From Candidatus Woykebacteria bacterium (lineage in GTDB: Bacteria; Patescibacteriota; Microgenomatia; Woykebacterales; RBG-16-39-9b): 64,000 nt of DNA. The notes under the pieces are model-generated. The model did no database searches. It was given only the letters and a program-made list of their open reading frames with translations, and had not been told where the DNA came from. The stretch is taken from positions 3,954 to 67,953 of the forward strand of contig JBBDPN010000002.1 in assembly GCA_040876265.1 (NCBI GenBank), given 5' to 3'. How positions within the stretch are numbered: position 1 is the first letter of the stretch; each line of letters opens with the position of its first letter. The position numbers and the translations under genes were made by a program. This document shows, in pieces, positions 1 through 64,000 of the stretch.

Positions 1-910
1 CCTTTCAGGCGAATCAACACAAATAGATACTCCCTCCGGTCTCTCTTCCACAGCCGATGTTGAGAAAAGTACTTCAGTTTACGACCCGAAAATAATTGGT
101 GTAGTATCCACCAATCCTTCTGGCGAAGTGCTAGGCGAAGCTGCCAAAGACTTTCTTAACAATCCGAAACCAATTGCGATCATTGGACGGGTGCCGGTGA
201 AAGTTTCTGCTGAGAATGGAGATATTGCTCCAGGAGATCCGCTGACCTCCTCCAGCACGCCTGGAGTAGCCATGAAGGCTACGCAGAGCGGCCCTATTGT
301 AGGTAAGGCGTTGGAATCCTTCGACGGGGCTCAGGACGACATAGGTCGGATAATGGTGTTTGTGAGTGTGGGATGGTTCGTAGCTCCTCTGGATTCTGGA
401 TCTGGTATGGAGGATCTAGGCAGTATGAGCAGCCTGCATATCGAGGGCCTAACATCCAACACCATCAATACTCAACTACTGTTCGTCGGTGATAGGCAGC
501 TATCCATGGGCCCAGCCGGCGAGCTGGTGGTGGACGGCGACGTGAACGTGCTGGGCGACGTCACTATCGAAGGTGATTTAAACATAGATGGAGCTGTGCT
601 TGCTAAGTCATTAAGAACTAAAAGTATAGAGATTGATATACCCGCACCGGATCCAACAACTGGCAAATCCGCCGCAACTATTGGTGACGCTACGATTGTC
701 GCTGGACAGACTGAAATAGTAGTCAAGACCACCGCTGTGAAACCTGATAGCAAGATTTTCGTCACTGCCACCAGTACAACTAGCGGCCAGATCCCCTACG
801 TAGTTGAAAAACTAGCCGGTGAAAGCTTCAAGGTGAGGATCGACTCCCCAATCGGAACAGCTATTAAGTTCGATTGGTGGATAATCCAAGTGGCTAGTAG
901 TGGCAACTGA
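1..910 (+). CDS. 3' part of a large secreted beta-helix-like surface protein (5' end outside window). Paralog of the 11378..14119 gene.
   Basis: The frame is open from nt 2 with no stop until 910. The last ~250 aa align with the C-terminus of the 11183..14119 ORF (YD..IGVVST..GRVPVKVS.ENG.I.PGD.LTSSSTPGV.MKAT). Both end in an AIKF(D/T)W(W/F)I(I/L) motif. Confidence 0.6.
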   Translation, partial: LSGESTQIDTPSGLSSTADVEKSTSVYDPKIIGVVSTNPSGEVLGEAAKDFLNNPKPIAIIGRVPVKVSAENGDIAPGDPLTSSSTPGVAMKATQSGPIVGKALESFDGAQDDIGRIMVFVSVGWFVAPLDSGSGMEDLGSMSSLHIEGLTSNTINTQLLFVGDRQLSMGPAGELVVDGDVNVLGDVTIEGDLNIDGAVLAKSLRTKSIEIDIPAPDPTTGKSAATIGDATIVAGQTEIVVKTTAVKPDSKIFVTATSTTSGQIPYVVEKLAGESFKVRIDSPIGTAIKFDWWIIQVASSGN

Positions 911-1259
911 CGTATCGTCAACTAAAGAGTTTTTCTTTAAAATGAGGTCGTTATGGAAAAAATGCTACAGCACCTTTGTACCTACTTTGGGACTAGCTGA
1001 TTATGGAGATGGTATTGAGGAGGCGGTTAAAAGAGAAATACCAGTTGATGATCCCAGCAAAGAACTGGTAACTGAGCTCCAAGTTTAATTTTCTTGATGT
1101 CCAAGCCCCCAGTAGTTAGACCGAATGAACTCTTGCGTGCTGCCTCCATCTCCGTCCATCCAAAACCAACCCCACCTGGAACTCTTCGTGCAATTCTCAA
1201 ACAAACCGAGATTTCTGCCGAAAAGCTCAAAAAGCTTCTACCGGAGTCGTCAAGCCCAT

Positions 1260-1283
1260 GACAAGGCCTGGCCCTGTCAAGGG
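1260..1283. repeat. REP-like palindromic element (REP1, half copy) GACAAGGCCTGGCCCTGTCAAGGG just 3' of RAYT gene 1
   Basis: Same 24-mer recurs at 1997-2020. Core CCCTGTCAAGGG also at 5581-5592 and 36847-36856. Confidence 0.7.
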
Positions 1284-1291
1284 TTGATAGG

Positions 1292-1981
1292 TCAGTCTTT
1301 TTCGATAAGTAGGTGTCCGAGTATTTCCTCGGGCTCCACGTCGTAGGTTTCTACAAAATCTTTATAATTGGAATATTTATTTAGATTTAAGTTACCAAGT
1401 TTGGCAGGTTCAAAAAGTGACAAGATGGGCTGTGTATTTATCCAACTAGCTTTCCTCTCCCCTATATAAATAGGGTAGCTGGAGTAAGGGTACTCTGCCA
1501 GAAAGCCTTTGGTCAAACTAGGATTTTGGTGTATATAGCGCGATAGATGCAGTAGGTAATTGTCGTTGTCAACGAGCGTGGCCCTATACGGCCCTTGGAA
1601 TAAATGACCGACCCGATTATAGCGCCTATTAAAATACATAGAGTAAGTTGTCGATAACCGCAGTAGTAACTTTTTCATTCCTTCTTTCCCCTTTTGTCGA
1701 ACCATTAAGTGAAAATGATTAGGCATCAGGCAGTAACAGAACAGATCGATTTCTCCGCTTAGTGTGGATATAGGTCTGACACGATTGGGGACAAATCCAG
1801 TGAGATCTGTCAGTGGGTGCTTTTCTGGATTGGCGTTTGGCTCCAGATAAAACTTTAACAGGTGTAGAAACACTCGATAATCTTGATCGTCTAGAAAGAT
1901 CCTTCTCTTTTCTACCCCCCGATTATAAACATGATAATGACCATTTTCTACGTATTGCTTGATCCTATTCTTTGCGGGCAT
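1292..1981 (-). CDS. REP-associated tyrosine transposase (RAYT, IS200/IS605 TnpA-like Y1 HUH transposase)
   Basis: HUH motif LMPNHFHLM, RVGHLFQGPY and catalytic-Tyr block YIHQNP match the RAYT/IS200 TnpA layout. Start taken at the internal Met (MPAKNR) because the upstream 23 codons are encoded by the REP palindrome. Confidence 0.75.
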   Translation of the reverse strand: MPAKNRIKQYVENGHYHVYNRGVEKRRIFLDDQDYRVFLHLLKFYLEPNANPEKHPLTDLTGFVPNRVRPISTLSGEIDLFCYCLMPNHFHLMVRQKGKEGMKKLLLRLSTTYSMYFNRRYNRVGHLFQGPYRATLVDNDNYLLHLSRYIHQNPSLTKGFLAEYPYSSYPIYIGERKASWINTQPILSLFEPAKLGNLNLNKYSNYKDFVETYDVEPEEILGHLLIEKD

Positions 1982-1996
1982 AATCCCATTATCTTT

Positions 1997-2047
1997 GACA
2001 AGGCCTGGCCCTGTCAAGGGCCTTGGATGACAGGGCCAGGCCTTGTC
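1997..2047. repeat. REP1 full copy: 19-bp stem palindrome GACAAGGCCTGGCCCTGTC..GACAGGGCCAGGCCTTGTC
   Basis: Perfect 19-nt inverted repeat read directly. Sits immediately 5' of RAYT gene 1 and forms a direct repeat with 1260-1283. Confidence 0.8.
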
Positions 2048-2116
2048 CATTGGGGGGTTGACAGGGTATATTTTGGAGGGTTAGTGTTTAATTGTAAGGA
2101 TTAATTTGAGCGCATA

Positions 2117-4402
2117 ATGAAGGAAAATATTTCAATACTCTCTTTTAAGACGGTGCAAGTGGGACTTGTAATTCTCGCTTTTTTGATCCCGCTTTTTTTC
2201 CTACCAACCACTAGCGAATTTTACAATTTCAATAAAACCACCTTACTTACCATCGGAGCTTTCTTCCTATTTTTTGTCTGGTCAATAAGGATGGTTGCGG
2301 AACAACGAGTAAAGATGACCCGCACCGCATTAGATATACCTCTACTTATCTTTTTAGGGGTATACATAATTGCAACAGTTTTTTCCGTCGACCCAGTCGT
2401 TTCTTTTTTGGGCTGGCACCCAGTATTTTTTGGCTCGCTCCCTAGTGTAGCCGCACTTGTGATAATTTACTTTTTGGCTACAACTCATCTCGACTCTAGT
2501 TACAGAAAAGTAATTGTTTTAGCGATTTGTACCTCTGCTTCTATATTAGCGGCGCTTCTTATCGCCTATTACTTCGGACACCCGCTGGTAGGTACGGATT
2601 GGGCTCAATTGAGATCTTGGACACCGGCTGGAGATTTAAATAAATTAGTTGCCTTTTTGGGTATAACTATTCCCCTCACATTTTCGCTTTCCTTCTTATT
2701 AAAGGTAGAGGTGGGTAGGTACTTGGCTTTTGCATTGGCAGCTTTGCAGATCATCGCTTTCGCGTTGATTAACAGCTTGTTCGGCTATGTAATCCTGGCG
2801 ATAGCTGCCCTGGTGATTTTGATCTTCCTACCCAGACTATCTCTTTCTGTTGAAGAGAAGGTGATTTTTGGCGCCCTCGGTGCACTACTGGCAGCTATCA
2901 TTTTGATGGTTAATATCCAAGGTCTTGGCGATTCGATACTCAAACCTTTGATAGCCGGCGAAAACACTTCTGTAAATATAACCAAACCGATAAGGCTGCC
3001 TATCACTTCTTCTTGGCAAACCGGCGCCCGGGCGATTTCAGACCGACCGGTGTTTGGCACTGGACCTTCTACTTTTGGTCTGATATTCCCCACCTACAAA
3101 CCACTCTCTCTCAACAGAGTGAACGAAAATAATCTTTGGAATATCCGCTTTGATGAATCCGGCAGCGGTGTACTGGACATTTTGGCCACCACTGGAGTGG
3201 TTGGGGCTTTGGCATTTATCCTAGTCATAGTAGTGCTGGTTCGCAGCGTGATCAAATTTTCGGCTCGGGGTGAGGCAACCCGCGGCAGAACCGAATTTGT
3301 CTTTCTACAGGGAGCAATGGTGGCAGCCCTGGCAAGCCTCATATTTTTTAATCTATCCATACTAAATAGCCTGGCTCTTATTTTTCTGATCGCTATATTC
3401 TTCTCTACTCTCAGGGACTGGGGCTCGAACTTGGCTAGTGAAGTAAGCGTGGAGCTGATAGCGCTACGTAGTGGCGCGATACGCCAAATCGAAGGTGAAA
3501 GTAAATCGCCCAATTCTCTTGCTTGGGTATTCTTTATCCCCGCTTTGATACTATTTGCCGGTATCATCTTTTACTCCTGGAGTAGCTATCTGGCCGAAAT
3601 AAATTACCAAAAGGCAATTTTAAATTCTCAGGCAAACAAGGGCAGCGAGACTAGGGAGGCCCTGGTGGCCGCGATCAACGCCAACCCATACCGAGACACA
3701 TACCACCGCGCCCTTTTGGTTACCGATCTTGCTTTGGCCAGATCTTTGAACCAACAGGGGCAGCTGAATGAAGAGCAACAAACCACCCTTTTGGCGCTGG
3801 TACGCGAAGCAATAGATCAGGGAAGAATAATCACCGGCTACGAAGGCCGCGGCTTGGGACAGTTCCAAGTCAAGAGAGTCCCAGGGACATCGTCGGTAAA
3901 TGTCGCCAACTGGGAAAGTATCGCGACTGTTTACGCCAACATAGGTGGGGAGCTGCGTTCTGACGCCAGTGCCCACGCGATAAATACCTACACTCAAGCT
4001 ATAAACCTAGACCCCACCAACCCCAGGCTCTACGAGGCTCTGGGTAATGTTTACTTCAATGTCGGTGACGTGGATAACGCGATAAAAAATTATGAGATAG
4101 CCGTGGCCGCAAAAGGCGATTATGCCTCTGGCCACTACAATCTTGCCCAAGCGGTAAGGAGAAAGGGTGACAACCCAGCCAGAGTAGTGAATGAACTCCG
4201 AGCCACACTGCAACTGCTACGGGCAAATGAAACCGCCAATGAAGATCAGATCAAACAAGTTGAGGACGAATTAAAAGAAGCGGAGGCAGAACTAGCCAAG
4301 ACTCAACAGAGCCAACAGCAACAACAGCAAAGGCAAGAGCTGCAGTTGCAACAAGAACAATCTACCTCTAGTGCCTTACCTTCCTCCAACCCCGGCCAAT
4401 AG
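2117..4402 (+). CDS. Polytopic membrane protein, O-antigen ligase/Wzy_C-like, with C-terminal TPR repeats and a Gln-rich tail
   Basis: More than 10 predicted TM helices. A GARAISDRPVFGTGPSTFG block is typical of the O-antigen ligase family. The C-terminus has TPR-like repeats (NPRLYEALGNVYFNVGDVDNAIKNYEIA) followed by a QQQQQQRQELQLQQEQ tail. Confidence 0.5.
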   Translation: MKENISILSFKTVQVGLVILAFLIPLFFLPTTSEFYNFNKTTLLTIGAFFLFFVWSIRMVAEQRVKMTRTALDIPLLIFLGVYIIATVFSVDPVVSFLGWHPVFFGSLPSVAALVIIYFLATTHLDSSYRKVIVLAICTSASILAALLIAYYFGHPLVGTDWAQLRSWTPAGDLNKLVAFLGITIPLTFSLSFLLKVEVGRYLAFALAALQIIAFALINSLFGYVILAIAALVILIFLPRLSLSVEEKVIFGALGALLAAIILMVNIQGLGDSILKPLIAGENTSVNITKPIRLPITSSWQTGARAISDRPVFGTGPSTFGLIFPTYKPLSLNRVNENNLWNIRFDESGSGVLDILATTGVVGALAFILVIVVLVRSVIKFSARGEATRGRTEFVFLQGAMVAALASLIFFNLSILNSLALIFLIAIFFSTLRDWGSNLASEVSVELIALRSGAIRQIEGESKSPNSLAWVFFIPALILFAGIIFYSWSSYLAEINYQKAILNSQANKGSETREALVAAINANPYRDTYHRALLVTDLALARSLNQQGQLNEEQQTTLLALVREAIDQGRIITGYEGRGLGQFQVKRVPGTSSVNVANWESIATVYANIGGELRSDASAHAINTYTQAINLDPTNPRLYEALGNVYFNVGDVDNAIKNYEIAVAAKGDYASGHYNLAQAVRRKGDNPARVVNELRATLQLLRANETANEDQIKQVEDELKEAEAELAKTQQSQQQQQQRQELQLQQEQSTSSALPSSNPGQ

Positions 4403-4496
4403 TCAGTTTTCAAAATATATTTGAAGTTAAGTTCATTATTTGCTAAAATCCCCTTGCTCTCTTACATCTTATATCTTAAGTCTTAGATCTAAATAG

Positions 4497-4572
4497 GGGC
4501 CTGTGGCGCAATTGGTAGCGCGCCTCCATGGCATGGAGGAGGTTAGGGGTTCAAGTCCCCTCAGGTCCACCA
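4497..4572 (+). tRNA. tRNA-Ala (anticodon GGC)
   Basis: Cloverleaf read by eye. Acceptor GGGCCTG/CAGGTCC carries the G3:U70 Ala identity pair. Anticodon loop is AUGGCAU. CCA is encoded. Confidence 0.85.
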
Positions 4573-4573
4573 A

Positions 4574-4649
4574 GGGCCGTTAGCTCAGTGATCAGAGCGC
4601 TGCCTTCGCATGGCAGAGGTCGTGGGTTTAAATCCCACACGGTCCACCA
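4574..4649 (+). tRNA. tRNA-Ala (anticodon CGC)
   Basis: Acceptor GGGCCGT/ACGGTCC with G3:U70. Anticodon loop is UUCGCAU. Encoded CCA. One nucleotide after the previous tRNA. Confidence 0.85.
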
Positions 4650-4831
4650 TTCGACGCGCTGCGCTTGCTCTCTTCGAGTCTGAGCCTGAGGTCTCCTCCC
4701 TCAGAGTCGAAGACATGGCAAGCCAGCAAGGAGAATGTCCTGAGCGTAGTCGAAGGACAAATTTCATAAATCTAAGATTTAAATTTTAAGATATCTTAAA
4801 TCTAAAGTCTGAGATCTGACATCTATAATTA

Positions 4832-5554
4832 ATGAAAATAACCAAATACCCACAATCTAATTTCTTAATCGAAGACCAAAAGAAAAGAATTTTAATAGAC
4901 CCAGGTTACCTAACGTTTGAGAACTATCCGGAAGATGATTTTGGAGATCTGGAAGCCGTCCTAATCACTCATCAACACAAGGATCATCTAGACATCGAAC
5001 GGGTTAAGAATCTAGTAGGAAGCGAGATCCCACTATACACTAATAATGACGTTGCTTCTCTATTTGAATCTTCCAATATCGAAATAGCCAAGGTAAAGCA
5101 AGGTGAAGAATTCGAGGTAGCTGGTTTCAAAATTGAGCCAATTAACATTCCTCATTGTAAGCTACTTTACTGCAGGAAAGAAGGAAAAACTTTAGCTGCC
5201 ACCGATATAGTTCCCGGCAAAAAAGTTTGCAAGTCGCATCCGGACTTGGTGCCGGAAGAGATAGCTGGACCACCCAACACTGGTTTTGTGGTGAACAACA
5301 TTTTCTTTCATCCTGGAGATGGGATAGAAATTGATGGGTTAAAAGTTGCCAACGCAGCGATCCCCATTACCGGCCCTACAATCAACTATGATCGAGCTTG
5401 GAAATTCGCGGAATCTCTTGAAGCAAAAAGAGTAATCCCAATGCACTACTCCAACCCTCGCTTCCCTGCCGATCCTAATGAATTTATTAAGCATAAACTA
5501 GCAGGAGTAGAGGTAATAGTATTAAAAGACGGTGCCCCCACCAAAATTTCCTGA
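4832..5554 (+). CDS. MBL-fold metallo-hydrolase
   Basis: Metallo-beta-lactamase zinc motif ITHQHKDHLD (HxHxDH) in the N-terminal third. Confidence 0.65.
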   Translation: MKITKYPQSNFLIEDQKKRILIDPGYLTFENYPEDDFGDLEAVLITHQHKDHLDIERVKNLVGSEIPLYTNNDVASLFESSNIEIAKVKQGEEFEVAGFKIEPINIPHCKLLYCRKEGKTLAATDIVPGKKVCKSHPDLVPEEIAGPPNTGFVVNNIFFHPGDGIEIDGLKVANAAIPITGPTINYDRAWKFAESLEAKRVIPMHYSNPRFPADPNEFIKHKLAGVEVIVLKDGAPTKIS

Positions 5555-5577
5555 CCCACCAACCCAAGAAAGGGACG

Positions 5578-5591
5578 GACCCTGTCAAGGG

Positions 5592-5593
<2 letters not shown>
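5578..5593. terminator. Palindrome GACCCTGTCAAGGGTC between convergent genes; solo REP1-core copy, likely bidirectional terminator hairpin
   Basis: Perfect 6-bp stem with 4-nt loop. Shares the CCCTGTCAAGGG core with the RAYT-flanking REP1. Overlaps the obg stop codon. Confidence 0.5.
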
Positions 5594-6644
<1,051 letters not shown>

Positions 6645-6747
6645 TCATTCAAGTAATTTGGGTACTCTCAAATGCTGCCCGCCCTCCACAGTGTTACGGC
6701 GGACGGGCGACCACTGTCGTGGGCTACAAGTATTATTAAGTGGTAAA

Positions 6748-7461
6748 ATGGAAATAATGTTGAGAACCCTGCCAGCAATTTTAATTATTGGTTTTCTGGC
6801 CCTTATAGCTTACAACTTAGATCTTGCCTCAAAAGCGCTAGCGTTTAGCAGCAGTTCCACCAATTTTAATCTGGAGGCAGAATTTGGGATTTTTGGCGGT
6901 AGTAAATCTTCCGCTAGTTATACTCTAACCGACACTGGCGGAGGCTTTGCAGTTGGTTTTGGCAGCAGTACAAATTACGGTACTGGTAGTGGCTTTCAAT
7001 ACAATTACCAAGTGGCCGAAATACCAGAAATAATTTTCGCTATCTCCACCACCACAGTAAATCTAGGAACATTAAGTACTGCTTCGGTTTCCACCTCTTC
7101 ACACACGATCACTGTCACGGCCAACAGCAGCGGTTACAACGCCACTGTTGTAGAAGATGGCAATCTGCGCAGCGGCGGCAACGACGTAAATGATGTTTCT
7201 GGTGGCACGGTGGATGCTGGCAGTGAGGAATACGGCCTGGCCACTAGTAAATCTGGTCAAAATATCACTCAGGATACCTCTTGCGGCCCAGATCCAGACA
7301 ATGCCAGCGCTATCACTGGTTCACCCCAAACCGTCGCCAGTGCCGCTACCTCGGTGACCGGCGATTCAACAACCCTCTGCTACGCTGCTTCAATTTCCGG
7401 CACCACCCCCACCGGTTCTTACACTCACGTTTTAACTTACATAGCAACAGGTACGTTTTAA
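6748..7461 (+). CDS. Secreted Thr/Ser-rich surface protein with WxL-like C-terminal domain (paralog of 7613..8680)
   Basis: Start taken at ATG 6748 (MEIMLRTLPAILIIGFLALIA signal peptide, AxA site). The last ~100 aa are homologous to the next gene. It ends in SISGTTPTGSYTHVLTYIATGTF, like the distal Y...LTWxL motif of WxL domains. Confidence 0.5.
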   Translation: MEIMLRTLPAILIIGFLALIAYNLDLASKALAFSSSSTNFNLEAEFGIFGGSKSSASYTLTDTGGGFAVGFGSSTNYGTGSGFQYNYQVAEIPEIIFAISTTTVNLGTLSTASVSTSSHTITVTANSSGYNATVVEDGNLRSGGNDVNDVSGGTVDAGSEEYGLATSKSGQNITQDTSCGPDPDNASAITGSPQTVASAATSVTGDSTTLCYAASISGTTPTGSYTHVLTYIATGTF

Positions 7462-7612
7462 CTTTAGTCCACTTGACCCACACAAACATCCCACCCCCTA
7501 AATCACACCCCCGAGGAGTGATGCTAGGCCTGTGAAGATGTCAACTCCCGGTTGTGGATAGTTTTGCGGTGCTTGACAGCTTGTTTTCCGTTATGTCAAA
7601 ATTAAACAGAGA

Positions 7613-8680
7613 ATGCTACTACGTCTAATCATCTTTATTTCCGTCCTGACCTTGGCCATTTCGCCTATCTATTTCCAACAGCAGGTGCAGGCTGCTCCTC
7701 ACACCACAGTATCGGACACACTGAGCCGTTTGCAAACCTCTACAGCGGCCAACCACACCATTCAGTTTGATCTCGCCTCGGCTTGGAACGCCAGTGAAAC
7801 TGTTGTTATAGATTTTGTGGACGGTGACGGCTTTGATACCAGCGGTTTTGCCAATAGTGAGGCTGAGGACTACGACATCACCTGGGAAGGAAGTGAAAAG
7901 ACGATAGTTGCCAACGGAGGCTGTGCTGCTGACTCCATTGAAATTACTACGGTAAACACCTCCACCGACACTTTCACCTTTACTCTTTGCGCTGGTTCAA
8001 CTGCTTCCGCAGCGAATGACACTATCGTTATTGAAATCGGTACCCACGCTTCTGCCGGTGGCGGTGGTAATGATCAGATCACCAACGCCACCAGTACCGG
8101 TAGCAAGACGGTTACTATCACCGGGCCCACATCTGGAGACAGCGCCACCTTTGCTGTCGCTATGATGAGTAGCGATCAGGTAACTGTTTCAGCTACAGTA
8201 GATCCAACCATCACTTCTTCACTCAGTGCTTCGACTTGTAGTTTGGGCACCCTGGGTAGCGGTGCTATTAATTTCTGCTCCTACACCAACACTGTTTCGA
8301 CCAATGCTAGCAGCGGATATGTGTCCACTATTTTAGAGGATGGCAACCTCTGTTCCCCATCGGTGGCTAGTTGTACCAACGATATAGATGATGCCGATGG
8401 TGATGTGGATCAAGGAACCGAAGAATACGGAGTCAGTAGCAACGATACCACCGGTACTCAAGACATTGTGGATAGCACTGGTTGTGACGACTCTGGTACA
8501 GCTGAAAATGCTAGCGCCATTACGGGTACCGCTCAGGTTTATGCTGACAGCGGTGATGGGGATGCTGGTCCGGTATCTAGTGCGGTAACTACGGTGTGTC
8601 ACTCTGCTTCAATAGCTGGAACTACTCCAGCCGGAAGCTATGAACACACCGTAACCCACATCACTACTGGCACTTTCTGA
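7613..8680 (+). CDS. Secreted Thr/Ser-rich surface protein with WxL-like C-terminal domain
   Basis: Has a signal peptide. The C-terminus (SIAGTTPAGSYEHTVTHITTGTF) is homologous to the 6748 protein, with a shared DGNL...EEYG...NASAITG block. Confidence 0.55.
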   Translation: MLLRLIIFISVLTLAISPIYFQQQVQAAPHTTVSDTLSRLQTSTAANHTIQFDLASAWNASETVVIDFVDGDGFDTSGFANSEAEDYDITWEGSEKTIVANGGCAADSIEITTVNTSTDTFTFTLCAGSTASAANDTIVIEIGTHASAGGGGNDQITNATSTGSKTVTITGPTSGDSATFAVAMMSSDQVTVSATVDPTITSSLSASTCSLGTLGSGAINFCSYTNTVSTNASSGYVSTILEDGNLCSPSVASCTNDIDDADGDVDQGTEEYGVSSNDTTGTQDIVDSTGCDDSGTAENASAITGTAQVYADSGDGDAGPVSSAVTTVCHSASIAGTTPAGSYEHTVTHITTGTF

Positions 8681-8760
8681 TAGTTAGATGTAAGATGTTG
8701 GATCTAGGGTGTAAGATTTTTTTATCTTAAATCCTAAATCTTAGATCTTAAATCCAAACT

Positions 8761-9789
8761 ATGACTGCTCAACTGTCCTACAAAAAAATAATTACCATCA
8801 TCGCTGCTACAGCGTTTCTCCTCTCAACCTTTTTTGCAACCGTCGCGGCCCAGGAAGACACAACCGAGAACGGTACCACTGCCGGCATCGGTATCCAAGT
8901 CTCCGCACCGATCTACAACTTTCAAATTGATCCAGGAGATAGCGGTCAAGAAATAATTAAAGTACGCAACGTGGGTGATAAAGCAGAGACCTTTTACCCG
9001 GAGGTTTTTGATTTTCGTGCCTCCGGCGAAACTGGTACACCGGCCTTTATCCTAGACTCCCAAGCCGAGACTTATACCTACTCACTGGCTGCCTGGATAA
9101 CTATTTCCAAGCAGCCCATTACTCTGAAACCCAACGAGTCCACCGCTCTAAACTTTACTATAAACGTACCCAAAAACGCTGAGCCGGGTGGCCGCTACGC
9201 CGGCGTACTTTTTGGCACAGCGCCTCCGACAGCTGGCGCCAACCAAGTAGCCATTTCCAACAAAGTCGGTTCTCTCGTTCTTGTTCGAGTCTCTGGAGAT
9301 GCCAAAGAAGAAGCTAGTGTCGAAGAATTTTCCACTCCCAAGAATTTTTATCGTGAAGGTCCGGTGGATTTTGTAGCTAGAATTAAAAATACCGGCAATG
9401 TCCACGTGATACCCAAAGGAAATATTGATATTAAAGACACCTTTGGTCGCAAGGTCGCCAGCTTACCGGTAAATGAAAAAAATGGCAACGTGCTACCAGA
9501 AAGCATCCGCCGCTTTGACAAAGACAGCAGCAATCTCATCTGGGAACCGGGCGGGTTCACTGTTGGCCGCTACACCGCTACTTTGGCTCTGACATACGGC
9601 GATCCAGCCAAAAATCTGACCGCCCAGGTCACTTTTTGGGTCGTACCTTGGGTACAGCTACTGATAATTGCTCTGGCAGTAATCATCGTAATACTACTGC
9701 TCATCTTCCTGGTAAAACGCTACAACAAATGGGTTGTGGAGCAGGCTGAAAAGAACCAAACCAAAGAAACTCCTCCTGCCGGCACCTAA
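8761..9789 (+). CDS. Cell-surface protein with signal peptide, Ig-like region and C-terminal TM anchor (DUF916/DUF3324-like, CscA-like architecture)
   Basis: N-terminal signal peptide. C-terminal hydrophobic helix LLIIALAVIIVILLLIFLV followed by KRYNKW. This architecture is typical of the TM-anchored member of WxL clusters. Confidence 0.45.
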   Translation: MTAQLSYKKIITIIAATAFLLSTFFATVAAQEDTTENGTTAGIGIQVSAPIYNFQIDPGDSGQEIIKVRNVGDKAETFYPEVFDFRASGETGTPAFILDSQAETYTYSLAAWITISKQPITLKPNESTALNFTINVPKNAEPGGRYAGVLFGTAPPTAGANQVAISNKVGSLVLVRVSGDAKEEASVEEFSTPKNFYREGPVDFVARIKNTGNVHVIPKGNIDIKDTFGRKVASLPVNEKNGNVLPESIRRFDKDSSNLIWEPGGFTVGRYTATLALTYGDPAKNLTAQVTFWVVPWVQLLIIALAVIIVILLLIFLVKRYNKWVVEQAEKNQTKETPPAGT

Positions 9790-9794
9790 AGCCG

Positions 9795-10478
9795 ATGAGC
9801 TATAAAAACTTATTATTGCTGCTGCTAATAGGCCTCCCTATTCTTTTTCCTCCCATCGTCTCAGCTCAAGATGTTGATGTTGGTGCTACGGTGGACAGAG
9901 AACCTCCCACCATCAATATCACCTCCCCTCTGGATGGCTCCACTGTTTCCGAAATTGTAAATGTAACCACGAGTGTGGGCGACGATGCTGGGATTGATAA
10001 AGTAGAGTTTTATGTTGACGGGTTTTTGAAACTGACGGACAGCTCTGCCCCTTACTCTTTTTCTTGGGATAGTGGTACGGTTGGCAACGGCAGCCACATC
10101 ATCCGGGCGCGGGTTTACGATATTGTGGGCAAAACTGCCCAAGATTCCATTACAGTTACTGTTAACAACAGTACAACACCTGCTTCTCCGCCACCTGCGA
10201 TCGAAACTCCGACTGACGATGGCGGAGAAACTCCAGAAGTCCCAGCCACACAACTACGAAGAGTCACGCTGATCCAAGATCCACTTGGTTACCTGGAGCA
10301 AGAAACCGAGAAGGGGCTACTTTTTGGCCTGGACAAAGACGCCCTACTAGGATTTATTGTCGCAATACAACTTGCCATCATCCTACTTCTCCTTTACCTA
10401 CTTAAACACCTCCGTTCTCGACGCAGTAAGGCCAGAGGATCCTCCTCATCAGAGCCAAACTCTTCACTCAACAAATAG
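9795..10478 (+). CDS. Surface protein: signal peptide, bacterial Ig-like domain, Pro-rich linker, C-terminal TM anchor with basic tail
   Basis: Starts 6 nt after the previous stop. Ig-like block INITSPLDGSTVSEIVNVT...VEFYVDG. C-terminus IVAIQLAIILLLLYLL followed by KHLRSRRSKAR. Confidence 0.5.
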   Translation: MSYKNLLLLLLIGLPILFPPIVSAQDVDVGATVDREPPTINITSPLDGSTVSEIVNVTTSVGDDAGIDKVEFYVDGFLKLTDSSAPYSFSWDSGTVGNGSHIIRARVYDIVGKTAQDSITVTVNNSTTPASPPPAIETPTDDGGETPEVPATQLRRVTLIQDPLGYLEQETEKGLLFGLDKDALLGFIVAIQLAIILLLLYLLKHLRSRRSKARGSSSSEPNSSLNK

Positions 10479-10848
10479 TGAAATCGCAACTCAACCTTTT
10501 CTCTTAGCCGCCTTACGAGCAGCACCTCAACTTACCGGCCTTGGAATAGTCAGCGTCAAAAATTGAGGTTTTCGAGCCGACTTAAAAAGGAATTTTTCAC
10601 GTCCGATCCGCCAACTGGCGGAGAGTTTGAAAAATTAGGTGAGAAAACCGATATTTTAGCTGGAGGTTCCCGGCCGGCAGTTTTGGCTCCACCTTTGCTG
10701 TCAAAGGTGGAAAAAGAAATCTTTCCACGAATTTGACAAGCAAGCAGACTACAGGTTAAAATTAAGGGTATAAATAGGTATAATTATACCCTGCTAAGGG
10801 TACAATACGCAGGGTGTAATCCTGCGGATTATACCTTAGGACCTACCC

Positions 10849-11260
10849 ATGGAGCTGCCCAACTCTAGCTTCTCTGTAAGCGAGATCATCTCGCAGTACA
10901 GAGAGTACTTAAAATCTCATAACTACTCTACCCCCACGGTCAAAAACTATTTATCTGACCTGCGTCATCTTTTTGTTTGGCTCTCAGAACATCACGGTGA
11001 ATTTCGCTTCTTTCATATAAACGAAGCAAGTCTGCGCACTTACCGTTCTTACCTAAAAGAAAAATTTCGTGCCAGACCCTCCATCGGCGCGCGACGTCTC
11101 TCTTCCCTGCGCAAATTCCTCACTTGGGCAGCTGGGAAAAACTTCATTACACCACAGCTTTACCAGTCAGTAACGCCGGTACTTGAGGCTCTCGAGCGCG
11201 AGCCAGCTACCCCAATTACTCTGGTCCCAGGCAGCGGCATTGCTGGGCAAGCCAAAAAGG
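10849..11260 (+). pseudogene. Tyrosine recombinase/integrase N-terminal SAM-like (core-binding) domain only; catalytic domain absent
   Basis: The first ~110 aa align with the XerC/XerD N-terminal domain (TVKNYLSDLRHLFVWL ... RRLSSLRKFLTWA). After the C9 tract at 11263 the frame reads low-complexity junk to a stop at 11454. Confidence 0.5.
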
Positions 11261-11377
11261 AACCCCCCCCCTGTCCCGGACAAAATACATCAAAAAATAA
11301 TACACCATATCAAACACACTCGACCAGGCTGGTACCATCGCTACCACCAGCGGGATTGGGCCAGCACTTTGCACACC

Positions 11378-14119
11378 GTGATAATGATCCTCTTTGTGAT
11401 CGCCGTTGGATCTTTGATCCTCTACACCGAAGTGATCAAACCGCAGCTGGATAGTACTCGAGATCAATTTGCCGAAGATCTGGGCGACGTGCTAGCCGCC
11501 GCTTCCCCACCGCGGATACTTTCTTTTCAAGGTAGGCTGACAGACAGCTCTGGAGATCCGGTCACCAGTGCTACCGACGTGGTTTTCAAAATCTATGACG
11601 CGCGAACTGGCGGTACTCTGCTTTGGACATCAAAAACTTGGTCCGTAACTCCGGATTCCAATGGCATTTTCTCGGTTTGTCTTGGCGGCCAAGACACTAC
11701 TGATGACTGTCTGCTCAATGGTGTCGCTGACACCGCTATCCCCTCTACTCTATTTTCCGAAAACGCAGCTTTGTATCTTGGTGTCACCGCCGGAAGCGAC
11801 AGTGAAATGACGCCTCGCCAAAGAATCGCTTCTGTTTCTTACGCCTTAAATTCAGATACTTTGGACGGCTTCCACGGCTCCCAGTCCCCTGGTGCGAACC
11901 AAGTACCGGTGCTTGACGGCAGTGGGAACCTGGCCTTCGCCGGAGCCGCGACCATAAGTACTGGTAGTTCTGGCGCCTTAACCTTGGACTCTGCTTCTGG
12001 AACAGTTGGTCTCGGGTCTGGTGATTTGTTTTTAACAACCGGTCAGACTTCTACTTTTACTTCCAGTACCTCACTTATCACCGCGGACAATGTCTTTGTG
12101 ATTGGTGCCTCAACTGGTACTTTTGTTCAGATGGACGCTCAATCACTTCCCATCCACACGGGTGATATAACAGGTGCGGGCAAATTAATCGGCGTGCGAT
12201 CTTTGTTTGATGATATTGCTGGCAACACCAGCAGAAGGACCCTTGCATCAGTACGTAATTTTGAATCTAGTCTTACCACTATCAGCTATGCCCAGGCGGG
12301 AATCACCATAACTAACTATGCGGGTCTTTGGATAATTGACCCGGAAATGGATGGAGGTGCAAACGACACTATAATCACCAATCCTTACGGTATCTATATT
12401 GAAGATTTCAGCACTAGCGAGGGTGGAACATTTACCAACACGCCCCGCGCAATTTATCAAGCTGGTACAGATGATTACAATATCCTCGCTGGCCAGACCC
12501 GAATCGGTGGCACCAGCGACCCAGCCTCTGGCATCGAGTTGGATGTGACTGGTGACGCAAACGTATCCGGCAGTTATTACCAAGGTGGCACCCAAGGTAT
12601 TACTGCCAATTGCGGTGCCAGCGAATTCCTCCAAGACCCAACTGTCTCCGGCGGTATTGTGACTGCAGGAACCTGTGCCTCAGCTGGAGGTAGTGGCGAG
12701 AGTTTCTTTTCGTTTCTCACCAGCACCAAGACCGGCGCTGGTTATCAGTTTTCGGCGACCGGCCAGGTAAATTCAAACTCGACCGATTTTACGCCAAATA
12801 ACACCGATGGCTCGGTCCAGGCAAATTTTGCCGGCTATGTCTTTGTCACCGCCACCGTCAATTTCGAGTCATATGATGACTCCACCACAGTCACCGCAGT
12901 TGAGGTAAATGGATCCGTGGTAGCTCAAGACAGACTAAGTTACAGCAACGACGAAACAGACATAATTAATTACATCAGCCAGACTGTCACCTGGGCTGGG
13001 GCAGTGGCCGATGGCGATGATATCAGCGTGGATATTCCGACCTTGTCTGGTGCGACCGTCAACAATGATGGAACGGCGGGCGAACAAGCCGGTACACTAG
13101 TAGTCCAGAAGATAAGAACCGGGGCCGATGTAGCCGAGATGTATCCAACGGCTGATCCTACACTTAATGCAGGAGATGTGGTTAGTATAGACCCCTCTCT
13201 TCGCGGCGGAGTAAAAAAATCGGATAAACAATACGATTCACAAGTACTTGGGGTTGTCTCAACTCTTCCCAGTCTAGTGATCGGATCTCCGATTGGGACA
13301 GGTAGTGGGCCTCATCACACGGCAGTTGCTTTGACCGGTCGAGTCCCAGTGAAAGTTTCGGGTGAGAATGGGCCGATTGAGCCCGGAGACTTGCTCACTT
13401 CTTCGTCCACACCAGGTGTGGGAATGAAAGCAACCCGTGCAGGGTACGTAATCGGTCGGGCTCTCACCAGCCTCAGCTGTCCGGGCGTTAACACCTCGGA
13501 GGTGGATAGAACGGTCTCGCCAGATGGTGGCAACCCCTGCCAAGGCACGGTCGTAGTTTTCGTAGGTACCCACTACGCCAACCCCGCTCAACTGGATGAG
13601 TCTGGAGATCTATCCTCAACCTTCGATTGGGATCTGGAAAATGAAGAGAACTTGAAAGCGCTGGCGAAATTGCGAGTGGACAAAGATAACAATATAGTTA
13701 CTTCTATATCAGATGGTAGCAGGTTTATCTGGGAAAACTCTCTCGGTGAGGCAGTCGCTTGGGTAAACAGCGCTGGCGAAGCTTTTTTCCAGAAAGTAAC
13801 CGCCACTGTGGCTGATTTTGGCAAGCTGGTCTTCGGTGAGGCCGTGGTGAAAAAAGAAGCCAAAACGGCCGGGGAAGCCTCCTTCCAGACCAACGAAACC
13901 GAAGTACTGATCAGATCAGACAAAGTGACAGAAGATTCCTTGATAAATCTAACCCCAACTACCAAAACTGGTGGCGTCTCACTCTATGTCAAAGAGAAAA
14001 AGCCTGGTGAAGGCTTCGTAGTAGCTTTAGAGAGGAACTCCGGCGATCTCCCCGACCAAGCTACCGCTTCGGCAACGCAAGCAATCAAATTTACCTGGTT
14101 CATCCTCAACCAAGAATAA
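11378..14119 (+). CDS. Large (~910 aa) membrane-anchored, Gly/Thr/Ser-rich beta-helix-like surface protein with conserved C-terminal domain ending in FTWFIL
   Basis: Long ORF open from 11183. The likely start is GTG 11378 or ATG 11384, just before TM helix MILFVIAVGSLILY. The C-terminal 250 aa are paralogous to the 1..910 gene. Confidence 0.6.
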   Translation: MIMILFVIAVGSLILYTEVIKPQLDSTRDQFAEDLGDVLAAASPPRILSFQGRLTDSSGDPVTSATDVVFKIYDARTGGTLLWTSKTWSVTPDSNGIFSVCLGGQDTTDDCLLNGVADTAIPSTLFSENAALYLGVTAGSDSEMTPRQRIASVSYALNSDTLDGFHGSQSPGANQVPVLDGSGNLAFAGAATISTGSSGALTLDSASGTVGLGSGDLFLTTGQTSTFTSSTSLITADNVFVIGASTGTFVQMDAQSLPIHTGDITGAGKLIGVRSLFDDIAGNTSRRTLASVRNFESSLTTISYAQAGITITNYAGLWIIDPEMDGGANDTIITNPYGIYIEDFSTSEGGTFTNTPRAIYQAGTDDYNILAGQTRIGGTSDPASGIELDVTGDANVSGSYYQGGTQGITANCGASEFLQDPTVSGGIVTAGTCASAGGSGESFFSFLTSTKTGAGYQFSATGQVNSNSTDFTPNNTDGSVQANFAGYVFVTATVNFESYDDSTTVTAVEVNGSVVAQDRLSYSNDETDIINYISQTVTWAGAVADGDDISVDIPTLSGATVNNDGTAGEQAGTLVVQKIRTGADVAEMYPTADPTLNAGDVVSIDPSLRGGVKKSDKQYDSQVLGVVSTLPSLVIGSPIGTGSGPHHTAVALTGRVPVKVSGENGPIEPGDLLTSSSTPGVGMKATRAGYVIGRALTSLSCPGVNTSEVDRTVSPDGGNPCQGTVVVFVGTHYANPAQLDESGDLSSTFDWDLENEENLKALAKLRVDKDNNIVTSISDGSRFIWENSLGEAVAWVNSAGEAFFQKVTATVADFGKLVFGEAVVKKEAKTAGEASFQTNETEVLIRSDKVTEDSLINLTPTTKTGGVSLYVKEKKPGEGFVVALERNSGDLPDQATASATQAIKFTWFILNQE

Positions 14120-14126
14120 CAAACCT

Positions 14127-14146
14127 ACACACCAGGGGTGTCAATA
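14127..14146. repeat. REP2 palindromic element ACACACCAGGGGTGTCAATA, 3' of RAYT gene 2
   Basis: Contains hairpin ACACC-AGG-GGTGT. An identical copy lies at 14818-14837 on the other side of the RAYT gene. Confidence 0.75.
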
Positions 14147-14150
14147 TAGA

Positions 14151-14801
14151 TTAATCAAGGGTTTGATGTTTGGCAAGCTCCAAGGTTCTACCATAATCTG
14201 CTTGGTCCAAGACGAAAGATCTGTATTTATTTTTAGAAGCTCCTGGAAATAAATCCAGGGTCAATTCGGTATTCACTACACCCAAAGAATTTTTTCCTAT
14301 ATACTCCAGATACGACGACCACTCGTAGGTTGACAAATCATTAGTAAGTCCCCCTACAAGTGGGTTCAAATGAATATATCTCGAAACGTGAAGCAGTAGC
14401 TCGTCAGATTCGATTTTCACTGCTTTAAACGGCCCTTGGAACAGGTGCCCGACTCTCTTGTGTTTTGTGTTGAAATATTTTGTATAACTATTTGACAACC
14501 TGCCAATAAAAGTAGATATTCCATTTTCGGTGTTTTGCCGAAGGAGCATGTGAAAATGGTTTGGCATCAAGCAGTAAACGTAGATTTCAACCAGATTTTG
14601 AGCCGGTGTTTCGTGATCTTTTATCATTTTATGGGATTTAAAAGAAAATCTAGTTGGAACATTGGTTTTTAGATAATAAATCAAAGTATTATAAAAACGA
14701 CGATAGTCTCTTCTATCGTAAAAAATATTTCTTTTTTCTACACCCCTATTGAAAACGTGATAAATACCCCCATCTCCCAATGCTTCTTTACGATATGGCA
14801 T
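14151..14801 (-). CDS. REP-associated tyrosine transposase (RAYT) copy 2
   Basis: IYHVFNRG, YCLMPNHFHMLL (HUH), RVGHLFQGPF and YIHLNP blocks. Paralog of 1292..1981 at about 50% identity by eye. Confidence 0.75.
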   Translation of the reverse strand: MPYRKEALGDGGIYHVFNRGVEKRNIFYDRRDYRRFYNTLIYYLKTNVPTRFSFKSHKMIKDHETPAQNLVEIYVYCLMPNHFHMLLRQNTENGISTFIGRLSNSYTKYFNTKHKRVGHLFQGPFKAVKIESDELLLHVSRYIHLNPLVGGLTNDLSTYEWSSYLEYIGKNSLGVVNTELTLDLFPGASKNKYRSFVLDQADYGRTLELAKHQTLD

Positions 14802-14817
14802 ACCTATAATTTAAACT

Positions 14818-14837
14818 CACACACCAGGGGTGTCAAT
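14818..14837. repeat. REP2 palindromic element, 5' of RAYT gene 2
   Basis: CACACACCAGGGGTGTCAATA, a direct repeat of 14127-14146. Confidence 0.75.
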
Positions 14838-14904
14838 ACAACATTTTGATCAGACTCAAAACAAGGATGGTCTCCAAAAAGATAACTCTGGGGAAAACTA
14901 GCCC

Positions 14905-16122
14905 TTAAGGCAAGACTGAAAGAGGATTTACGTTGCGGTTACCACGTCTTACCTCCAAATGTAGGTGTGGTCCAGTACAAAAGCCAGTACAACCCACATT
15001 TCCTATTTGTTGCCCCTTTACAACTGCTTGTCCTGCCTTAGCTTTTATTGAAGATAAATGGGCGTAGAGAGTTGTGTAACCATTAGGGTGTGCAATCACC
15101 AAATCATTGCCAAAACCCAAATTACTCCACCCCGCCTCCACTACTGTTCCAGCCATAGCCGCACTCACCACAGCTCCATAAGGAGCACCAATATCAATTG
15201 CCGGGTGCCACCAAGAAGGTGCTTGGTTAAGTGTACCTTTTACAGGCCAGGCGAAAAGACCACTACCACCAGCGTAGTAAATTGGGTAATTCCTTGGTCC
15301 GCTCGGTGCTGTAGGAAGAGGTGTGGGTGGAGGCATCTTGCCTCCAGGTACTATCAAAGACTCGCCAACTCGCAGCTTCAAGGTGTCGTCAATATAATTA
15401 AATGGGTAGTTGGCAATAGTCTGCGCGTTAGCCTTGTACTTTTTTGCGACCGAGTAAATAGTATCGCTCTTTTTTACTTTGTGTATTACACCAGTAACCG
15501 GAGGGACCGCCAAGGTATCCCCTGGCTTTACGGTGTCAACATCGTCCAAATTGTTTGCCCATTTTATAGAATCAACACTAATACTGTAGGCAGAGGCTAC
15601 TTTTGATAAGGTGTCGCCTTTTTCTACCTTATATTTTACTATTTCGGATCGTGGCCGATCGCTTGGGATGAGAGTCACCGGGGTATTTTCTGCGGAAAGT
15701 ACCTGATCTCGTGAAAAATCTTCCGCCGCTACACCGGCTCTAAACAAACTTCCAACCACCAAAGCCACCGAAGCCAAAACTAGTAACCCAACGTGCGTAC
15801 TAGGACGAAAAAGAAGACCTCGCCTCCACATCAACACACTCACAAGAGCATCTTTTATCTGCTCCAGAAAATAAACAAAGGCGACGGCTCGCCTCTGGGT
15901 AAACATAATGTAGTGTAGGGAAAAAGTAAGATAATCCCAGGAAATTTTTAGGCTTGAGACTGAAACAAGCTTCAGCAGCGTCCAAATGAATTTGGCTACC
16001 CCAAGTGGCCACGAAAACCAATTAGGACGCGTGTAAAAATTATCCTGAACAAAATCTAATTCGTATGGATAAGTTGTAGTTGGGTAAGATAAACTACCTT
16101 CCGGATCTTGTTGATTTGTCAT
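14905..16122 (-). CDS. Membrane-anchored peptidoglycan hydrolase: 2 LysM domains + M23 metallopeptidase
   Basis: Two LysM repeats (GDTLSKVASAYSISVDSIKWAN; SDTIYSVAKKYKANAQTIANY). C-terminal M23 signature HPAIDIGAP...GYTTLYAHLS...GPHLHLEV. Confidence 0.85.
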   Translation of the reverse strand: MTNQQDPEGSLSYPTTTYPYELDFVQDNFYTRPNWFSWPLGVAKFIWTLLKLVSVSSLKISWDYLTFSLHYIMFTQRRAVAFVYFLEQIKDALVSVLMWRRGLLFRPSTHVGLLVLASVALVVGSLFRAGVAAEDFSRDQVLSAENTPVTLIPSDRPRSEIVKYKVEKGDTLSKVASAYSISVDSIKWANNLDDVDTVKPGDTLAVPPVTGVIHKVKKSDTIYSVAKKYKANAQTIANYPFNYIDDTLKLRVGESLIVPGGKMPPPTPLPTAPSGPRNYPIYYAGGSGLFAWPVKGTLNQAPSWWHPAIDIGAPYGAVVSAAMAGTVVEAGWSNLGFGNDLVIAHPNGYTTLYAHLSSIKAKAGQAVVKGQQIGNVGCTGFCTGPHLHLEVRRGNRNVNPLSVLP

Positions 16123-16287
16123 TTGGCATATTCCCGTCCTGAGCGGAAATGCTTACGTTTTGCAACCACTTCCCGCTCTTCTGGGAGCCCTCCTTAACCT
16201 CGTCTAAACGGGGTCAGCCTGCCTGGCAAAGGAGTCTATAAAAACTATAAAAGCTTAAGTGAACCTCCACTTAAGCTCGACCCCAAA

Positions 16288-16321
16288 ATTATATCACCAC
16301 CGTTGCTAGAGTGTCAAAACC
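16288..16321 (-). promoter_or_regulatory. Consensus sigma70-type promoter (TTGACA-18nt-TATAAT) ~160 nt upstream of the LysM/M23 gene
   Basis: Minus-strand sequence TTGACActctagcaacggtggtgaTATAAT read directly. Followed by a ~160-nt leader containing a 9-bp stem hairpin GCTTAAGTG/CACTTAAGC. Confidence 0.5.
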
Positions 16322-16383
16322 AGGGTACCAAAATTTAGTTGATAGTTAAAGGAAAAAGGGTCGTAAAAAACTTACAAGAGGAA

Positions 16384-17646
16384 TTAACCCACTTCTTTGT
16401 GTAAACTATCCAAAAATTCCTCATTAGTGGCTGTTTTGGATAGTCTTTCCATGAAAAGCTCGGTGCGCTCCATCTCGTTTAGAGTCTCTAGCATCCTTCG
16501 TAATCTCCAAATTTTCTGAAGCGATTTGTCCGCAATTAACAGCTCTTCGTTCCTAGTCCCACTCTTGGATACATCAATAGATGGGAATATTCGTCTCTCC
16601 GACAAACCTCTATCAAGATGAAGTTCCATGTTTCCAGTTCCTTTAAACTCTTCGTAAATCAGATCGTCCATGCGACTGCCTGTTTCGACCAATGCAGTCG
16701 CGATAATAGTCAGCGAGCCGCCATTTTCCAGGTTTCTAGCCGCTCCGAAAAACTTTTTCGGTGGGAAGAGGGCGACCGGGTCAAAACCACCCGAAAGGGT
16801 CCGTCCCGACGGAGGCAGAGCCAGATTGTAGGCGCGGCCCAGACGGGTCATAGAATCAAGAATAATAAATACGTCTCTTCCAGTTTCCACCAAACGCTTT
16901 GCGCGCTCCAGGGAAAGTTCGGCAACTCTAGTTTGGTGTTCTGGCGGATCATCAAAGTTTGAAGACATTACTTCACCTTTTATACTTCGGCTAATATCGG
17001 TAACTTCCTCCGGTCGCTCACCTATAAGTACTGCCATCAGATGAGTTTTTGGGGAATTGGTGGCCACACCGTTGGCAATATCTTTCAAAATTGTCGTTTT
17101 TCCCGCTTTTGGAGGGGAAACTATCATACCTCTTTGACCAAATCCGATCGGTGCAAGAACATCTATAACCCGGGTTGATAGAGGTGTTTTGCCGGTTTCG
17201 AGTTTGACTTGTTTGTCTGGATAAACAGGGGTTAGACTTTCAAATCGAGGCCTTCGAGAGGTTTTTTCCACATCTACGCCATTGAGTTTCAATACTTTGA
17301 GCATTCCGTAGTAGCGCTCGGTGTCTTTTGGTGGTCGCACCTCTCCTTCAACCTCGTCACCAGGGCGAATATCAAAACGTCTTATTTGTGACTGGGAAAT
17401 GTAAATATCCCCCGGACCGGGTGTAAGGCCGTTTGCCCTCAGGAAACCATAACCTTCGCTCATGAGTTCGAGCACGCCCTTTTTTACCTCGGAAGAAGTC
17501 GGTTCGGAGTAACTAGGCCGTTCGGATACTTCGGGGGTAACCAAACCAATTTCCCCAGTACCTTTTTCTAAATCTGCGGTTTGGGTTTGCTTAGTATCCT
17601 CGGAAACGGTTTTTGCAGTTTCTTTGTTTGTTTTTACTTTTGGCAT
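16384..17646 (-). CDS. rho: Transcription termination factor Rho
   Basis: RNA-binding OB region (GVLELMSEGYGFLR), Walker A PPKAGKT, the ERPEEV block and LDSMTRLGRAYN. Confidence 0.9.
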   Translation of the reverse strand: MPKVKTNKETAKTVSEDTKQTQTADLEKGTGEIGLVTPEVSERPSYSEPTSSEVKKGVLELMSEGYGFLRANGLTPGPGDIYISQSQIRRFDIRPGDEVEGEVRPPKDTERYYGMLKVLKLNGVDVEKTSRRPRFESLTPVYPDKQVKLETGKTPLSTRVIDVLAPIGFGQRGMIVSPPKAGKTTILKDIANGVATNSPKTHLMAVLIGERPEEVTDISRSIKGEVMSSNFDDPPEHQTRVAELSLERAKRLVETGRDVFIILDSMTRLGRAYNLALPPSGRTLSGGFDPVALFPPKKFFGAARNLENGGSLTIIATALVETGSRMDDLIYEEFKGTGNMELHLDRGLSERRIFPSIDVSKSGTRNEELLIADKSLQKIWRLRRMLETLNEMERTELFMERLSKTATNEEFLDSLHKEVG

Positions 17647-17874
17647 GATGATTAAAAAATGAGTTTAATTTGGGACTTAATAATATTTAATTAGTCTCTT
17701 TCTAATTTGGGAAACATGGATGTTCCGTAGAGAAGTCAAACTTCCGGTAGGAATATCAGCCTAAGTTTTAGCACACAAAATTGTCTTTGTCAATAAGCTC
17801 AAACTTAGTCTAGGACACGCGGGGAAGCAATTTGCCGCCAGCGCAAGACGCTTCGGCGTCTTCTTTTTGAAGCT

Positions 17875-19047
17875 TTAGGCCTTTCTTCGAAACTTCTTTA
17901 GAGCCAAACCAGCTGGCACGCTACCAAAAAGTAGCAGCATAGCTAGTCCCGGACCAGTATCCGGCAGTACGCTCACTGGAACTTCTTTTTCCTCAAGTAC
18001 TTCTGGCTTGATCACTTTAACTTTGAAGGTAACAAATCTTTCAAATTCAAAGCAACCTTTGATAGTTTTTAGGGAAACTCCACTAGAAAACAGTTTGCTT
18101 TGACCGTTTACATCAGCTACCAGCTGCCCTTCGCTTTTATCAGCGTGGACAAAAGTTCTAGTAGTACCAGGGATGTATTCAAGTCTAGCAAAGTATGGAG
18201 TCGTCACTGTCGCAGTATCAGAGATCGTGTCAAAATTGTCTCCCGAAACAAGAGCTTTGTTGACAAATTTTTCTGCTTCTGCAGTAGGAAGAACGTCTTT
18301 CACTACTACGTCTTTGGCTTCGCTACCAACCACGCTGTTGTGCACCCAAATTCTGTATTCCAGTATGTCACCATCACTAGTAGTTACACTATCATTTACG
18401 AAACCGCTGTTGGTGGTGATGTTTCTCACTTCTTTCTTCATCTCCATATTTGGATCTGGCTTTGGAGTCTGAACGCTCTCATTTACAATATCAGCGTAAA
18501 ATACGTACCAATGTTTGTACTGCACATCGCCACCACGGATCTTGTTAATCTTCAGACCTTGTGGTGTGATAAGCGGAGAGAGTCCGTTTACATCTGGAAT
18601 TGCGGTGCCAACGCTATCGTTGTAACCGTAAACCCGGGTGCTACCGATACGATAGATAAGTTTCTTACCAGAAGGCAATTTAATATTTGCATCAGAAAAC
18701 GAAAGTGGTGTGTGGCTAGTCTTTAGTAAAGCCCTATTTTTTACGTTGCCTGTTTGATCAAAAGGAAACTCATCTCTCAAAAGACCATCTGTGTAGGTGG
18801 TATTTGTCGGATTGTAAACGTAAATACGAAATATTACAGGCTTACCAGTATCAGTAATATTAAGATCCTGAGTAAAGGACCCGCTGCCCTCTTGTTTAGC
18901 TTGTTTTATGAAATCAATCTGGTTGGTGGCGTCAGCGTTGCTGAGAAAAGGAACGGTGACAGAGCCGAGCAAAAACGCTAGACCAAAAGTAAATATTGAA
19001 AGTGATTTTAGAACTGTTCTGTTTTTCATTACTGCGTATAATAACAT
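17875..19047 (-). CDS. LPXTG-type cell-wall-anchored surface protein
   Basis: N-terminal signal peptide. C-terminal LPDTG, then a hydrophobic segment, then KKFRRKA: a sortase sorting signal. Confidence 0.6.
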   Translation of the reverse strand: MLLYAVMKNRTVLKSLSIFTFGLAFLLGSVTVPFLSNADATNQIDFIKQAKQEGSGSFTQDLNITDTGKPVIFRIYVYNPTNTTYTDGLLRDEFPFDQTGNVKNRALLKTSHTPLSFSDANIKLPSGKKLIYRIGSTRVYGYNDSVGTAIPDVNGLSPLITPQGLKINKIRGGDVQYKHWYVFYADIVNESVQTPKPDPNMEMKKEVRNITTNSGFVNDSVTTSDGDILEYRIWVHNSVVGSEAKDVVVKDVLPTAEAEKFVNKALVSGDNFDTISDTATVTTPYFARLEYIPGTTRTFVHADKSEGQLVADVNGQSKLFSSGVSLKTIKGCFEFERFVTFKVKVIKPEVLEEKEVPVSVLPDTGPGLAMLLLFGSVPAGLALKKFRRKA

Positions 19048-19199
19048 AGACTATAGGGCTTGTCAATACCCTAATTACTCTATCCCTTTCCGCAAGCTGC
19101 AATATCAATTACAGTCTATGAAAAGGGAGGGAGTACACCAACACGCAGATGCGCGGATGTACTCCCTTATCTCCCTCTCCTTTATTTCTTCCTCTCTAT

Positions 19200-21239
19200 C
19201 TAAGCCGGGCCGCCGTAGCCGTCATCAGGGTCGGTGTCCGGAGGAGCCTGCGGTATCGGTGTCTCCGTCGGCAGGGGGTCCGTACCCGGGATGTCCTCAC
19301 CAGGCGGTACTGACCCTTCGGCGAAGTCCAGCACCTCGTCGTAGCAGATGGTTTCCGATCCGTCCAGTATGTACACCCCCAGATCGTTCTCTTCGTTGAG
19401 AGGTATCATGAACTGGACGGCCTCACCACTACCGATGAAGTCGCCGTTTAGCCACCATTCGATCTGGTGATCGAAGTTGGGTAGCCGGTCCCACTGGATA
19501 GACGCCTGCATCCGGGCGTGGGTCTGCGTGTTGTCGACCCGATGCGGACCGAGGATCGTCACTTCGCACTTTTTCGGCGTCGGTGTTGGAGACGGTTTTG
19601 GTGTCGCCGTTGGGCTGGGCTTGGGAGTCGGCGTCGGCTCTGGACCAGGCGGCTTCACCGTCCGGTTCTTCCAGACCCCGGCGTCCTTGAACTTCTCGCC
19701 ACGTTTGATGGTGAGAGTCTTCTCGCCGCTGGCCGGGTCGATCGGCTGCCACTTATCGCTAGGGGCTATCTCCCGGATCTTCACCGTCACCTGCTCGGCG
19801 TCGGTGTTGGGACCCGTAAAGATGTCCACGTCCTCGAACCGGAATTCGCCGGTTTCAGGATCGGTCTTGACCTTCAGGGTAGGCAGCCCGGGCACGGAAA
19901 GCTCGAAGGTGAAGACCTCGTTGGGAACGCGGTGCTTCTCACCGTGGACCCAGACCTTCTTGCCGACGATAGTTACCGGCGGCGGAGGCGGCGTCACCTT
20001 CCGGTTACCAAACTCCACGGGGGCTACGTCGCCGTCCTTCACCTCCACGGTCTGGGTGGTCGCCGTTGTCGCCTCCCAACCGTCGGGGATGTTGATCTCC
20101 TTCACCGTGTAGGTGCCCGGCGGCAGCGCGTCCGACACGAACAGGCCGTTGACGTCAGTGGTTACGGTCTTATCGAAGTCGGGGCCCTTGATGTGGAAGG
20201 TGAAGGTGACGTCTGCGGAAGGCGGGCCTTCACCCTTCTCCGGCTTACCGTCGCCGTCCTTGTCCTCCCATTTGATGATCTTGAGCCGGCCTTCCTTGGG
20301 GGTGGGGATGGTCAGGTTCACGCAATCGTCAAGCAGCGTGAACTTGTTGTCCTTACCCTTGACGCTGATCACCTTGGCGTCTGTTGGCGAGCCTGAGTAG
20401 TCGACGGTTCGGGCCTCGACGCTGTTGCAATCGTCGGAGCGCAGCAGCACGTTGGTCTTGACGATCTCTGTGAAGTGAGGGATCTCCTCGATGTTGGTGA
20501 TGTCCGAGGCCTGCACATCGATGCCCTGGCAGCGCAGCCCGGAGGCCGCTTGCTCTTTGAGAGCATCGGTTTCCGAGGCGCTGGGTGCCGACGCGGTTGC
20601 CCCGGCAAACCCCTCATCGATCACGTAGGAGGCTTCACTCGCCGGTAAGGGTGCTGGCTGATCAAGCGTAGCCGGGTAGATGTCTACCTGCTGCCGACCT
20701 TCCGCTAGGAGGTTTGGTGTGTCCTGATCCCAGTACCCAAACGCGAAGGTCTGGAGCTCCACCACCTCGGCGTCAGCCACCTCGATTCGGTAGTAACCGG
20801 AGTCGTCGGTGGTCAGCACTTCGAGCTGACTGGAGCCGATTGGCGCGTCGCTACTCCTGGCCCGAACCGCCTGCAGCGCTGAGAGGTCTGTGACCGCCGC
20901 AACGCTGGGCTGGAAGTCCGGGTGGCGGTATCGAAGCACCTGCACGTGGGCGTTCGGTAACGCCTCGCCTGAGTGGCGATCACGCACGTAGCCCTCGAGT
21001 GAGGTAGTGCCGTCCGCAGATGGCCCCAGGTCAGTGACCTGGTAACCTGGCTCCTGGGAGTACTCCTGACTCACCATGGTGCCGTTGCGGAGATGGTCTC
21101 CACCTCCGGACAAGAGGACGAACGCGAGCATCACCGCCGCCCCTACGGCTACTCCTGCCGGGGCGACCGAGTACACGCGCCTCTTCTGGAAAACGATCAC
21201 AGCGAGGAACGCTGCGATCACCAATATGAAAACCCACAT
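19200..21239 (-). CDS. N-terminally TM-anchored protein with Cna-B/prealbumin-like repeats and a Pro/Thr-rich PTPKPSPT linker; GC-rich (about 60%) single-gene island
   Basis: PGTYTVKEINIPDGWE matches the Cna B GxYxLxE..P.GY motif. Low-complexity PEPTPTPKPSPTATPKPSPTPTP linker. GC content rises sharply exactly at the ORF borders. Confidence 0.5.
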   Translation of the reverse strand: MWVFILVIAAFLAVIVFQKRRVYSVAPAGVAVGAAVMLAFVLLSGGGDHLRNGTMVSQEYSQEPGYQVTDLGPSADGTTSLEGYVRDRHSGEALPNAHVQVLRYRHPDFQPSVAAVTDLSALQAVRARSSDAPIGSSQLEVLTTDDSGYYRIEVADAEVVELQTFAFGYWDQDTPNLLAEGRQQVDIYPATLDQPAPLPASEASYVIDEGFAGATASAPSASETDALKEQAASGLRCQGIDVQASDITNIEEIPHFTEIVKTNVLLRSDDCNSVEARTVDYSGSPTDAKVISVKGKDNKFTLLDDCVNLTIPTPKEGRLKIIKWEDKDGDGKPEKGEGPPSADVTFTFHIKGPDFDKTVTTDVNGLFVSDALPPGTYTVKEINIPDGWEATTATTQTVEVKDGDVAPVEFGNRKVTPPPPPVTIVGKKVWVHGEKHRVPNEVFTFELSVPGLPTLKVKTDPETGEFRFEDVDIFTGPNTDAEQVTVKIREIAPSDKWQPIDPASGEKTLTIKRGEKFKDAGVWKNRTVKPPGPEPTPTPKPSPTATPKPSPTPTPKKCEVTILGPHRVDNTQTHARMQASIQWDRLPNFDHQIEWWLNGDFIGSGEAVQFMIPLNEENDLGVYILDGSETICYDEVLDFAEGSVPPGEDIPGTDPLPTETPIPQAPPDTDPDDGYGGPA

Positions 21240-22381
21240 GTGCGGGTCCTCCTTTCTTGAACTATCGACTGCCGATTTTGATTGCCTTAGGATTTATTAA
21301 GGTGCGAAGCAAAAATGAACCTACCTCGGGCTTACGCCCATGGTACCCTCTTTTGCTTACAAAATAAAAACTGCCTGGCAGACAGCCTTTATCTCTACTT
21401 ATTAAAGTTAGCGAATTGTACAATCAATTTGTGGAAATGTCAACTATAGGGTTCTCATACCTTATGCCTTGCTCCGCAAGCCAGGTATTGCGAACCCTGC
21501 GTTCAAGCATAGTCTAACGGCTATTTGCTTGAACTAAGGTTGGTTTATACTATCGGGAATTTTAATGACTCCAGGATGTTTTTTTGTGGTAAAAAAAGAG
21601 AGTTGAGTATAAAAAAAAATAAAAACCGTGAACCTTATTCCTCAGCGCCCAGTATGAGTGTTACCCCAAACCAGACGCCGGGGAACAATTTCCACGGCCC
21701 CGCCAGCTGGCGGATTGAACCTAGTTGAACAACTTATTTATTCAAAAATGGCTTATTTTTGTAAATATCGTTGCTATACTTTGTTATAGTGCTACCCTTA
21801 CAAAATCTTCTTGATCGACTTCAGGGTTGACTTTTCTCTCGCTTAACTGTTTAATAGAAATTAATCAGTACACCTGCTGTCCAGATGTACTTTCAGAAAC
21901 ACTGCCATCGGTGTCAAAGTCCTTCCGACCATGGCGGTGTTTCGTTTTATAAGCCTTTCAGATAATTCCTCCCCTACTCCGCATGACGCTTCGCAGGGGG
22001 TCGTCACAGTCCCCTGCCCAAAGACTGTGACCAAGGACCTACCATTACCCCTTTTGGGGGAACAAGGCAGAAGGCCTTGCTTTATCAAGTACCAGTTTCT
22101 CACAAATTCTTTTTTTTGTCAAGTTTTTTAGTCCCATAGAAAATTTACCCACGAAAAACGTGGGTCCTATAGTGGATTTAGGTTCAGAAATGGCCGCTTG
22201 AAGGCTTGCGGGAAATAAATCTCCCCCGGGTTTACTCCCGTGGTATCTTCTTTTGCTCGCAAAATAAATTTCTCGCGACGGGAAAACACACCTTTCGTGA
22301 ATTATTTATCAGTTAAGAAGGTGGCTTAGGTACTGGAGGTTTAGTTGGTTTGTTTGGGCAGCACGAATATATGCCTAATCA

Positions 22382-23320
22382 CTACGCTTCTTGTCTTTCC
22401 TCAGCTTGACCAAACTGAGTAAATATCATCCGACCGGCGGACGTTTGCAGCACTCGAAGGACTTTTGTAGAAACGCTCTTGCCTAGGTACGCTGCGCCAT
22501 TTTCAACCACAATCATTGTGCCATCGGGTAAATACCCCACGCCCTGGGACTTCTCTTTCCCAACCTGAATTACCTTTACGTCTAGTGGTTCCCCGGGAAG
22601 CAAGGTAGTTTTCAGAGCGTTGACCAATTCGTTGATGTTAAGGATCTTGATGCCAGAAACCGTAGCTACTTTATTTAGATTAAAATCTGTGGTCATCACC
22701 TTCGCCTTCATAGATTTGGCCAGGTTCAACAGCTTTTCATCAATGTTTTTTCCTTTTACATCATCGTTATCATAAATTTGAGTTTTTACCTGCTTAGATT
22801 TTTTTAGATTTTCCAATATATCCAGACCCCTACGTCCTTTTCCTCTCCTCAAAGCATTGGAGGCATCGGCAATATGTTGAAGCTCAGAAAGGATAAATCT
22901 AGGCACGACCAGCGTACCGTGGAGGAAACCACTCTCAGCCATGTCAGCTACCCTACCGTCAATGAGGGCGCTGGTGTCAACTAAAATAGGATTTAGATAA
23001 CCATTTTCTCCTCTTTTCTTCGGTTGCCTCCTGCTAATCCGATTGCGCAGATCTCGCATTCCGTCAAGGTTTGGTAAGTGCAGCTGTGATATGATCTCGT
23101 TGGCCACCCTTTTGGCAAAAATACTACTCCAATAACCGATCCACCGACTAACAATCGGTACAATAAAAATACCTGCCGCGCCAGCTGCCAGAGCAAGTAT
23201 TAGATTTACACTCATCGCAGTTTGACTATTTTCTATTGTTAGAAGATTATTGGTCAAAAAGAAGCCTATTCCTCCAAAGGCAATACCAAGGACAATACGT
23301 GAAATAAATTGAATATTCAT
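22382..23320 (-). CDS. YacL-like membrane protein with PIN and TRAM domains
   Basis: Two N-terminal TM helices, PIN motif ILVDTSALIDGR and a C-terminal TRAM-like beta domain. Lies directly downstream of radA, as in Bacillus radA-yacL. Confidence 0.65.
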   Translation of the reverse strand: MNIQFISRIVLGIAFGGIGFFLTNNLLTIENSQTAMSVNLILALAAGAAGIFIVPIVSRWIGYWSSIFAKRVANEIISQLHLPNLDGMRDLRNRISRRQPKKRGENGYLNPILVDTSALIDGRVADMAESGFLHGTLVVPRFILSELQHIADASNALRRGKGRRGLDILENLKKSKQVKTQIYDNDDVKGKNIDEKLLNLAKSMKAKVMTTDFNLNKVATVSGIKILNINELVNALKTTLLPGEPLDVKVIQVGKEKSQGVGYLPDGTMIVVENGAAYLGKSVSTKVLRVLQTSAGRMIFTQFGQAEERQEA

Positions 23321-23404
23321 TTCTAGTGGGTTCCTTTCTGAAAGCCAAGCGGGATAAATATGGGGATAATTCCTTTTTGAACGAATTAACCGCTTACTCT
23401 CTTA

Positions 23405-24712
23405 TTAACTTTTTAGAACGAGAGCAGCTTTTACTGCTTCTCGCAAGGTTCTTACTTTTTTACCGGTTATAAAATTTTTAAACCCAAGTTTTCTTGCTTC
23501 TCGCAGCCTCTTTTCTTCAAAAGGAGCGTTTCTTATCTCTCCGAGAAGCCCTACCTCACCAATAGCAACAGTAGTATTAGATATTACCCTATCTAGGGCG
23601 CTACTTGCAATAGCCAAGCAAATAGCCAAATCTATTCCTGGTTCTCTTACCTGAAGTCCGCCGGCTAAATTCACAAAGACATCCTGATTACCAAGTGGAA
23701 TTGCCGCTCTTTTACTCAAAGTAGCTACTAGAAGTTGCAAACGGTTTGGATCTATACCCGAGGATCTCCGCACCGGCAGTCCAAAGCTAGTTGGGTTGGT
23801 AAGAGCTTGTACTTCAGTTAAAATGGGTCGGGAGCCTTCCATCACCGGTACCACAATTGATCCGGGTGCTTTCACCCTAGTGGATAAAAATTCTTTGGAC
23901 GGGTTTTTTACCTCGTGCATCCCCCCCTCGTCCATCTCAAAAACACCTATCTCATCGACCGGCCCAAATCTATTTTTTGTGGCTGAAAGAATCCGAAATA
24001 CCCTCCCGGTGTCACCCTGTAAGTAGAGAACTGTATCTACTAGATGCTCGAGAACTTTTGGCCCGGCGATCGAGCCCTCCTTTGTCACGTGCCCAACCAG
24101 AAATACCGCAATGTTTTTGGATTTTGCTAGCCTCTGCAATCTGTAAGCTGTTTCTCTCACCTGGCCAATACTTCCCGCCGCCGTTGATAAATCGTTTGTA
24201 ACGACGGTTTGGATGGAATCAACAACTACAATTTGATAATCGCCCTCGTTTGCAGCCGCAAGTATTTGGTCGATATCTGTTTCGGTAAAGATGAAGAGGT
24301 CGTTGGCTTTTTTTCCGAGCCGGTCAAAACGCAACCTAACTTGCTGGGCGCTTTCTTCGCCTGATATATAAAGACTTTTAAAAAAGGAGGCTATCTGTAG
24401 CAGGAGGGTTGATTTGCCTATACCCGGATCCCCAGCCAAAAGGACCAGACTTCCAGGTACGATACCACCACCAAGCACCCTATCTAGCTCAGCTACTTTA
24501 GTTTCAATACGTTTTAGGGGTTTCTGAGCAGCCTCGGACAATCTTAGGGGTTTCGTAGTAAGTTGGACACTACCACCTCCAGCAACGCCTTTGGACGCAA
24601 CAACTGTTTCAACCAAACTATTCCATGCGTTGCAATTTGGACATTTCCCTAAATACTGGGGGGATTGATAGTCACATTGTTGACAAATATAAGTAGTCGT
24701 CGCTTTGGCCAT
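23405..24712 (-). CDS. radA: DNA repair protein RadA/Sms
   Basis: N-terminal Zn finger CQQCDYQSPQYLGKCPNCNAW. RecA-like Walker A GDPGIGKST. C-terminal Lon-protease-like domain. Confidence 0.9.
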   Translation of the reverse strand: MAKATTTYICQQCDYQSPQYLGKCPNCNAWNSLVETVVASKGVAGGGSVQLTTKPLRLSEAAQKPLKRIETKVAELDRVLGGGIVPGSLVLLAGDPGIGKSTLLLQIASFFKSLYISGEESAQQVRLRFDRLGKKANDLFIFTETDIDQILAAANEGDYQIVVVDSIQTVVTNDLSTAAGSIGQVRETAYRLQRLAKSKNIAVFLVGHVTKEGSIAGPKVLEHLVDTVLYLQGDTGRVFRILSATKNRFGPVDEIGVFEMDEGGMHEVKNPSKEFLSTRVKAPGSIVVPVMEGSRPILTEVQALTNPTSFGLPVRRSSGIDPNRLQLLVATLSKRAAIPLGNQDVFVNLAGGLQVREPGIDLAICLAIASSALDRVISNTTVAIGEVGLLGEIRNAPFEEKRLREARKLGFKNFITGKKVRTLREAVKAALVLKS

Positions 24713-24810
24713 TGCCCAACCATTCTAGTAAACAGTGCTTGATTTGACAAGCTTTAAGCCTAGATTTATAATTCAGCCCGCTCAAAGAGATCGGTTAAAC
24801 GAAAGGAGCA

Positions 24811-25380
24811 TTGGAATTGCCCGAAGAAAGGACCGGCGAAGCGTTCGAGGACGAAGAGCAACTGACAGTCATCGGCCTCCAGCTTCAAGTTGGCGAAAAA
24901 GCACCTCCTTTCCAGCTTACTCTCTCGCACAGCCCCCTCAAAGAAGTAACGCCGGTGTTGTCGTCGTACTTCAGAGGCAGGGTTGTTCTGCTAAGTTTCG
25001 TAAACGCACTCAGTACGTCTGTCTGCCGAGACCAAACACGGTTCTTAGAAGACCATACCCAAGCCCTCCCTTTGCGGGAAAGCGGCGCAATCATTATTAC
25101 CGTGAGCATGGAACCGTCAATTTACCTGGCTGGTTGGAGAGACGGCGCAGCTCTTTCGTTGCAACAACTACTTTCTGCAGAGCACAACCCAAAGCTCCTA
25201 GAAGCTTACGGTGTTAGCATCAAGGAGTGGCCAAACATGCCGCAGCGCGCTGTCTTTGTAATCGGCGGTGATGGTAACCTTGTCTTAGTTCGATACATCG
25301 CTGATCAAGGAAGCCAAGAAGAGGCTGACTCCGCAGTAATGGACGCTGTCGAGGCGGTCAACAAGCTGCTAAAAGCGTGA
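24811..25380 (+). CDS. tpx: Thiol peroxidase (Tpx-type peroxiredoxin)
   Basis: Redoxin fold with LSTSVC motif, matching the Tpx peroxidatic-Cys block SLDTPVC. GC is elevated relative to the neighbours. Confidence 0.6.
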   Translation: MELPEERTGEAFEDEEQLTVIGLQLQVGEKAPPFQLTLSHSPLKEVTPVLSSYFRGRVVLLSFVNALSTSVCRDQTRFLEDHTQALPLRESGAIIITVSMEPSIYLAGWRDGAALSLQQLLSAEHNPKLLEAYGVSIKEWPNMPQRAVFVIGGDGNLVLVRYIADQGSQEEADSAVMDAVEAVNKLLKA

Positions 25381-25440
25381 CTCTAGGAGAAATTGCGGCG
25401 CTTGTGTTTATGCTCTGCATCTGCACCAGCGCCGTACGTC

Positions 25441-27876
25441 TTACTTGACAGTAATTTGGCCTTTTTCTATGGTTACTTGTACACTGTCGCCTTTTTTGGG
25501 ACGAGTGGAGAGAATAGACTCCGATAGCGGGTCTTCAATGGTTTCTGTTATAACCCTTTGCAACTCCCTTGCACCAAACTCTTCTGAGAAACCTTTTTCG
25601 ACGAGGAAATCATAAACCTTCTTATCTACCACAAGCTTCATACCGTGTTCTTCTTTTAATCTCTTGGCAGCTTCTTTCACTAGTATCTTGGCTATCTGTT
25701 TTACGTTTTTGGTAGAAAGTGGTCGGAAAACTACAACCGAATCTAGACGATTGAGAAATTCGATCTTAAACACACGTCGGAGCTCCTCGTTTAACTTTTG
25801 GGAAATATCACGGAAACGCTCTTTCTCAGCTGCTTTTGCTGAAGAACTCGTAAACCCAACATTTCCCTCCTTCCTTATCAGGTGACTACCAACATTACTG
25901 GTCATGATAATAAGGGTATTACGGAAATTTACGTTCCTACCTTTACCATCTACCAAGTGCCCGTCGTCTAGTACTTGGAGCAAAATATTGAAAACCTCAG
26001 GGTGGGCTTTTTCTATTTCATCAAACAAAACCACGCTGTATGGTTTCCGCCGCAGTTTCTCAGTAAGCTCTCCACCTTCTTCATACCCAACGTAGCCGGG
26101 TGGAGCACCGATGAGTCGAGCTACTGTGTGGTGTTCGGAAAATTCGCTCATGTCCAGCCGGATAAAATTCTCTGGGGTGTTAAACAAAATTTCTGCTAGC
26201 CTCTGAGCGACCAGTGTCTTTCCCACCCCGCTGGTACCTAGAAAAATAAAACTGCCCGCCGGTCTGGTTGGACTACGTAGTCCAACTCTGTTTCTTCGCA
26301 GCACCCCAGCTACTTGTCTGAGCACATGATTTTGGCCAACAACCCTTGTAGCCAATTGTTTCTCAAGATCCAGAAGCCTCTGGGCTTCAGTTGTGGTGAG
26401 TTCTTCAATGGGAATTCCAGTAATTGTTGACACCACTTCGGTTATGTCTTTTTCCTCAACTACTTTTGAATAAATTTTAGAGCTGCGGTTAAGAATTTTC
26501 TGAAGTCGGTCGCTGTAGTTTTTTTCCTTTTCGCGGACATTGTCGGCTTCAAACCAAATCTCATTTTTGACAAGCTGGTCCTTTTCTGTCTTTAATTTTT
26601 CCAACTTATCGCTTATCTTGGCGGCGGTCTTACTCAAATCACCGGAGGTTACCGTTTTTTTACTCGAGGCCTCATCCAAAATATCTATCGCCGAGTCTGG
26701 CAAGTGGCGATCCACAAGATAGCGCTGAGCCAGTTTCACGGCCGCTTCAATAGCGTTTCTCCTTATCCTTACCCCGTGGTAGGACTCATATTTGTGTTTC
26801 AGACCTTCAAGTATGGAAACTGTAGTTTTGGCATCTGGTTCTTCCACATATATTGGCTGAAATCGCCTCTCAAGAGCGGCGTCCTCTTCGATATATTCAG
26901 CGTACTCTTCAGCTGTAGTAGCCCCGATACAACGCAGCTCGCCGCGAGCCAGCGTCGGTTTAAGAATATTAGCTGCATCCAGGGCTCCACCGGCTCCACC
27001 AGCTCCAACTATTGTTTGGATTTCGTCTATGAAAAGGATGACGTTGCCGCCTTCCTTAATTTCATCAATGATACCCAATAGTCGCTCTTCAAAGTCGCCT
27101 CTAAACCTAGTCCCGGCCACCAAAGCATTAATATCCAAACTAATCAAACGGGTGTCAAAAAACTTTTGAGGCACCTCTTTTTGGACGATTCTTTGAGCCA
27201 GGCCTTCGACTATTGCTGTTTTGCCAACGCCGGCGTTCCCCAGAAGTACCGGGTTGTTTTTTATCCGCCGAGAAAGCACTTGAAGTACGCGGGTGATTTC
27301 CGGCTCTCTCATCAAAACTGGGTCCAGCTCCTTCTTTCTGGCTGAATTCGTCAAATCTCTACCGTAAGTATTTAGGAGAGGGGTGGTAGGCTCTTTCACG
27401 ATCGTTGGTTGGGGTTGAATAGGAGTATAATTTTCTACTCTACCTTTGAGGCTATCGTAAGTAATGCCCCAGCTTCTTAGTATGTGGCAGGCTAAGCCAG
27501 AGGGAGTTTTGGCAAGACCACAAAGCAAATGTTCTGTACCTACGTAAGCACTGCCCCAGAGATAAGCTTGGAGCGCAGCAGTGGCAATAGCCTCTTGAGC
27601 ACTTTCTGTAAAACCTTCGTCTTTCCCATCGCTCCTTCTCTTTTCAGCAGATTCTTGCGAATCGGTCGAGGAAAGGACTGACTCCTTTATTTTTTCACCA
27701 TCTACTTGAAATGAGGCTAATACTTTGTAAGCAACAGAAGATCCATCCGCCAAAATACCCAGCAGTATGTGCTCGGTATCGACCAGCTCGGTTCCCAACG
27801 ATTTAGCTTCCTTGGCTGCTTTGCCCAGGACCTTTTTTGCTCTTTCAGTGAATTTTTCAGTGACCTTTTTTGACAT
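25441..27876 (-). CDS. clpC: ATP-dependent Clp protease ATP-binding subunit ClpC (class III AAA+)
   Basis: Clp N-domain repeats. Two AAA modules with GNAGVGKT and GTSGVGKT Walker A. Short middle domain. Length 811 aa. Confidence 0.85.
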   Translation of the reverse strand: MSKKVTEKFTERAKKVLGKAAKEAKSLGTELVDTEHILLGILADGSSVAYKVLASFQVDGEKIKESVLSSTDSQESAEKRRSDGKDEGFTESAQEAIATAALQAYLWGSAYVGTEHLLCGLAKTPSGLACHILRSWGITYDSLKGRVENYTPIQPQPTIVKEPTTPLLNTYGRDLTNSARKKELDPVLMREPEITRVLQVLSRRIKNNPVLLGNAGVGKTAIVEGLAQRIVQKEVPQKFFDTRLISLDINALVAGTRFRGDFEERLLGIIDEIKEGGNVILFIDEIQTIVGAGGAGGALDAANILKPTLARGELRCIGATTAEEYAEYIEEDAALERRFQPIYVEEPDAKTTVSILEGLKHKYESYHGVRIRRNAIEAAVKLAQRYLVDRHLPDSAIDILDEASSKKTVTSGDLSKTAAKISDKLEKLKTEKDQLVKNEIWFEADNVREKEKNYSDRLQKILNRSSKIYSKVVEEKDITEVVSTITGIPIEELTTTEAQRLLDLEKQLATRVVGQNHVLRQVAGVLRRNRVGLRSPTRPAGSFIFLGTSGVGKTLVAQRLAEILFNTPENFIRLDMSEFSEHHTVARLIGAPPGYVGYEEGGELTEKLRRKPYSVVLFDEIEKAHPEVFNILLQVLDDGHLVDGKGRNVNFRNTLIIMTSNVGSHLIRKEGNVGFTSSSAKAAEKERFRDISQKLNEELRRVFKIEFLNRLDSVVVFRPLSTKNVKQIAKILVKEAAKRLKEEHGMKLVVDKKVYDFLVEKGFSEEFGARELQRVITETIEDPLSESILSTRPKKGDSVQVTIEKGQITVK

Positions 27877-29026
27877 CCTTGGTGCGTTTATCTTTATTTA
27901 CGGCTTTGGCTTTCGCTGGCTTGGACTTTGTATTATCCGGCTCTTTTTCCTCTTGCGCAAGTCTCAAGGCAACCCTTTTTTGGTCGCTGTTAAAAAGATC
28001 TACTTGTATCTTTACTTTATCACCGCCTTTAAATTCTACTCTGTAAGGGATTTTCGAGCTATGGATTAACCCTTCGATGCCTTCTTCCAGTTCAACAAAC
28101 ACACCGTAGCTACTTGTTCTAGAAACCGGGCGCTCAAATATTTCACCAACTTTGTATTTCTTTTCTGCCTCTTTCCAAGGATCTTTCTCCAGCTGCTTTA
28201 TGGACAGGTTGATCCTACCACTACCTGCATCAATGGAAATAAGCTTTGCTTGGAGCTTTTGTCCCAATTTAAAATTTTCGGCCAGCCCTGTAACTTTCTT
28301 CCAGGAAATTTCACTTATGTGGACAAGACCGTCCGGCCCGGAGGGTGTTGAAACGAGCAACCCAAAAGGCAAGATCTTCGCCACTACTACGTCTAAAACA
28401 TCACCCACCTTAAAGGGAAGTTCCATTTTGGGAAAGATCTCAGCGGTTGTATCTTTTTCGGAAAAAACTAGTTTGTTCTGACGAGCGTTTATCTGCAACA
28501 CTTTCACTGTGATAGGCTTACCTACAGCTTGTTTCGGCTCGGTAACTAAATGCGAAGACGGCACAAAACCTCTAGTGCCTTTGTAATCAACGATTAAGCC
28601 ACCCCTATTGTTGGTTACTCCTTTTACATCTACAGTTTCTCCTTTGTCATAAAGCTGTTGCAGGTTCTCCCAAGCCTTTTCCTTGATTGCTTTTTTTACG
28701 GTAAGAATTACAGTGCCGCTATCACCTTCTGATTGCGCTACTATAGTTTTTACTTTTTTACCAACCTCCGGCTTTTCTCCCACCTCTTCAAGCTCCCTGC
28801 GGGGGATAATACCTTCAGCTTTTACGCCAATATCTATAAGCACTGACTCTGGGAGTATGGAAACAACTGTGCCTTCTACAGTCTCGCCTCTGGAAAGAAT
28901 TCTGGGTTCAAATCCTTTACCAACAAGAAGCTGGGCCATTTTCGACCCCGATGTATCGGGGGAAAAAACACGTCCTCGTATTTTTGATTGTGGGTTGGTT
29001 TCTTCATTAACATTTTTCTTGGTCAT
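27857..29026 (-). CDS. rpsA: 30S ribosomal protein S1 (four S1 domains)
   Basis: Four S1/OB repeats (GETVEGTV.., GETVDVKGV.., VGDVLDVVV.., VGEIFERPV..). Start placed at MTKKNV because the longer ORF start overlaps the upstream tandem repeat, so the start is uncertain. Confidence 0.75.
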   Translation of the reverse strand: MTKKNVNEETNPQSKIRGRVFSPDTSGSKMAQLLVGKGFEPRILSRGETVEGTVVSILPESVLIDIGVKAEGIIPRRELEEVGEKPEVGKKVKTIVAQSEGDSGTVILTVKKAIKEKAWENLQQLYDKGETVDVKGVTNNRGGLIVDYKGTRGFVPSSHLVTEPKQAVGKPITVKVLQINARQNKLVFSEKDTTAEIFPKMELPFKVGDVLDVVVAKILPFGLLVSTPSGPDGLVHISEISWKKVTGLAENFKLGQKLQAKLISIDAGSGRINLSIKQLEKDPWKEAEKKYKVGEIFERPVSRTSSYGVFVELEEGIEGLIHSSKIPYRVEFKGGDKVKIQVDLFNSDQKRVALRLAQEEKEPDNTKSKPAKAKAVNKDKRTKDVKKGH

Positions 29027-29079
29027 GTATTGTTTAAGTAAACCTACCTTTCCATAAGAATAAGAAGTAGAAACATTAT

Positions 29080-29165
29080 ATCTCACCAGAGAAACAATCG
29101 CGAGATGTAATCTTGCGATTATATCTCGCCAGAGAAAAAAGCGCGAGATGTAATCTTGCGATTAT
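29080..29165. repeat. Two perfect-length tandem 43-nt repeats (ATCTCRCCAGAGAAAMAAKCGCGAGATGTAATCTTGCGATTAT) in the rpsA leader, downstream of 5S
   Basis: Units at 29080-29122 and 29123-29165 differ at 4 positions. Each unit contains an imperfect hairpin (AATCGCGAG...CTTGCGATT). Confidence 0.7.
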
Positions 29166-29422
29166 AACCAGGCGAGCAATAGATTTCAAATGAACAACCC
29201 AGCGTTGCTGTTGGGCTAATCATAAAAATGAGACGTGACCTTAGCCCACGACCTGGCTGACTTCAGGCAGGAGTGGTCGCAGACCATGTTACATATAAAT
29301 AGGCCGTGAATCTTAAATAGTGGAATGCTATCTGACAACGATCAAGATAGCAATGCAACTATCGCAGGTCATGGCCAACAAATGAAAAGCCCCGATTTTA
29401 ATCGGGGCTTAACATATTAATA

Positions 29423-29532
29423 CGGCCATGACCTACTTTCCCAGGCCCTGCGGACCAAGTATCATCGGCGCTGCCAGTTTTTACGACCGAGTTCGGGATG
29501 GGATCGGGTAGAGCCCTGGCGCTCCAACGGCC
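29423..29532 (-). rRNA. rrf: 5S rRNA
   Basis: The minus strand reads ...CCCGAACUCGGUCGUAAAAACUGGCAGCGCCGAUGAUACUUGG...GGGAAAGUAGGUCAUGGCCG, matching 5S conserved blocks. Ends are approximate. Confidence 0.7.
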
Positions 29533-29777
29533 TTGAGTTAGTCGTCAGTTGTAAGTTGTAAGCAACTTAACAACTAACCCAAAACCGTTTTTCTTACAAC
29601 TTAGAAATTAAATCTTATAACTAAGTCCTGCACCCTGAAAACTGGATAGAAGTATTTTGGATCTGATGTGATCTTAGAGAACGGAGCACTATTGAAACAA
29701 AGATTTCAATAGTAGCGTAGTTCTCGCAGATCGCAACTGATCCTAAGGATCTTTTACGATCTGTTAGTACGGCTTAG

Positions 29778-32660
<2,883 letters not shown>

Positions 32661-32856
32661 CAGATAACAGTTACCAAGACGTTAACTGCTATCTGACCTT
32701 CTATCCAGTTTTTAAGGTACCATCTTAGATCAAAGATATAAGATGTTAGATGTAAGATATCTTAAAGTCTGACATCTTAAATCTGACATCCATACCTTGG
32801 CTTGCCATGAGCAAGACTTCGACGTTGAGCTCAGTCGAACCGCGCAGAGCGTCGAA

Positions 32857-32933
32857 TGGTGGACCTGGCCGGATTCGAACCGGCGACCTCTGCCTTGCAA
32901 AGGCAGCGCTCTAACCAACTGAGCCACAGGCCC
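32857..32933 (-). tRNA. tRNA-Ala (anticodon UGC) in the 16S-23S spacer
   Basis: Reverse complement GGGCCTGTGGCTCAGTTGGTTAGAGCGCTGCCTTTGCAAGGCAGAGGTCGCCGGTTCGAATCCGGCCAGGTCCACCA. G3:U70 present. Anticodon loop is UUUGCAA. Confidence 0.85.
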
Positions 32934-33241
32934 GCGCAAGCACAAGGCGCTATTCTAGCAATATTAAATTTTGGTGTCTAGAGGGAACTTTAGGTTGGAG
33001 GTGAATTACCTACGCTTCTACGAAGTGAGTAAGAAACAAATATAAGTTTTGCGTAAATCACTTGCCTAAAATCCCTCCTGTGAATGATCCTTCGACGCTG
33101 CTCAGGATCACCCCGAGCTTGCCGAAGGGTGAGAATAATTCACTCATCAACCGCAATATAGCACCAATTTGGGCTTCCGTCAAGGTAGAGACAGACCAGT
33201 TAGCACTCTTGAAAAGTGCTTTGCTAATTTTTAGCCCACGC

Positions 33242-33300
33242 TAGTGGTCGCAGCACGCAAGAGTATCTAAATAATGAGTTTCTAACGAAATTATTTAGTT
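33242..33300 (-). promoter_or_regulatory. Hairpin (CTAAATAAT..ATTATTTAG) followed by box TAYTCTTGCG..GCGACCACTA, spacer copy; boxB/boxA-like antitermination candidate
   Basis: The same two-part element recurs at 37357-37435 upstream of 16S. It lies upstream of tRNA-Ala/23S in the sense orientation. Confidence 0.4.
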
Positions 33301-33380
33301 ACGGAGCGGGTTTAGCAACAGCGCAGCACGCGGAGTAGCTGGCTTTGAGCGCTAGCGAAACGGCATAAGCTACGAGCGGG

Positions 33381-33734
33381 CTATCTGTGGCTTTCGTTGA
33401 GGATCTTCCAGTTCCAGTTTCTTTTTTTGTTGGAGCCGATTTTCTTGATGATGGCTTTTTCGAGGTCAATTTTCAATGATCCAGAAAGATGTAGTAATCG
33501 TTGGAGTACGTCGCCAAGCTCTTCTTCAAAACCACCTTTGCCTTTAATTTTTTTGTGGCGATAAGCCTCATAAGCTTCGGAGATTTCGCTGTGAAGCAAG
33601 GCTATCTTTTCCGGCACGCTTATATCTTTCCGACTTGTGCCAAAACCTTTTTCCCGGGCTTGTTCCATAACGAGTTCCGTTAATTGTTTCAGGGTAAGAT
33701 TTTTCACGAAGGTATTATATACCCGTAAATCCAA
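33381..33734 (-). CDS. MazG-like nucleoside triphosphate pyrophosphohydrolase domain protein, encoded inside the rRNA spacer
   Basis: KIALLHSEISEAYEAYR ... EELGDVLQRLLHL matches the MazG/NTP-PPase helix pair with the EExxE/ExxD metal ligands. Same strand as the rRNAs. Confidence 0.55.
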   Translation of the reverse strand: MDLRVYNTFVKNLTLKQLTELVMEQAREKGFGTSRKDISVPEKIALLHSEISEAYEAYRHKKIKGKGGFEEELGDVLQRLLHLSGSLKIDLEKAIIKKIGSNKKRNWNWKILNESHR

Positions 33735-34009
33735 TCGCGAACTTGGTCTGGATCATAAAAACTTCCATTAAGAATAAAATAATGTGTCTTGGGAAATTCA
33801 AGAATAGTGTCATTAATTAATTCAAGCTCGTTTTCTATCGAACCAAAAAAAGATTCGCAGGGTCTTACCCTGTGAGTAAAATGATACCGCCCAAGAGAGT
33901 GTATTTTGATAGTCATATGATTCTCCATGTGAGAAATTTTGGTACCCATAACTATATTATACAAATCTTATCTGACCCATTGAGTTCATCAAAAAAAAAG
34001 GGGGGGGGA

Positions 34010-34384
34010 TTAAAACAAGGTTTCGGGTTTGACCCTGTGTTTAATCAAGCATTCATTGTAAAAAGCGTTTATTTCATCTGGTGTTTTCAACCCACCTTTT
34101 AACTGGATGTAGCTATAATAATCTGTAATGCCACCAACGTTAGGTATCAATTCCGGCTCGTAAATAGCTGCATTCAAGGGTCTGTTGTCAGCAATTTTCG
34201 CTTTTTTTCTAAATTCGCTTATACAGATTTGCCTTACCTCCACTGGTCTCCATTCAAACCAATAGAAACTACCAATCAAAAATAATGTTATTGAGGCTAA
34301 AGATACTGATAAAAAGATGGTCTTAGATTTGTTCATAAATATTTTTGAAAATATGGTGGGCGCGGATGGGATAAACCGCTCCAT
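34010..34384 (-). CDS. Small membrane-anchored hypothetical protein inside the rRNA spacer
   Basis: 124-aa ORF with one N-terminal TM helix (TIFLSVSLASITLFLIGSFYWF). On the same strand as the rRNAs. No recognisable family. Confidence 0.3.
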   Translation of the reverse strand: MERFIPSAPTIFSKIFMNKSKTIFLSVSLASITLFLIGSFYWFEWRPVEVRQICISEFRKKAKIADNRPLNAAIYEPELIPNVGGITDYYSYIQLKGGLKTPDEINAFYNECLIKHRVKPETLF

Positions 34385-34501
34385 AATTCGAAACTTTCAG
34401 TTTCTTAAGTATTCCCGCGTTTTGCGACCACGCTAAGCGTGGGCTACGAACCTGGGACCCCTACATTAGACGCAACTAAAGCTGCTATCTTTTGCGATTC
34501 A

Positions 34502-34577
34502 TGGTGCGCGCGCATGGATTCGAACCATGGACCCCTACATTATCAGTGTAGTGCTCTAACCACTGAGCTACGCGCGC
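34502..34577 (-). tRNA. tRNA-Ile (anticodon GAU) in the 16S-23S spacer
   Basis: Reverse complement GCGCGCGTAGCTCAGTGGTTAGAGCACTACACTGATAATGTAGGGGTCCATGGTTCGAATCCATGCGCGCGCACCA. Anticodon loop is CUGAUAA. Confidence 0.85.
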
Positions 34578-34827
34578 AAAAGTGCACCGCTTCGCGTTTC
34601 GCTTTTTCTTACGCAAAAGTCATAGTTGTGCTCTAACCACTGAGCTATCCGCCCAGATTTTCAAAATACAGATCAACGCTCGTACCACTGACCTGCCTGC
34701 CGGCAGGCAGGGCTACGCGCCCAAATCGAGTTCAAATTCTAGCATAAACGCAAAAACCCCGCAACGTACGGGGTTTTCCAATTAATGTAATCCTTCGATC
34801 ATCTCAGGATTTTGCTTCGCTCAACAA

Positions 34828-34852
34828 CTCAACATGTAGCAAGAACGAACGT
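34828..34852 (-). promoter_or_regulatory. 3' half of the 16S processing stem (pairs with 36640-36662)
   Basis: CAACATGTAGCAAGAAC here is the exact reverse complement of GTTCTTGCTACATGTTG at 36644-36660. This is the classic long-range stem bracketing 16S for RNase III. Confidence 0.6.
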
Positions 34853-34996
34853 CCTTCCACCAAAGTGGTGGGTGACTTAGTCTTGCCGTGAGAGCAAGAC
34901 CATAGAGCCATAAATATCGTAGCTCTGATTGCTCCTTTTGTCTCCCATACTTGGCAACCCTCCGATTTAATCGGAGTTTACCTAAATATAAAAAGA

Positions 34997-36490
<1,494 letters not shown>

Positions 36491-36864
36491 AAGATCGCTC
36501 CGTACTTCCCCACTCTTTGTAAAGGGCGGGTTCGGTACTCTCGCGTTCTGCGCTCTGCAAAGCAGAGCTTAGAAAAGTTGATCAGTTGTTCAGAATTGAC
36601 GTTCTTTTCCTACTTACATTGTCCTTGCGGCAACTGTAAGAAGGGTTCTTGCTACATGTTGAATTGTCCTCCGATTTGATCGGAGAGCAATTTGTTAAAT
36701 TGTCAAAGTGCTTGATTGGTATGTTCTCCAACGAAAAAGAGCTGGCACAAACCGAGCTCTTGCAAAGGGTCCAAATGTGCACTCAAAAATAAGTTTACAT
36801 ACCAATTCTCATTTCCGAACTCATTTTAGTTTAAAAATTATACTCTGTCAAGGGACAGCGGGTA

Positions 36865-37281
36865 TTATTTCGCCAGGTATTTCTTCTTTATCATCTTGGC
36901 CTCGTATTCGATCGATTGCTGGGGAATATTTCGCCGATATTGGTCCAAAAAGAAAGCTACCCAACCGGCGGAAATAAGGACAAAAACCAGCTCAAACGCC
37001 CGCACTCCCAAAAAATCAATTCCCTGCCACCTAAATAAACTAAATATTGCTCCCAGGCTGCCAAGAATCAGTAGCCCAACCGCTAAAGGGCGGAAGATTT
37101 TGTTTTTTGGTGGGTAGTGGCCAACCACAATTCGGTTGTAAACGAGGAACGCTATACCAAGCACGACTATTACAAAGAAGATACCCAGAAGCAATATAAG
37201 TTCGGAGATGGAACCCACACCGGGATTACGTAACCAAAATGCAAATTGTAAAAATGGTATATCTTTGATAGTGTTTAACAT
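36865..37281 (-). CDS. Small polytopic membrane protein (3-4 TM) in the rRNA operon leader
   Basis: 138-aa ORF, strongly hydrophobic throughout. Lies between the upstream hairpin/box element (37357-37435) and 16S. Confidence 0.4.
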   Translation of the reverse strand: MLNTIKDIPFLQFAFWLRNPGVGSISELILLLGIFFVIVVLGIAFLVYNRIVVGHYPPKNKIFRPLAVGLLILGSLGAIFSLFRWQGIDFLGVRAFELVFVLISAGWVAFFLDQYRRNIPQQSIEYEAKMIKKKYLAK

Positions 37282-37356
37282 ATATTGTAGTGGTTAGGTT
37301 ATATATAACCTAAATATATCTTTCTAATGTATTAGATAACTTTCCTTAGCCATTGT

Positions 37357-37435
37357 TAGTGGTCGCGGAGCGCAAGAATACCTAAATCATCGAATTCAAC
37401 CCCGATAAAATCGGGGCCAACGAGATTATTTAGGT
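37357..37435 (-). promoter_or_regulatory. Hairpin + box element, leader copy (hairpin loop carries CCCCGATAAAATCGGGG)
   Basis: TAGTGGTCGCGGAGCGCAAGAATACCTAAATCAT...GAGATTATTTAGGTA matches the copy at 33242-33300. Confidence 0.4.
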
Positions 37436-38613
37436 ATGACGCGATCTATAGTCGCTCCACCAATAACTCTATCACCTTGGTAAAAAACTGCCGCTTGTCC
37501 CGGGGTGATCGCCCTTTCGGTCTGTTCTAACGCCACTTCTACTTCACCACTAGCCCCTTTGTGCAACTGCGCTGGAACATTTTGGGCACGGTAGCGCATC
37601 TTTACCTCTACTTTAACTGGATATTTAGGCTCCTGTCCTTGTACCCAACTAAGATCGGTTGCAGCGAATTTATCCTTGAAAAGCGCTAGGTGTCCAAAAG
37701 GCGCTACGATCAATTTATTAGTCTTTGTATCCTTACCTGCCACGTAAAAAGGTACGGAGGCAGATACACCTAGACCCTCACGCTGACCAATAGTGTAGAA
37801 GGCTAGCCCTATGTGTTTGCCTAGCACTTCTCCCTCGATACTGACAATATCACCGTGCTTTTTATTTATTTGTTGCAGTAAAAATTCTCTTATCCGTGCG
37901 GGGCCGACAAAACAAATCCCAGTACTGTCGGGTTTGCTAGCCGTGGGGAGATTAAACTTTTTGGCCAGTTGCCTGACCTTCTTCTTTGTAAGATCCCCCA
38001 GCGGAAAAATCGTTTGGGAAAGTTGTGCCTGGCCCAATAGGTAAAGGAAATAGGATTGATCCTTTGCACGATCAAATCCTGCGAGCAGTTGGTACTGCTC
38101 TAAGGATTGATCCTTGTCTTTATCGATTCCAGTCGCCAGTGACCCGTTGCCAGAATTCTGATCCCTAGTCTCTGGTGTCTGGTATCTGACGCGTGCATAG
38201 TGTCCAGTCGCTATGTAGTCAAACCCCAGCTCCAAGGCTTTTTCTAGAAACAGGCCAAATTTAATTTCCTTGTTACACATTACGTCCGGATTGGGGGTAC
38301 GACCAGCTTCGTATTCCTTATAAAAATAGTCTATAACCGTGTCGCGGTACTTCCTTTCAAAATCAAAGACGTGAAATGGGATTTCTAGCGTTGCTGCTAC
38401 TTTAGCAGCGTCTGCTTGATCCACTTCGGCGCTGCAATATGGTCCTTCGCTCCAGCAGCGCATGTACGCTCCCTCCACAGCGTAACCAGCCTTTTTCAGC
38501 AATGCAGCCGCCACAGAGCTATCCACCCCACCGCTCAAAGCTACAAGGACACGCTTCTTACTTGTGTCTTTGTGTTTATATGAAGTTCTGATTTGCCCAT
38601 TCAGTCTTGTCAT
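37426..38613 (-). CDS. mnmA: tRNA-specific 2-thiouridylase MnmA
   Basis: PP-loop VLVALSGGVDSSVAA. Conserved catalytic Cys region. Length 395 aa. Confidence 0.9.
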   Translation of the reverse strand: MTRLNGQIRTSYKHKDTSKKRVLVALSGGVDSSVAAALLKKAGYAVEGAYMRCWSEGPYCSAEVDQADAAKVAATLEIPFHVFDFERKYRDTVIDYFYKEYEAGRTPNPDVMCNKEIKFGLFLEKALELGFDYIATGHYARVRYQTPETRDQNSGNGSLATGIDKDKDQSLEQYQLLAGFDRAKDQSYFLYLLGQAQLSQTIFPLGDLTKKKVRQLAKKFNLPTASKPDSTGICFVGPARIREFLLQQINKKHGDIVSIEGEVLGKHIGLAFYTIGQREGLGVSASVPFYVAGKDTKTNKLIVAPFGHLALFKDKFAATDLSWVQGQEPKYPVKVEVKMRYRAQNVPAQLHKGASGEVEVALEQTERAITPGQAAVFYQGDRVIGGATIDRVIPK

Positions 38614-38710
38614 AAGTGACTAGTTTCTAGAGACTAGAGACCAGAAACTGATCAAGTTTAACAAAAATTAGGCCTAGAATCTAGTTGCCAGAGACTAGAG
38701 ACCAGATACT

Positions 38711-39091
38711 ATGCTAAAATATTTGACCATGAAAGAGAATAAGGGCTACAGAAATTTAAAAGCTTGGCAAAGAGCAAGTGAACTCGCGCACAAAATTTAC
38801 GATGTCACGGATAAATTCCCGCGATCAGAACTTTTTGCTCTAACCTCGCAAATGAGGCGGGCATCAGTATCAGTTCCTGCGAATATTGCAGAAGGTTACA
38901 GTAGGAAAAGTATCAAAGAAAAAAGACATTTTTATACTATTTCACTTTCTTCCTTAACAGAACTTGAATTCTACATTGATTTTACCTTCGAGAGGAAATA
39001 TTACAACCAATCCACTTACGCTAGCCTTACGGATTTGCAAACCGAAACCGCTAAGATATTAACCGGTCTGATAAATTCTTTCAGACGCTAA
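38711..39091 (+). CDS. Four-helix-bundle protein of the 23S rRNA intervening-sequence / DGR Avd family
   Basis: RASVSVPANIAEGYSRKS...FYTISLSSLTELEFYI matches the family core (S.P.NIAEG..R....F..ia.GSl.El..). Length 126 aa. Flanked by short direct and inverted AGAGACCAG repeats. Confidence 0.75.
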   Translation: MLKYLTMKENKGYRNLKAWQRASELAHKIYDVTDKFPRSELFALTSQMRRASVSVPANIAEGYSRKSIKEKRHFYTISLSSLTELEFYIDFTFERKYYNQSTYASLTDLQTETAKILTGLINSFRR

Positions 39092-39135
39092 TTGCTGGTC
39101 CCTGGAAGCTGGTCTCTAATTGCTAGCCCTTCGGG

Positions 39136-41439
39136 CTACGGCGCAACTTCACGGTAGATCACGTTTGTATCACCGGCAATATCCTGGAAAAGCCACAAGT
39201 ATTTGGGTTCGTAATTAACGACCTCAGCAGCCTGGTTAAGATTATCAGAGTCTAGATCTCTTTCAAATTTTAATGTCCCACCGCCAAACCCACCTACCAC
39301 CGCACCGTTTATCACCAACTGCTCCTCATTCCCGCCAGTACCATTAGAATCAAAATCGCCGTCAAAGATAAAGAAACCGTCCACCTCATCTACATCCGCG
39401 TCAATAATCAAATTGCCATTCACAATAAATATTATCCCCGTACCCGCTGCAATTTCCATGTTTTCCCGTATATTCATATCTCCTTTTACAAATACTACTG
39501 CTGGCAAACCATCATACCCCACCGTATTCCAAGAGGCGGCATTTATTGTCAAACTACCGCCTGAGAATTCGACAATCCTGCAATTAGCCGTGACTTTAGG
39601 TTTGATGTCTGTAGGTGCCACACCGCTAAATGATCCGCAGACATCGTATTTTGCTCTGAGGACGTCATAGATAGAGCCGCTGACTGGTTCCAAACCGCCG
39701 TAATCGTTTATCTTCCACTTTGCCACAAAGTTACCGTCAATTAGTGTGCTATCTTGTTGAATGACCAAATACTCTGCGTTAAACTCTCCTGCTCCAGCCG
39801 ATGGACTATCAAGATTTCTGGCGATCGGCCCTATTGGCCCGATAGAACCTACGTCTCCCTCCGTAGTCTTCAGCCACGGCTTCGCCGGGTTTTCTATAAC
39901 AATACTACCTTCTGGAATAGGAACGTTAGACTGGCCAAACATTAAGATAGCGCATGGTGTTAACTCAATGTTTGGCGTTATTACTCCATCACCATTCGAA
40001 TCACAATCTACATCCAGATCCCAGGTAGAAGCTATTCGAGCGTCATCAACCGGAAAGGTGTTTCCACTTTCCGTGATACATTTGCCAAAAGTTTCGTTTG
40101 TGCCGGTCGCCTCACAAAATACAGTTTTACTTGCTTGGTGGATTTGGGCTTTAAATGAGATACAAACGTTAATATCTGAACCAATTTCACTTACAGTAAT
40201 CAGAAATCCTTTATTACCGACCAAGGATTTTTTTGTATTCGGCCACGGACTTTTAGACGGGTCCAAACAGTTATAAACTTGAATATCAGCTGCAGAAGTA
40301 GCGACTATCTTTTCGAAAACATTGGGATTTACCGTATCTAATACCTGATATGAAGCAGTAGACTTTATTTCATTTGCTATCTCTTGGTAAATTTGGTTCA
40401 GCTTTGTCGGATCATCCCCAAAGTAATAGTGGTCTGGGTTATCAAGATCATTTATTGACGAGCTATTGCTGGTGTTCCAAACCATTATACAATTATCGGC
40501 TGGGTCGGGCCTTTGCTGGTCTGTTCTACAAGCAATATCCTTCAGGATCATCTCGCCGCTTGTTTGGCTGCCAGGGATATTAGGAATATCCGGACAACCA
40601 ACACAATCACTATTTATATTTTTTGTGTCATTGATTTCGTTACTTATACCAACCGTAAATATCACAATCCCATTGTCTATCGCTGTTTGTAGGATATTGT
40701 TTTGGTACGGACTGGGAGGTTCGTTTTGTACCCCATCGGAAGCTAGTACAATGTATTTATTTACGTTATCGCGAGAAGTGCTTGGAGTTGGGCTGCTGGG
40801 GGGAGGCAAAGGTGGTGGGTTTACTAAGTTTAACAATTCTTTATTAGCCAGGTCTAAACCTGAACCTATAGGTGTGTTGGTTTCAGTAACCATAGAATCA
40901 ATGGTGTTTTTTATAGCTGTCTTATTTGCTACCGTCATATTAGTTATAGGAAAGTTAAGTCTTGCACAAACACTGGCAACAAAACAGTTACCCCCAATGG
41001 TGCCTTTTAATTCTGAAAATGTAACCAGCCCGGTGTAATCTCCAGGATCAGTTAGCCCTCCATCCTCTTTCGTGTTGTCCACAAAAAGTTTCAATGCATT
41101 TTTTGCTGCAACCAGCCTAGTAGCACCAGCTGGAGGAGGGAAGGGGCTATTCATACTACCAGATTGGTCCATCACCAACATCGTATCTGCCGGGTCTCTT
41201 AACTCCTCGTTACAGCCAGGCAGTTTGATAGTTATTTCCACTATATCTCCGGGCTCTATGTCTTGCCCTATCGGTATAGATCCGACATCTTTCGTGAGCG
41301 TTGGTGAGCAACCGCCACTACCGCCTTGGGCAGACGTCCCGGTACTGTTTGTTAGGAAAAAAATTACAAGAGAGGCAAAAATAAATAATATCGTTAGCAG
41401 AAAAATTCTTAGTGTCAGCAATTTCTTTAAATTACCCAT
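39136..41439 (-). CDS. Large secreted protein with N-terminal signal peptide, von Willebrand factor A domain and C-terminal beta-helix-like region
   Basis: Signal/TM MGNLKKLLTLRIFLLTILFIFASLVIF. vWA MIDAS motif LVMDQSGSM. Thr/Gly/Asn-rich repeats downstream. Confidence 0.5.
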   Translation of the reverse strand: MGNLKKLLTLRIFLLTILFIFASLVIFFLTNSTGTSAQGGSGGCSPTLTKDVGSIPIGQDIEPGDIVEITIKLPGCNEELRDPADTMLVMDQSGSMNSPFPPPAGATRLVAAKNALKLFVDNTKEDGGLTDPGDYTGLVTFSELKGTIGGNCFVASVCARLNFPITNMTVANKTAIKNTIDSMVTETNTPIGSGLDLANKELLNLVNPPPLPPPSSPTPSTSRDNVNKYIVLASDGVQNEPPSPYQNNILQTAIDNGIVIFTVGISNEINDTKNINSDCVGCPDIPNIPGSQTSGEMILKDIACRTDQQRPDPADNCIMVWNTSNSSSINDLDNPDHYYFGDDPTKLNQIYQEIANEIKSTASYQVLDTVNPNVFEKIVATSAADIQVYNCLDPSKSPWPNTKKSLVGNKGFLITVSEIGSDINVCISFKAQIHQASKTVFCEATGTNETFGKCITESGNTFPVDDARIASTWDLDVDCDSNGDGVITPNIELTPCAILMFGQSNVPIPEGSIVIENPAKPWLKTTEGDVGSIGPIGPIARNLDSPSAGAGEFNAEYLVIQQDSTLIDGNFVAKWKINDYGGLEPVSGSIYDVLRAKYDVCGSFSGVAPTDIKPKVTANCRIVEFSGGSLTINAASWNTVGYDGLPAVVFVKGDMNIRENMEIAAGTGIIFIVNGNLIIDADVDEVDGFFIFDGDFDSNGTGGNEEQLVINGAVVGGFGGGTLKFERDLDSDNLNQAAEVVNYEPKYLWLFQDIAGDTNVIYREVAP

Positions 41440-41442
41440 AAA

Positions 41443-42189
41443 CTAATCCCACTCTCCTTCTTCAGTGGTCAAGCCAGAGTTCTTTAAGCCTTCAAAGCCG
41501 TCTTTTACCACGTAGATCTTGCCTTGATTTTTGTAATTCACTCTACCAGATTGCCCATTCTGCCAAATATCATCTGCAGCTCCTTTTGCTAAATCGTACC
41601 CATGCTGGCCTGAATAAACTACCACCACCACGTCCTCAATCGGATAAAATTCATCCTCTGCTCTGTTTGCCGGTAGACTCCCGGAACCTCTAAGGTGTTC
41701 CTTGGCGTAATCGTCACGGCTGCGGACATCCAGCAAATATATTTTTGCCGTTGGCCATACTGCCAAACCACCTTCCTGGAGTTCCTTGATTTTTGCGCCT
41801 TGCTCCAGCCTCAGCTGCCAAGCGCTTACCACTCGTACTGGCCGAAAGAAAAAATCATAAGCGAAATACCCCACCACGAGAGCTGCTATGATCACTACTA
41901 TCCCAACAGCCAATGCTTTTGGTGATTTTATCTTGAATGATTTGAGGCTCAGGTTAAATGTAAATGTTGGAAGTGCAGGTTTCTTCTGATTAGAAGCGGC
42001 GGGCTTGGCCTCGGTTGTTTTTTCTGATTTTTCCTCCGGAGCCTTTATCGTCGGCAGCCCAAGTGATTTAAAGTACTTGAGAAGGGCTGGGAGGGTAAAG
42101 GCAAGTGCGATGACCACCGCCAGAGCAGCTACGATAATTAATACTGTCGGATCATTTTGTAAATTCTCTAAAAAGCTTTCCACTTGCAC
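41443..42189 (-). CDS. Membrane protein with C-terminal rhodanese-like domain
   Basis: N-terminal TM helix plus a Lys/Pro-rich linker. C-terminal ~100 aa rhodanese fold (YLLDVRSRDDYAKEHLRGSGSLP). A 4-nt gap separates it from the vWA gene. Confidence 0.45.
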   Translation of the reverse strand: MQVESFLENLQNDPTVLIIVAALAVVIALAFTLPALLKYFKSLGLPTIKAPEEKSEKTTEAKPAASNQKKPALPTFTFNLSLKSFKIKSPKALAVGIVVIIAALVVGYFAYDFFFRPVRVVSAWQLRLEQGAKIKELQEGGLAVWPTAKIYLLDVRSRDDYAKEHLRGSGSLPANRAEDEFYPIEDVVVVVYSGQHGYDLAKGAADDIWQNGQSGRVNYKNQGKIYVVKDGFEGLKNSGLTTEEGEWD

Positions 42190-42434
42190 TCTTTCGTTGC
42201 AAACCTAAAGAGCGCTCCCCGAAGCCTCGTGCGAAGGGGAGGCAGGCAACCAGCGGCAATAAATACTAATAACCGCTTTAAGTTCAATTATATTCGTGGC
42301 CACTCATCTGTGTCAACTCGTTCAGATAAAATCCGAATGTCAAAGCACAGCATCGTGCTAATTTGAAATTTTCAATTTACAATTTTCAGTGAATTTTCAA
42401 TGTTTTAAAATTTAAATTTGAATGAAAATTAAGA

Positions 42435-42474
42435 AATAAAAATTGAAATTTCTAGCCATCTTGATGGCTAGAAT
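42435..42474 (-). terminator. Rho-independent terminator (11-bp stem TTCTAGCCATC/GATGGCTAGAA followed by a U-run on the minus strand)
   Basis: Hairpin read directly. Overlaps the stop of the 42468..43052 gene. Followed on the minus strand by AUUUCAAUUUUUAUUU. Confidence 0.6.
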
Positions 42475-43052
42475 GTGGCTAATCCGAAGAAACTAAAGAT
42501 GAAATAGATAATGGTGATGGTCAAGAAAGTGCCGATGGTAATTTCGGTAATATCGTGCGCCTTTAGGTAAAACCGTGACCAAGCCACCAGAGGTAAAAGT
42601 AGGACCAAATAAAAGAGCTCCACCGATACAGCTAGTATCGCAGTGATCACCATTACCGTAACAAGCTCCATGTGAACTGAAATTTTGAAAGTAGAAGCTA
42701 AAAGTAAGTTAACCACGCCCAAAGCGAGAAATACCAACCCTAGAGCTACTATCAACCGCGGTGCCTCGAAGTAAAAAGCCGCTAGAGAAGCTACCGATGC
42801 CAGTAAAACCCAAGCGATATACGCGTTTCTTCTCTCTGCTCCCTTTGGTGACCAAAGTGAGGAAACCTTTCCTTTTTTATATTGGTAGTAAAGTACTGCG
42901 GCCGGCAGTGCCGCCACGAAAAAGGTAACTATCGCCAAAAGTACTTTTGCTGAAACTGAAATTTGCTGAACGGAAATGGCCAAGATAGCGGTAACAAAAG
43001 CAGTAAAAACCGGATTGAATATCTTTGTTACCGCAGCGGCAAAGAGGTGCAT
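42468..43052 (-). CDS. Polytopic membrane protein (about 6 TM), unknown function
   Basis: 194 aa, hydrophobic throughout. Preceded by repeat copy A. Confidence 0.45.
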   Translation of the reverse strand: MHLFAAAVTKIFNPVFTAFVTAILAISVQQISVSAKVLLAIVTFFVAALPAAVLYYQYKKGKVSSLWSPKGAERRNAYIAWVLLASVASLAAFYFEAPRLIVALGLVFLALGVVNLLLASTFKISVHMELVTVMVITAILAVSVELFYLVLLLPLVAWSRFYLKAHDITEITIGTFLTITIIYFIFSFFGLATF

Positions 43053-43072
43053 GACCCAATTTTATCATATCC

Positions 43073-43252
43073 GCCTTACGAGCACAGCCGTCTTGGACTG
43101 GCAAAAATGCGAAGAGGAAACGGAAACTGAACCTGAGCTTGTCGAAGGTGAATTTCCGAGGAAGTCCCGAGTATGTTTGCCTCAGTTCAAAGGCTAGCGC
43201 AGTCGGCGGCCGCTTTGGTGCCACCTTTGCGGCCAAAGGTGGCAAAGAAAAT
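43073..43252. repeat. ~180-nt repeat element, copy A (conserved 55-nt block + variable middle + CCACCTTTGCGGCCAAAGGTGG hairpin)
   Basis: Near-identical 55-mer GAGGAAACGGAAACTGAACCTGAGCTTGTCGAAGGTGAATTTCCGAGGAAGTCCC and terminal hairpin are shared with 46093-46270. Confidence 0.7.
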
Positions 43253-43262
43253 TACTCTTAGA

Positions 43263-43541
43263 TTAATATCTGACTTCAAAGCCGCGAAACTCGCTGGTTG
43301 CTTTTTCCCAGCTGGTTTCGACCCTTTCTACTTTTGCAAAAGATGGTCCTTGTTTCACCCACTGGACCAACTGCGCGAGTTTCTCTTTTTCTCCCTCGGC
43401 CACTATTTGCACGCTACCATCGGAAGCATTCATCACCCAGCCGCGCAGGTCTAGATCTTGGGCTGTTTCAACCGTCCGAAAACGAAAACCCACCCCATGC
43501 ACGTCTCCTATTACTTTGATCGAGATTCGCATTTGATCCAT
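43263..43541 (-). CDS. acyP: Acylphosphatase
   Basis: VIGDVHGVGFRF (VxGxVQGVxFR motif). Length 92 aa. Confidence 0.8.
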   Translation of the reverse strand: MDQMRISIKVIGDVHGVGFRFRTVETAQDLDLRGWVMNASDGSVQIVAEGEKEKLAQLVQWVKQGPSFAKVERVETSWEKATSEFRGFEVRY

Positions 43542-44170
43542 TTTGTGTAGATTATAGCAGTGGAAGGGTAGATAACATTAGAAAAACAGAAGGGTCCCGG
43601 CACGCTGGCTGCGTGTTGGTCCGAGACCCTGACGTTTTAACCAAATTGGTTTTTATTTTTTCGGTGCCAAAGGGTCCTTACGGACTCGCTCTGGCGTAGA
43701 CCATGTACATCCCTCCTCTCAGGGCTCAGCAGCCTTTCGCTTCGACCTCTCCTACCTAGATGGTTACTAGACTCGGAGCGCTGCTGGCAAGTGATTGGCC
43801 CTTCCGTGACCTGTGGTCAGGGAAGGTGGCGGATCCCGATCGCTCAGAACCGGCTGGTTGACTTGTCGTGACACCGGTTAGACGGGCTTCGGGATCTGGC
43901 GTCGGCGCCGTCGATCAGGTGTCGATGTTGCCGGCGCGGGAGATGTCCGGGCCCACGTCGTCGTTGAGGCCGGCGTCGAAGCCCTTGAGCTTTATGCAAG
44001 TCTCGCCGCAGCTGGCGATCGGCGGGCTGTTCGAGTAGAGCATTTCTGCACCTACCTTTCTTCCTTGGCTGAAACAGCATGTGAGCAAAAGATTTTGCCC
44101 AGACCACTTCAGCAAAAAATCCGATGGGAGTATTTTAGCAAACTAGCAAGGCCCAGTCAATCCCATAATA

Positions 44171-44551
44171 CTAGAGGTTGATGGTGTGAGTGAGTTCTGT
44201 CACGAGCGGTAAGTACCATTTATTGCCTTTTATAGCCTTATACGCACCGTAAACAAGAACTGCGTAGATGACCACCGCTAAAAACATTTTTAGATAACCT
44301 GGCAGAAGAAGTAAAAGTACTATGGCGATCAGTAAAATTACCAAAGCCTGGCGGGCGTGAAAAGAGACAAATTCACTGTTGTTTTTTCGCAGTACCAAAA
44401 CAGCTGCGGAAATAAAGGGGACGTATGAGGCACACGCCACCCACGTTTCCTCCCCAGAGTAAGTTCGGACTAGAGTTTCGCTCTGGCCATGGGCGGCAAA
44501 CTGGTTCTTCAAATAATTCCTTACACTGTTGAAAGAATCTTCAAATAGCAT
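44171..44551 (-). CDS. Small membrane protein, DUF4870-like (FHARQ motif), paralog of 46273..46650
   Basis: FVSFHARQALVILL plus two TM helices. The paralog has FAQFHAKQGVVLFA. Confidence 0.45.
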   Translation of the reverse strand: MLFEDSFNSVRNYLKNQFAAHGQSETLVRTYSGEETWVACASYVPFISAAVLVLRKNNSEFVSFHARQALVILLIAIVLLLLLPGYLKMFLAVVIYAVLVYGAYKAIKGNKWYLPLVTELTHTINL

Positions 44552-44584
44552 AATTCCTCTTCTTATATTAGAATTATATTCTTT

Positions 44585-46057
44585 TTAATCGAAAAACCCA
44601 ACTTGACCTTCGGCTTGTTTGACGATCTGTTTTGGTTTTTCACTGCTAGGGATACCAGCTTCCGAAGGCCAAATTTTTACTACGCCAAACACTCCATCGT
44701 ACCCTGGCTCTATCACAATATCACCCTCCCTCACCTTCCTCACTCCCTCGACTATTCTGTGGACAGAAGCCTGTTTTTCCAAATCAGAGAGAGGCGCTTT
44801 CATCAAGATATTCATCTCAGAATCAAAATAGTTTACTAACTTCTTGTATTCCTCAATGACTTTTGGCGAAGTCACCGGCGAGCCAACAGCCTCGGATATT
44901 ATTTCTATCAAAGGCACGAGGTTTTTATATTTTGGCCGGTTTCCTGGAGTAAAACCCTCTGGTCTATTTTTATCCGCCAGCTGCTCAACCCGGTGCATTA
45001 CGCCGATGGTTAACCGCCGTCTGCATTTTGGACAAATCATTCCTGCCTTAGCAGTCTCGGACGGCGAGTGACGAACGTTGCAGTTTCTGTGCCCAGTGAA
45101 ATGATATTTACCTTCTTCCGGAAAAAATTCAAGAGTAAATGCTACTTTTGACTCCCTGCTCTTTTGCGAGTGGGCTTGATCCAATTTGTAGATCGCTTCG
45201 CGCTCTGCGACCACTTCGTGGGCTAAGGTCTCCACAGGAAGTCCGCGTTTACCACGCTCGGATAAAGCATTTTGCGATTCATCGCGGAACCTTTTTGGAG
45301 ACGAATTAGATTGTTGATCGCCGAGCACAGCCGACTGACTTTTCAACGCTGCCAGCAACCCATCGTAGCTAAAATCGCTGTCAAAAACGGTCAGCTCTCG
45401 GCTCATCTTTGGTGCGCTGTGAGCATCGGAAAAGGAAACTATTGATCGGCCATCAAGCTCTGGTATTCGCCAATTCATCGCCGGATCGCTAGACAATCCC
45501 GTTTCAATAGCGTAAATATATTTGGCTAGGTCTCCAAAAGCTTCATCAATGCTGTCAAAACCAGAGTTAGAACCGTACAAACTAAACCACGGCGTCCAAG
45601 CGTGGGCCGGGATAAAAATAGTCTTTTCGTTTACTTGCAATGCCATTTCGAGAAGTTGCTTTGCACTTAACCCAACGATTGGCCGCCCATCTGCTTTTAA
45701 GTTTCCAATTTTGCCAAGAGCTTCATTAAATTTTTCTACGCCACTTTTTTCCGAAAAATAAAGCAAACAGTGGATCCGCCTTACCTTTCCCCCTTGGGAA
45801 TAGATGCAGGAAATCTCAGTACCCAAAACGTAATGAGCGCCGCCGTATTCATAAAAACCGGAAGATTCGGATTCTTTTAATTTCTTCTTGGTTTCTTCCC
45901 ACCAAACCGGATGAGTAAAATCTGCACTGGAAAGAAGGCTAATGCCTTTGTATTTGGCCCATTCTGAAAGTGTATCGAAGTTTAAATTGCGGCTGGTGGC
46001 ACGAGCGTAAGCGGAATGAAGGTGTAAGTCGGCGACGAATTTAGCCATCATCGCCAT
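44585..46057 (-). CDS. Endonuclease Q-like (PHP-type metal site + C-terminal zinc finger) nuclease
   Basis: N-terminus ADLHLHSAYARA...GISLLSSADFTHPVWW matches EndoQ DLHIHS...GTGD..HP.W. C-terminal CPKCRRRL Zn finger. Confidence 0.5.
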   Translation of the reverse strand: MAMMAKFVADLHLHSAYARATSRNLNFDTLSEWAKYKGISLLSSADFTHPVWWEETKKKLKESESSGFYEYGGAHYVLGTEISCIYSQGGKVRRIHCLLYFSEKSGVEKFNEALGKIGNLKADGRPIVGLSAKQLLEMALQVNEKTIFIPAHAWTPWFSLYGSNSGFDSIDEAFGDLAKYIYAIETGLSSDPAMNWRIPELDGRSIVSFSDAHSAPKMSRELTVFDSDFSYDGLLAALKSQSAVLGDQQSNSSPKRFRDESQNALSERGKRGLPVETLAHEVVAEREAIYKLDQAHSQKSRESKVAFTLEFFPEEGKYHFTGHRNCNVRHSPSETAKAGMICPKCRRRLTIGVMHRVEQLADKNRPEGFTPGNRPKYKNLVPLIEIISEAVGSPVTSPKVIEEYKKLVNYFDSEMNILMKAPLSDLEKQASVHRIVEGVRKVREGDIVIEPGYDGVFGVVKIWPSEAGIPSSEKPKQIVKQAEGQVGFFD

Positions 46058-46092
46058 ATTCTAGCATAAAGTCCGTGGTGGATAAATTCAAA

Positions 46093-46270
46093 TCGCTGTG
46101 CGAGCACGGCGTTTTTGAACTTGCTGAAAAGCAGAGAGGAAACTGGAACTGAACCTGAGCTTGTCGAAGGTGAATTCCAGAGGAAGTCCCAAAGCTTTTC
46201 AGCTTAGTCCAACAGTCAGCACAGCCCAGCGACAGTTTTGGTTCCACCTTTGCTGCCAAAGGTGGAAACA
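46093..46270. repeat. ~180-nt repeat element, copy B
   Basis: GAGGAAACTGGAACTGAACCTGAGCTTGTCGAAGGTGAATTCCAGAGGAAGTCCC ... TTTTGGTTCCACCTTTGCTGCCAAAGGTGGAAA. Immediately 5' (minus sense) of the EndoQ-like gene. Confidence 0.7.
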
Positions 46271-46272
46271 AC

Positions 46273-46650
46273 TTAGAGATTGATTTTACTCGCAATATCT
46301 CCAATTACAGGAAGGTTGTACCTTTCACCTCCGTGAGCTTTAATGAAACCCATTATAGAGGCGACCAAGAAAACCAGACTAACCAACCACCAAACAAAGA
46401 ACAGGAAACCAAGTATCATGAACAGCGCGTACAAAATTATTTCGCCAGCAAATAGGACCACGCCTTGCTTGGCGTGAAACTGAGCAAATTCGCTGTCTTT
46501 CTTCGCGAAAAGGACAACTACTGAAATAACTCCGATGTAACTAAGTGCTGCTATCATGTTGTCATCACCGCCGCTTTTTGCAGCTGGTGTTGGTTGTTGT
46601 GAGGCTGGTTGTTGTGGAGACTGAGTAGTTTCTTCTTGCAGAAAAATCAC
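46273..46650 (-). CDS. Small membrane protein, DUF4870-like, paralog of 44171..44551
   Basis: FHAKQ motif plus two TM helices. Gln/Pro-rich N-terminus. Confidence 0.45.
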   Translation of the reverse strand: MIFLQEETTQSPQQPASQQPTPAAKSGGDDNMIAALSYIGVISVVVLFAKKDSEFAQFHAKQGVVLFAGEIILYALFMILGFLFFVWWLVSLVFLVASIMGFIKAHGGERYNLPVIGDIASKINL

Positions 46651-46793
46651 CTCCTTTTTAGGACTAATTTAATTAAATCACACGCTCGCTCACCTGTCAA
46701 AATTCATCTTGACTTATTTCTATAGGGTGCTATTATTGAGGCCAAAATCTGCACTTGAACAAGTGAATAAACCTAGCAGAAGGAGATGAAATC

Positions 46794-48071
46794 ATGCCGA
46801 TGTCAAATGACTTCAAAGAACGTCTGAACCAAATCCTTCCACAGATCGTAAAGCACTACGGAACTCCTTTCCACGTCTATGATGAGGTTGGGATAACCGA
46901 AAATGCTCAAGATCTATACAGCCAGTTCAGCGAAGGAAGCGGCTTCCGCAACTACTTTGCGGTCAAGGCCCTACCAAATCCAAGGATTATCAGTTTACTG
47001 TTGTCCTTGGAAATGGGGTTCGATTGCAGCTCCATACCAGAGCTCGTGATAGCTCGGTCCGTAGGTGCAAAACCTGACCAGATCATATTCACTTCGAACA
47101 ATACTGATGCCCCAGAGTACGAAGCGGCTCTGGCCGATGGCGGTTGCATACTCAATCTAGACGATCTCACGTTCGTCGAAAAGGTACCTGAACCCTTCCC
47201 AGAGCAAATCTGTTTTCGGTTCAACCCAGGAAAAAAGCGTTCCGGAAGTCGGTTTATCGGCGACCCCTCCGACGCCAAGTATGGGCTTCGTGAAGATCAA
47301 CTTATCACGGCGTACAGATTGGCGCGAGACCGAGGTGCCAAACGATTCGGTCTCCACACCATGATAATCAGCAACGAACTCGACTACAAGTTCATGCTCA
47401 CAACCGTGCATATGCTCCTCGAAATCATTGAGGACTTGGAACGGAAGACTGGCATAATTTTTGAGTTCATCAACATTGGGGGTGGCATAGGAATCCCATA
47501 CAAACCAGATGACCATGGTTTTCATATCACCTCCCTTGGTCATTACACTCAGTTGATTTTGAAGGAGTTTCTGACAAAGAACGGATACGCCCCAACGCTC
47601 TACTCCGAATGTGGACGTTACGTCACTGGCCCTCATGGAGTCCTCGTCACTACTTGCATCAACCGAATGATCAAGCACAAGGAATACGTAGGGGTGGATG
47701 CAAGTATGTCAGCTCTCATGAGACCTGGAATGTATGGCGCCTACCACCATATCAACATCGTTGACCCGAACGGTCAGGAAAAAGACGGGGTTACCGAAGT
47801 CGTAGACGTCGTTGGCTCTCTGTGTGAGAACAACGACAAGTTTGCTGTTGATCGAGAACTTCCAAAAGTCGTGGGAGGTGACTTTGTCATCATCCACGAC
47901 ACTGGTGCTCATGGACACGCGATGGGGTTCAACTACAACGGTCGCCTGCGACCAAAGGAGCTGTTGCTCCGCTCCGACGGAAAAGTGGAGCTTATCCGCC
48001 GAGCCGAAACTCACGAGGACTATACCGCAACCCTGCGGTTTGAACCGGACGTTTTGGACCTAACAGCATAA
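46794..48071 (+). CDS. lysA: Diaminopimelate decarboxylase (PLP-dependent Orn/DAP/Arg decarboxylase fold)
   Basis: YAVKALPNP (PLP-Lys block), a glycine-rich loop GGGIGIPY, and C-terminal CENNDK / EYGA-type blocks. Length 425 aa. GC about 55%. Confidence 0.7.
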   Translation: MPMSNDFKERLNQILPQIVKHYGTPFHVYDEVGITENAQDLYSQFSEGSGFRNYFAVKALPNPRIISLLLSLEMGFDCSSIPELVIARSVGAKPDQIIFTSNNTDAPEYEAALADGGCILNLDDLTFVEKVPEPFPEQICFRFNPGKKRSGSRFIGDPSDAKYGLREDQLITAYRLARDRGAKRFGLHTMIISNELDYKFMLTTVHMLLEIIEDLERKTGIIFEFINIGGGIGIPYKPDDHGFHITSLGHYTQLILKEFLTKNGYAPTLYSECGRYVTGPHGVLVTTCINRMIKHKEYVGVDASMSALMRPGMYGAYHHINIVDPNGQEKDGVTEVVDVVGSLCENNDKFAVDRELPKVVGGDFVIIHDTGAHGHAMGFNYNGRLRPKELLLRSDGKVELIRRAETHEDYTATLRFEPDVLDLTA

Positions 48072-48083
48072 GGAGGTGCTGAA

Positions 48084-49271
48084 ATGGAAATCCAGGTAGC
48101 CCAACGGGTCAAAAATCTTCCCGAGAGTTACGTCTTCGGGAAGATTGCTAAGGCGAAAGCGGCGGCCAGAGAAGCCGGCAGAAGGGTCTACGATTTCGGC
48201 ATCGGTGATCCGGACTGGGGTGCTCCAATAGAGATGGTCGAGGACATCATAACGGCTCTCCGCGACCCAACCACCCACGATTATCCGGATACCGAAGGGC
48301 TCCGAGTCTACCGAGAGGCTTGGGCAGGTCTCTACAGACAGGTTTGGGGTGTCCTTCTGGATCCGGAGACTGAGGTACACGCCTTAATCGGCGGTAAAGA
48401 AGGTATCGGCCACGTGCCCCTAGCCTTCGTAAACCCCGGCGACATCGTGATTTGCCCCGACCCTGCCTACCCTGTCTACGATGAGGGCACCATCATCGCC
48501 GGCGGCGAACCCTACTACCTACCCCTGCTCGAGGAGAACGGATTTCTTCCGGACTTCGAGTCAGTTCCGCAAGATATCGCTGCGCGGGCGAAGATATTCT
48601 GGATCAACTCTCCCAACAACCCCACTGGGTCTAAAGCCAACCTGAAATACTTCACTCGCCTAGCCAAGTGGGGAAAGCAGACTGAGACGATGGTTTTTTC
48701 AGACGCCACCTACTCCCACATAGGTTCGGAGCGGCCATCGCCCAGCTTCCTCCAGGCTCCTGGGTCTATGGAGGTAGGTGTGGAGTTTCACTCCATTTCC
48801 AAGACTTTCAGCTTCACTGGCGCCAGGTGTGCTGCGGTAGTGGGCAACAGCGACATCATCAAGGGACTCCACCGGATCAAGGCCAGCCTGGACTCCGGCG
48901 TCCCAGACTTCATCCAAGAGGCTGTGGCAACACACCTCCTGAGCTGCGAGGAGTACACCGACCGCATAAACAACGAGTATTCTCGGCTCCGCGTGGCACT
49001 ACAGCAAGAACTCGCGAACTTGGGCTTCGCTCCCTACAAGTCTGAGGCCACCTTCTACGTCTGGGCGAAGAACCCTACCGGCTTCGAGGATTCTGAGGCG
49101 TTTGCCTACGACCTCATTGAGAAAACCGGTGTGGTCTGCGTCCCCGGCAAAGGCCTTGGACGCCAGAATGGAGAAGGTTACACCCGCTGGTCGGTGGCTC
49201 GCGCCACAATGGGTGACATTAGAAACGCGACAGTGCTAGTCGGCAACTACCTCACCACGAAGAAAGCATAG
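48084..49271 (+). CDS. Class I/II aminotransferase, LL-diaminopimelate aminotransferase (DapL)-like
   Basis: FGIGDPD near the N-terminus. Aminotransferase-I Lys block SISKTFSFTGARCA. FWINSPNNPTG. Adjacent to lysA. The DapL assignment is an inference from family and context. Confidence 0.55.
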   Translation: MEIQVAQRVKNLPESYVFGKIAKAKAAAREAGRRVYDFGIGDPDWGAPIEMVEDIITALRDPTTHDYPDTEGLRVYREAWAGLYRQVWGVLLDPETEVHALIGGKEGIGHVPLAFVNPGDIVICPDPAYPVYDEGTIIAGGEPYYLPLLEENGFLPDFESVPQDIAARAKIFWINSPNNPTGSKANLKYFTRLAKWGKQTETMVFSDATYSHIGSERPSPSFLQAPGSMEVGVEFHSISKTFSFTGARCAAVVGNSDIIKGLHRIKASLDSGVPDFIQEAVATHLLSCEEYTDRINNEYSRLRVALQQELANLGFAPYKSEATFYVWAKNPTGFEDSEAFAYDLIEKTGVVCVPGKGLGRQNGEGYTRWSVARATMGDIRNATVLVGNYLTTKKA

Positions 49272-49349
49272 GAAGATCCGGAAGGACGAGGAGATCTATG
49301 GCCCGCTTGAACCAAGCATCAGCTTGGTGATGGCGGGCCTCATCTTTTC

Positions 49350-51107
49350 TTATCGAACCTTAACTTTACGTTGCTGATTAAACATCTTGATCAACTCAAT
49401 AACTGTAGTCGCATCTTCCGCACGTTTATCGGCGCCGCGGAAGGAAACCAGACGAGGAAAACGTAGTGCGTACCCTGGCTCATCGCCTACTTTACCAGCG
49501 GTGTGAACAGGGCTGCGAGTGATCTCATCAGCAAAAATTTCTAGTACTTCCTTTGGTTCCACCCAATAGCTGGGGTTTATCAAAGAATTAACTCGCGCTG
49601 GCTTGTGATCCACTTTTATTTTTTGGGCGAGATCATTAACTTTTCGAAACTCTTCATCAGTAAGCCCTGTACCAATACGACTAACCGTCACGAAACTATC
49701 ACTTTCTGTATCATATATACCCACAAGGAGCCCACCGACTCCAAACTGCGTCCTTTTTCCAGTACCCGTGTATATGCCCAACAAAACGGCGTCGATAGTG
49801 TCAGAGAGCTCTCCGGCTGCTACACGCTTGAATTTCACCCAGTGAAAGCCTCTATTGCCGGCTTTGTACGGTGCATCCAGCTTTTTCACCATTACACCCT
49901 CCAGGCCAGCCGCAATTTGTTCTTCAAACATCTTTTTCAGCTCCTGCGCCGAATGCAAAATCTCCTCTCGGGCTACGAGGATTTGGCCTTGCGAGGAAAC
50001 AACCCGGGAAAGTTTTTGCCTCCTCTCCTTGTACGGTTGGCCTGTGATATCCTTACCGTTTAAGTAAAGCAAATCAAAAGTAAAAAGTTTCAGAGGCAAT
50101 TTGGTGGCAAACTCCTCTACCCCATATTTCCTGCGTCTTTTTGTGGTTTCTTGAAAAGGAAGGAACTCATCCGTAAGAGGGTTGTACGCAATCGCCTCCC
50201 CTTCAAAAATAGCAGAATCCGCCCGCACTTCTTTCTTCACTGCTTCGATGAGATCCGGAAACATGTGGCTCATGTCCTCCAAGTTCCTCGAAAAGATTTT
50301 AACCTCGTTTTTTATTTTGTGGACTTGATTGCGAAACCCGTCGTATTTTGGTTCAGCGGCAAAGCGGTCTCCCATCCTTTTGACCATCGCTTCTGCGCTA
50401 GGGAGCCTTTCTGCCAGAGCGGGACGGACCGGCTTCCCAACTTGCAACTGAATTTTTTCAACTGCGGTTAAACCTTTTTGCCAGTAAGTTTTCGCAACGA
50501 ATCCCAGATCACTTGTTTTATTATAAGCTTCTTCCAGCGCTTTTCTATGGGACTTATCACCCGTTTTGGCCACGGAAAGGGCGTCTAAGACGGTCGGATC
50601 GCCAATTCCAAGCCGAAGCTTGGACAGGGTAATCTTCACCAGATGTTTGGCGCTCTTGGCGTCCAATTTTTTTAATAAAAGTGCCAGTATATTTATTTTC
50701 GTCTCAACGCTCCCCTCACCTGCCGTTGTAGCAATATCATGCAAACCAGCGTGGACATCATTAATTGTGAGGCTAGAATCTTTTTTGCTACCGTTAAGTT
50801 CTTCGGCGGCAAGACCCATATCGCCTTTTTGGGATAGAAGTTTCTGTACTTTCTCTCTGGGAACATCGTAGGCCTGGGCAAGCGCTTGATCTACCAATTT
50901 ATCGGCCATTCCTATTTCGGTGGGATCAAAAAACGGAACCACTCGGCCTTGGAGAAGATAACAAACCTTGTCTATCTCGCCAGCGGAGATATTTTTGAAA
51001 AGATCAGCGAGGATATTGGTCAGCTCAATCCGGCTAGAGGTAGCCTCAAGCTTCTCTAAATACTGTGCGAACTCAGAGAATTTCATGGTGAAGGGATTAT
51101 ACCGCAA
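49350..51107 (-). CDS. ATP-dependent DNA ligase
   Basis: Adenylation motif I EPKYDGFR (KxDGxR). An OB domain follows. Length 585 aa. Confidence 0.8.
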   Translation of the reverse strand: MRYNPFTMKFSEFAQYLEKLEATSSRIELTNILADLFKNISAGEIDKVCYLLQGRVVPFFDPTEIGMADKLVDQALAQAYDVPREKVQKLLSQKGDMGLAAEELNGSKKDSSLTINDVHAGLHDIATTAGEGSVETKINILALLLKKLDAKSAKHLVKITLSKLRLGIGDPTVLDALSVAKTGDKSHRKALEEAYNKTSDLGFVAKTYWQKGLTAVEKIQLQVGKPVRPALAERLPSAEAMVKRMGDRFAAEPKYDGFRNQVHKIKNEVKIFSRNLEDMSHMFPDLIEAVKKEVRADSAIFEGEAIAYNPLTDEFLPFQETTKRRRKYGVEEFATKLPLKLFTFDLLYLNGKDITGQPYKERRQKLSRVVSSQGQILVAREEILHSAQELKKMFEEQIAAGLEGVMVKKLDAPYKAGNRGFHWVKFKRVAAGELSDTIDAVLLGIYTGTGKRTQFGVGGLLVGIYDTESDSFVTVSRIGTGLTDEEFRKVNDLAQKIKVDHKPARVNSLINPSYWVEPKEVLEIFADEITRSPVHTAGKVGDEPGYALRFPRLVSFRGADKRAEDATTVIELIKMFNQQRKVKVR

Positions 51108-51184
51108 AAAAGTGGTTGTAAAAAGGAGAAGCGCTGATGTTCCCGCGAAACATCAGCGCCATGGACATCCCTCGACCCGTTCCT

Positions 51185-52351
51185 TTAGTTGATCGCCCGT
51201 ACCATAGTCACTCCATCTATACGTCGGAGTGCCCGTAGTACGAATTGATCGACCGGCTCATCCAGGTCAAGGATGTTGTATGCTACATTTCCACGGTGTC
51301 TGTTCTCCATGTTATCGATATTGACACCCGCCCGACCCACGGTTGTTGTGATCTGGGCAATCATCTCGGGCACGTTAACGTTGGCCACCACCAACCGAAA
51401 CTCTGTGGATCGCGGCAGAGAAATTTCCGGGAAGTTGACGCTGTTGTGGATATTCCCATCTTCCAAGAAATCGCGAACCTGCTGCGCGATCATTCGGGCG
51501 CAGTTTTCTTCGGATTCCTGTGTCAACGCTCCTACATGGGGTAGAGAGCTTACCCGTGGGTGGCCTTTGACTTTACTCGTCGGAAAGTCCGTTACGTAAG
51601 CCCGAACTTTTCCTGAGTCTAAAGCTGAGATTAGAGCAGCTTCATCCACGATTCCTTCTCTGGAGAAATTGAGGACTATCACCCCATCCCTCATCTTCTC
51701 AAGCCGAGACGTATCGATCATGTTCTGAGTAGTGGCAGAGAGCGGAACATGAAAAGTGATGAAGTCAGCTCGACTCAAAACCTCGTCTAGAGAATGGGCC
51801 GGTTGGACTTGGGGCGAAAGTTTCCAAGCACCCTCAACCGTAATATCTGGGTCGAAGCCAAGAACACGCATACCCAAAAATAGGGCCCCGTTGGCAACCT
51901 CTCCCCCCACAGCTCCTAAACCAACAACGCCTAATGTCTTTCCGGCAATTTCGATGCCACGGAATTGACCTTTTCCTACCTCCAGCACTTTCTTTATATC
52001 CTCATCAGTACCTTGAAGGTTCCGAACGAACTCAAAGGCTGGAGCAATATTACGAGCTGCCGCTGTGAGGCAGGACAGGACGACCTCTTTCACGGCGTTG
52101 GCATTGGCGCCTGGAGTGTTGAAAACCACGACGCCGCTCCTTGAAAGCTCCTCGACCGGAATGTTGTCTACCCCGACACCAGCTCTTCCCACCGCTTTCA
52201 ACGAGATTGGAAATTTCTGTCCATGAAGAATAGCGGAACGAACCAGTATTGCGTCTGAATTTTCCATCTTGGAAACCATCAAGTACAGCTCTGATGGGAA
52301 CTGGCCAAGACCAGCAGATGAGATAGCATCCAACACCTGAACCCTAAACAA
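51185..52351 (-). CDS. serA: D-3-phosphoglycerate dehydrogenase-like 2-hydroxyacid dehydrogenase with C-terminal ACT domain
   Basis: NAD-binding GVVGLGAVGGEVA. Catalytic R/H region. C-terminal ACT-like ~70 aa. Confidence 0.65.
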   Translation of the reverse strand: MFRVQVLDAISSAGLGQFPSELYLMVSKMENSDAILVRSAILHGQKFPISLKAVGRAGVGVDNIPVEELSRSGVVVFNTPGANANAVKEVVLSCLTAAARNIAPAFEFVRNLQGTDEDIKKVLEVGKGQFRGIEIAGKTLGVVGLGAVGGEVANGALFLGMRVLGFDPDITVEGAWKLSPQVQPAHSLDEVLSRADFITFHVPLSATTQNMIDTSRLEKMRDGVIVLNFSREGIVDEAALISALDSGKVRAYVTDFPTSKVKGHPRVSSLPHVGALTQESEENCARMIAQQVRDFLEDGNIHNSVNFPEISLPRSTEFRLVVANVNVPEMIAQITTTVGRAGVNIDNMENRHRGNVAYNILDLDEPVDQFVLRALRRIDGVTMVRAIN

Positions 52352-52447
52352 TTCTTGCTCCCTCCAGTCTACTCGGACCTAAACCTCTTCTGTTCCAGGT
52401 TTATTTGATAAATAAATTATACCGAAGGGGAAAGATTTTTCAACTAG

Positions 52448-53410
52448 TTAGATAGATTTCCAGATATCTTCTAGGGCGGCTTTGGGAGGCTTGTTTTGAA
52501 AGATAGTTTCGTAGACGTTTTGGAAAAGTGGCACATCAATTTTGAATCTTTTAGCTAGGGCGTAGGCAGATTCGGCTGTCCCCACACCTTCAATGGCTGT
52601 TTTCGTAGCCAGAGCTTCTTTCACATCTGTACCGCTGCCAAGTTTGTAGCCAAAAGTGAAATTACGTGATTGATCACTTGTTGCGGTCAGGAAAAGATCG
52701 CCCAGACCGGCAACAGTATAAAAAGTTTCAGCTTTTGCACCCATTTTATTACCCAACTTTGCAATTTCTCTCAACCCTTCAGTAAAAACGGCAGCAGTGA
52801 AATCACGCCCTAACTGCGCTCCAGCAGCCATTCCGGCCAAAATTGCCAAGACATTTTTCAGTGCTCCTCCTAGTTCCAGACCAACTACATCGCCGGTAAC
52901 CTCTACTTTGAAATTCTCTGTCTCAATAATTTTTTTGATTTTTTCTGCCGCTTCCTTGTCACTACTGGCCACCAGTATCTTGGTATCCAACCCCTTGCCC
53001 ACTTCTTTGGCGAAAGATGGGCCGGAAATTGCTGACACTTTGTAATCTCCAGTTACCACTTCCTCCACTATTTCATTGGCTAATTTGTGTGTGTCTTTCT
53101 CAATACCTTTTGAAGCACAGACGAAGATTTTGCCGCTAATTTTTTTGGGGAGAAGACTACGGAGTGAGAAAAATGGAGGCGCCAGGAAAACTATATCAGA
53201 ATAGTCGTACGCCTCTTGGAGGTTGTTGGTGGCGACTATTTCGGGCGGAAGCTCGATATCTGGCAAGTATGATAGGTTTTGATGCAGTTTATTTATCTCC
53301 TCCACTACCTTCTTTTCGTACGCCCAAATCTTCACGTGGTTCCCAGCTCTATTTAGTTGTACTGCCAGGGCTGTCCCAAAAGCCCCAGCTCCAATCACCG
53401 CTACTTTCAT
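52448..53410 (-). CDS. gpsA: NAD(P)H-dependent glycerol-3-phosphate dehydrogenase
   Basis: MKVAVIGAGAFGTALA Rossmann N-terminus. Length 320 aa. Overall GpsA blocks present. Confidence 0.85.
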   Translation of the reverse strand: MKVAVIGAGAFGTALAVQLNRAGNHVKIWAYEKKVVEEINKLHQNLSYLPDIELPPEIVATNNLQEAYDYSDIVFLAPPFFSLRSLLPKKISGKIFVCASKGIEKDTHKLANEIVEEVVTGDYKVSAISGPSFAKEVGKGLDTKILVASSDKEAAEKIKKIIETENFKVEVTGDVVGLELGGALKNVLAILAGMAAGAQLGRDFTAAVFTEGLREIAKLGNKMGAKAETFYTVAGLGDLFLTATSDQSRNFTFGYKLGSGTDVKEALATKTAIEGVGTAESAYALAKRFKIDVPLFQNVYETIFQNKPPKAALEDIWKSI

Positions 53411-54459
53411 TGTTTCAACAAATACACTGCTGACTTGGTGCTACCCCGCTTCCTGACCAACCCCTTGCGCATAAGGTATCTCAAATCACGCAAGATAGTA
53501 TCATCGCTTACCATTGGCAGTAAATAACTCCATTCTTTATTAGAAACCTGCCCGTATTCCTGCATATATTCTACCAACTGCAACTGCCGCTCGTTCAGCG
53601 GTATCTGGCCTAGTCTCCCTTTCATTTTTATATCGACAGAAAGTTTTTGCACCTTTTCCTTCACTCTTTGCAGTTCTATTGCCAAGCCAGCCGTAAAATA
53701 TTCTATCCAGGCTGTTAAATCTCTTTCCGGAATACTTTTTGATTGATTGCTGGTTTTTTGCAAAACCAAGTAGTAGCTTCTGCTGTCTCGGTCAAAATAT
53801 TCCTCGATTGAAAAAAGCTTTTTGATATCATAGTCATCTTTAAAAAGGACAAGAGTAGACAAGATCCGGGCGGTCCTACCGTTACCATCCACAAAGGGGT
53901 GGATGGCCGTAATAACGTAGTGGGTGATGGCGGCTTTTATCACCGGATGGATCTCACCGGGTTCTACTCGATCCACCCAAAACAAAAAATCGCGGACCAG
54001 AGGTGAGATCTGTTTTGGTGGTGGTGGCGTGTATGAGGTCTCGCCTGTTTTCGAGTTTGTCACCCGGACTTGAACAGAACGGTACCTACCAGAGCTTTCT
54101 GTTTTCAAAATTTTCCTAGTGGTGACCTGGTGAATTTCTAAAAGGATTTTCTCGGTTATTGCTTCGTCTTTGTGGCTATCAATGTATTTTAAAACTTCGC
54201 GATAGTTCAAAACTTCCTGTACGTCCCGATCCCGAGCGGAAACACTCTGCCCTGCCAATACTTTTTCCACTTCTTTTTGCTCCAGAGCGTTACCCTCAAT
54301 GTGAGTACCGTGGTGGACAGTGCGGATAACTGCTTCATTGCGAAATTTTGCTTCATAGGCCGGTATTAGGGGTGAATTTTCTATAGTTGCTTTTGCCGCT
54401 TCAATCTTTCCGATATTAGTCAATATCTTGTTGGTTATTTTGTACGCAGGAGTAAACAC
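53407..54459 (-). CDS. Fic family protein (AMPylator-type) with C-terminal wHTH
   Basis: Canonical Fic motif HPFVDGNGRTAR. Stop overlaps the gpsA start (ATGA). Confidence 0.8.
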   Translation of the reverse strand: MFTPAYKITNKILTNIGKIEAAKATIENSPLIPAYEAKFRNEAVIRTVHHGTHIEGNALEQKEVEKVLAGQSVSARDRDVQEVLNYREVLKYIDSHKDEAITEKILLEIHQVTTRKILKTESSGRYRSVQVRVTNSKTGETSYTPPPPKQISPLVRDFLFWVDRVEPGEIHPVIKAAITHYVITAIHPFVDGNGRTARILSTLVLFKDDYDIKKLFSIEEYFDRDSRSYYLVLQKTSNQSKSIPERDLTAWIEYFTAGLAIELQRVKEKVQKLSVDIKMKGRLGQIPLNERQLQLVEYMQEYGQVSNKEWSYLLPMVSDDTILRDLRYLMRKGLVRKRGSTKSAVYLLKQ

Positions 54460-54762
54460 AACTTACAACTTAACATTTATTACGTACAACTTCAATACCC
54501 GCACATTTACCGCAGATTGTCAATGGATCTGCAAAGAAAGTGGCCACTCCCAGAGCGCGGATCCGGCGAACCGCCCGACTTGCTCCAAGAGTGGCCTACA
54601 ATCGATCGTCAGGTACTAATGTCAGGGTTGGTTAAGACCCGGAAATGCCCGCGCTACCACCTATCGCGCCACCACAGCTCAGGTATAGAACCGTAAGCAG
54701 CGCGATGATCAGTAGCGCAATGCCAATGATGCGGTCGAGTCTGGTGAGTTTCATTTCACACC

Positions 54763-55344
54763 TCACCAGTAGCCCCAGGCCCGACAGTAGCCACTTCCGT
54801 AACCGTCCACCCCGATGGTTGGCTTGTACTGTTCCACAGTGAACCAAGCCACCTTCAAAGTGAACGTGCCGGAAGCCCAGCTGCGTTTTGACCAGAGACT
54901 CTTGAGCCAGTAGCTTCCGTTGGTAAAGTCGCTACCGCTCCAACCCCACTTCGTGGAACTGGTAACGACAGGTGCGTACCAGCTCACGATCCTACTCCCG
55001 TTGTAGGTGAAGGTCTGGCGGAGTTTGTAGGAAATGACCTTCTGCCCGTAGATGTTCTTCAGATAGAACTCCACGGTGCACGTCTTGGAGTAGGTGCTAG
55101 CCGACGTCGCAGCGGTTGCGGTTACTGCCTCGGGTAACTGACTCTCCGCAGCGGCAACCTCGCTGGCGACTATCTCTGCCTGGCCGATGAGCCTACCGTT
55201 CCTTGCGAAAACCGGCTCGCTCTTCAGCAGCCGAGACGAGGAAGCAATCGGCGTTGCTGGCTCCTGCTCATCTGCAAAGGCTGGCTGAAGGCCGGCCAAA
55301 GCTAGAGCTGCCAGTGTGATGACGATCCCTAGGGTACGTTTCAT
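54763..55344 (-). CDS. Secreted hypothetical protein (signal peptide), GC-rich
   Basis: MKRTLGIVITLAALALAGLQPAFA signal peptide. Strong SD AAGGAGG 6 nt upstream. No family recognised. Confidence 0.45.
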   Translation of the reverse strand: MKRTLGIVITLAALALAGLQPAFADEQEPATPIASSSRLLKSEPVFARNGRLIGQAEIVASEVAAAESQLPEAVTATAATSASTYSKTCTVEFYLKNIYGQKVISYKLRQTFTYNGSRIVSWYAPVVTSSTKWGWSGSDFTNGSYWLKSLWSKRSWASGTFTLKVAWFTVEQYKPTIGVDGYGSGYCRAWGYW

Positions 55345-55535
55345 TTGGTTCCTCCTTAACCTTTAAGGTTGGAAGTCCCAAAACCGTACCCTTTGGACTC
55401 TCGCTATTTAATTGTAAAAACCTCCTCTTCCTCCTGACGACCGAAGTCGTCCCTCTTCCTCCCAAATGGAGGCTCATTTTCGCATATTTCTATCTTTTTG
55501 TCAATTACTCTGGGATAAATAATTTACTCATGAAA

Positions 55536-55575
55536 AAAGCCGATCGATTTGCACCAATCGGCTCTTCTCTCTCGT
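55536..55575 (-). terminator. Rho-independent terminator after the 55586..57073 gene
   Basis: Minus strand reads AGCCGATTGGTGCAAATCGATCGGCTTTTTTTCA: stem AGCCGAT/ATCGGCT followed by U7. Confidence 0.6.
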
Positions 55576-55585
55576 TTTCTTCCGG

Positions 55586-57073
55586 TCACTGCACAGTTGG
55601 GTTTTGCTCTGTGAACAGTCCGTCTGGGTTTAGTCGGTATAGCCAAGCAATTAGGCTGTAACCAAGCTCCTCCCAGTATTGGAAGCCGCCGGCATTGAGG
55701 CACTGCTCTTCGGTTAGATCCCACACTGGTAGGAGGTTACCGTCGATGCAGAAACCTTGACGGGTAGTCCAGACGTCGCCAGAACCTACGAAACCCTCGG
55801 GCGCTGGTGCTCCAGTCCACATCGGGCCGAAGTAGAGGGCACCAGACAGCAGACCATTGGAATCGTACAAGAGACCCTCCGGCTGGTTGGGATCGAACGT
55901 GTCATCCGTCCAGAGGCTCTCGTTCAGGAAGATGGCCCCGTAGCCTGAGATCGGCTGAGTAATCTGTTGATACCCGGCTGATTCAGCTGTGTCCAGCGTT
56001 CGGTACTGTTCAGTCGCTTCAATAGCATCTACGGCTTGGGTTTCAACCTTGGTGGTGCAGGTGGTCAGGATGACACCCCCACCAAAAGCCGCTGTGACGT
56101 CCCCGATGTTCAACGAGAGGTTGGCATCCATGTCCGAGCGCGCCTGGTACAAGGGGTTCTGGTGGCTGATCAGCAGCTTGCCGTGACCAAAGAGCTGCAC
56201 GACGTCCCCTATACTGGCGCTCCCGTTCTTGTCCGGATCTGGCGGCCAGGCATCGTGAGAACTGTTGTCGCGACAGTTGTCCAGTGGATCCGTGCCCATG
56301 TAGTTCTCGGCTGTGTCTGGGCGACCGTCGCCATCGTCATCGTTGTCGCAGGCGTTGCCGGCGCCGTCGATGTCGCGGTCCTGCTGTAGTGGGTTGGGGT
56401 TCGTCATGCAGTTATCCACCGCGTCTTCAATCCCATCACCGTCATAGTCCGGACCTATCGAAGCTGCATTAAACCCTCCGTTTACAGGGCAGCTGCGATC
56501 GTAATTAAGGCAGACTCCGTAAATATCCCCTCCAGGCCAGCTAGCGCAGGGTGGGTTCGACACGTAGTCGTTGATCCTACCCATCACGGTGGAAGCACCG
56601 TAGTAGGGATCGACGTAGCAGTTGTCGGTGATGTGCTTCTTCAGGCCAAGGACCTGACCAAGCCCCTTCAGAGCAGCCGCCATTTTCCAGCCGGACCAGT
56701 ACGTGTCCAGGTTGTTCCAAGATTGATCGAACCTCACGAACGCTCGGTTGATATAGCCATCGGACGGACTAATGTTGAGCTGAGTGCAGGCATAGTGAGG
56801 AGCTGGACAGATGCCCCAAGTCATGCTGACTGTACCACACCCTCCGATTACTTTCCCGAAAGGTTGGTACCCTATGACTGCCTCATAGACGGCGTTCCAA
56901 GTACCGACTGCGCTGTCCCATTCCGAGGGCTGGGGATTACCACCACAGGAGGTGTCGTATGAGACGACCGAGTCTATCCCAGGCTGTAGCTGTATAAGCT
57001 CGTCGCCGCTCGGGTCACAAGCCACCAGAAACAACGCGGCGGCAGCAATGAAGACCAAAATGACCGTCTTCAT
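55586..57073 (-). CDS. Secreted lipoprotein-like protein with thrombospondin type-3-like Ca-binding Asp-rich repeats
   Basis: Signal/lipobox MKTVILVFIAAAALFLVAC. DGDGIEDAVDNC...DIDGAGNACDNDDDGDGRPD repeats. GC-rich. Confidence 0.5.
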   Translation of the reverse strand: MKTVILVFIAAAALFLVACDPSGDELIQLQPGIDSVVSYDTSCGGNPQPSEWDSAVGTWNAVYEAVIGYQPFGKVIGGCGTVSMTWGICPAPHYACTQLNISPSDGYINRAFVRFDQSWNNLDTYWSGWKMAAALKGLGQVLGLKKHITDNCYVDPYYGASTVMGRINDYVSNPPCASWPGGDIYGVCLNYDRSCPVNGGFNAASIGPDYDGDGIEDAVDNCMTNPNPLQQDRDIDGAGNACDNDDDGDGRPDTAENYMGTDPLDNCRDNSSHDAWPPDPDKNGSASIGDVVQLFGHGKLLISHQNPLYQARSDMDANLSLNIGDVTAAFGGGVILTTCTTKVETQAVDAIEATEQYRTLDTAESAGYQQITQPISGYGAIFLNESLWTDDTFDPNQPEGLLYDSNGLLSGALYFGPMWTGAPAPEGFVGSGDVWTTRQGFCIDGNLLPVWDLTEEQCLNAGGFQYWEELGYSLIAWLYRLNPDGLFTEQNPTVQ

Positions 57074-57801
57074 TGCTCACCCCTCACCGTCAGGCTCTCG
57101 AGGAATGTCTGGAAGGCTGCTCCATCATCGGGATGGACCTCTCCAGGTCGTCCGCCGTCCTTTTGTCCTTGCTCTACAGTGTAGCTACCATCTTCGGATG
57201 CTCTTACCTCCATCCAGGAACGGCAGTTCTCCACCCTTAAGAAGCCCAGGGTGGCATCAGTGATGGTATTGATACCAGTCCCGGGATCAGGCACCCGATA
57301 CTTGAAGTAGCCACCCTCTTGGCCCCACCACATTTCAGGTTGCTGCCCGAAGTCGTTGTACGGCCAGGGCGCTTTGGCGGGGTCGAGCGGCTCCTGCCTC
57401 TTCGTAGCCAGTATCTCAGCAATCTGTGCGTTGGCTGCAGCGGCGGCAACCTCCCGCTGATCCTGCACCAGATTACCCTGACCGTCCAGAACTACTCGCG
57501 ACTTTAGCTTTTCTGACCCCTCCGCACCTTGGACGGTTTTTTCGATATCAATTTCCATTTGCGGTGTTGGACCCGACGGGTGGAGGAAGAATAGACCTAC
57601 TCTGCTATACCCGCCACTTTCTGTCTGGGTGGGCGAAGCTTCGAGTACGGTGTCGCAGATCCGGTACTCGATTAGGTCTGCCTCCACCGGCTGGGTATGT
57701 ACGTGTGTGCTGCTGTCCCAAGGCTGCCACACGAACAACACCGCCAAGACGGCTATTAGGGCTGCGACGACTATAACGGCCCTAAGAATTCTCGCTCCCA
57801 T
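57070..57801 (-). CDS. N-terminally TM-anchored hypothetical protein, translationally coupled to 55586..57073
   Basis: ATGA overlap with the downstream gene. N-terminal TM AVIVVAALIAVLAVLFV. GC-rich. Confidence 0.4.
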   Translation of the reverse strand: MGARILRAVIVVAALIAVLAVLFVWQPWDSSTHVHTQPVEADLIEYRICDTVLEASPTQTESGGYSRVGLFFLHPSGPTPQMEIDIEKTVQGAEGSEKLKSRVVLDGQGNLVQDQREVAAAAANAQIAEILATKRQEPLDPAKAPWPYNDFGQQPEMWWGQEGGYFKYRVPDPGTGINTITDATLGFLRVENCRSWMEVRASEDGSYTVEQGQKDGGRPGEVHPDDGAAFQTFLESLTVRGEQ

Positions 57802-58020
57802 GCTGTTCCTCCTTTTCCTCCTTAGGAAATATCCGCTTGTTAATTTGCCAATCCTCTATAGCACTTTTGGCCTATAAAGTCAAGCAAGCAGCGACGAACA
57901 AACGTTGTTTTTTAATTTACCCAAATCCTGTAGTATCTTCGGATTTAATTGTCTAGGCGAGCTGTTTAAATATGATATGAATAGAGGCCGAGAGTTATTT
58001 ACTCGCGGCCTCTACCTGGG

Positions 58021-58569
58021 TCAGGGTTGGGTGATACTTCCTTCAGCTGTTATGGAACAGACCTGGCTACCTTGGTGCCAGATGAATCCTCTACCCACGT
58101 ACTGCTCTAGTCTCGAGCCAAAAACGCGCAAGGGATCAACATCGTAGGTCAGCAACCAGTCTGGCCAGTCTCTGTGCCAATACCTGGCTTCGAAATCGAA
58201 TAAGAGGTCTGGTCTTGATGCAGTAGCCAAATCAACAAACTCACGGACCTTTTCCGCGGTTTGTCTCAAGATACGCCTGGGCATCCGTAGGCTCACTACT
58301 CCCGACCAAAGAACCTCATCGTGTCGAGTCAAGAATTCATGGATCTTCTGCGACCTCCAAGTCCCACTATCTACTAGCCGCAAGGCGGTGTAGCGGAATG
58401 GGGCACTTGGGTGTTGCAGAAGCCTAAATGGTAGGAACGATCCATTACCGACAAGTAGTTCACCCCTTTGGGGCCAGGTTTTCTGTCTCCCCTCAACGAT
58501 CTTCTCTCTTACCACGTGAAGCAGCGGACTCTTCACTTCATCTCCTCCTAACTTCTTAGATTTCTCCAC
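58021..58569 (-). CDS. Hypothetical protein (182 aa), downstream partner of the wHTH ORF
   Basis: Overlaps the upstream ORF by 22 nt. No recognisable motif. Confidence 0.35.
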   Translation of the reverse strand: MEKSKKLGGDEVKSPLLHVVREKIVEGRQKTWPQRGELLVGNGSFLPFRLLQHPSAPFRYTALRLVDSGTWRSQKIHEFLTRHDEVLWSGVVSLRMPRRILRQTAEKVREFVDLATASRPDLLFDFEARYWHRDWPDWLLTYDVDPLRVFGSRLEQYVGRGFIWHQGSQVCSITAEGSITQP

Positions 58570-58805
58570 TCGTCGATTCTTTCGAACAAACCGTTTGCTT
58601 TCCCTTGACTTAGTATCGAACTTACCCGTGTCCTCACAAGTTGAACGGTTGAGTGAGCCAACCTAGGGTCCTTTGGTCGCAGCAAGTCAAAGTACTTCAG
58701 ACAAATGTAGTTGGCTATCTGGCGTTGCGATGCACCTCCGCCCAATGCCTTGATTGCTTCCGAAACGTGAATGTGCTCGATGGGTACGCTAGCTCTTCTA
58801 GCCAT
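58548..58805 (-). CDS. Small winged-helix (HARE-HTH-like) DNA-binding protein
   Basis: EAIKALGGGASQRQIANYICLKYF...STVQLVRTRVSSIL resembles an N-terminal wHTH. Confidence 0.35.
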   Translation of the reverse strand: MARRASVPIEHIHVSEAIKALGGGASQRQIANYICLKYFDLLRPKDPRLAHSTVQLVRTRVSSILSQGKANGLFERIDEWRNLRS

Positions 58806-58968
58806 CTAACCTCCCTCCTAAAACTTGCAAAAATTTTACCACCCTAGTCAAATTAGCAGAAGGGGGTTGAAAGTGCTAACTAGTTATGTTATAAGTTCTA
58901 TTGGAGTTTTAAGTTCTAAGTTATAAGATTTTCTACACTACTTAGATATTATAATTTACATCTAAACT

Positions 58969-61128
58969 ATGGATGGAATTCCTGAACAAACAATTGGTCC
59001 ACAAGTAGCCAAAAACCCCTTGGAGGCCTACGGCCGTGATCTTACTTCCCTAGCTAAGAACGGAAAATTGGATCCGGTTATTGGTCGTGATGGTGAGATC
59101 CGTCGGGTGATGCAAATCCTTTCCAGAAGGACGAAAAATAATCCCGTTTTGGTAGGTGAAGCTGGCGTGGGTAAAACCGCCATCGTGGAAGGTCTTGCCC
59201 AAAGAATGGTGGCCGGTGACGTGCCAGACACTTTGAAAAACAAAGAACTGGTGCAACTGGATATGGCGGCTATTGTCGCCGGAGCCGCGTTCCGCGGTGA
59301 ATTTGAAGAAAGGCTAAAGGCGGTTCTCAAAGCTGTAACTGAAGGCGACGGTAAATATATTTTATTTATCGACGAGCTGCACACCGTGGTTGGTACCGGC
59401 AAAGCTGAAGGTGCCGTAGATGCCGCCAATATCCTCAAGCCTTCTCTTGCTCGCGGCGAACTACATATGATCGGCGCTACGACAAATAAAGAGTACCGCG
59501 AGTACATAGAGCGCGACCCGGCCTTTGAACGCAGATTCCAACCGGTTTACGTGGAGCAGCCTAGTGTCGAAGACACTGTCGCTATATTGCGTGGTTTAAA
59601 GGAGCGCTACGAGGTCCACCACGGAGTAAGGATCACCGACGCAGCGATCATTGCCGCGGCAGGGCTTTCCGCTCGTTATATTTCTGGTCGTTTTCTGCCA
59701 GACAAAGCAGTTGACCTCATCGACGAAGCCACATCTTCTCTAAAAATGGAAGTAGAATCTATGCCGGTAGAACTCGACAGCCTTAAGAGAAACGTTTTGC
59801 AACTAGAAATTGAGCAACAAGCCTTAAAAAAGGAAAAGGACTCATCCAGTCGGGAACGTCTACAAAATCTCGAGAAAGAGTTAAAGAGCAAAAAGCAAAA
59901 ATTTGATGATCTTGAGGCACAATGGAAAAAAGAAAAAGACGCTATCGGTAAGCTACAATCTATCAGTTCTGAACTCGAAAAAAACAAAATCGCTCTTGAA
60001 ACAGCTGAAAGAGACGCAGATTTAAACCGGGCAGCGGAGATCAAATTTGGTAAAATTCCACAGCTTAAAGAAAAAATTAAAGAGGCAAATAAAGCTCTTC
60101 AGCAAGTAACAGATGGCAGTCCTGCCCTACTGCGAGAAGAAGTAACGGCGGAAGATATTGCCAAAGTTGTCTCCCTTTGGACAGGTATTCCTGTTGCCCG
60201 GCTACTAGAAGGAGAAGCAGCAAAACTCTCCAAAATGGAAGAGGAACTTCACGCTCGTATGGTGGATCAAGACGAGGCGATCAAATCGGTTGCCAACGCT
60301 ATCCGCCGCCACCGGGCTGGAGTAAGTGAAGAAAGCAAACCAATCGGTAGTTTTATTTTCTTTGGACCAACTGGTGTCGGTAAAACAGAATTGGCCAGAT
60401 CTTTAGCTGATTTTCTATTTAATGACGAGCACGCTATGGTGCGCATCGATATGAGTGAGTATATGGAACAGCACACTGTGGCCAGACTCATCGGTGCGCC
60501 GCCAGGATACATTGGTTTTGAGGAAGGTGGGCAGCTGACAGAAGCGGTGCGGAGAAAACCCTACAGCGTGATACTTTTTGATGAACTAGAAAAAGCCCAT
60601 CGAGACGTTTTCAATCTCCTACTTCAAGTGCTAGAACCTGGAAGATTGACTGATGGACGTGGTAGAACCGTAGATTTTCGAAACAGTGTAATTATTATGA
60701 CCAGTAATTTAGGAAGCGAGATAATTCAAAAATATGAAGGGAAAACCCCGGGGGTAATGAAAGAAGAGCTTATAGGGCTGGTGAGGAAATCTTTTCGACC
60801 AGAATTCCTCAACCGAGTGGATGAAATTGTCGTGTTTAATCCTCTTGGCGAGAAGGAAATAAGACAAATTACTGGTTTACAATTAAACAAAGTTATAAGC
60901 CGTTTCAAGGAAAAAGGGATCACTCTCAAAATTTCTGACGAGGTGGCATTAAAAATAGCCAAAGAAGGCTTTGATCCTGTTTGGGGTGCCCGCCCATTAA
61001 AGCGAGTCGTACAAAACCAGCTTCTGGACGAACTTTCAATGCAGATTGTGGAAGGTGGAATCAAGGGCGGCGATACGGTGACCGTCGCCCTTGATAATGG
61101 CAGGATCGTGTTTAGCAGATCCGGCTAA
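58969..61128 (+). CDS. clpB: ClpB-type disaggregase lacking the N-terminal domain
   Basis: Two AAA modules ([16 protein letters not shown]) separated by a long coiled-coil M-domain ([20 protein letters not shown]...). Starts directly at the NBD1 linker. Length 719 aa. Confidence 0.85.
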
Positions 61129-61227
61129 TCTGCTTGTATTGGGCCTCTGCCTCCTTCAGCTTTCTCCTTTAGCTAAACATCTCCCCGATTTCTACTAGCT
61201 GGCTTGCGTAGGGTCCTTCTTTGAGCT

Positions 61228-61380
61228 GCTCCTTAACGAGTCTTTCAAACGCCACGGACAGCGTGCAATCCCACATCACGGGTTTTTTCTACGTGGTCCG
61301 TGTTGGGCCGGGGTCGGGTAAGCCAAAAGAAGAGACAAACGCCAACCACAATGCCGACGAGTAACCACCAGTTTGGCTTC
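61228..61380 (-). CDS. Candidate small hydrophobic peptide (~50 aa), paralog of 61882..62039
   Basis: Translated by hand: MKPNWWLLVGIVVGVCLFFWLTRPRP.. with SD AAAGGAG 8 nt upstream. Not in the ORF track because of its size. Confidence 0.3.
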
Positions 61381-61403
61381 ATCACCCGCTCCTTTCTAGA
61401 TAG

Positions 61404-61604
61404 TCATCTCTTTAATCTACGCAACCGGCTGGCATACGGCTCTTCTTGTAGCTGATCCGTGACAATAATCTCAAATGCCTCAGACAGCGTACGATCCCAC
61501 ATTACGGCGATGTAATGCAGCTGCGCCACCAGCGTCCTAGGCAAGGAGACCGTCATCCTGGCTCTGTCTTCTTTACCCTTCACGCCGCCGCTCGGAGAAT
61601 CCAA
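61404..61604 (-). CDS. Ribbon-helix-helix (CopG/antitoxin-like) DNA-binding protein
   Basis: MTVSLPRTLVAQLHYIAVMWDRTLSEAFEIIV fits an RHH beta-strand plus two helices. A truncated second copy lies at about 61133-61243. Confidence 0.45.
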   Translation of the reverse strand: MDSPSGGVKGKEDRARMTVSLPRTLVAQLHYIAVMWDRTLSEAFEIIVTDQLQEEPYASRLRRLKR

Positions 61605-61933
61605 ACAGGTTCTTCGCCCTTCTTGTAGGCCTTCTTGATCACCACCTTGTGAACAGGCTGGCCGCGACGACGAAGTCTGTAGATAAGCCGGTGGTAATCC
61701 TTACCCCAACCAACTACTTTATTTTCGTAAACCGCTACGAAGCAGTTTGGATACCTACCCTGGAGATCTTCGTAATGGGCGGAAAAGTACCCCAGATCAG
61801 CTTGGAGTTGCCTCATCTGCTCAACGAGATCTTGTGGAGTCAGACCAACTCTTTGAAAGTAGGCCTCTAAATCCGCAGCCTTCATCGTCCACTCCTTTCT
61901 CGATTTTCTCCTAAATATTTCGAACTCTGCCAC
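61580..61933 (-). CDS. Hypothetical protein (117 aa) overlapping the RHH gene start
   Basis: ORF with a 25-nt overlap onto the RHH gene. No family recognised. Confidence 0.35.
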   Translation of the reverse strand: MAEFEIFRRKSRKEWTMKAADLEAYFQRVGLTPQDLVEQMRQLQADLGYFSAHYEDLQGRYPNCFVAVYENKVVGWGKDYHRLIYRLRRRGQPVHKVVIKKAYKKGEEPVWILRAAA

Positions 61934-62039
61934 GGCCGTGCGATCCAGAAGAAGAGATAAACACCAACTATAATGCCAATCAACAGGACGTGATTTGTCT
62001 TCCGTTCATCTCCTTCGACAGCCGTACCTTTAGTTGGCA
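61882..62039 (-). CDS. Candidate small hydrophobic peptide (~52 aa)
   Basis: Hand translation MPTKGTAVEGDERKTNHVLLIGIIVGVYLFFWIARPWQ... Its hydrophobic core is shared with the 61228..61380 peptide. Overlaps both neighbouring genes. Confidence 0.25.
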
Positions 62040-62392
62040 TGAACTAGAACTCCCTCGGGATGATAGATATCACCTCTAGAGAGCGGGGGTCCGGAGAAAG
62101 GATCCTCGCCCTCCTCGACTTGATCTTCTGGTACAAATTCGAACCCAAACTCACCCGAACCCTCTACCAGTACTAGATGTTTGCTTGGCCTTGGGCTCCA
62201 GAACGCTGCCCATAAGTCCAGGTAGAAGCGGATTCTCTCGTGCCTCAGCCGCGCGTCCTCCTGGATGAGCAATATCGGCAGCCCGATCGCTATATCAAAA
62301 AGGGTCGGCATGATTATCACCACCTTTTGCATCGACCGACCAAACTCTCCTCCGTTTGATTCAAAAGTAGCACTATGGGGTGAGGTTGTCAA
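62030..62392 (-). CDS. Hypothetical protein
   Basis: 120-aa ORF in the GC-rich small-gene cluster. Confidence 0.3.
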   Translation of the reverse strand: MTTSPHSATFESNGGEFGRSMQKVVIIMPTLFDIAIGLPILLIQEDARLRHERIRFYLDLWAAFWSPRPSKHLVLVEGSGEFGFEFVPEDQVEEGEDPFSGPPLSRGDIYHPEGVLVHAN

Positions 62393-62960
62393 TTAGATTC
62401 CTTGAAAAAGAAGATGCCGGCTCACTGGTGGTGAAACCGGCACTCGTGATCTCTTGGGGACGTTGGGTCAGATCTCTACGTCTGGGCCCACTTCCTCCGA
62501 ATCGAAGGCGAGAAAGACGAAGGTAGCAATCGGAAGAGCGGCCGCCAGCATAATGGCTGCCTTCTCGATCCGACTAAGTCTCTCCTGCTTTTTCTCCATC
62601 TTGATCTCCTCCTTAGACTTCCAAGGTAAGCGGCAGAAACATGTGCTGCTGTGGGTCGACGTGTGTGTCGGTTAGTTCGTCCAGCTTCCTCCCTAGGAAT
62701 CGCCGGCGAGTGTTAAATACCCTTGGTGCTTGTGCCAAAAGGTGGCGAGGATCGGGACTGAGCATCTGCCCAAGGCCTGGAGCTTGCGCTCTTAATCTAA
62801 TGGCTTGGCGATGCCCGTTCTCCCGTATGCCCTCCAAACGCTCCACCTTGACACGAAGCTGTTTCGTCAATGTGCGCCTCCTTCTTCCGACTTTTTTGAA
62901 ATTATATACCTACCAAGCAACCATTTCAACATGAAAAACCGCCCCTGTTCCGGAATCAGA

Positions 62961-63275
62961 TCAGCGGCGGTGATACCTCTTTACCCACTCTTCTTTCCTG
63001 TGTCTCTCAATGGCTTTAGCGGTATCCTTTGGATCCTCTGGTCCAATTGGATCACGGCTGATACCCTCGTTACTAGGTCGTACTTCCTGCTGTAGTGGGC
63101 CATCGTTGAACTGCTCGACCAGCTCGCCTTCCAATCCGACGTTCCGGTTACAAAGCGCTAGGATAGCCTTCCCTATGTATGCGCTCATCAACGCCGGGAC
63201 TACCACCAGCAGAACTATTATTATCACGCGTGCATAAAAGGCTGAATCAGAGTCTCCAAACAGCCAGTCGATCAT
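62961..63275 (-). CDS. Small membrane protein (1 TM) with basic C-terminus
   Basis: ARVIIIVLLVVVPALMSAYIG TM helix. Overlaps the next gene by 4 nt. Confidence 0.35.
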   Translation of the reverse strand: MIDWLFGDSDSAFYARVIIIVLLVVVPALMSAYIGKAILALCNRNVGLEGELVEQFNDGPLQQEVRPSNEGISRDPIGPEDPKDTAKAIERHRKEEWVKRYHRR

Positions 63276-63475
63276 GCCTCTTCATCCTCCGGTTGCTTAT
63301 CCGCGTACGGGATCTTACTCGCTGCCTCGTCCGTACCAACTTTTATCCAAGACCAAAGTATGGACACGATTGCAACAGCGGTGATTATAGACAGCAAGGC
63401 GACTACTACCCAACCCCAAATTGCATCTGGATCGGACGCGGAGGCTAGGAACACTTGATCAACCATTATGTTCAT
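63272..63475 (-). CDS. Small membrane protein (1 TM)
   Basis: WGWVVVALLSIITAVAIVSILWSWI TM helix. Acidic C-terminus. Confidence 0.35.
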   Translation of the reverse strand: MNIMVDQVFLASASDPDAIWGWVVVALLSIITAVAIVSILWSWIKVGTDEAASKIPYADKQPEDEEA

Positions 63476-63490
63476 TACTCAACCCTCCGA

Positions 63491-63763
63491 TCACTGCTCT
63501 TCTGGGTCCTTGAAAGATTCCCTGATCAAATCGGCGATCCCAAGCTCCTCAATGTGTTGCCCCAAAATATCAAGGAGCCTGCTTTCATCTACTGTGGCGT
63601 ATCCAAGTGACTTTTGCAGCAAGGTTTGTCCGATTTCGCGAATTTCTTCCGATGTGAATTCGCTAATTAGGATCTCGAGCTGCTTAGGCTCATCGTCGGT
63701 TCGAAGTAGACGCCAAAGCCTTTCAGCATAGTCTGGGTGCCCGAGTATAGTTGCCTCAATCAT
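63491..63763 (-). CDS. Small acidic hypothetical protein
   Basis: 90-aa ORF. First gene of the compact minus-strand cluster. Confidence 0.35.
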   Translation of the reverse strand: MIEATILGHPDYAERLWRLLRTDDEPKQLEILISEFTSEEIREIGQTLLQKSLGYATVDESRLLDILGQHIEELGIADLIRESFKDPEEQ

Positions 63764-63838
63764 TTCTCCTCAATCCTCCTTCCCAAAAGTGGAAAGATAT
63801 TACATTACAATTGGGCAAATTACAAGATGATACAGAAG

Positions 63839-64000
63839 TTATTTAGAGGCGGCTTCGACGAGGTTCATCATGAGTCCGGCCACTATCATCGGGCCTACCC
63901 CACCGGGAACAGGACTGATAGCAGCGGCTACATTTTTAACATTTTCGTAGTCAACATCACCAACTAATTTTTTTGTATTTGGCACTCTATTTGTACCGAC
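63839..64000 (-). CDS. folD: Methylenetetrahydrofolate dehydrogenase/cyclohydrolase FolD, 3' end only (5' end outside window)
   Basis: Reverse-strand translation ...[53 protein letters not shown] matches the FolD C-terminal [10 protein letters not shown] block. Confidence 0.7.

What the first reader, a model, noticed from the sequence alone, without database searches (positions are those of the whole stretch)
1..2060. REPtron 1: RAYT transposase bracketed by a 19-bp-stem REP palindrome, directly downstream of a giant surface-protein gene
The 1292..1981 ORF has the HUH (NHFHLM) and Tyr (YIHQNP) blocks of REP-associated tyrosine transposases. It is flanked on both sides by the same palindromic unit (GACAAGGCCTGGCCCTGTC...), with copies at 1260-1283 and 1997-2047. 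Its CCCTGTCAAGGG core also occurs as solo copies at 5581-5592 (between convergent genes, overlapping the obg stop) and 36847-36856, and inverted at 2053-2064. That is the signature of REP/RAYT systems, in which the RAYT mobilises its own REPs. The same module geometry recurs at 14.1-14.8 kb after the paralogous giant gene.
Basis: partly seen in the sequence, partly recalled or inferred. Interest (0 to 1): 0.55.

Follow-up and report, generated by a model that had tools for sequence, protein, structure and literature searches.

The report
Hairpin-bracketed RAYT-like nuclease gene
A gene for a single-strand-DNA-cutting enzyme of the REP-transposase type sits between copies of its own small DNA hairpin in a candidate-phyla-radiation bacterium; most sampled relatives share this layout, so it is a real member of a known kind of tamed mobile element, with unusual details.

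Summary
The core observation holds. ORF 1292-1981 (minus strand, 229 aa) is a Y1 HUH enzyme: Pfam Y1_Tnp scores 38 bits (cut-off 23), and the best fold match is the E. coli RAYT-REP complex 4ER8. An identical 25-nt unit lies on both flanks (1259-1283, 1996-2020), with an inverted arm at 2028-2047 forming a 20-bp hairpin. A 44%-identical paralog (14151-14801) is bracketed by a different 26-nt direct repeat.

The "REPtron" reading is only partly supported. The protein fails NCBI's RAYT model (34 bits; cut-off 80). Its motifs (NHFH, FQ, YIHQNP, SS) fit the published TnpA-Y1 subclass 2.1 ("TIRYT"), reported as lacking REPs. There is no GTAG foot. The 64-kb window holds one degenerate solo copy (5567-5591).

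The bracket is nevertheless a family trait. In 48 of 68 related metagenomic loci the two flanks share at least 12 identical bases, against 2.6% for neighbouring genes. Stems are lineage-specific. Both genes are syntenic in a relative whose ortholog of the first is 64% identical, and 20 extra copies, some inside genes, occur in 350 kb of flanks.

The hairpin carries the −35 box of a leaderless-type promoter. I read it as a domesticated REPtron/TIRtron-like system. Cleavage and mobilisation are inferred, not shown.

The parts
1292..1981 (-). RAYT-like Y1 HUH nuclease/transposase gene 1 (229 aa; HUH = NHFH at residues 88-91, catalytic Tyr149 in RYIHQNP)
   Evidence: Y1_Tnp 38.2 bits; invariant residues; AF2 pLDDT 84; top PDB fold match 4ER8
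1996..2020 (-). Proximal upstream copy of the 25-nt repeat unit. It holds the 19-nt near-palindrome GACAGGGCCAGGCCTTGTC (gene orientation) and the -35 box.
   Evidence: D6, 100% identical to 1259-1283
2028..2047 (-). Distal upstream copy in inverted orientation. With 1997-2016 it forms the 20-bp-stem hairpin (a REPIN-like doublet).
   Evidence: I9; -26.5 kcal/mol, z -7.3
1259..1283 (-). Downstream copy of the 25-nt unit, 8 nt after the gene's stop codon. It is direct relative to the proximal upstream copy and a perfect 20-nt terminal inverted repeat with 2028-2047. Its TGA (1259-1261, + strand) is the stop codon of the convergent 55-aa HicA-like ORF.
   Evidence: D6, I8
1988..2017 (-). Promoter-like site: TTGACA, 18 nt, GATAAT (11 of 12 matches). 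The -35 box lies inside the proximal palindrome, and the -10 box ends 6 nt before the ATG, the geometry of a leaderless mRNA.
   Evidence: Family-wide, a -10-like hexamer ends about 6 nt before the ATG in 29 of 73 genes.
2058..2066 (-). CCCTGTCAA half-site upstream of the doublet. It is conserved in the 82%-identical ortholog locus L009. Its role is unclear and may relate to the divergent Wzy-gene promoter region.
5567..5591 (+). Degenerate solo copy (GAAAGGGACGGACCCTGTCAAGGG; 19 of 25 positions match the unit). It sits in the 37-nt gap between the convergent metallo-beta-lactamase-fold gene and obg. It resembles the L010-type palindrome (loop ACGGA). The site is absent in the syntenic L010, where the two genes overlap.
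   Evidence: (D6)
14151..14801 (-). RAYT-like Y1 HUH gene 2 (216 aa, 44% identical to gene 1; NHFH, YIHLNP, SSY)
   Evidence: Y1_Tnp 39.8 bits
14813..14838 (-). Upstream copy of the module-2 26-nt repeat (gene orientation TATTGACACCCCTGGTGTGTGAGTTT). It has a 5-bp hairpin ACACC/GGTGT and holds the -35 TTGACA.
   Evidence: (D12)
14121..14146 (-). Downstream copy of the module-2 repeat (direct, 24 of 26 identical). It starts 2 nt after the stop codon of the convergent 978-aa ORF.
   Evidence: (D12)
14808..14836 (-). Promoter-like site of module 2: TTGACA, 17 nt, TAAATT (10 of 12 matches). The -10 box again ends 6 nt before the ATG.

Best explanation
Each module is a REPtron/TIRtron-like unit of a candidate-phyla-radiation (CPR) bacterium. 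It is a vertically inherited, probably domesticated class-2 Y1 HUH single-strand-DNA nuclease/transposase gene that sits between copies of its own cognate DNA hairpin.

SHOWN
- The protein has the Y1 HUH fold with invariant HUH and Tyr residues.
- Its gene is bracketed by near-identical hairpin units, with an extra inverted copy upstream in module 1.
- The bracket is a family-wide trait with lineage-specific stems. The larger protein clade shares a conserved RGG-N5-CCY hairpin apex. The clade of gene 2 uses a CACC...GGTG-type hairpin.
- Both genes keep the same neighbours in a relative whose ortholog of gene 1 is 64% identical.
- A few extra copies of such hairpins lie elsewhere on relatives' contigs, in intergenic gaps and in linkers of real genes.
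- The upstream hairpin overlaps the -35 box of a promoter whose -10 box ends 6 nt before the ATG.

INFERRED (by analogy with E. coli TnpA-REP and IS608/ISDra2 TnpA)
- The enzyme binds the hairpin when it is extruded in single-stranded DNA, for example on the lagging-strand template.
- It cuts next to the hairpin through a 5'-phosphotyrosine link at Tyr149, with the HUH histidines holding the metal ion, and it can rejoin the strands.
- This activity seeds, maintains and homogenises the hairpin copies.
- Binding at the promoter-embedded copy feeds back on the gene's own expression.
For: PROTEIN
- Y1_Tnp scores above the Pfam cut-off for both genes.
- N88, H89, H91, R148, Y149, N153 and S167/S168 are invariant in 22 relatives.
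- The AF2 model has pLDDT 84. The top PDB match is 4ER8 (RAYT bound to a REP hairpin, E = 1.6e-5), followed by ISDra2 and IS608 TnpA.

REPEATS IN THE WINDOW
- Exact 25-nt and 24/26-nt flank repeats, with none expected by chance.
- A stable hairpin, z = -7.3.

FAMILY TRAIT
- 48 of 68 loci share at least 12 nt between the 120-nt upstream and downstream flanks. The controls give 9 of 668 for mismatched locus pairs and 6 of 235 for other ORFs.
- Perfect stems of at least 7 bp occur in 48% of upstream and 56% of downstream flanks, against 5% of control windows.
- The RGG-N5-CCY apex occurs in 35 of 73 upstream and 37 of 70 downstream flanks, against 3 of 300 controls.
- Hairpin class follows protein clade.

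CONCERTED EVOLUTION
- All three copies in the window carry the same pair-breaking A-to-G / T-to-C variant. Both upstream copies in ortholog locus L009, and those in L010, keep the perfect stem.
- The two L075 paralogs are about 80% identical in the gene but 94-97% identical in the flanking repeat.

VERTICAL INHERITANCE
- L010 keeps the order Wzy/TPR gene, RAYT, large gene, and also obg and the second Y1 gene.
- The family is rare on plasmids (26 of 72,556 records, all under 33% identity) and nearly absent from phages.

DISPERSAL
- 20 extra copies lie in 350 kb of flanking sequence.
- They include intergenic solos (L053), a DprA linker, LepA and a Wzy-like gene.
- The window's solo copy at 5567-5591 is absent from the syntenic L010.

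PROMOTER
-.
Against: - No biochemical evidence exists. Binding, cleavage and mobilisation are inferred.
- In this window dispersal is almost nil: one degenerate solo copy for module 1 and none for module 2.
- The whole genome could not be examined.
- The protein fails the curated RAYT equivalog model, and its sequence signature matches a subclass for which REPs were reported absent.
- Flank orientation is not uniform across the family: 26 loci direct only, 10 inverted only, 12 both, 20 with no exact repeat of 12 nt or more.
- L010's ortholog of gene 1 has no detectable downstream copy.
- The module-2 hairpin is weak: 5 bp, -3.1 kcal/mol.
- The position of the hairpins at the promoter and just after the stop codon is also what a purely regulatory element would show.
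Confidence: 0.6

Rival explanations
1. The palindromes are purely cis-regulatory parts of the gene. The upstream copies would be an operator overlapping the -35 box, bound as double-stranded DNA by a dimeric regulator, possibly the protein itself. The downstream copy would be a terminator, an mRNA-stabilising hairpin or a second operator. The enzyme's real substrate would lie elsewhere, and the hairpins would not be mobilised.
For: - The -35 box lies inside the proximal palindrome and the -10 box ends 6 nt before the ATG in both modules. Similar geometry appears in 29 of 73 relatives.
- Downstream copies begin 0-40 nt after the stop codon.
- The window shows almost no dispersal.
- Between the window and L009 the palindromes are conserved while the spacer between them has diverged.
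Against: - Identical or near-identical copies occur far from the gene on relatives' contigs, including inside coding regions of dprA, lepA and a Wzy-like gene, where an operator or terminator makes no sense.
- The hairpins have no T-run.
- The catalytic HUH and Tyr residues are invariant. So the enzyme is active on some DNA, and the only conserved DNA partner in view is the hairpin.
- A pair-breaking substitution has spread to all three copies. That points to copying rather than selection for a stable stem.
Confidence: 0.2
2. Each module is an autonomous IS200/IS605-type insertion sequence. The two flanking hairpins in direct orientation would be its left and right subterminal ends, and the whole ~0.8-kb unit would transpose through a single-stranded circle.
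For: - It has a Y1 HUH enzyme.
- Hairpins lie on the same strand at both ends: 26 of 48 repeat-bearing loci are direct only.
- Unit size is about 0.7-0.8 kb.
- Two modules occur in 64 kb.
- L075 carries two paralogous units 4 kb apart with near-identical flanks.
Against: - The two window copies are only 44% identical and have unrelated flanks.
- No further copies or fragments occur in the window.
- Both units sit at the same chromosomal positions in L010, whose ortholog of gene 1 is 64% identical.
- The Tyr motif is Y---NP rather than the IS200 Y---Q, and the protein is about 80 aa longer than IS200 TnpA (table).
- The family is rare on plasmids and phages.
- Most protein clusters were seen on a single contig.
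Confidence: 0.1
3. The flanking repeats arise by chance, low complexity or an assembly artefact around a palindrome.
For: The sequence is a metagenome-assembled contig, and palindromes can confuse assemblers.
Against: - None of 100 shuffles gave any match.
- The same architecture appears in independent assemblies from many samples: L009, L010 and 48 of 68 further loci.
Confidence: 0.01

Closest known systems
REPtron: RAYT / TnpA-REP with REP/REPIN sequences (E. coli, Pseudomonas; Nunvar 2010, Bertels & Rainey 2011, Ton-Hoang 2012, Messing 2012; structure 4ER8)
   Same: - Y1 HUH fold with a Y---NP tyrosine motif; 4ER8 is the best solved fold match.
- Low-copy gene kept at a fixed locus.
- Gene bracketed by cognate palindromes, including an inverted doublet like a REPIN.
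- Each paralog has its own repeat family.
   Different: - No 5' GT[AG]G foot.
- The hairpin apex in the clade of gene 1 is RGG-N5-CCY.
- It scores below the NCBIfam RAYT cut-off.
- It has about 75 extra C-terminal residues and an insertion of about 27 aa after helix A.
- Flanks are mostly direct repeats.
- Very few dispersed copies are seen, whereas classic REP hosts have tens to hundreds.
TnpA-Y1 subclass 2.1 (Quentin et al. 2018, PMC6006769) = RAYT group 1 (Bertels et al. 2017, PMC5581495) = TIRYT/TIRtron (Di Nocera et al. 2013, PMC3733652)
   Same: - Motif signature NH[YF]H / FQ / Y[IV]H[LQ]NP plus a proximal tail with an SS motif, and a length near 230 aa.
- The nearest non-CPR relatives (Legionella and Sporomusa plasmids) have the 2.1 architecture of Y1_Tnp plus a Bac_DnaA_C-like HTH.
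- Low-copy flanking repeats, some self-complementary.
- Module 1 has a perfect 20-nt terminal inverted repeat (I8).
   Different: - The CPR proteins lack the distal HTH domain.
- There is no GGGGWSAS motif. Module 2 has GGGGTGTC (7 of 8), and module 1 has nothing similar.
- Module 2 and most relatives have direct, not inverted, flanks.
- Quentin et al. found no REP-like structures for subclass 2.1, whereas here hairpins flank most family members.
IS200/IS605 insertion sequences (IS608, ISDra2, IS200)
   Same: - Y1 HUH enzyme; second-best fold matches.
- Hairpins near both ends on the same strand.
- A hairpin close to the translation start of the transposase gene.
   Different: - The Tyr motif is Y---NP, not Y---Q.
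- The protein is longer.
- No tnpB gene.
- No multi-copy near-identical elements.
- Syntenic conservation.
Intragenic palindromic elements (Rickettsia RPEs; intragenic REPs listed by Di Nocera 2013)
   Same: Copies of the cognate hairpins in relatives lie in frame inside real genes, in the DprA linker, LepA and a Wzy-like protein. The window's own 19-mer occurs inside glyA of other CPR genomes.
   Different: Not seen in this window. Insertion, as opposed to convergence, has not been demonstrated.

Membership tests
Canonical RAYT / REPtron (TnpA-REP) | Y1 HUH core with HuH motif and Y---NP tyrosine motif | tested here: met
   NHFH and YIHQNP / YIHLNP are present. Pfam Y1_Tnp scores 38.2 and 39.8 bits against a cut-off of 23. 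The best fold match is 4ER8.
Canonical RAYT / REPtron (TnpA-REP) | Scores above the curated family model (NCBIfam NF047646 REP_Tyr_transpos, equivalog, cut-off 80 bits) | tested here: not met
   34.3 bits
Canonical RAYT / REPtron (TnpA-REP) | Gene flanked on both sides by cognate palindromic repeats | tested here: met
   Module 1: 1259-1283, 1996-2020 and 2028-2047. Module 2: 14121-14146 and 14813-14838.
Canonical RAYT / REPtron (TnpA-REP) | REP carries a conserved 5' GT[AG]G tetranucleotide at the hairpin foot | tested here: not met
   Read from the sequence. The module-1 feet are CCCTT/GACA... One module-2 copy has GTAG, but on the 3' side of the stem, and the other copy does not conserve it (GTGA).
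Canonical RAYT / REPtron (TnpA-REP) | The same repeat is dispersed in many extragenic copies across the genome | tested here: inconclusive
   The window has one degenerate solo for module 1 and none for module 2 in 64 kb. Relatives show 20 extra copies in 350 kb.
Canonical RAYT / REPtron (TnpA-REP) | Low copy number, vertical inheritance, housekeeping-like distribution | tested here: met
   There is synteny with L010. The window has two diverged paralogs only. The family is rare on plasmids and phages.
TnpA-Y1 subclass 2.1 / RAYT group 1 / TIRYT | Motif signature NH[YF]H, FQ, Y[IV]HLNP, SS-containing proximal tail, about 238 aa | tested here: met
   The proteins show NHFH, LFQG, YIHQNP (gene 1, Q for L) or YIHLNP (gene 2), SSY, and 229 / 216 aa. 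These were compared with Table 1 of PMC6006769.
TnpA-Y1 subclass 2.1 / RAYT group 1 / TIRYT | Distal C-terminal HTH domain (Bac_DnaA_C / HTH_23 / HTH_28-like) | tested here: not met
   Neither window protein has such a Pfam hit. The alignment shows they end before the HTH of the Legionella and Sporomusa relatives.
TnpA-Y1 subclass 2.1 / RAYT group 1 / TIRYT | Flanking terminal inverted repeats, many with the GGGGWSAS motif | tested here: inconclusive
   Module 1 has a perfect 20-nt TIR (I8) but no GGGGWSAS. Module 2 has direct repeats with GGGGTGTC (7 of 8).
TnpA-Y1 subclass 2.1 / RAYT group 1 / TIRYT | Phylogenetic or HMM placement with the authors' subclass profiles | not testable with these tools
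IS200/IS605 insertion sequence | TnpA of about 150 aa with DH[VI]H and Y---Q motifs | tested here: not met
   The proteins show NHFH, Y---NP and 229 aa.
IS200/IS605 insertion sequence | Subterminal hairpins at both ends on the same strand | tested here: met
   Direct flank copies occur in both modules (D6, D12).
IS200/IS605 insertion sequence | Several near-identical copies per genome; variable insertion sites | tested here: not met
   The two copies are 44% identical with unrelated ends. Their positions are conserved in L010.

The most novel reading that the evidence does not exclude
CPR (Patescibacteria) bacteria may carry a large, undescribed branch of the RAYT world. Its members are subclass-2.1-like Y1 nucleases that have lost the distal HTH domain. 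Each coevolves with a short cognate hairpin: an RGG-N5-CCY apex in one clade and a CACC...GGTG type in another. The hairpin would play three roles:
- It brackets the gene, mostly as direct repeats.
- It carries the -35 box of a leaderless promoter, which would couple enzyme binding to its own expression.
- It is copied at low frequency into these ultra-compact genomes, including in frame into linkers of housekeeping genes (glyA, lepA, dprA).
This would make the system a minimal REP-RAYT pair operating where there is almost no intergenic space.
Probability: 0.3. Interest if true: 0.6.

Novelty: new variant of a known kind. Interest (0 to 1): 0.4.

Why it matters
REP-RAYT systems are the best-studied case of a transposase tamed by its host, but they are known mainly from Proteobacteria with roomy intergenic regions.

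This family is large. A search found 313 clusters (at 50% identity) with E ≤ 1e-30 and more than 10,000 with E ≤ 1e-10.

The data show that in most of the relatives sampled the gene comes with a recognisable cognate hairpin at both ends. The hairpin changes with the protein clade, and its upstream copy sits on the gene's own promoter.

That gives a simple, testable protein-DNA pair for a subclass of Y1 enzymes reported to have no REPs and whose function is unknown. It also shows how such systems could persist in genomes of about 1 Mb.

For annotation, these genes should not be counted as ordinary IS transposases when estimating mobile-element load in CPR genomes.

Tried and rejected
- **Counting the palindrome in the source genome.** I scanned genome contigs for the 19-mer. 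The Woykebacteria genome is not in that collection. The scan gave four likely chance hits in non-CPR genomes and four hits in coding regions of CPR MAGs: glyA in three, and a small ORF.
- **Fetching more of the source contig.** The exact protein is not on record.
- **Sequence search of the PDB.** Neither the single protein nor a 22-sequence profile gave a significant hit; ISDra2 TnpA reached E = 0.19. A predicted structure was needed.
- **Rfam.** Only spurious miRNA-type hairpin hits far below threshold.
The copy at about 36.85 kb has one mismatch in a 12-mer, which is chance level. The 'inverted copy' at 2053-2064 is only 9 nt.
- **Is the core word simply over-represented in the genome?** I considered an uptake-signal-like word. 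CCYTGTCAA has 5 hits against 1.4 expected, and four of the five are at the locus. GGTGTCAA has 9 hits against 2.1 expected and remains unexplained; these may be -35 boxes read on the other strand.
- **A functional link to the neighbouring large tail-fibre-like genes or the Wzy gene.** Homologs of these lie near the Y1 gene in about 10 loci. This is compatible with shared ancestry of related genomes, and I found no mechanistic evidence.
- **IS200-like autonomous element.** Considered and judged unlikely (see rival explanations).


Full report
**Source and setting.** The window comes from a Candidatus Woykebacteria (CPR/Patescibacteria) metagenome-assembled contig. An identical 229-aa protein is recorded at NCBI as 'MAG: transposase', on a 302-kb contig. 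The window also holds an rRNA operon and tRNA genes.

**Checking the observation: module 1.** On the minus strand, ORF 1292-1981 encodes 229 aa. It carries PNHFHLM (the HUH block) and RYIHQNP (the tyrosine block).
- The ORF list shows a longer 252-aa version starting inside the palindrome. The alignment with 21 relatives places the start at MPAKN, position 1981.
- Pfam Y1_Tnp scores 38.2 bits against a cut-off of 23.
- The 25-nt unit TGACAAGGCCTGGCCCTGTCAAGGG is identical at 1259-1283 and 1996-2020.
- Its first 20 nt are perfectly complementary to 2028-2047 (D6, I8, I9). No match appeared in 100 shuffles.
- As single-stranded DNA, 1990-2055 folds into a 20-bp stem with an 11-nt loop, at -26.5 kcal/mol and z = -7.3.
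- Each 19-nt arm is itself a near-palindrome, GACARGG-N5-CCYTGTC.

**Checking the observation: the minor claims.**
- The third exact CCCTGTCAAGGG is at 5580-5591. It abuts the obg stop codon but does not overlap it.
- The copy at about 36.85 kb has a mismatch and is at chance level.
- The 'inverted copy' near 2060 is only 9 nt.

**Checking the observation: module 2.** It is real, but it uses a different repeat. ORF 14151-14801 (216 aa, Y1_Tnp 39.8 bits) is 44% identical to the first gene. It lies between direct 26-nt copies of AAACCTACACACCAGGGGTGTCAATA at 14121-14146 and 14813-14838. The copies match at 24 of 26 positions.

**The large upstream genes.** Their C-termini are paralogous: 33% identity, E = 2e-30. 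Both are convergent with the Y1 genes. Module 2 starts 2 nt after the large gene's stop codon. Module 1 is separated from its large gene by two small ORFs.

**What the protein is.**
- Sequence searches of the PDB were uninformative.
- An AlphaFold2 model built from the alignment has pLDDT 84 and pTM 0.83.
- Its best solved match is 4ER8, the E. coli RAYT bound to a REP hairpin (E = 1.6e-5). ISDra2, IS608 and IS200 TnpA follow.
- N88, H89, H91, R148, Y149 and N153 are invariant across relatives. The catalytic apparatus is therefore under selection.
- The protein scores only 34.3 bits against NCBIfam's REP_Tyr_transpos equivalog, whose cut-off is 80.

**Classification.** I compared the protein with the published classification of the TnpA-Y1 superfamily (Quentin et al. 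2018, PMC6006769).
- The signature NHFH / FQ / YIH[QL]NP / SS, at about 230 aa, fits subclass 2.1. That subclass equals Bertels' RAYT group 1 and most of Di Nocera's 'TIRYT'.
- The authors found no REP-like structures for this subclass.
- Di Nocera described terminal inverted repeats ('TIRtrons') for it (PMC3733652).
- Bertels reported only modestly repeated flanking 16-mers, about 12 per replicon (PMC5581495).

**Closest non-CPR relatives.** The ones I could inspect are on Legionella and Sporomusa plasmids, at 28-32% identity.
- They have the 2.1 architecture of Y1_Tnp plus a Bac_DnaA_C-like HTH.
- The CPR proteins lack that distal HTH and carry an extra insertion of about 27 aa after helix A.
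- The family is rare on plasmids and almost absent from phages.

**Family size.** A search found 313 clusters (at 50% identity) with E ≤ 1e-30 and 10,441 with E ≤ 1e-10.

**Orthologous loci.**
- A Logan contig, L010, carries an ortholog that is 64% identical. It has the same gene order: Wzy_C/TPR gene, Y1 gene, large gene, then the metallo-beta-lactamase-fold gene, obg and the second Y1 gene next to the second large gene. Both modules are therefore old residents of this chromosome region, not recent insertions.
- Upstream of the L010 ortholog lie two copies of GACAAGGACGGACCTTGTCA.
- Upstream of the 82%-identical ortholog on L009 lie GACAAGGCCAGGCCTTGTC and GACAAGGCCTGGCCTTGTC.
- The outer stem GACAAGG/CCTTGTC is thus conserved while the loop changes.
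- All three copies in the window share a derived substitution that breaks a base pair. The perfect stem is kept in both upstream copies of L009 and in L010. This is concerted evolution, which is more easily explained by copying than by selection for stem stability.
- The second module in L010 is flanked on both sides by a different hairpin, CCCACC-TCGGG-GGTGGG.

**Family-wide test.** A scan of metagenome contigs returned 80 further loci at 34-53% identity.
- In 48 of 68 loci with both flanks available, the 120 nt upstream and the 120 nt downstream share an exact repeat of at least 12 nt. Of these, 26 are direct only, 10 inverted only and 12 both.
- The controls give 9 of 668 for flanks paired across different loci, and 6 of 235 for other ORFs of at least 150 aa in the same loci.
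- Perfect stems of at least 7 bp occur in 48% of upstream and 56% of downstream 60-nt flanks, against 5% of control windows.
- The sequences are lineage-specific, but a hairpin apex RGG-N5-CCY recurs in 35 of 73 upstream and 37 of 70 downstream flanks. It appears in 3 of 300 control windows.
- Members of the clade of gene 2 (N-terminus MPYR...) instead use CACC...GGTG-type hairpins. Hairpin class therefore tracks protein clade, as expected for a cognate protein-DNA pair.

**Dispersal.** In the window, the strict palindrome occurs only at the gene.
- One degenerate relative lies at 5567-5591, matching the unit at 19 of 25 positions. It resembles the L010-type unit and includes a compensatory stem change.
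- It sits in the 37-nt gap between the lactamase-fold gene and obg. In L010 those two genes overlap and the element is absent.
- The module-2 repeat has no further copy.
- Across 47 related loci I found 20 extra copies in 350 kb. These include two identical intergenic solos in L053. They also include a second paralogous unit in L075, whose gene is about 80% identical but whose flanks are 94-97% identical.
- Other copies lie inside real genes: the linker between the two DprA domains, LepA, and a Wzy_C/TPR protein.
- About half of these copies are intergenic, although these ultra-compact genomes leave little intergenic space.
- Separately, the window's own 19-mer occurs, with 25-nt identity, inside glyA of a Gottesmanbacteria MAG, and in glyA of two other CPR MAGs. 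I could not resolve whether that is an old insertion or convergence.

**Relation to expression.**
- In both modules a near-consensus promoter lies on the gene strand, with its -35 TTGACA inside the proximal repeat and its -10 box ending 6 nt before the ATG. Module 1 reads TTGACA-18-GATAAT (11 of 12 matches). Module 2 reads TTGACA-17-TAAATT.
- In the family, 29 of 73 genes have a -10-like hexamer matching at least 5 of 6 positions and ending 4-9 nt before the ATG, mostly 6-7 nt. Other ORFs show this in 61 of 348 cases.
- Shine-Dalgarno-like motifs are rare.
- This suggests leaderless transcripts, and places the hairpin where a bound protein, or an extruded cruciform, would block the -35 box.

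**Interpretation.** The best-supported reading is a domesticated REPtron/TIRtron-like system.
- A Y1 HUH single-strand-DNA nuclease is kept with its cognate hairpin. The hairpin is at once its recognition site, part of its promoter and, at low frequency, a copied element.
- The fold, the motifs, the bracket, its specificity to this family, the synteny and the scattered extra copies are shown.
- Hairpin binding, cleavage through Tyr149, copying and autoregulation are inferred from E. coli TnpA-REP and IS608/ISDra2.
- A purely regulatory role for the palindromes remains a serious rival, because dispersal in this window is minimal.
- An autonomous IS200-like element is unlikely, given the synteny, the divergence of the two copies and the motif differences.

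**Novelty.** Full-text searches found no description of RAYT/REP-type systems in CPR bacteria. One preprint merely uses the KEGG label K07491. The gene family and the general arrangement are known kinds. The following are, as far as I could find, new details:
- a systematic hairpin bracket in a subclass reported to lack REPs;
- the RGG-N5-CCY apex;
- the mostly direct orientation of the flanks;
- the embedded leaderless promoter;
- the intragenic copies.

I rate it a new variant of a known kind, of moderate interest.

Noticed in passing
window 1990-2015 (minus strand) versus L001 546-570, L006 7173-7191, L008 6285-6303: The proximal palindrome plus its flank (GACAGGGCCAGGCCTTGTCAAAGAT, 25 nt) is identical to a stretch inside the glyA (serine hydroxymethyltransferase) coding sequence of a Gottesmanbacteria MAG. 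The 19-mer is also in glyA of two other CPR MAGs. Those genes carry a second related palindrome 200 nt downstream, and L001 shows a compensatory stem change there. This could be an old in-frame insertion or convergence; it is unresolved.
   Followed up: partly
window 1094-1261 (+) and 900-1088 (+): Two small ORFs lie between the large gene and module 1. The 55-aa ORF resembles the C-terminal half of a HicA toxin (Pfam E = 4e-4, below the cut-off), which suggests a toxin-antitoxin remnant. Its TGA stop codon is the first three bases of the downstream repeat copy. The syntenic L010 lacks these ORFs.
   Followed up: partly
window 10849-11454 (+) and 11183-14119 (+): A 201-aa ORF with a phage-integrase SAM-like N-terminal domain (39 bits) overlaps, out of frame, the start of the 978-aa ORF. 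In L010 the ortholog is one 1161-aa gene (Phage_int_SAM_1 plus Gly_rich_2). The window copy therefore has a frameshift, which could be a pseudogene, programmed slippage or an assembly error.
   Followed up: partly
window 1-910 (+): The C-terminus of the first large protein nearly reaches the Pfam cut-off for K1-lyase_C (26.9 bits against 27). That is the intramolecular-chaperone domain of phage tailspikes. The 'giant surface proteins' therefore look tail-fibre-like.
   Followed up: no
window 10497-10713, 43060-43245, 46094-46268: An element of about 190 nt is present in three copies (mean column identity 69%). It ends in a 9-bp hairpin, CCACCTTTG-N4-CAAAGGTGG. Two copies lie just 5' of the minus-strand genes 42468-43052 and 44585-46057. 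Rfam gave no hit even at E ≤ 1. It may be an unknown leader RNA or a small mobile element.
   Followed up: partly
window 29391, 32045, 32507, 34960, 35351, 36036, 36669, 37400: A 17-nt hairpin, CCCCGAT-TAA-ATCGGGG, and close variants occur about eight times (15 strand-wise matches against 0.17 expected). All lie in or around the rRNA operon: inside the 23S and 16S genes, flanking the 16S gene on both sides, and just after the stop codon of ORF 37426-38613.
   Followed up: partly
window 15532, 21910, 22973, 26427, 27151, 31434, 51321: The 8-mer GGTGTCAA (TTGACACC on the other strand), which is part of the module-2 repeat, occurs 9 times against 2.1 expected. The extra sites may be -35 boxes rather than repeat remnants.
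   Followed up: no
L079 19027-19070; L081 4813-4860; L082 1223 and 2009: In related loci, copies or inverted doublets of the local cognate hairpin lie in frame inside LepA, a Wzy_C/TPR protein, a ComF-like protein and the linker between the two DprA domains.
   Followed up: partly
L075 10004-10579 and 14343-14897: Two paralogous Y1 genes lie 4 kb apart. They are about 80% identical in the coding DNA but 94-97% identical in their 34-nt flanking repeats. The repeats are therefore better conserved, or more homogenised, than the genes.
   Followed up: partly
L009, L010, L026, L033, L038, L047, L068, L071, L073, L081, L082: Homologs of the Wzy_C/TPR gene or of the tail-fibre-like large protein lie within a few kb of the Y1 gene in about ten loci. 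This may reflect shared ancestry among Microgenomates rather than a functional link.
   Followed up: partly

Follow-up and report, generated by a model that had tools for sequence, protein, structure and literature searches.

The source organism of the gene cluster described here is Candidatus Woykebacteria, a CPR bacterium of the Microgenomatia group, and the window that was analysed comprised 64,000 nucleotides of its DNA. Four ORFs for secreted proteins were present on the forward strand at positions 6748-7461, 7613-8680, 8761-9789, and 9795-10478 (designated G1 to G4), with intergenic gaps of 151 bp between G1 and G2, 80 bp between G2 and G3, and 5 bp between G3 and G4. A hydrophobic, signal-peptide-like N-terminus was recognized in each product from the sequence and from the N-terminal helices of the AF2 models (residues 2-20 of G2 and 7-29 of G3), which bears out the description of four consecutive plus-strand genes with predicted signal peptides in an earlier note on this DNA.

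Conservation of the cluster and its neighbourhood

The order G1-G2-G3-G4 was also found at three loci in related genomes (L001-L003), and at 55 of 80 related loci, the chaperone gene was preceded by a pilin gene within 200 bp. Therefore, the four-gene arrangement is not due to chance, and the gene order is conserved across the CPR. Relatives of G3 were encoded in at least 458 species-level genomes, the best 80 of these loci belonged essentially all to the CPR, and two chaperone paralogues occurred in 30 of 80 related loci. In a second Woykebacteria genome, F1 ATP synthase genes adjoin the orthologous cluster. Since promoter and terminator scans of the cluster gave no signal above chance, co-transcription of the four genes is not proven.

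Downstream of the cluster, a tail-fibre-like protein is encoded at 11183..14119 on the forward strand (mechanical ORF of 978 aa, ending FTWFIL), which matched the NCBIfam model Bdello_MAT_N with E 1.9e-6 and whose true start probably lies close to its TM segment (nt 11366-11425). A paralogue ending FDWWII, with a K1-lyase_C-like C-terminus, is encoded by an ORF that ends at position 910 and extends beyond the left window edge. The endings of these giant proteins, which had been read as canonical-looking WxL motifs, are real, but the proteins themselves are tail-fibre-like and not WxL proteins. The protein at 11183..14119 is associated with the cluster and is not a core part of it; such tail-fibre-like (G5-like) genes were found in 8 of the 80 related loci. 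An LPXTG protein of 390 aa (DUF11-type) is encoded on the reverse strand at 17875-19047 and ends with LPDTG, a hydrophobic stretch, and KKFRRKA. It had been thought to complete a WxL/Csc set; the LPDTG protein does exist, but its gene lies on the opposite strand, 7.4 kb from the cluster and separated from it by Rho, M23 peptidase, and transposase genes, and is not a CscD-like cluster member.

Subunit-like and chaperone-like proteins

Pam, a CPR surface filament of Candidatus Mycosynbacter amalyticus, comprises PamT, PamA/B/E, PamC/D, and PamR, and its pilins have two domains joined by a linker that is their most conserved segment (bioRxiv 10.64898/2026.03.03.709456). G1 (6748..7461, forward strand) encodes 237 aa from its ATG, upstream of which the mechanical ORF opens at a TTG (6658), and is a PamT-like tip subunit candidate according to its NCBIfam matches and its lack of a donor strand. 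Its predicted signal peptide (residues 1-32) is followed by a Gly/Ser-rich N-terminal segment and a truncated-Ig, or acceptor, C-terminal domain (residues 93-237; nt 7024-7458, forward strand). G2 (7613..8680, forward strand; 355 aa) has the architecture of a two-domain shaft pilin, with a predicted signal peptide (residues 1-27), an N-terminal beta-sandwich (residues 28-185; nt 7694-8167), and a C-terminal acceptor domain (residues 200-355; nt 8210-8677), all on the forward strand, and contains eight cysteines in four apparent pairs. Both proteins are Thr/Ser-rich, as had been noted, with Ser and Thr making up 29% of the residues in each. Their C-terminal domain is indeed shared (43% identity, BLASTP E 3e-24) and has the ending noted before, GSY(T/E)H.(L/V)T(Y/H)I(A/T)TGTF, but at 145 aa it is longer than the approximately 100 aa proposed. 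Structure comparison of the acceptor domain revealed a resemblance to the pilin domain of PapG (prob 0.99, TMt 0.55).

G1 matched NF058579 (CPR_pilus_PamT) over its full length with E 1.8e-13 and 50.5 bits, short of its cut-off of 240, and NF058581 (Pam_pilin_C) with E 4.6e-11 and 43 bits, while G2 matched NF058581 with E 9.6e-6 and 25.7 bits, both below the cut-off of 55. By these curated cut-offs, NCBI's own rule does not assign G1 and G2 to the Pam proteins, and the close G2 orthologue at L002 had no NCBIfam match at all. The G2-family HMM connected G1 and G2 to pilins of Saccharimonadia and Microgenomatus that exceed the curated cut-off (158, 168, 162, and 67 bits versus 55), and these pilin genes are located directly upstream of G3-family chaperone genes.

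G3 (8761..9789, forward strand; 342 aa) encodes a putative membrane-tethered chaperone with a predicted signal peptide (residues 1-30), two Ig-like domains (about residues 45-152 and 169-294), and a TM helix (residues 297-318; nt 9649-9714, forward strand) followed by a basic tail. The top PDB matches of its AF2 model (pLDDT 87.3) in Foldseek were the solved E. faecium WxLIP structures 9i1y and 9i25 (E 3e-12), followed by CfaA, CsuC, Caf1M, DraB, FimC, and PapD with E values of 4e-10 to 2e-7. G3 matched PF06030 with E 2.1e-5 and 25.0 bits, just below the gathering score of 27.3, and 29 of the 35 G3-family members matched the same model (best E 1e-9). When the G3-family profile was run against the PDB sequence set, only E. 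faecium WxLIP1 was retrieved (E 1.5e-5), and the match spanned both domains. PF11797 (DUF3324) had no match in G3 or its family. Judged by sequence and predicted fold, G3 is homologous to WxLIP/CscA (DUF916-DUF3324-TM), and its designation as PamC/D-like was based on the description of PamC and PamD in M. amalyticus. The Pam chaperones and WxLIP appear to constitute one family, a link that was found in neither the Pam preprint (bioRxiv 10.64898/2026.03.03.709456) nor the WxL study (PMC10599100) and that provides a useful lead.

A strand motif in the G2 linker, the likely anchor, and the putative chaperone

The proposed donor strand of G2 is the linker DQVTVSATVDPT between its two domains (residues 188-199; 8174..8209, forward strand), which was the most conserved stretch of the pilin family across CPR classes. 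In the AF2 monomer, this segment had no DSSP strand and its pLDDT was reduced to 76. The strict linker motif occurred 36 times in 2761 locus ORFs, with 30 of these occurrences in pilin linkers, and never in shuffled sequences. A linker PSSM was built without the window sequences and scanned over 25,803 window positions, yielding 38.5 bits for G2, 8.8 bits for the N-terminus of G4, and 4.2 bits for a loop of G3. The best score anywhere in G1 was -0.5 bits, and no donor strand was found in this protein, which according to hmmalign begins just past the position of the pilin linker.

The mature N-terminus of G4, QDVDVGATVDRE (residues 25-36; 9867..9902, forward strand), which includes QDVDVGATVD, was the top non-pilin match in the window, with rank 2 of 25,803, and resembles a pilin linker mimic. 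Across the 80 loci, 29% of the proteins encoded immediately 3' of the chaperone gene scored at least 6 bits within residues 10-90, compared with 1% of the other ORFs (MWU p 5e-18). G4 (9795..10478, forward strand; 227 aa) has a predicted signal peptide (residues 1-24), after which this donor-like strand is followed by a Big_7 Ig domain (residues 38-105; nt 9906-10109; E 2.2e-19), a Pro-rich stalk (residues 128-150), and a TM segment (residues 183-203; nt 10341-10403) with a basic tail, all on the forward strand. It contained no acceptor domain and had no match to the Pam C-terminal domain. Orthologues of G4 hold the same position at L001-L003, and that of L002 is also a Big_7 protein. Because its mature N-terminus mimics the pilin linker, G4 is likely the proximal terminator and membrane anchor, a functional analogue of PamR. 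The Ig-like cores, C-terminal TM segments, and basic tails reported for G3 and G4 were confirmed, but a likeness to the DUF916/DUF3324 (CscA) proteins was retained only for G3, since G4 has a single Big_7 domain and a donor-strand-like N-terminus.

In G3, the strand proposed to complement the subunits is the loop NQVAISNKVGSL (residues 161-172; 9241..9276, forward strand), which was unstructured and of low confidence in the AF2 monomer (pLDDT below 50 for residues 161-164) and ranked 8 of 25,803 in the PSSM scan with its modest score. Its counterpart in the alignment with EfmWxLIP1 was the region GAQIKNRIAYNL. Insertion of a disordered hairpin of WxLIP into WxL has been reported (PMC10599100), and since that report gives no residue numbers, we only infer that the G3 loop is its equivalent.

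Assembly model, rival readings, and known systems

The cluster is probably a minimal pam-type pilus operon. In the proposed mechanism, the products of all four genes would be exported by Sec, and G3, tethered to the membrane through the helix near its C-terminus, would work as a PapD/WxLIP-type chaperone whose loop around residues 161-172 lends a strand to complete the Ig fold of the C-terminal domains of G1 and G2. With its acceptor domain but lacking a donor strand, G1 could sit only at the distal tip, while G2, with both elements, would polymerize head-to-tail by donor-strand exchange into the shaft. G4 would cap the proximal end of the fibre with its N-terminal strand and tie it to the membrane through the Pro-rich stalk and TM helix. 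The most likely role of the filament would be to mediate host-cell contact, which has been suggested for Ca. Mycosynbacter amalyticus. The analysis shows homologies, domain architectures, a conserved strand motif, and a conserved gene order; strand insertion, assembly order, and adhesion are inferred.

The earlier note had compared the cluster to a WxL/Csc complex. On such a reading, variant WxL proteins (G1 and G2) would be bound non-covalently to peptidoglycan, G3 would be a WxLIP-like stabilizer, and no filament would form. This comparison was half right because the G3 chaperone is a WxLIP relative, and the layout also equals that of WxL clusters (loci L081-L085), where small single-domain proteins and larger ones sharing their C-terminal domain are encoded together with a TM protein of two Ig domains and a small protein that is anchored (PMC10599100). 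At low stringency, hhalign even aligned the Pam C-terminal domain and the WxL domain colinearly in three blocks, including the GY/GW and (Y/H)I/WxL positions, and the score of 19.3 was higher than that of any of 60 decoys with shuffled blocks (mean 12.1, sd 2.3). However, of the profile comparisons that the note had proposed, only PF06030 with G3 gave a match; PF13731 (WxL) matched neither G1 and G2 (E<=1) nor any of 33 family members (E<=10), the hhalign probability for the Pam C-terminal domain against WxL was 2% (P=0.025), and HMM-versus-sequence scores for WxL were no better than those of reversed decoys. Moreover, the conserved G2 linker and its repetition at the N-terminus of G4 have no role in a static platform but are expected for donor-strand exchange, and models built from filament subunits proven by cryo-EM recognize close relatives of the G1 and G2 pilins. 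Thus, a platform without a filament is unlikely, and the cluster is best matched by a known family of greater specificity, the Pam pilus of the CPR.

It is more doubtful still that G3 and G4 are independent anchored Ig-like proteins and G1 and G2 unassembled, secreted or S-layer-associated glycoproteins, although the four are all surface proteins of a generic beta-sandwich type, the fold matches of G2 were mostly generic Ig-like adhesin domains, and the Ser/Thr content and chance-level promoter and terminator scores are compatible with such display. The pilin-chaperone adjacency across CPR classes, the specific chaperone-usher-chaperone/WxLIP fold of G3, and the strand motif that the pilin linker shares with the N-terminus of the anchor and the loop of the chaperone all argue for assembly. 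A sortase-assembled pilus of the Gram-positive type, with G1 and G2 covalently polymerized and the LPXTG protein in the set, is effectively refuted already: an LPXTG signal, a hydrophobic stretch, and a basic tail are all missing from the C-termini of G1 and G2, which read TGTF, the location of the LPDTG gene speaks against its membership, and no sortase was found among the window ORFs scanned.

Like the Pam system, the pilus type proposed here is CPR-restricted and combines a two-domain pilin with a conserved linker, a single-domain tip without it, a chaperone of PapD-like/chaperone-usher-chaperone fold that has a TM helix near its C-terminus, and a terminator that is anchored by a TM segment and bears an additional strand at its N-terminus; paired cysteines, the lack of an usher, and tail-fibre-like and ATP-synthase neighbours, both of which are also reported beside pam (bioRxiv 10.64898/2026.03.03.709456), complete the likeness. 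The window cluster differs in having a single shaft pilin where Pam has three (PamA/B/E), a single chaperone where Pam has two, divergent pilins under the NCBIfam cut-offs, and a lineage within Woykebacteria rather than Saccharimonadia. Its anchor has a single Big_7 Ig domain and not the tandem-FnIII, RbmA-like architecture of PamR, so the anchor role of G4 was assigned from analogy and the 12-residue motif.

The WxL/Csc systems of Lactobacillales and Bacillales share the homologous chaperone-like component and the gene content, and a WxLIP strand filling the gap in the WxL sandwich, as predicted by AF2 (PMC10599100), is the same operation as that proposed for the Pam chaperones. They belong to another phylum, use LPXTG and sortase where the window cluster has a TM helix, and are described as a peptidoglycan-bound platform rather than a filament, whereas the cluster has no detectable WxL domain, with Y/H for W, and no DUF3324 Pfam match. 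Chaperone-usher pili (Pap, Fim, Csu, CFA/I, Caf1) have the two-Ig chaperone fold of G3, a pilin domain (PapG) resembling the acceptor domain, and the same proposed order of tip first, growth at the base, and then a terminator subunit. In contrast, the window system has no outer membrane or usher, its chaperone would be membrane-tethered instead of periplasmic, its donor strand would be the linker between the two domains, inside the subunit, instead of an N-terminal extension, and each subunit of its type has an extra N-terminal domain. TasA, TasA-like, and archaeal thread-type fibres are formed by chaperone-free donor-strand exchange with no dedicated chaperone gene, whereas in the window cluster a conserved chaperone gene lies directly 3' of the pilin gene.

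The four genes and their relatives in CPR genomes

The cluster is made up of four consecutive open reading frames (ORFs) on the plus strand, G1 (6748-7461, 237 aa from ATG), G2 (7613-8680, 355 aa), G3 (8761-9789, 342 aa), and G4 (9795-10478, 227 aa), with intergenic gaps of 151, 80, and 5 bp. As an earlier note on the sequence had described, all four carry a hydrophobic N-terminal segment of the signal-peptide kind, judged by eye in the sequence and from the N-terminal helices of the AF2 models; G1 and G2 are rich in threonine and serine (Ser + Thr = 29% in both), and G3 and G4 end in a transmembrane (TM) segment followed by a basic tail. The C-terminal domain reported there as shared by G1 and G2 was also found (43% identity, BLASTP E 3e-24), but it spans 145 aa rather than approximately 100 aa. 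G1 ends in ATGTF and G2 in TTGTF, in each case with the stop codon immediately after. A scan of positions 6400-11300 for promoters and terminators gave counts not above those of shuffled sequences and was uninformative on operon structure. The 151-bp gap contains, just 5′ of G2, a promoter-like site at 7573-7602 (+) consisting of TTGACA, an 18-nt spacer, and TG-CAAAAT. It could raise the expression of the major subunit (G2), but sites of this kind are no more frequent in the region than in shuffled sequence.

Cryo-EM of two filaments from the CPR parasite Ca. Mycosynbacter amalyticus has been reported together with the naming of the pam operon, which encodes a single-domain tip without a linker (PamT), PapD/FimC-like chaperones with a C-terminal TM helix (PamC and PamD), and a TM-anchored terminator with an extra N-terminal strand (PamR), contains no usher, and has ATP-synthase and tail-fibre-like genes nearby (bioRxiv 10.64898/2026.03.03.709456). 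The four-gene cluster is most likely a divergent, minimal member of this already described pilus family. NCBI lists identical copies of G2 and G3 as hypothetical proteins from a Candidatus Woykebacteria MAG, and a Pfam scan gave no match for G1 or G2. With NCBIfam release 20, G1 aligned with the whole of the model NF058579 CPR_pilus_PamT (7-241 of 241, E 1.8e-13) at 50.5 bits, below the curated cut-off of 240 bits, and matched NF058581 CPR_Pam_pilin_C, the model of the truncated-Ig C-terminal domain of Pam pilins, at 43 bits (E 4.6e-11), below the cut-off of 55 bits; G2 matched the latter model over aa 206-355 at 25.7 bits (E 9.6e-6), again below the cut-off. Pilins encoded beside G3-family chaperones at two Saccharimonadia loci (L007 and L024) and one Microgenomatus locus (L049) exceeded the NF058581 cut-off (158, 168, 162, and 67 bits vs. 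55) and were matched by the G2-family HMM (E 8e-22 to 9e-77). Therefore, the window genes are probably divergent members of the family and not chance matches. Sequence searches with G1, G2, and a G2-family profile returned nothing meaningful from a PDB copy that apparently lacks PamA and PamB.

A scan of one genome per species indicated that at least 458 genomes encode a relative of G3. The best 80 loci span Woykebacteria, Saccharimonadia, Dojkabacteria, Microgenomatus, Berkelbacteria, Gracilibacteria, Paceibacterota, and other CPR lineages. In 55 of these 80, the chaperone gene is preceded, at a distance of up to 200 bp, by a gene encoding the Pam C-terminal domain; 41 have at least two such genes within 6 kb, and 30 have two chaperone paralogues, comparable to PamC and PamD. 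The order G1-G2-G3-G4 is repeated exactly in L001-L003, of which L002 is a second Woykebacteria genome where the cluster adjoins the F1 ATP synthase alpha, gamma, and beta genes; in the window, which has no ATP synthase genes beside the cluster, it is followed by a tail-fibre-like gene. Neighbours of both types are described in the Pam preprint.

Several contigs with close relatives of the cluster (L001, L004, L005, L006, L032, L055-L057, L068, L069, and L074) bear titles such as 'Candidatus Nanoarchaeia archaeon', 'uncultured Gammaproteobacteria', 'Magnetospirillaceae', 'Bdellovibrionales', and similar names, and are probably mis-binned or mis-classified CPR sequences. A plasmid recorded as 'Klebsiella pneumoniae' (CP069367.1) carries the gene for a protein that shares 73.5% identity with the Enterococcus faecium WxL-interacting protein WxLIP1, which suggests a mislabelled record.

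Predicted structures and proposed donor-strand logic

The AF2 monomer model of G2 (pLDDT 89.3) contains two all-beta domains. The linker between them (aa 186-199) was modelled without a strand and at lower confidence, as expected for a donor strand without its partner. Fold searches with this model in the PDB copy without PamA and PamB gave only generic Ig-like matches, including a PapG pilin domain (prob 0.99). The G3 monomer (pLDDT 87.3) was modelled as two Ig-like domains with a disordered loop (aa 153-168) and a long C-terminal helix (aa 297-334). In a Foldseek search of the PDB, it was closest to two experimental structures of E. faecium WxLIP, 9i1y and 9i25 (E 3e-12), followed by the chaperone-usher chaperones CfaA, CsuC, Caf1M, DraB, FimC, and PapD (E 4e-10 to 2e-7).

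Across CPR classes, no part of the pilins is better conserved than the linker, which reads DQVTVSATVDPT in G2. Among 2761 locus ORFs, a strict form of this motif was found 36 times, with 30 of the matches in pilin linkers, and it was absent from shuffled sequences. A linker PSSM was built from 115 linkers of other genomes and applied to 25,803 positions of the window ORFs. The G2 linker ranked first (38.5 bits), the mature N-terminus of G4, QDVDVGATVDRE, second (8.8 bits), and the disordered G3 loop, NQVAISNKVGSL, eighth (4.2 bits), while G1 contained no linker-like segment (best score -0.5). Across the 80 loci, a linker-like segment within aa 10-90 was present in 29% of the proteins encoded just downstream of the chaperone vs. 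1% of other ORFs (p 5e-18).

This distribution points to a simple division of labor. G1 would only accept a strand and is thus the candidate tip; G2 would both donate and accept, which makes it the likely shaft subunit; and G4, predicted to donate only and anchored in the membrane, would act as terminator and anchor. G2 subunits may build a helical filament by donor-strand exchange, and G3, judging from its predicted fold and sequence family, would be a membrane-tethered chaperone. We call G4 a putative functional analogue of PamR.

Surrounding features of the window

Two paralogous tail-fibre-like genes on the plus strand flank the cluster, one at 11183-14119 and the other at 1-910, running off the left window edge. 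The pair matched Bdello_MAT_N, a mosaic adhesive trimer fibre domain (E 1.9e-6), and K1-lyase_C (26.9 bits vs. a gathering score of 27), and both proteins end in AIKF(D/T)W(W/F)I(I/L). They may be adhesins working together with the pilus. A 201-aa ORF at 10849-11454 (+), which contains only the N-terminal SAM-like domain of a Xer-type tyrosine recombinase, overlaps in another frame a long upstream extension of the fibre ORF 11183-14119, whose real start is probably near the TM segment encoded at nt 11366-11425. Upstream of this TM segment, the fibre protein (11183-11425) has a His-rich stretch, HHIKHTRPGWYHRYHQRDW. A similar feature was seen in nine Saccharimonadia loci (L007, L014, L024, L025, L030, L031, L033, L040, and L080), where the protein after the chaperone opens with the His-rich motif H-x-H-T-S-Y, which is immediately followed by an N-terminal TM segment and then by a linker-like strand and a Pro-rich stretch. 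IS200/REP-type transposase genes lie on the minus strand at 14151-14801 and 1292-2050; together with the Xer-type ORF, they make this look like a rearranged spot, the place being occupied by ATP synthase genes in the sister genome L002.

Further along the minus strand, a 390-aa LPDTG-anchored protein with a DUF11-type repeat (17875-19047) is encoded beside a 679-aa protein with SpaA/SdrD_B prealbumin-like domains (19200-21239), and a 767-aa VWA protein is encoded at 39136-41439. These three may form a separate, possibly sortase-dependent set of surface proteins; no sortase was found among the window ORFs scanned. The window also contains a complete rRNA operon on the minus strand (29420-36492), with the 16S gene at 34996-36492, the 23S gene at 29743-32655, and the 5S gene at 29420-29535. 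Its 16S-23S spacer is unusually long, with two tRNA genes around 1.5 kb apart (34505-34577 and 32860-32933, both on the minus strand) and small ORFs between them (33381-34384).

Relation to WxL clusters and to known pilus systems

The earlier note had read the cluster as a WxL/Csc-like surface complex, with G1 and G2 as variant WxL proteins. This assignment did not hold: PF13731, the WxL domain, matched neither G1 nor G2 (E ≤ 1) nor any of 33 relatives (E ≤ 10), and both motif positions are occupied by Y/H instead of W. Alignment with hhalign of 228 Pam C-terminal domains against 127 WxL sequences gave P 0.025 and a probability of 2%, with neither the local nor the global run significant, and reciprocal HMM searches between the two domains scored the same as reversed decoys. 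WxL membership of G1 and G2 was rejected on these three results, while a weak signal remained in a shuffle control, where a low-stringency hhalign alignment was colinear over three blocks and scored above all 60 block-shuffled decoys. At the sequence level, this is a weak hint that the C-terminal domain may be a remote WxL homologue. The two giant proteins do end in the WxL-like FTWFIL and FDWWII, but they are the tail-fibre-like proteins and have no WxL match, and these endings were rejected as WxL motifs. The LPXTG protein proposed to complete the set exists as the LPDTG protein, but it has 390 aa and lies outside the cluster.

The comparison of the last two genes with DUF916/DUF3324 proteins was borne out in part, for G3 but not for G4, whose body is one Big_7 domain. 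G3 scored 25.0 bits against PF06030 (DUF916, WxLIP_PGBD; gathering score 27.3), 29 of its 35 relatives matched the model (best E 1e-9), and the WxLIP structures were its top Foldseek matches; PF11797 (DUF3324) was not matched by G3 or its family. When a G3-family profile was searched against PDB sequences, only EfmWxLIP1 was matched (E 1.5e-5), over both domains. Some CPR relatives of G3 are already named 'DUF916 domain-containing protein' by NCBI, and the chaperones of bona fide Saccharimonadia Pam loci gave weaker PF06030 matches in 5 of 9 cases. Homology between the Pam-type chaperone and WxLIP is thus supported by profile matches and the predicted fold, with strict Pfam membership of G3 borderline. 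In an AF2 study of WxLIP, a disordered hairpin was predicted to fill a gap in the WxL sandwich (PMC10599100), and both this mode of operation and the layout of WxL clusters match the Pam model. The WxLIP paper does not mention chaperones, the Pam preprint (10.64898/2026.03.03.709456) does not mention WxL or DUF916, and no paper connecting the two was found in a literature search.

A wider reading, to which we give somewhat less than even odds, is that Pam pili and the Firmicutes WxL/Csc clusters represent two lines of a single ancient assembly system of monoderm envelopes, based on donor strands and chaperones and working without an usher. PamC/D and G3 would then correspond to WxLIP, PamT and G1 to the small WxL proteins, PamA/B and G2 to the large WxL proteins, and PamR and G4 to the small LPXTG protein, with the Y/H-for-W domain as a remote WxL homologue. 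At the Firmicutes plasmid loci L081 (2179-4792), L082 (3934-4798), and L085 (3925-4789), the mature N-termini of the small LPXTG proteins and of the WxL proteins have strand motifs in common: in E. innesii, AYDSNGVTSF (LPXTG protein) vs. AEY(T/N)SNG(A/Q)ITF (three WxL proteins), and LPXTG N-termini such as SDVTVRLL (B. thuringiensis) and SKVTVRII (Enterococcus LX10) vs. WxL N-termini such as ASVNVKAG and ATVKVNSG. These motifs would fit donor-strand-like N-terminal extensions and hint at strand exchange in WxL clusters as well, which we offer as a lead and not a result. At L081, a class A sortase gene directly follows the WxLIP gene. If the wider reading is true, the WxL proteins of Enterococcus, Listeria, and Lactobacillus would be assembled, perhaps polymerised, by strand exchange instead of simply sticking to peptidoglycan, and the LPXTG protein would cap the assemblies.

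By itself, the cluster adds a compact, divergent probable example of the Pam pilus in Woykebacteria, a lineage in which the curated models miss it at present, and its four proposed parts (acceptor-only tip, donor-plus-acceptor shaft, donor-only anchor, and chaperone) are simple enough for the mode of assembly to be tested with ease. CPR bacteria rely on host-cell contact, for which Pam-type filaments are candidates. The link between chaperone and WxLIP may matter more than the cluster alone; WxLIP (DUF916/DUF3324) occurs in Enterococcus, Listeria, Lactobacillus, and Bacillus. If the two systems form one family, the Pam mechanism derived from cryo-EM would serve as a working hypothesis for the WxL clusters of virulence and adhesion, which are poorly understood, and 9i1y and 9i25 would provide templates for CPR pilus chaperones.

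Among known systems, WxL/Csc clusters encode at least two proteins with a PF13731 domain bearing dual W-x-L motifs, which G1 and G2 lack, and a small LPXTG-anchored CscD with sortase dependence, whereas G4 has a TM segment and basic tail without LPXTG. In these clusters, the C-terminal domain of the WxL proteins binds peptidoglycan non-covalently, and WxLIP combines DUF916 and DUF3324 with a C-terminal TM helix, a helix that G3 also has. Classical chaperone-usher pili have an outer-membrane usher and a soluble periplasmic chaperone, whereas G3 carries a TM anchor; Pfam and NCBIfam scans of cluster neighbours revealed no usher-like protein, and CPR bacteria are monoderm. Sortase-assembled Gram-positive pili have pilins with a C-terminal LPXTG and a pilus-specific sortase, whereas G1 and G2 have no LPXTG and the scanned window ORFs no sortase. 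[quoted passage not shown] The body of PamR consists of RbmA-like tandem FnIII domains, whereas a Pfam scan found one Big_7 Ig domain in that of G4. In G2, four co-conserved cysteine pairs parallel the paired cysteines described in PamA and PamB.

Follow-up and report, generated by a model that had tools for sequence, protein, structure and literature searches.

Does the run of nine cytosines that lies between a gene annotated as an integrase and a long surface-protein gene in Candidatus Woykebacteria separate two genes, or does it interrupt one? In the 64,000-nucleotide stretch of DNA analysed here (the window), the C9 homopolymer occupies positions 11263-11271 of the + strand, 414 nt past the start codon of the upstream open reading frame. 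This frame (ORF1, 10849-11454) specifies 201 aa, of which residues 139-141 (PPP) are encoded by the tract itself. The second (ORF2) lies in the +1 frame, open from stop to stop at 11174-14119, and amounts to 978 aa when counted from its first start codon, TTG at 11183. GenBank lists two genes, a "site-specific integrase" of 201 aa (MEX0621937.1) and a hypothetical protein of 907 aa starting with GTG at 11396. The elements of the locus are as follows.

10733..10790, + strand: promoter-like region with a conserved element (promoter scan, 11/12)
10849..11262, + strand: first gene part in frame 0, with start codon, SAM-like four-helix domain (about 10888-11166) and Pro-rich linker
11263..11271, + strand: C9 homopolymer, the frame-break site; C8 or C11 gives one reading frame
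11272..11454, + strand: out-of-frame tail of the annotated 201-aa "integrase", 60 codons plus stop, with no aligned homologue
11272..14119, + strand: second gene part in frame +1, from translation; motif, TM helix and beta domain conserved in homologues
11285-11347, + strand: His-rich juxtamembrane motif IHQKIIHHIKHTRPGWYHRYH, conserved in homologues
about 11378-11425, + strand: TM helix, conserved in homologues
about 11495-11870, + strand: membrane-proximal beta domain beginning PPRILSFQGRLTD, conserved in homologues
between the beta domain and the C-terminal module, + strand: fibre shaft, frame +1
about 13127-14116, + strand: C-terminal module, whose AF2 model resembles the phi29 gp12 autochaperone

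Reading frames around the C9 tract

Removal of a single C (C8) yields one continuous fusion, ...KKEPPPVPDKIHQKIIHHIKHTRPGWYHRYHQ...TM..., 1089 aa long by our own count as against 1099 aa in the orthologue L084, and collinear with intact orthologues, which measure 1099-1277 aa. The tract length decides the product: 201 aa ending in a nonsense tail with C9, 1089 aa with C8. No further defect was found, both the 138 codons before the tract and the 948 codons after it being intact; this implies that the break is recent, reversible or an artefact. These observations bear out much of the initial annotation, which had placed a C9 tract at this site, described the 10849 ORF as a SAM-like domain (and nothing more of a recombinase) that runs into junk after the tract, noted that the +1 frame is open from 11183 through the tract, and held that C8 would join the SAM-like domain in frame to a TM-anchored protein. 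Its "giant" surface protein is indeed a long TM-anchored ORF, the adjective overstating the size.

Homology changes frame at the tract. It runs in frame 0 up to about 11232 (LVPGSG, against LVSPS in L004) and in frame +1 from the tract onward, where PPVPDKIHQK matches TPPVPDKIHQK of the Woykebacteria locus L005. In the comparison with L005, the junction peptide (EPPPVPDKIHQK in the window with C8) is conserved only if the frame changes at the tract. The 60 post-tract residues of ORF1 yielded no homologue, and P0003 aligns to no more than the leading 42% of the fused query. When 342 aa across the junction of the C8 fusion served as the query, homologues covered 96-99% of its length, among them P0001 (59% identity), P0002 (54%), P0010, P0013, P0014 and P0015. 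The closest homologues (69%, 63%, 59%, 54% and 50% identity) are continuous through the junction. In species-representative genomes, a single uninterrupted frame is found at 23 of the 32 loci matching both halves, and these 23 include all members of the window's subfamily (L004, 69%, and L005, 50%, among them); the metagenome loci L084/L085 (69%), L086 (63%) and L087 (42%) are likewise uninterrupted. Judged by these alignments, ORF1 and ORF2 are the two halves of one gene, and the "site-specific integrase" MEX0621937.1 is mis-annotated.

None of the same-subfamily orthologues examined has a homopolymer at the junction, which indicates that the tract is lineage-specific. Looking for the same junction in related genomes, as the initial annotation suggested, gave one frame across it in every one of these orthologues. 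Mixed Pro codons occupy the site in orthologues (CCT CCA in L005). In the window, CCC is the least used Pro codon (19.8%), and CCC-CCC occurs in one of 43 Pro-Pro pairs. By comparison with its relatives, then, the tract is unusual and derived. The best relative is 69% identical, and no near-identical strain or C8/C11 allele was found in 5.8 billion proteins, 185,579 species genomes, JGI metagenomes and an exact-cluster look-up; in NCBI and Logan together, the 201-aa product is present in one sample only. The fibre part of L003 (P0004) is 82% identical; its contig breaks off 135 nt upstream of the start that was called and does not reach the junction, on which it is uninformative, though it shows the motif in frame with the TM helix. 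P0001 could not be assigned to a contig.

The window holds two C9/G9 tracts, against 0.54 expected, and at least two were found in 12 of 100 shuffles; the count is within chance. What goes beyond chance, on the evidence of the alignments, is the position of the C9 tract at the point where a gene continuous in homologues shifts frame. The second tract, G9 at 34000-34008, directly follows an A9 (33991-33999) and sits in the tRNA-Ile/tRNA-Ala spacer (1.57 kb) of the rRNA operon, 1 nt past the stop of a 124-aa minus-strand ORF. It is real and flanked by two ORFs in the rRNA spacer, as first reported; being intergenic and having unrelated flanking ORFs, it was rejected as a split-gene junction. The window contains no other coding G/C tract of at least 8 and no other simple-sequence repeats of note that would hint at a phase-variable repertoire. 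With one coding tract only and a count within chance, nothing points to a set of contingency loci across the genome.

Architecture of the fused protein

The family to which the fused protein belongs is shown to consist of type-II membrane proteins of Patescibacteria with an architecture leading from a SAM-like domain to an autochaperone. In order, these have a cytoplasmic SAM-like helical domain, a Pro-rich disordered linker, a His-rich juxtamembrane helix, one TM helix, a membrane-proximal beta domain, a long shaft resembling phage tail fibres, and a C-terminal autochaperone module like that of phi29 gp12. Many Patescibacteria homologues carry the SAM-like domain, linker, His-rich motif, TM helix and fibre in a single uninterrupted protein. 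In a sister subfamily, the SAM-only protein has its own gene, located upstream of the fibre gene. By its predicted features, the gene is of a surface-exposed, fibre-like class; it is multicopy, a paralogue's C-terminus occupying positions 2-910 of the window.

At their N-termini, P0001, P0002, L004 and L005, all intact homologues, align with the N-terminal part of ORF1. Pfam Phage_int_SAM_1 (PF02899) matches residues 14-95 (E 7.6e-10), and SAM_5 and SAM_4 match too. NCBIfam XerC/XerD models match through the first ~95 positions only (TIGR02224, positions 2-94), with whole-protein scores of 33-42 bits against cut-offs of 330-335 bits. Neither Pfam nor NCBIfam detects a recombinase catalytic domain past ORF1 residue ~108 or in ORF2. 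The core-binding domain is thus common to XerC/XerD tyrosine recombinases and to the window gene, whereas the catalytic domain of the former is missing from the window gene and from all its intact homologues; the product is therefore not a recombinase. A MerR-type HTH takes the position of the SAM-like domain in P0005, P0009 and L088. Domain matches and homologues alike identify the SAM-like domain as the cytoplasmic head of a fibre protein rather than a decayed recombinase. In the AF2 model of P0001, the helical domain spans residues 9-115 (pLDDT ~90) and is followed by a disordered linker (117-140), helices (150-171), the TM helix (175-204) and, right behind it, the confidently predicted beta domain (226-330). 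Foldseek with the multidomain N-terminal model gave no significant match, an integron-integrase N-domain appearing at rank 47.

Past the membrane, ORF2 residues 105-173 match NCBIfam Bdello_MAT_N (NF053851) weakly (27.8 bits, cut-off 60, E 1.9e-6). The AF2 model of the C-terminal 379 aa of ORF2 matched 3suc and 3gqh_A in Foldseek (E 1e-4, probability 1.00), the TM-score against the phi29 gp12 C-terminal module being 0.58 on the target, with 13% sequence identity. Searching with the ORF2 sequence gave no match in PDB or PHROGs. Some sequence homologues carry Pfam PF11962, presumably the Peptidase_G2 intramolecular-chaperone domain.

Whatever the status of the tract, SAM-like-only "integrases" in Patescibacteria should not be counted as markers of mobile elements, and the homologues make up a family of membrane-anchored fibres that is widespread and whose cytoplasmic heads, of DNA-binding type, can be exchanged. 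We found no description of such a family in the searchable literature.

Origin of the frame break

The explanation we lean towards is a genuine +1 indel, produced by strand slippage in a hypermutable tract and leaving the fibre gene OFF; the C9 looks like a slippage-prone on/off switch caught in its "off" state. In the window's lineage, the Pro-Pro-Pro codons of the linker have turned into a C run, and the assembled C9 represents an in-frame C8 plus one C, or a C11 minus two. Just one start codon takes in the cytoplasmic domain, and translation from it reaches a stop after the 60-residue nonsense tail, which leaves the TM-fibre part disconnected. The extra C would have arisen as a replication indel in a tract whose length presumably makes it hypermutable. 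The sampled population would be mostly OFF for the fibre, and a -1 or +2 slip would restore expression. tRNA-Pro is able to slip +1 on CCC-C, and some fused protein may still arise in this way. The initial annotation had spoken of a switch on the N-terminus or the expression of the surface protein. The C8 fusion does fit the conserved gene, but what would change is less the N-terminus than the attachment of the whole TM-fibre part, which would be cut from its start codon.

The reason for such slippage may be of two kinds. The tract could persist because switching the phase of a fibre used in host contact or as a phage receptor is adaptive, a tentative suggestion; surface-structure genes of known phase-variable bacteria carry tracts of this sort (PMC8355987, PMC5084427). 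Since the tract is absent from all relatives, there is no evidence of selection maintaining it. Alternatively, though with some doubt, the tract may be fragile and the indel a recent one under no selection.

Another explanation that we take seriously, while thinking it rather doubtful, is a sequencing or assembly artefact: the organism would truly have C8 (or C11) and an intact gene, the consensus having miscounted the longest G/C homopolymer of the region. Homopolymers are classic sites of consensus indels, and no C run in the window is longer than the C9. The close homologues are all intact, and both gene halves are otherwise perfect, as an artefact predicts. On the other side, a second assembler, Logan, which we take to be a k-mer graph assembler, also gave C9 from SRR27977662, in a sequence identical over 16.9 kb. 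Both assemblies probably derive from one set of reads and so would not be independent with regard to a systematic homopolymer miscall. Moreover, the C7 at 23921, several C6/G6 runs, an A9 and a T8 break no frame, and long frames cover 82% of the window, some of them spanning C6, C7 and G6 runs. This argues against an assembly generally prone to homopolymer errors, and the data are unlike error-prone long reads. A literature search for the source paper of SRR27977662, and thereby for the platform, gave no match.

It is unlikely that the C9 is a functional site of programmed recoding, where standard decoding would give a soluble SAM-like protein and a +1 slip of tRNA-Pro on CCC-CCC-CCC-U, aided by Pro-Pro-Pro stalling, or else slippage of RNA polymerase, would give the anchored fibre in a set ratio. 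A +1 slip anywhere in the run does produce exactly the conserved EPPPVPDK. CCC-C sites are prone to +1 slippage and are restrained by m1G37 and EF-P. The separate SAM-only protein beside the fibre gene in the sister subfamily also suggests that a free SAM-like protein may have a function. However, the site is not conserved, homopolymers and frame changes being absent from the junction in all orthologues. Downstream of the tract, RNA structure does not exceed that of shuffled controls (11250-11370, z = 0.04), and the A site offers no stop or evident rare codon, unlike classical +1 sites.

We give slightly less credence still to a natural two-gene arrangement, with the SAM-like and TM-fibre proteins expressed separately as in GenBank. 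The gene callers behind the GenBank and Logan records both call two genes, and the sister subfamily offers a precedent in its free-standing SAM-only gene. Shine-Dalgarno sequences are weak or absent before many window genes, so that the lack of one before ORF2 is no counter-argument; as many real genes here do without, we dropped this criterion as evidence on ORF2 initiation. The starts themselves pose the difficulty. The conserved cytoplasmic motif at 11285-11347 lies upstream of the annotated start; only TTG at 11183 or 11240 could include it, at the price of a 215-272-nt overlap with ORF1. Initiation at 11384 or 11396 would fall within the TM helix, leaving 13-17 hydrophobic residues and no charged n-region, and the last 60 residues of ORF1 would be without homologues.

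Finally, we reject as most improbable the suggestion that a decayed tyrosine integrase marks an old integrative element beside the surface-protein gene: the Phage_int_SAM_1 family, the GenBank name, two tRNA-Ala genes 6 kb upstream and an IS200-like Y1 transposase gene downstream would suit it, but dozens of homologues join the SAM-like domain to motif, TM helix and fibre, none with a catalytic domain, an HTH can stand in the same position, and Pfam and NCBIfam detect no catalytic remnant.

Related systems and the upstream region

The slippage that we favour has known counterparts in the G/C-tract contingency loci of Campylobacter, Neisseria, Haemophilus and Helicobacter (PMC8355987, PMC5084427, PMC2823697). 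As in the window gene, a G/C run of about 8 or more lies in the 5′ coding part of a surface-structure gene, and a one-base slip toggles between full-length and truncated product. Contingency loci come as sets with documented length variation, whereas the window presents one coding tract in 64 kb and one consensus sequence. In addition, the window tract stands between two domains, so that the OFF state would keep making the cytoplasmic domain, unlike loci of the Campylobacter type. Another parallel is offered by the short C tracts of Mycobacterium tuberculosis, such as the 7C of glpK, which undergo reversible frameshifts (10.1101/717272, PMC10334774). There, too, a single poly-C sits in an ordinary gene with no contingency-gene repertoire, and reversible +1/-1 indels cause transient loss of function; the variation was demonstrated in thousands of isolates and by experiment, whereas in the window it is deduced from one consensus. 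A search of the accessible literature gave no report of phase-variable homopolymer loci in Patescibacteria. Slipped-strand phase variation has so far been documented mainly in host-adapted pathogens. A fibre of this kind probably helps to determine host attachment or serves as a phage receptor. Should reads prove mixed in tract length, they would be direct evidence of such variation acting on a surface fibre in an uncultivated, ultrasmall episymbiont.

The protein itself recalls several systems. The MAT fibres of Bdellovibrio bacteriovorus are multicopy and have been proposed to recognise the surface of another bacterium (PMC10769870). [quoted passage not shown] The likeness to the window gene lies in the long fibre, the multiple copies and a putative counterpart of the beta domain, the Bdello_MAT_N match being below cut-off. 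MATs have a cleavable signal peptide; the window family has instead a TM anchor and a folded cytoplasmic domain of ~140 residues ahead of the beta domain. The C-terminal module is phi29 gp12-like in the window family and S74 in the MATs' chaperone. The gp12 pre-neck appendage, or tail spike, of phage phi29 (PDB 3suc, 3gqh) shares the C-terminal autochaperone fold with the window module; gp12 is a virion protein, whereas the window protein is cellular and membrane-anchored, and no autocleavage site was identified in its C-terminal module. ToxR and CadC have the same topology as the window family, with a cytoplasmic N-domain of DNA-binding type, one TM helix and a large extracytoplasmic part. 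Their DNA-binding fold differs, and the N-domain of the window family is exchangeable for a MerR-type HTH in homologues; any likeness would be in mode of action only.

This topology invites a speculation to which we assign little probability. The family might serve to sense contact, with a host-contact fibre linked across the membrane to the DNA-binding-type domain (SAM-like or MerR-HTH), which would act on the palindrome GTATAATTATAC in its own promoter; the tract would then be a heritable switch that frees the domain and removes the fibre, coupling the phase state of an adhesin to transcription. If true, Patescibacteria would have their first described phase-variable locus and their first membrane-tethered regulator-adhesin. 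A scan for promoters and terminators found one promoter-like site upstream and neither a promoter nor a terminator between the halves. The site comprises TTGACA (10733-10738), 18 nt, TAAAAT (10757-10762) and then the conserved element GGTATAAATAGGTATAATTATACC, which occurs once in the window against ~0.04 expected and holds the palindrome (10778-10789). This 12-mer is absent elsewhere in 163 loci and invariant upstream of six SAM-type orthologues.

The C9 tract and its two reading frames

Direct reading of the sequence bore out the arrangement proposed in the initial annotation, in which a homopolymer separates an open frame from a much longer one in the +1 frame:

11263-11271, plus strand: C9 homopolymer
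10849-11454, plus strand: ORF1, 201 aa, SAM-like core-binding domain only
11174/11183 to 14119, plus strand: open +1 frame (ORF2), 978 aa

Profile searches confirmed that ORF1 carries the SAM-like recombinase core-binding domain alone. Residues 14-95 match Pfam PF02899 (E 7.6e-10); alignments to the XerC/XerD equivalog models cover only their first ~95 positions (33-42 bits; cut-offs ~330). The tract encodes PPP at residues 139-141, and the 60 residues that follow found no homologue in the protein search. Removing one C in silico (C8) yields a protein of 1089 aa by our count. The window contains two C9/G9 runs against 0.54 expected, a number reached in 12 of 100 shuffles and thus unremarkable; what counts is the position of the tract. 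CCC is the rarest proline codon in the window (19.8%), and CCC-CCC accounts for one of its 43 Pro-Pro pairs.

The fusion of the SAM-like domain with the membrane-anchored protein, anticipated in the initial annotation for C8, exists in homologues as a single polypeptide. With the first 342 residues of the in-silico C8 fusion as query, a segment spanning the junction, proteins P0001 (59% identity), P0002 (54%), P0010, P0013, P0014 (CPR3) and P0015 were found to cover 96-99% of its length. Approximately 65 loci with matches to both the SAM-like and the fibre parts came from scanning JGI metagenomes and one genome for each species; among the 32 genome loci with both parts that were examined, 23 have them in one unbroken frame. 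Within the window's own subfamily ("SAM-type" orthologues, with a SAM-like head), the same junction is intact and in a single frame in all members (loci L004/L084/L085, 69%; L086, 63%; L005, from another Candidatus Woykebacteria, 50%; L087, 42%; and L001).

Homology to the intact proteins follows frame 0 until about 11232 and frame +1 from the tract on, and the junction peptide of L005, TPPVPDKIHQK (ACT CCT CCA GTG CCA GAT AAA), matches that of the window with C8, EPPPVPDKIHQK. Both observations pin the frame change to the C run. The prolines of the tract belong to a conserved peptide, and no orthologue examined has a homopolymer at the junction, so the run is a synonymous build-up specific to this lineage. 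The one-base break aside, neither half shows a defect, over 138 codons ahead of the tract and 948 beyond it. One promoter-like site lies upstream of the gene, and a promoter scan of the locus found neither promoter nor terminator between the halves. Comparison with the orthologues thus indicates that ORF1 and ORF2 are one gene, not two.

Architecture of the predicted product

An AlphaFold2 (AF2) model of P0001, an intact homologue, was built from an alignment of 18 sequences and gave the following segments (P0001 residues):

9-115: helical SAM-like domain (confident)
117-140: disordered linker, location of the tract
150-171: two short helices with a conserved His-rich motif, (I/V)HQK..HH.K..RP.WY..YH
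175-204: TM helix
226-330: beta domain (confident)

Basic residues ahead of the TM helix suggest that the N-terminus is cytoplasmic. The beta domain scores 27.8 bits against NCBIfam Bdello_MAT_N, below the cut-off of 60. The MAT fibres of Bdellovibrio likewise have, after the export signal, a beta-rich domain that is conserved and thought to lie adjacent to the cell surface (PMC10769870). For the C-terminal 379 residues, the AF2 model (mean pLDDT 76, core above 90) has a structural match in the autochaperone at the C-terminus of gp12, the tail spike of phage phi29 (3suc, 3gqh_A; E 1e-4, prob 1.00). Homologues of this segment are numerous in Patescibacteria and Bacteroidota, and a few of them carry PF11962, the Peptidase_G2 intramolecular-chaperone domain; elsewhere in the family, S74 chaperone, tail-collar or collagen modules form the C-terminus. 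The gene product is thus predicted to be a surface appendage, tail-fibre-like and anchored in the membrane, whose folded head lies in the cytoplasm. The less expected result is this architecture, in which a DNA-binding-type head in the cytoplasm is joined by a TM helix to a MAT/tail-fibre-like shaft, the gene lying behind a palindrome-carrying promoter. A literature search found no paper mentioning a SAM-like domain together with Patescibacteria.

In a sister subfamily (L019 5911-7574, L022, L024, L025, L027, L028, L030) three genes follow one another. The first encodes a SAM-like domain alone, as a free protein of ~160-190 aa; the second is a small conserved ORF of ~55-65 aa (motif DPAxEGxPY) whose frame varies; and the third joins another SAM-like domain to TM helix and fibre. 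P0010 and P0013 combine both SAM-like domains in one fused protein. Several public MAGs with the Patescibacteria-type gene, seen at L004, L006-L008 and many further loci of the species-genome scan, go under the name "Candidatus Nanoarchaeia archaeon" or "uncultured Gammaproteobacteria bacterium"; these taxonomic labels look unreliable.

Origin of the frame break

On balance we favour a real +1 slipped-strand indel. Slippage during replication would have added one C to a tract long enough for hypermutability, leaving most of the population OFF for the fibre, and -1 or +2 slips would restore it. That such slippage serves as an adaptive switch is a tentative proposition, and that it represents an unselected recent lesion a slightly fainter one. 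The same mechanism underlies the familiar homopolymer-tract frameshifts of Campylobacter and Neisseria contingency loci (PMC8355987, PMC5084427), and that of M. tuberculosis glpK is likewise alike (10.1101/717272). By its sequence, the window locus is a candidate for this known mechanism; the searchable literature holds no report of such a locus in Patescibacteria.

A homopolymer miscall seems unlikely. From run SRR27977662, an independent Logan assembly differs nowhere from the window across 16.9 kb, C9 included, and long unbroken frames, some containing C6, C7 and G6 runs, densely cover the window, so homopolymer errors do not seem a weakness of these data. However, both assemblies probably derive from the same reads, and the longest C run could have been systematically miscalled in both. 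Neither an ON allele nor a near-identical strain was present in the collections searched (proteins, species genomes, JGI metagenomes).

Programmed recoding is improbable. If tRNA-Pro slipped by +1 at any point of CCC-CCC-CCC-U, exactly the conserved protein would result, but the site is conserved in no orthologue and no stimulatory element flanks the tract. Still less credible is a natural split into two genes, for which the free SAM-only gene of the sister subfamily offers a precedent. The annotated start of ORF2, GTG 11396, and ATG 11384 both fall inside the TM helix, downstream of the conserved cytoplasmic motif, which only TTG 11183 and TTG 11240 could include. Shine-Dalgarno motifs in this genome are too weak to decide for or against initiation there, and separate translation of the second half appears unconvincing. 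GenBank misdescribes both halves, as a "site-specific integrase" of 201 aa (MEX0621937.1, 10849-11454) and as "hypothetical protein WD187_03020" of 907 aa starting inside the TM helix (MEX0621938.1, 11396-14119). Finally, the decayed integrase of an old integrative element, an option in the initial annotation, can be rejected, since no intact family member examined has a catalytic domain and P0005, P0009 and L088 (2770-) carry a MerR/HTH_17 helix-turn-helix head instead, with His-rich motif, TM helix and fibre kept, which marks the head as a modular domain of DNA-binding type and not as what remains of a recombinase.

Promoter palindrome, neighbouring genes and other C9 tracts

A 12-nt palindrome, GTATAATTATAC, with GGTATAAA ahead of it, is invariant in the promoter/leader of every SAM-type orthologue:

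window 10767-10790: palindrome element
L001 901-912: same element
L004 2632-2643: same element
L005 5933-5944: same element
L086 2912-2923: same element
L087 2936-2947: same element

The window has a single copy, no further copy turned up in the 163 fetched loci, and the region upstream of L088, the MerR-type homologue, lacks it. The palindrome may be an operator specific to this gene, or simply form a conserved and very strong promoter.

Three different genomes have a gene of the IS200-like Y1 transposase family beside the fibre gene, its position and orientation differing among them; a second fibre paralogue lies at the window's edge:

window 14151-14801, minus strand: Y1 transposase-family gene
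L084 2203-2859, minus strand: Y1 transposase-family gene
L001 132-791, plus strand: Y1 transposase-family gene
window 2-910, plus strand: C-terminal end of the second paralogue, running off the left edge

Identity among the three Y1 proteins is 51-52%, and an HUH-like motif, LMPNHFH, is conserved in them; they may represent a domesticated or syntenic enzyme rather than an active IS. The GRVPVKV...TSSSTPG module is common to this paralogue and the main gene, whose C-terminal ends share 33% identity; between the two, at 8761-10478, are genes for Big_7 and Fn3-like surface proteins.

The second tract reported in the initial annotation does lie in the rRNA operon, within an unusually long (1.57 kb) tRNA-Ile/tRNA-Ala spacer (32934-34501):

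34000-34008, plus strand: G9, preceded by A9 at 33991-33999
34384-34010, minus strand: 124-aa membrane-protein ORF with a TM segment

Two further minus-strand ORFs in the spacer encode 86 aa and 117 aa, the latter matching the MazG domain (E 1e-4); such a location is unusual for protein genes. On the minus strand A9G9 reads TAA-T-C9-T9, 1 nt past the stop of the 124-aa ORF, and an extended -10-like box, TGTATAAT, lies ~30 nt downstream of the tract. Being intergenic, G9 joins no gene halves and was rejected as a split-gene junction; it is chiefly useful as an in-sample control for homopolymer noise. The closest relative has a C9 of its own (L084 2018-2026 = L004 1714-1722), not at the junction but intergenic, 11 nt past the stop of an upstream fibre paralogue.

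Follow-up and report, generated by a model that had tools for sequence, protein, structure and literature searches.

The window, by which we mean the whole 64-kb stretch of DNA that was analysed, carries two genes for Y1/HUH proteins, RAYT1 and RAYT2, each bracketed by copies of its own hairpin (REP1 and REP2, respectively) and each convergent with a gene for a giant surface protein. The features concerned are as follows.

14151 to 14801, minus strand: RAYT2, an intact 216-aa Y1/HUH gene, class 2, RAYT-like
14808 to 14836, minus strand: predicted sigma-70-type promoter of RAYT2, of leaderless-type geometry
14813 to 14838, minus strand: upstream copy of REP2; the gene strand reads TATTGACACCCCTGGTGTGTGAGTTT, with the hairpin ACACC-CCT-GGTGT
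14121 to 14146, minus strand: downstream copy of REP2, in direct orientation relative to the upstream copy
11396 to 14119, plus strand: 'giant 2', a fibre-like surface protein of 907 aa (gene call on a Logan contig), convergent with RAYT2
1 to 910, plus strand: 3' end of 'giant 1', at least 1611 aa on Logan contig L082, convergent with RAYT1
1292 to 1981, minus strand: RAYT1, a 229-aa paralog from a different ancient subfamily, with a Pfam Y1_Tnp match
1259 to 1283, minus strand: downstream copy of REP1 (fold -11.7 kcal/mol, z -3.3)
1996 to 2047, minus strand: upstream doublet of REP1, a REPIN-like long hairpin (fold -26.6 kcal/mol, z -6.7)

The RAYT2 protein matched the Pfam model Y1_Tnp (PF01797) with an E-value of 5.7e-10 and 39.8 bits, above the gathering threshold of 23, and RAYT1 matched the same model with 37.9 bits. 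The HUH (NHFH) and tyrosine (RYIHLNP) motifs of RAYT2 are intact and invariant across the family, residues H82-F-H84 and Y142 being invariant in the 23 sequences aligned; the tyrosine motif of RAYT1 reads RYIHQNP. When the AF2 model of RAYT2 (pLDDT 86.5) was searched with Foldseek, the top match was 4er8_A, the TnpAREP of E. coli (E 1.4e-6), and the matches to 4er8, 2a6m and 2xm3 each had a probability of 1.00, consistent with a TnpA-like fold. TnpAREP (4er8) ranked first both for the AF2 model and for the profile of the family, ahead of the TnpA proteins of IS608 and ISDra2. The first-pass annotation had described two diverged RAYT paralogs in the window, and these Pfam, profile and Foldseek results confirm that both genes encode class-2 (RAYT-type) Y1 HUH proteins, which share 40-44% identity (BLASTP, E 3e-50). 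Both nevertheless scored under the cut-off of 80 bits of the NCBIfam model REP_Tyr_transpos (NF047646), RAYT2 with 54.2 bits and RAYT1 with 33.9 bits. The C-terminal end of the RAYT2 model consists of two short helices, and no Pfam match to a distal HTH domain (Bac_DnaA_C, HTH_23, HTH_28) was obtained for this protein. Since RAYT2 is without a distal HTH and falls below the RAYT cut-off, its class placement rests on motifs and fold. The open reading frame of RAYT1 extends over 1292-2050 on the minus strand, with the ATG at 1981 as its probable start.

The window contains two exact copies of CACACCAGGGGTGTCAATA, both of them plus-strand (14128-14146 and 14820-14838), and no further copies with up to 3 mismatches were found in the 64 kb; the chance expectation for such a repeat in the window is 0.01. 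The whole REP2 repeat spans 26 nt with 2 mismatches (20 nt exact), and its copies are direct, with the same loop and the same flanks on one strand, and not inverted. The stop codons of the convergent genes RAYT2 (14151) and 'giant 2' (14119) leave a gap of 31 nt, which the downstream copy fills. The REP2 hairpin, with a 5-bp stem and a 3-nt loop, folds at -3.1 kcal/mol (z -0.9 to -1.65); as this energy is not significant, thermodynamics was dropped as evidence, and it is the comparative sequence data given below that suggest a real hairpin. RAYT1 is flanked by TGACAAGGCCTGGCCCTGTCAAGGG, present as direct copies at 1259 and 1996 together with an inverted copy at 2028-2047, so that the upstream doublet consists of a proximal copy (1996-2020) in the same orientation as the downstream one and a distal copy that is inverted. 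It had been claimed that each gene has its own, different cognate hairpin on both sides, and this was borne out by the two copies of REP2 and by the downstream copy and upstream doublet of REP1. No conserved GT[AG]G head was present around both REP2 copies and REP1, and an Rfam scan at REP1, REP2 and the other repeated hairpin element gave no match. We rejected the possibility that the 26-nt repeat is a target-site duplication or att site, since it is a hairpin whose structure persists among relatives while the stems covary.

The upstream hairpins coincide with predicted promoters. In the predicted RAYT2 promoter the -35 box TTGACA (14836-14831) lies inside REP2 and is followed by a 17-nt spacer and the -10 box TAAATT (14813-14808), which ends 6 nt ahead of the ATG. 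The predicted RAYT1 promoter (2017-1988) reads TTGACA-18-GATAAT, with 11/12 matches and its -35 box within the proximal REP1 copy, and the REP1 doublet overlaps divergent predicted promoters, those of RAYT1 and of an O-antigen-ligase-like gene.

As an ordinary representative, the 718-bp unit at 14121-14838 belongs to a huge gene family found mostly in the Candidate Phyla Radiation (CPR/Patescibacteria). The family numbers over 6000 protein clusters, and species-representative genomes contain at least 595 of its loci; our literature search for a link between RAYT or Y1 transposases and CPR returned nothing relevant. Cognate flank repeats (at least 12 nt exact, 100 nt upstream against 100 nt downstream) were observed in 70 of 85 CPR relatives, as compared to 3/419 direct and 0/419 inverted repeats in permuted controls. 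Perfect hairpins of at least 5 bp stood on both sides of 40 of the 85 genes, against 21 of 832 controls; these 40 genes carried 22 different 5-bp stems, and the loop had 3 nt in 36 of them. Across the family the hairpins have a stem of 5-10 bp and a 3-nt loop, the stems covary, and protein and hairpin co-vary from relative to relative; between REP1 and the orthologous hairpins of the related locus L076, for example, compensatory changes are seen (CC..GG vs AG..CT). Many relatives have flanks that form terminal inverted repeats. The promoter geometry of RAYT2 recurs in 38 of 84 relatives (11/840 shuffles), and in 35 of these 38 the -10 box ends 5-9 nt ahead of the ATG. In at least 8 related CPR loci two diverged paralogs lie no more than 10 kb apart, several genomes carry 2-3, and the same-genome paralogs share 32-64% identity, with no near-identical pairs. 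The presence of two REP/RAYT families in one small genome, which had been regarded as unusual, is thus not so, because CPR genomes often carry diverged paralogs at a distance of a few kb; several distinct RAYTs per genome have also been reported before (PMC6006769, PMC5581495).

We extended the window by 11 kb of flank from Logan contigs (17, 8.5 and 35 kb) found by exact-protein look-up. The resulting ~75 kb correspond to roughly one quarter of the 302-kb contig and contained neither hairpin as a solo copy at up to 3 mismatches; the additional REP2 copies for which a search had been proposed did not appear there, the RAYT2 hairpin shows no sign of spread within this readable part, and both hairpin families appear confined to gene flanks in this genome. 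An exact scan with the REP2 18-mer of a genome-contig collection lacking the source MAG gave no match. The closest non-self homologue of RAYT2 among more than 6000 has 59% identity, and neither the window nor 80 loci nor the protein database contained a near-identical copy of the unit. Family members were not found on viral contigs in our scan, and tblastn against plasmids gave distant matches only (28-39% identity, annotated 'transposase'), which served for motif comparison alone. The IS608-like idea that the sense strand lies on the lagging-strand template was rejected, as the GC skew revealed no such preference, the gene being on the G-rich strand in 17 of 44 strong-skew loci. It had also been suggested that a whole unit of giant gene and RAYT was duplicated. 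RAYT1 and RAYT2 each have closer matches in other genomes (64% and 59%, respectively) than in one another, and their assignment to anciently separated subfamilies, together with the syntenic occurrence of the RAYT1 locus elsewhere, argues against such a duplication, which we rejected.

As to the surface-protein genes, the open reading frame of 'giant 2' runs over 11183-14119, and its C-terminal ~300 aa share 33% identity with those of 'giant 1' (E 2e-30), in agreement with the claim that the giant genes have paralogous C-termini and converge on both Y1 genes. They had further been said to adjoin the RAYTs immediately, which holds for RAYT2 with its 31-nt gap but not for RAYT1, whose stop codon is separated from that of 'giant 1' by 381 nt containing small ORFs. 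The WxL-like C-terminus ascribed to the giant genes was not recovered, since no WxL domain matched in Pfam at E <= 0.01 and K1-lyase_C alone appeared, below threshold; 'giant 2' gave a weak match to Bdello_MAT_N. The proposed recurrent pairing of RAYTs with such genes survives in part. Nine homologues of the giant-gene C-terminus have a RAYT within 10 kb, and for five of them it is within 0.5 kb; RAYT genes this close to the 3' end of a fibre gene are commoner than a uniform distribution would predict, while most relatives have no such surface-gene neighbour. The association with this surface-gene family is therefore a modest, weakly supported enrichment of proximity. At locus L069 a separate convergent pairing was seen with a gene for a 3296-aa fibre protein, the hairpin lying in the 60-nt gap. 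For RAYT1 the position beside 'giant 1' is, from gene order, inherited synteny and not repeated insertion, because L076 keeps the same order over ~9 kb; the RAYT1 proteins of the two loci share 64% identity and their neighbouring genes 50-69%. Adjacency to surface genes probably reflects a conserved, rearrangement-prone neighbourhood made up of Rho, a LysM-M23 peptidase, the O-antigen-ligase-like protein and fibre genes. We treat 'giant 2' as a neighbour of the unit. Another ORF close by, at 8761-9789, matched WxLIP_PGBD below threshold.

To place RAYT2 among the known systems, we take TnpAY1 subclass 2.1 (Quentin et al. 2018) to be the same as Group 1 RAYT (Bertels et al. 2017) and TIRYT/TIRtron (Di Nocera et al. 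2013), while TnpAREP of E. coli is YafM and the RAYTs of Nunvar et al. 2010 are TnpAY1 subclasses 2.2 and 2.5. The motifs NHFH, LFQG, YIHLNP and WSSY of RAYT2 fit the subclass 2.1 signature (NH[YF]H, FQ, Y[IV]HLNP and a proximal SS; PMC6006769 Table 1), and judged by these motifs RAYT2 is closest to this subclass (Group 1 RAYT/TIRYT). Further common features are a copy number of about two per genome, with the copies diverged, flank repeats often limited to the gene itself and, in many CPR relatives, flanks in the form of terminal inverted repeats. The TIRs of subclass 2.1 often carry the consensus GGGGWSAS, to which GGGGTGTC of REP2 conforms at only 7 of 8 positions. However, RAYT2 is without the distal HTH that is present in its Legionella relative, a plasmid protein with subclass 2.1 motifs and an HTH tail (35% identity in the alignment), and clear cognate hairpins stand beside the CPR genes, whereas subclass 2.1 was reported to lack REP-like structures close by, in a paper that does not mention CPR genomes (PMC6006769). 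With TnpAREP and the REPtron, RAYT2 shares the class-2 Y1 HUH type, the Y...NP motif, 4er8 as top structural and profile match, low copy number, diverged paralogs and an own co-evolving hairpin bracketing each gene. In the definition of Nunvar et al. [quoted passage not shown] On the other hand, RAYT2 differs in its NCBIfam score (54 against a cut-off of 80), in short hairpins (5-10 bp, 3-nt loop) without the GT[AG]G head, in direct REP2 copies that are not dispersed in the ~75 kb available here, and in an extra loop of ~25 aa and a short helical tail relative to TnpAREP. IS200/IS608 elements (subclass 1.1) are similar in the HUH/Tyr fold, the same-strand end hairpins and a unit of ~0.7 kb, but IS200/IS605 members of this subclass have a Y...Q motif and an HUH with V or I (PMC6006769 Table 1), in place of the YIHLNP and H-F-H of RAYT2; the RAYT2 unit is not multicopy and has no tnpB gene, its protein is ~65 aa longer, and the chromosomal position of RAYT1 is conserved.

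Combined together, these results make it fairly probable, in our judgement, that the unit is a class-2 Y1 HUH gene of a large CPR family with private co-evolving hairpins, resident, vertically inherited and either domesticated or relict, and not a proliferating IS; low copy number, deeply diverged paralogs and the conserved position of RAYT1 in a relative point to resident-gene behaviour. By analogy with TnpAREP-REP (PDB 4ER8), RAYT2 would recognise the REP2 hairpin on single-stranded DNA and would then cut and rejoin the DNA beside it. Such an activity could keep the two flank copies identical and may occasionally seed solo hairpins or flip the cassette, forms which are present in some relatives. 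The upstream REP2 probably doubles as an operator for autoregulation, because this hairpin overlaps the -35 box of the predicted leaderless-type promoter.

A true REPtron, as the locus had been named, in which RAYT2 mobilises REP2 copies dispersed genome-wide and the flank copies are their local members, is unlikely, though it deserves to be kept in view. The RAYT-like fold with its Y...NP motif and the cognate hairpins agree with that name, REP-like densities of cognate hairpins do occur in relatives (5 in 20 kb at L012, 4 in 13 kb at L002), and the visible sequence is about a quarter of the contig; against it stand the lack of solo REP2 or REP1 in the ~75 kb, the confinement of the repeat to gene flanks in most of the listed related loci (within 10 kb on either side), the sub-threshold NCBIfam score, and the direct, not inverted, layout of REP2 without a GT[AG]G head (PMC2817692, PMC6006769). 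We consider it improbable that the unit is a minimal autonomous IS200-like element, whose same-strand hairpins would be the left and right ends and whose 718 bp would transpose whole with a preference for the 3' flank of long surface genes. In IS608 and IS200, too, the two end hairpins share a strand, and IS200 is close in size to the RAYT2 unit. Beside the same neighbours the cassette has the opposite orientation at L071 and L056, a solo hairpin module at L031 (position 6991) looks like a junction of joined ends, and the pairing at L069 is an independent convergent juxtaposition, all of which such an element would accommodate. Yet the tyrosine motif YIHLNP is of class 2 and not Y...Q (PMC6006769), the searches for near-identical copies, viral members and strand bias in GC skew were negative as described above, and RAYT1 holds an orthologous position with a divergence equal to that of its neighbours. 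It is very improbable that the repeats are ordinary promoter, terminator or insulator signals, or a chance duplication, unrelated to the enzyme. The good -35 box in the upstream REP2, the expected terminator place of the downstream copy between convergent stops and the unremarkable stem would suit such signals, but neither strand has a T-run after REP2 and no terminator was called there, the repeat has a chance expectation of only 0.01, the bracketing of the genes in 70 of 85 relatives involves gene-specific sequences and covarying stems, and the solo copies in relatives retain the full module.

RAYT/REP systems are the textbook domesticated bacterial transposase and, to our knowledge, have been studied almost only in Proteobacteria, and ultra-small CPR genomes are thought to carry little selfish DNA. 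The resident CPR gene family that we favour brings the RAYT/REP principle into CPR as a huge family, and differs from the known systems in its short 3-nt-loop hairpins without a GTAG head, in flank copies that are often direct and in an upstream copy set on the gene's own predicted leaderless-type promoter; it also places subclass 2.1 motifs on hairpin-bracketed proteins, though the literature calls that subclass REP-less. Since the hairpin-bracketed layout is standard for this very large family, the RAYT2 locus is real but fairly ordinary, and the traits that were thought surprising in it are either widespread among CPR genomes or a matter of inherited synteny. The thousands of natural protein-hairpin pairs would be a good resource for how Y1 enzymes read hairpins.

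It is also conceivable, as a long shot, that the CPR hairpin modules are portable promoter/operator cassettes, in which the Y1 enzyme would copy or flip the hairpin with its TTGACA -35 and -10 boxes and so rewire neighbouring genes, preferentially at the ends of long fibre/adhesin genes. If so, the rewiring would affect the fibres and adhesins that episymbionts of the CPR would employ on their hosts. Hints in this direction are the proximity to fibre-gene 3' ends, the REP1 doublet on divergent predicted promoters, and the solo modules at L002 (position 5950) and L031, which retain the full module including the promoter part.

The window derives from a MAG of Candidatus Woykebacteria (CPR/Patescibacteria), in which we found two Y1/HUH genes, each with a flank repeat of its own and each near one of two paralogous convergent genes. 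The features concerned are:

14151-14801, minus strand: RAYT2, an ORF of 216 aa (Pfam Y1_Tnp, 39.8 bits; cut-off 23 bits)
14128-14146 and 14820-14838, both plus strand: the REP2 19-mer CACACCAGGGGTGTCAATA, exactly two copies in the window
1292-1981, minus strand: RAYT1, the second Y1 gene, start ATG at 1981 from the family alignment
1259 and 1996 (direct), 2028-2047 (inverted): REP1, a 25-nt repeat unlike REP2

The annotated RAYT1 ORF extends to 2050, and RAYT1 and RAYT2 share 40-44% identity. The REP2 19-mer repeat, for which the chance expectation is 0.01, reaches 26 nt when two mismatches are allowed, and scanning the window at up to 3 mismatches yielded no third copy of CACACCAGGGGTGTCAATA. 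The downstream copy occupies the 31 nt that separate the RAYT2 stop codon from that of the convergent ORF ending at 14119 (giant 2, a fibre-like gene), and the upstream copy stops 18 nt short of the RAYT2 ATG, overlapping a predicted sigma-70-like promoter (TTGACA-17-TAAATT) which ends 6 nt before the ATG; that predicted for RAYT1 (TTGACA-18-GATAAT) is likewise overlapped by the upstream element and also ends 6 nt before its ATG. Taken together, the gene, repeat, paralog and neighbour data bear out what the first-pass annotation had observed, with four caveats. The REP2 hairpin, with a stem of just 5 bp and a 3-nt loop, has an unremarkable folding energy; the abutment of RAYT and giant gene holds for RAYT2 but not for RAYT1, whose stop lies 381 nt from that of its neighbour (giant 1, the fibre-like gene ending at 910), with small ORFs between; the WxL-like C-terminal end ascribed to the giant genes finds no support in Pfam; and the giants measure 907 aa (giant 2) and at least 1611 aa (giant 1), their C-terminal ~300 aa being 33% identical. 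The stretch from the giant-1 stop to REP1 contains two small ORFs (900-1261, plus strand), and the Logan gene caller called a 48-aa gene in it; the second ORF, 1094-1261 (plus strand), has a C-terminal stretch, 'PPGTLRAILKQTEIS', which may resemble HicA toxin.

In an alignment of 23 family members, NHFH (the HUH motif) and RYIHLNP (the tyrosine motif) were invariant, and the profile built from this alignment retrieved E. coli TnpAREP (4er8) as the top PDB match (E 0.002), with ISDra2 TnpA second. The AlphaFold model of RAYT2 (pLDDT 86.5, pTM 0.83) likewise gave 4er8_A as its top Foldseek match (E 1.4e-6, TM 0.68), followed by the IS608 and ISDra2 transposases, while with the NCBIfam RAYT model RAYT2 scores 54 bits, below the cut-off of 80. 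RAYT2 contains the motifs listed for TnpAY1 subclass 2.1, namely NHFH, FQG, YIHLNP and WSSY (PMC6006769, Table 1), a subclass that equals Group 1 RAYT and probably also the 'TIRYT' proteins (Quentin et al. 2018, PMC6006769). Identity to RAYT2 is 35% for a Legionella plasmid protein that has subclass-2.1 motifs and a C-terminal HTH domain; the CPR proteins, in contrast, lack the distal HTH domain of subclass 2.1 and carry an additional ~25-aa loop, which is poorly modelled.

Homologues form more than 6000 clusters, almost all of them ~215 aa long with 50-60% identity; those that are named belong to Daviesbacteria and other CPR groups, and the top non-self match to RAYT2 in the protein database has 59% identity. 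Scanning species-representative genomes gave at least 595 loci, 80 of which were fetched for analysis; the flank statistics below are limited to relatives with both flanks available.

Flank features of RAYT-like genes and their controls
Exact match of at least 12 nt shared by the two 100-nt flanks, upstream and downstream: 70/85 genes; control (permuted partners) 3/419 direct, 0/419 inverted
Perfect hairpin of at least 5 bp on both sides: 40/85 genes; control 21/832
Sigma-70-like promoter no more than 60 nt from the start: 38/84 genes; control 11/840 shuffles

Bracketing hairpins are a trait of the family. The 40 two-sided hairpins comprise 22 different 5-bp stems with a 3-nt loop in 36 of them, which indicates that the structure is kept while its sequence covaries with the gene. 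The hairpins of RAYT2-like genes have the form [T/A]CACC-NNN-GGTG[T/A] and those of RAYT1-like genes are of ACAAGG..CCTTGT types, and compensatory changes in the apical stem separate the hairpin of RAYT1 from that of its 64%-identical ortholog in the related locus L076. In 35 of the 38 promoter-bearing relatives, 5-9 nt separate the end of the -10 element from the ATG, a spacing of predicted leaderless-type geometry. Many relatives repeat the hairpin 5' arm as a half-site in the -35 region, and the downstream flank carries either the complete module, directly repeated, or the hairpin together with an inverted half-site (TIR-like). A third copy of the own hairpin was seen in frame within the CDS of more distant members (L056 10437, L073 10448, L066 10411, L068 1711, L078 2188, L059 2487, L065 10103 and L029 10182), sited in the variable N-terminal loop or just past YIHLNP; these copies recall the REPs that TnpAY1 subclass 2.4 is reported to have inside its genes (PMC6006769).

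The locus had been read as a REPtron, which holds as far as the cognate hairpins at the flanks are concerned. In a canonical REPtron, however, the REPs are inverted and have a GT[AG]G head (PMC2817692, PMC6006769), both features missing for REP2, whose copies are direct, and neither REP1 nor REP2 has a solo copy in the 64-kb window or any copy in 11 kb of extra flank from Logan contigs. RAYT homologues with flank repeats that are not genome-wide are known from Nunvar et al. (PMC2817692), and TIRtrons with few or no dispersed copies from Di Nocera et al. Most related loci confine the cognate motif to both gene flanks (within 10 kb on either side); dispersed cognate hairpins occur in L012 (five in 20 kb), L002 (four in 13 kb) and, in small numbers, L062, L073 and L056, so the family can seed REP-like elements. 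Solo module sites were noticed at L031 6950-7080, at L012 1500, 7508, 17252 and 18078, and at L002 5950 and 7401; the L031 module resembles the downstream end joined to the upstream end, with the promoter-like part kept, and the hairpin density of L012 is REP-like.

Two families in one small genome, earlier thought unusual, proved to be common: eight of the fetched loci each contain a pair of diverged paralogs no more than 10 kb apart, on one 1.13-Mb contig the two paralogs are separated by 19 kb, two or three paralogs occur in several MAGs, and in other phyla the literature likewise reports several RAYT families per genome. Duplication of a whole unit of giant gene and RAYT, also proposed, is not supported, each window RAYT being much closer to genes of other genomes than to the other (17 relatives nearer RAYT1, 74 nearer RAYT2). 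Paralogs within one genome are 32-64% identical; near-identical gene copies were absent from the window, the 80 loci and the protein database, and viral contigs yielded no family members. L076 is syntenic with the window across ~9 kb, sharing a Big_7 protein, three unnamed genes, Obg, a metallo-beta-lactamase-fold protein, a Wzy_C/TPR protein, the RAYT1-type gene and a fibre-gene remnant; RAYT1 and its counterpart are 64% identical and the neighbouring proteins 50-69%. Such synteny with matching divergence is the mark of a gene that is inherited vertically and behaves like a housekeeping gene, which is how RAYTs have been described elsewhere (PMC5581495). In L071 the cassette is turned round while its neighbours stay the same, and in L056, L067 and L007 it lies at other sites of the same neighbourhood; these are signs of local mobility. 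GC-skew comparison of 52 related loci of at least 12 kb (among L002-L081) gave no replication-strand bias supporting IS608-like lagging-strand-template dependence. The RAYT sense strand was the G-rich strand in 17 of the 44 loci with clear GC skew, with 63% of the long-ORF length there, and co-orientation with replication may be weaker for RAYT genes than for the average gene.

As to the supposed pairing of RAYTs with the giant gene family, nine C-terminal homologues were counted at less than 10 kb from a RAYT, at 0.03, 0.06, 0.17, 0.38, 0.4, 2.0, 2.9, 7 and 8.3 kb, but most loci are without such a neighbour. By our own arithmetic these distances are far from uniform, also with orthologous cases discounted, and in an independent case, L069, the RAYT is convergent with a 3296-aa fibre gene, a hairpin lying within the 60-nt gap; an association with the fibre gene family is thus weakly supported. 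The simplest reading is that this cell-surface neighbourhood (Rho, LysM-M23 peptidase, Wzy_C/TPR and fibre genes) is both conserved and prone to rearrangement, and that the RAYT genes are long resident in it. Upstream of the fibre-like gene, the ORF at 8761-9789 (plus strand) has a sub-threshold match to WxLIP_PGBD, the WxL-interacting protein domain (25 bits; cut-off 27.3), the sole WxL-related hint in the region, and the ORF at 10849-11454 (plus strand), which overlaps the fibre-like gene start by ~59 nt, consists of the N-terminal SAM-like domain of a phage-type integrase alone, without the catalytic domain.

What was observed comprises an intact catalytic core, two-sided cognate hairpins, covariation, promoter-like overlap and, in some relatives, solo copies. 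If it works as TnpAREP-REP (4ER8) and IS608 do, the enzyme would bind its own hairpin in single-stranded DNA and cut and rejoin beside it, which would keep the two flank copies homogenised and might sometimes yield solo copies or inversions; bound at the upstream hairpin, it may also autoregulate the putatively leaderless transcript. The literature searched held nothing linking RAYT or Y1 transposases with CPR, and Quentin et al. found no REP-like structures for subclass 2.1 (PMC6006769); the CPR family is thus a variant not yet described. In it, subclass-2.1-like motifs and loss of the HTH tail go together with short 3-nt-loop hairpins that have no GTAG head, are often direct and overlap the promoter. 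The window locus itself is an ordinary member of this family.

An intergenic element of 40-190 nt is present in three copies (10497-10713, 43060-43245 and 46094-46268, plus strand), its core being a 10-11 bp hairpin, TCCACCTTTGC(T/G)G(T/C)CAAAGGTGGA. It has no Rfam match and no RAYT beside any copy, and its stem resembles the TTCCACC..GGTGGAA hairpins flanking RAYT genes of other CPR genomes; the copies may represent orphan REPs, a leader element or a small RNA. Many records (L002, L006, L007, L009, L058, L076 and others) bear the title 'uncultured Gammaproteobacteria', 'Nanoarchaeia archaeon' or 'Bathyarchaeia archaeon' despite CPR-like neighbourhoods, and such non-CPR-titled records carrying a CPR-type gene are probably mislabelled bins. 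Furthermore, a CYCCGAT-N3-4-ATCGGRG hairpin has eight copies in and around the rRNA operon (29387-37416), some within the 16S and 23S matches, one just past the 5S gene and others in spacers.
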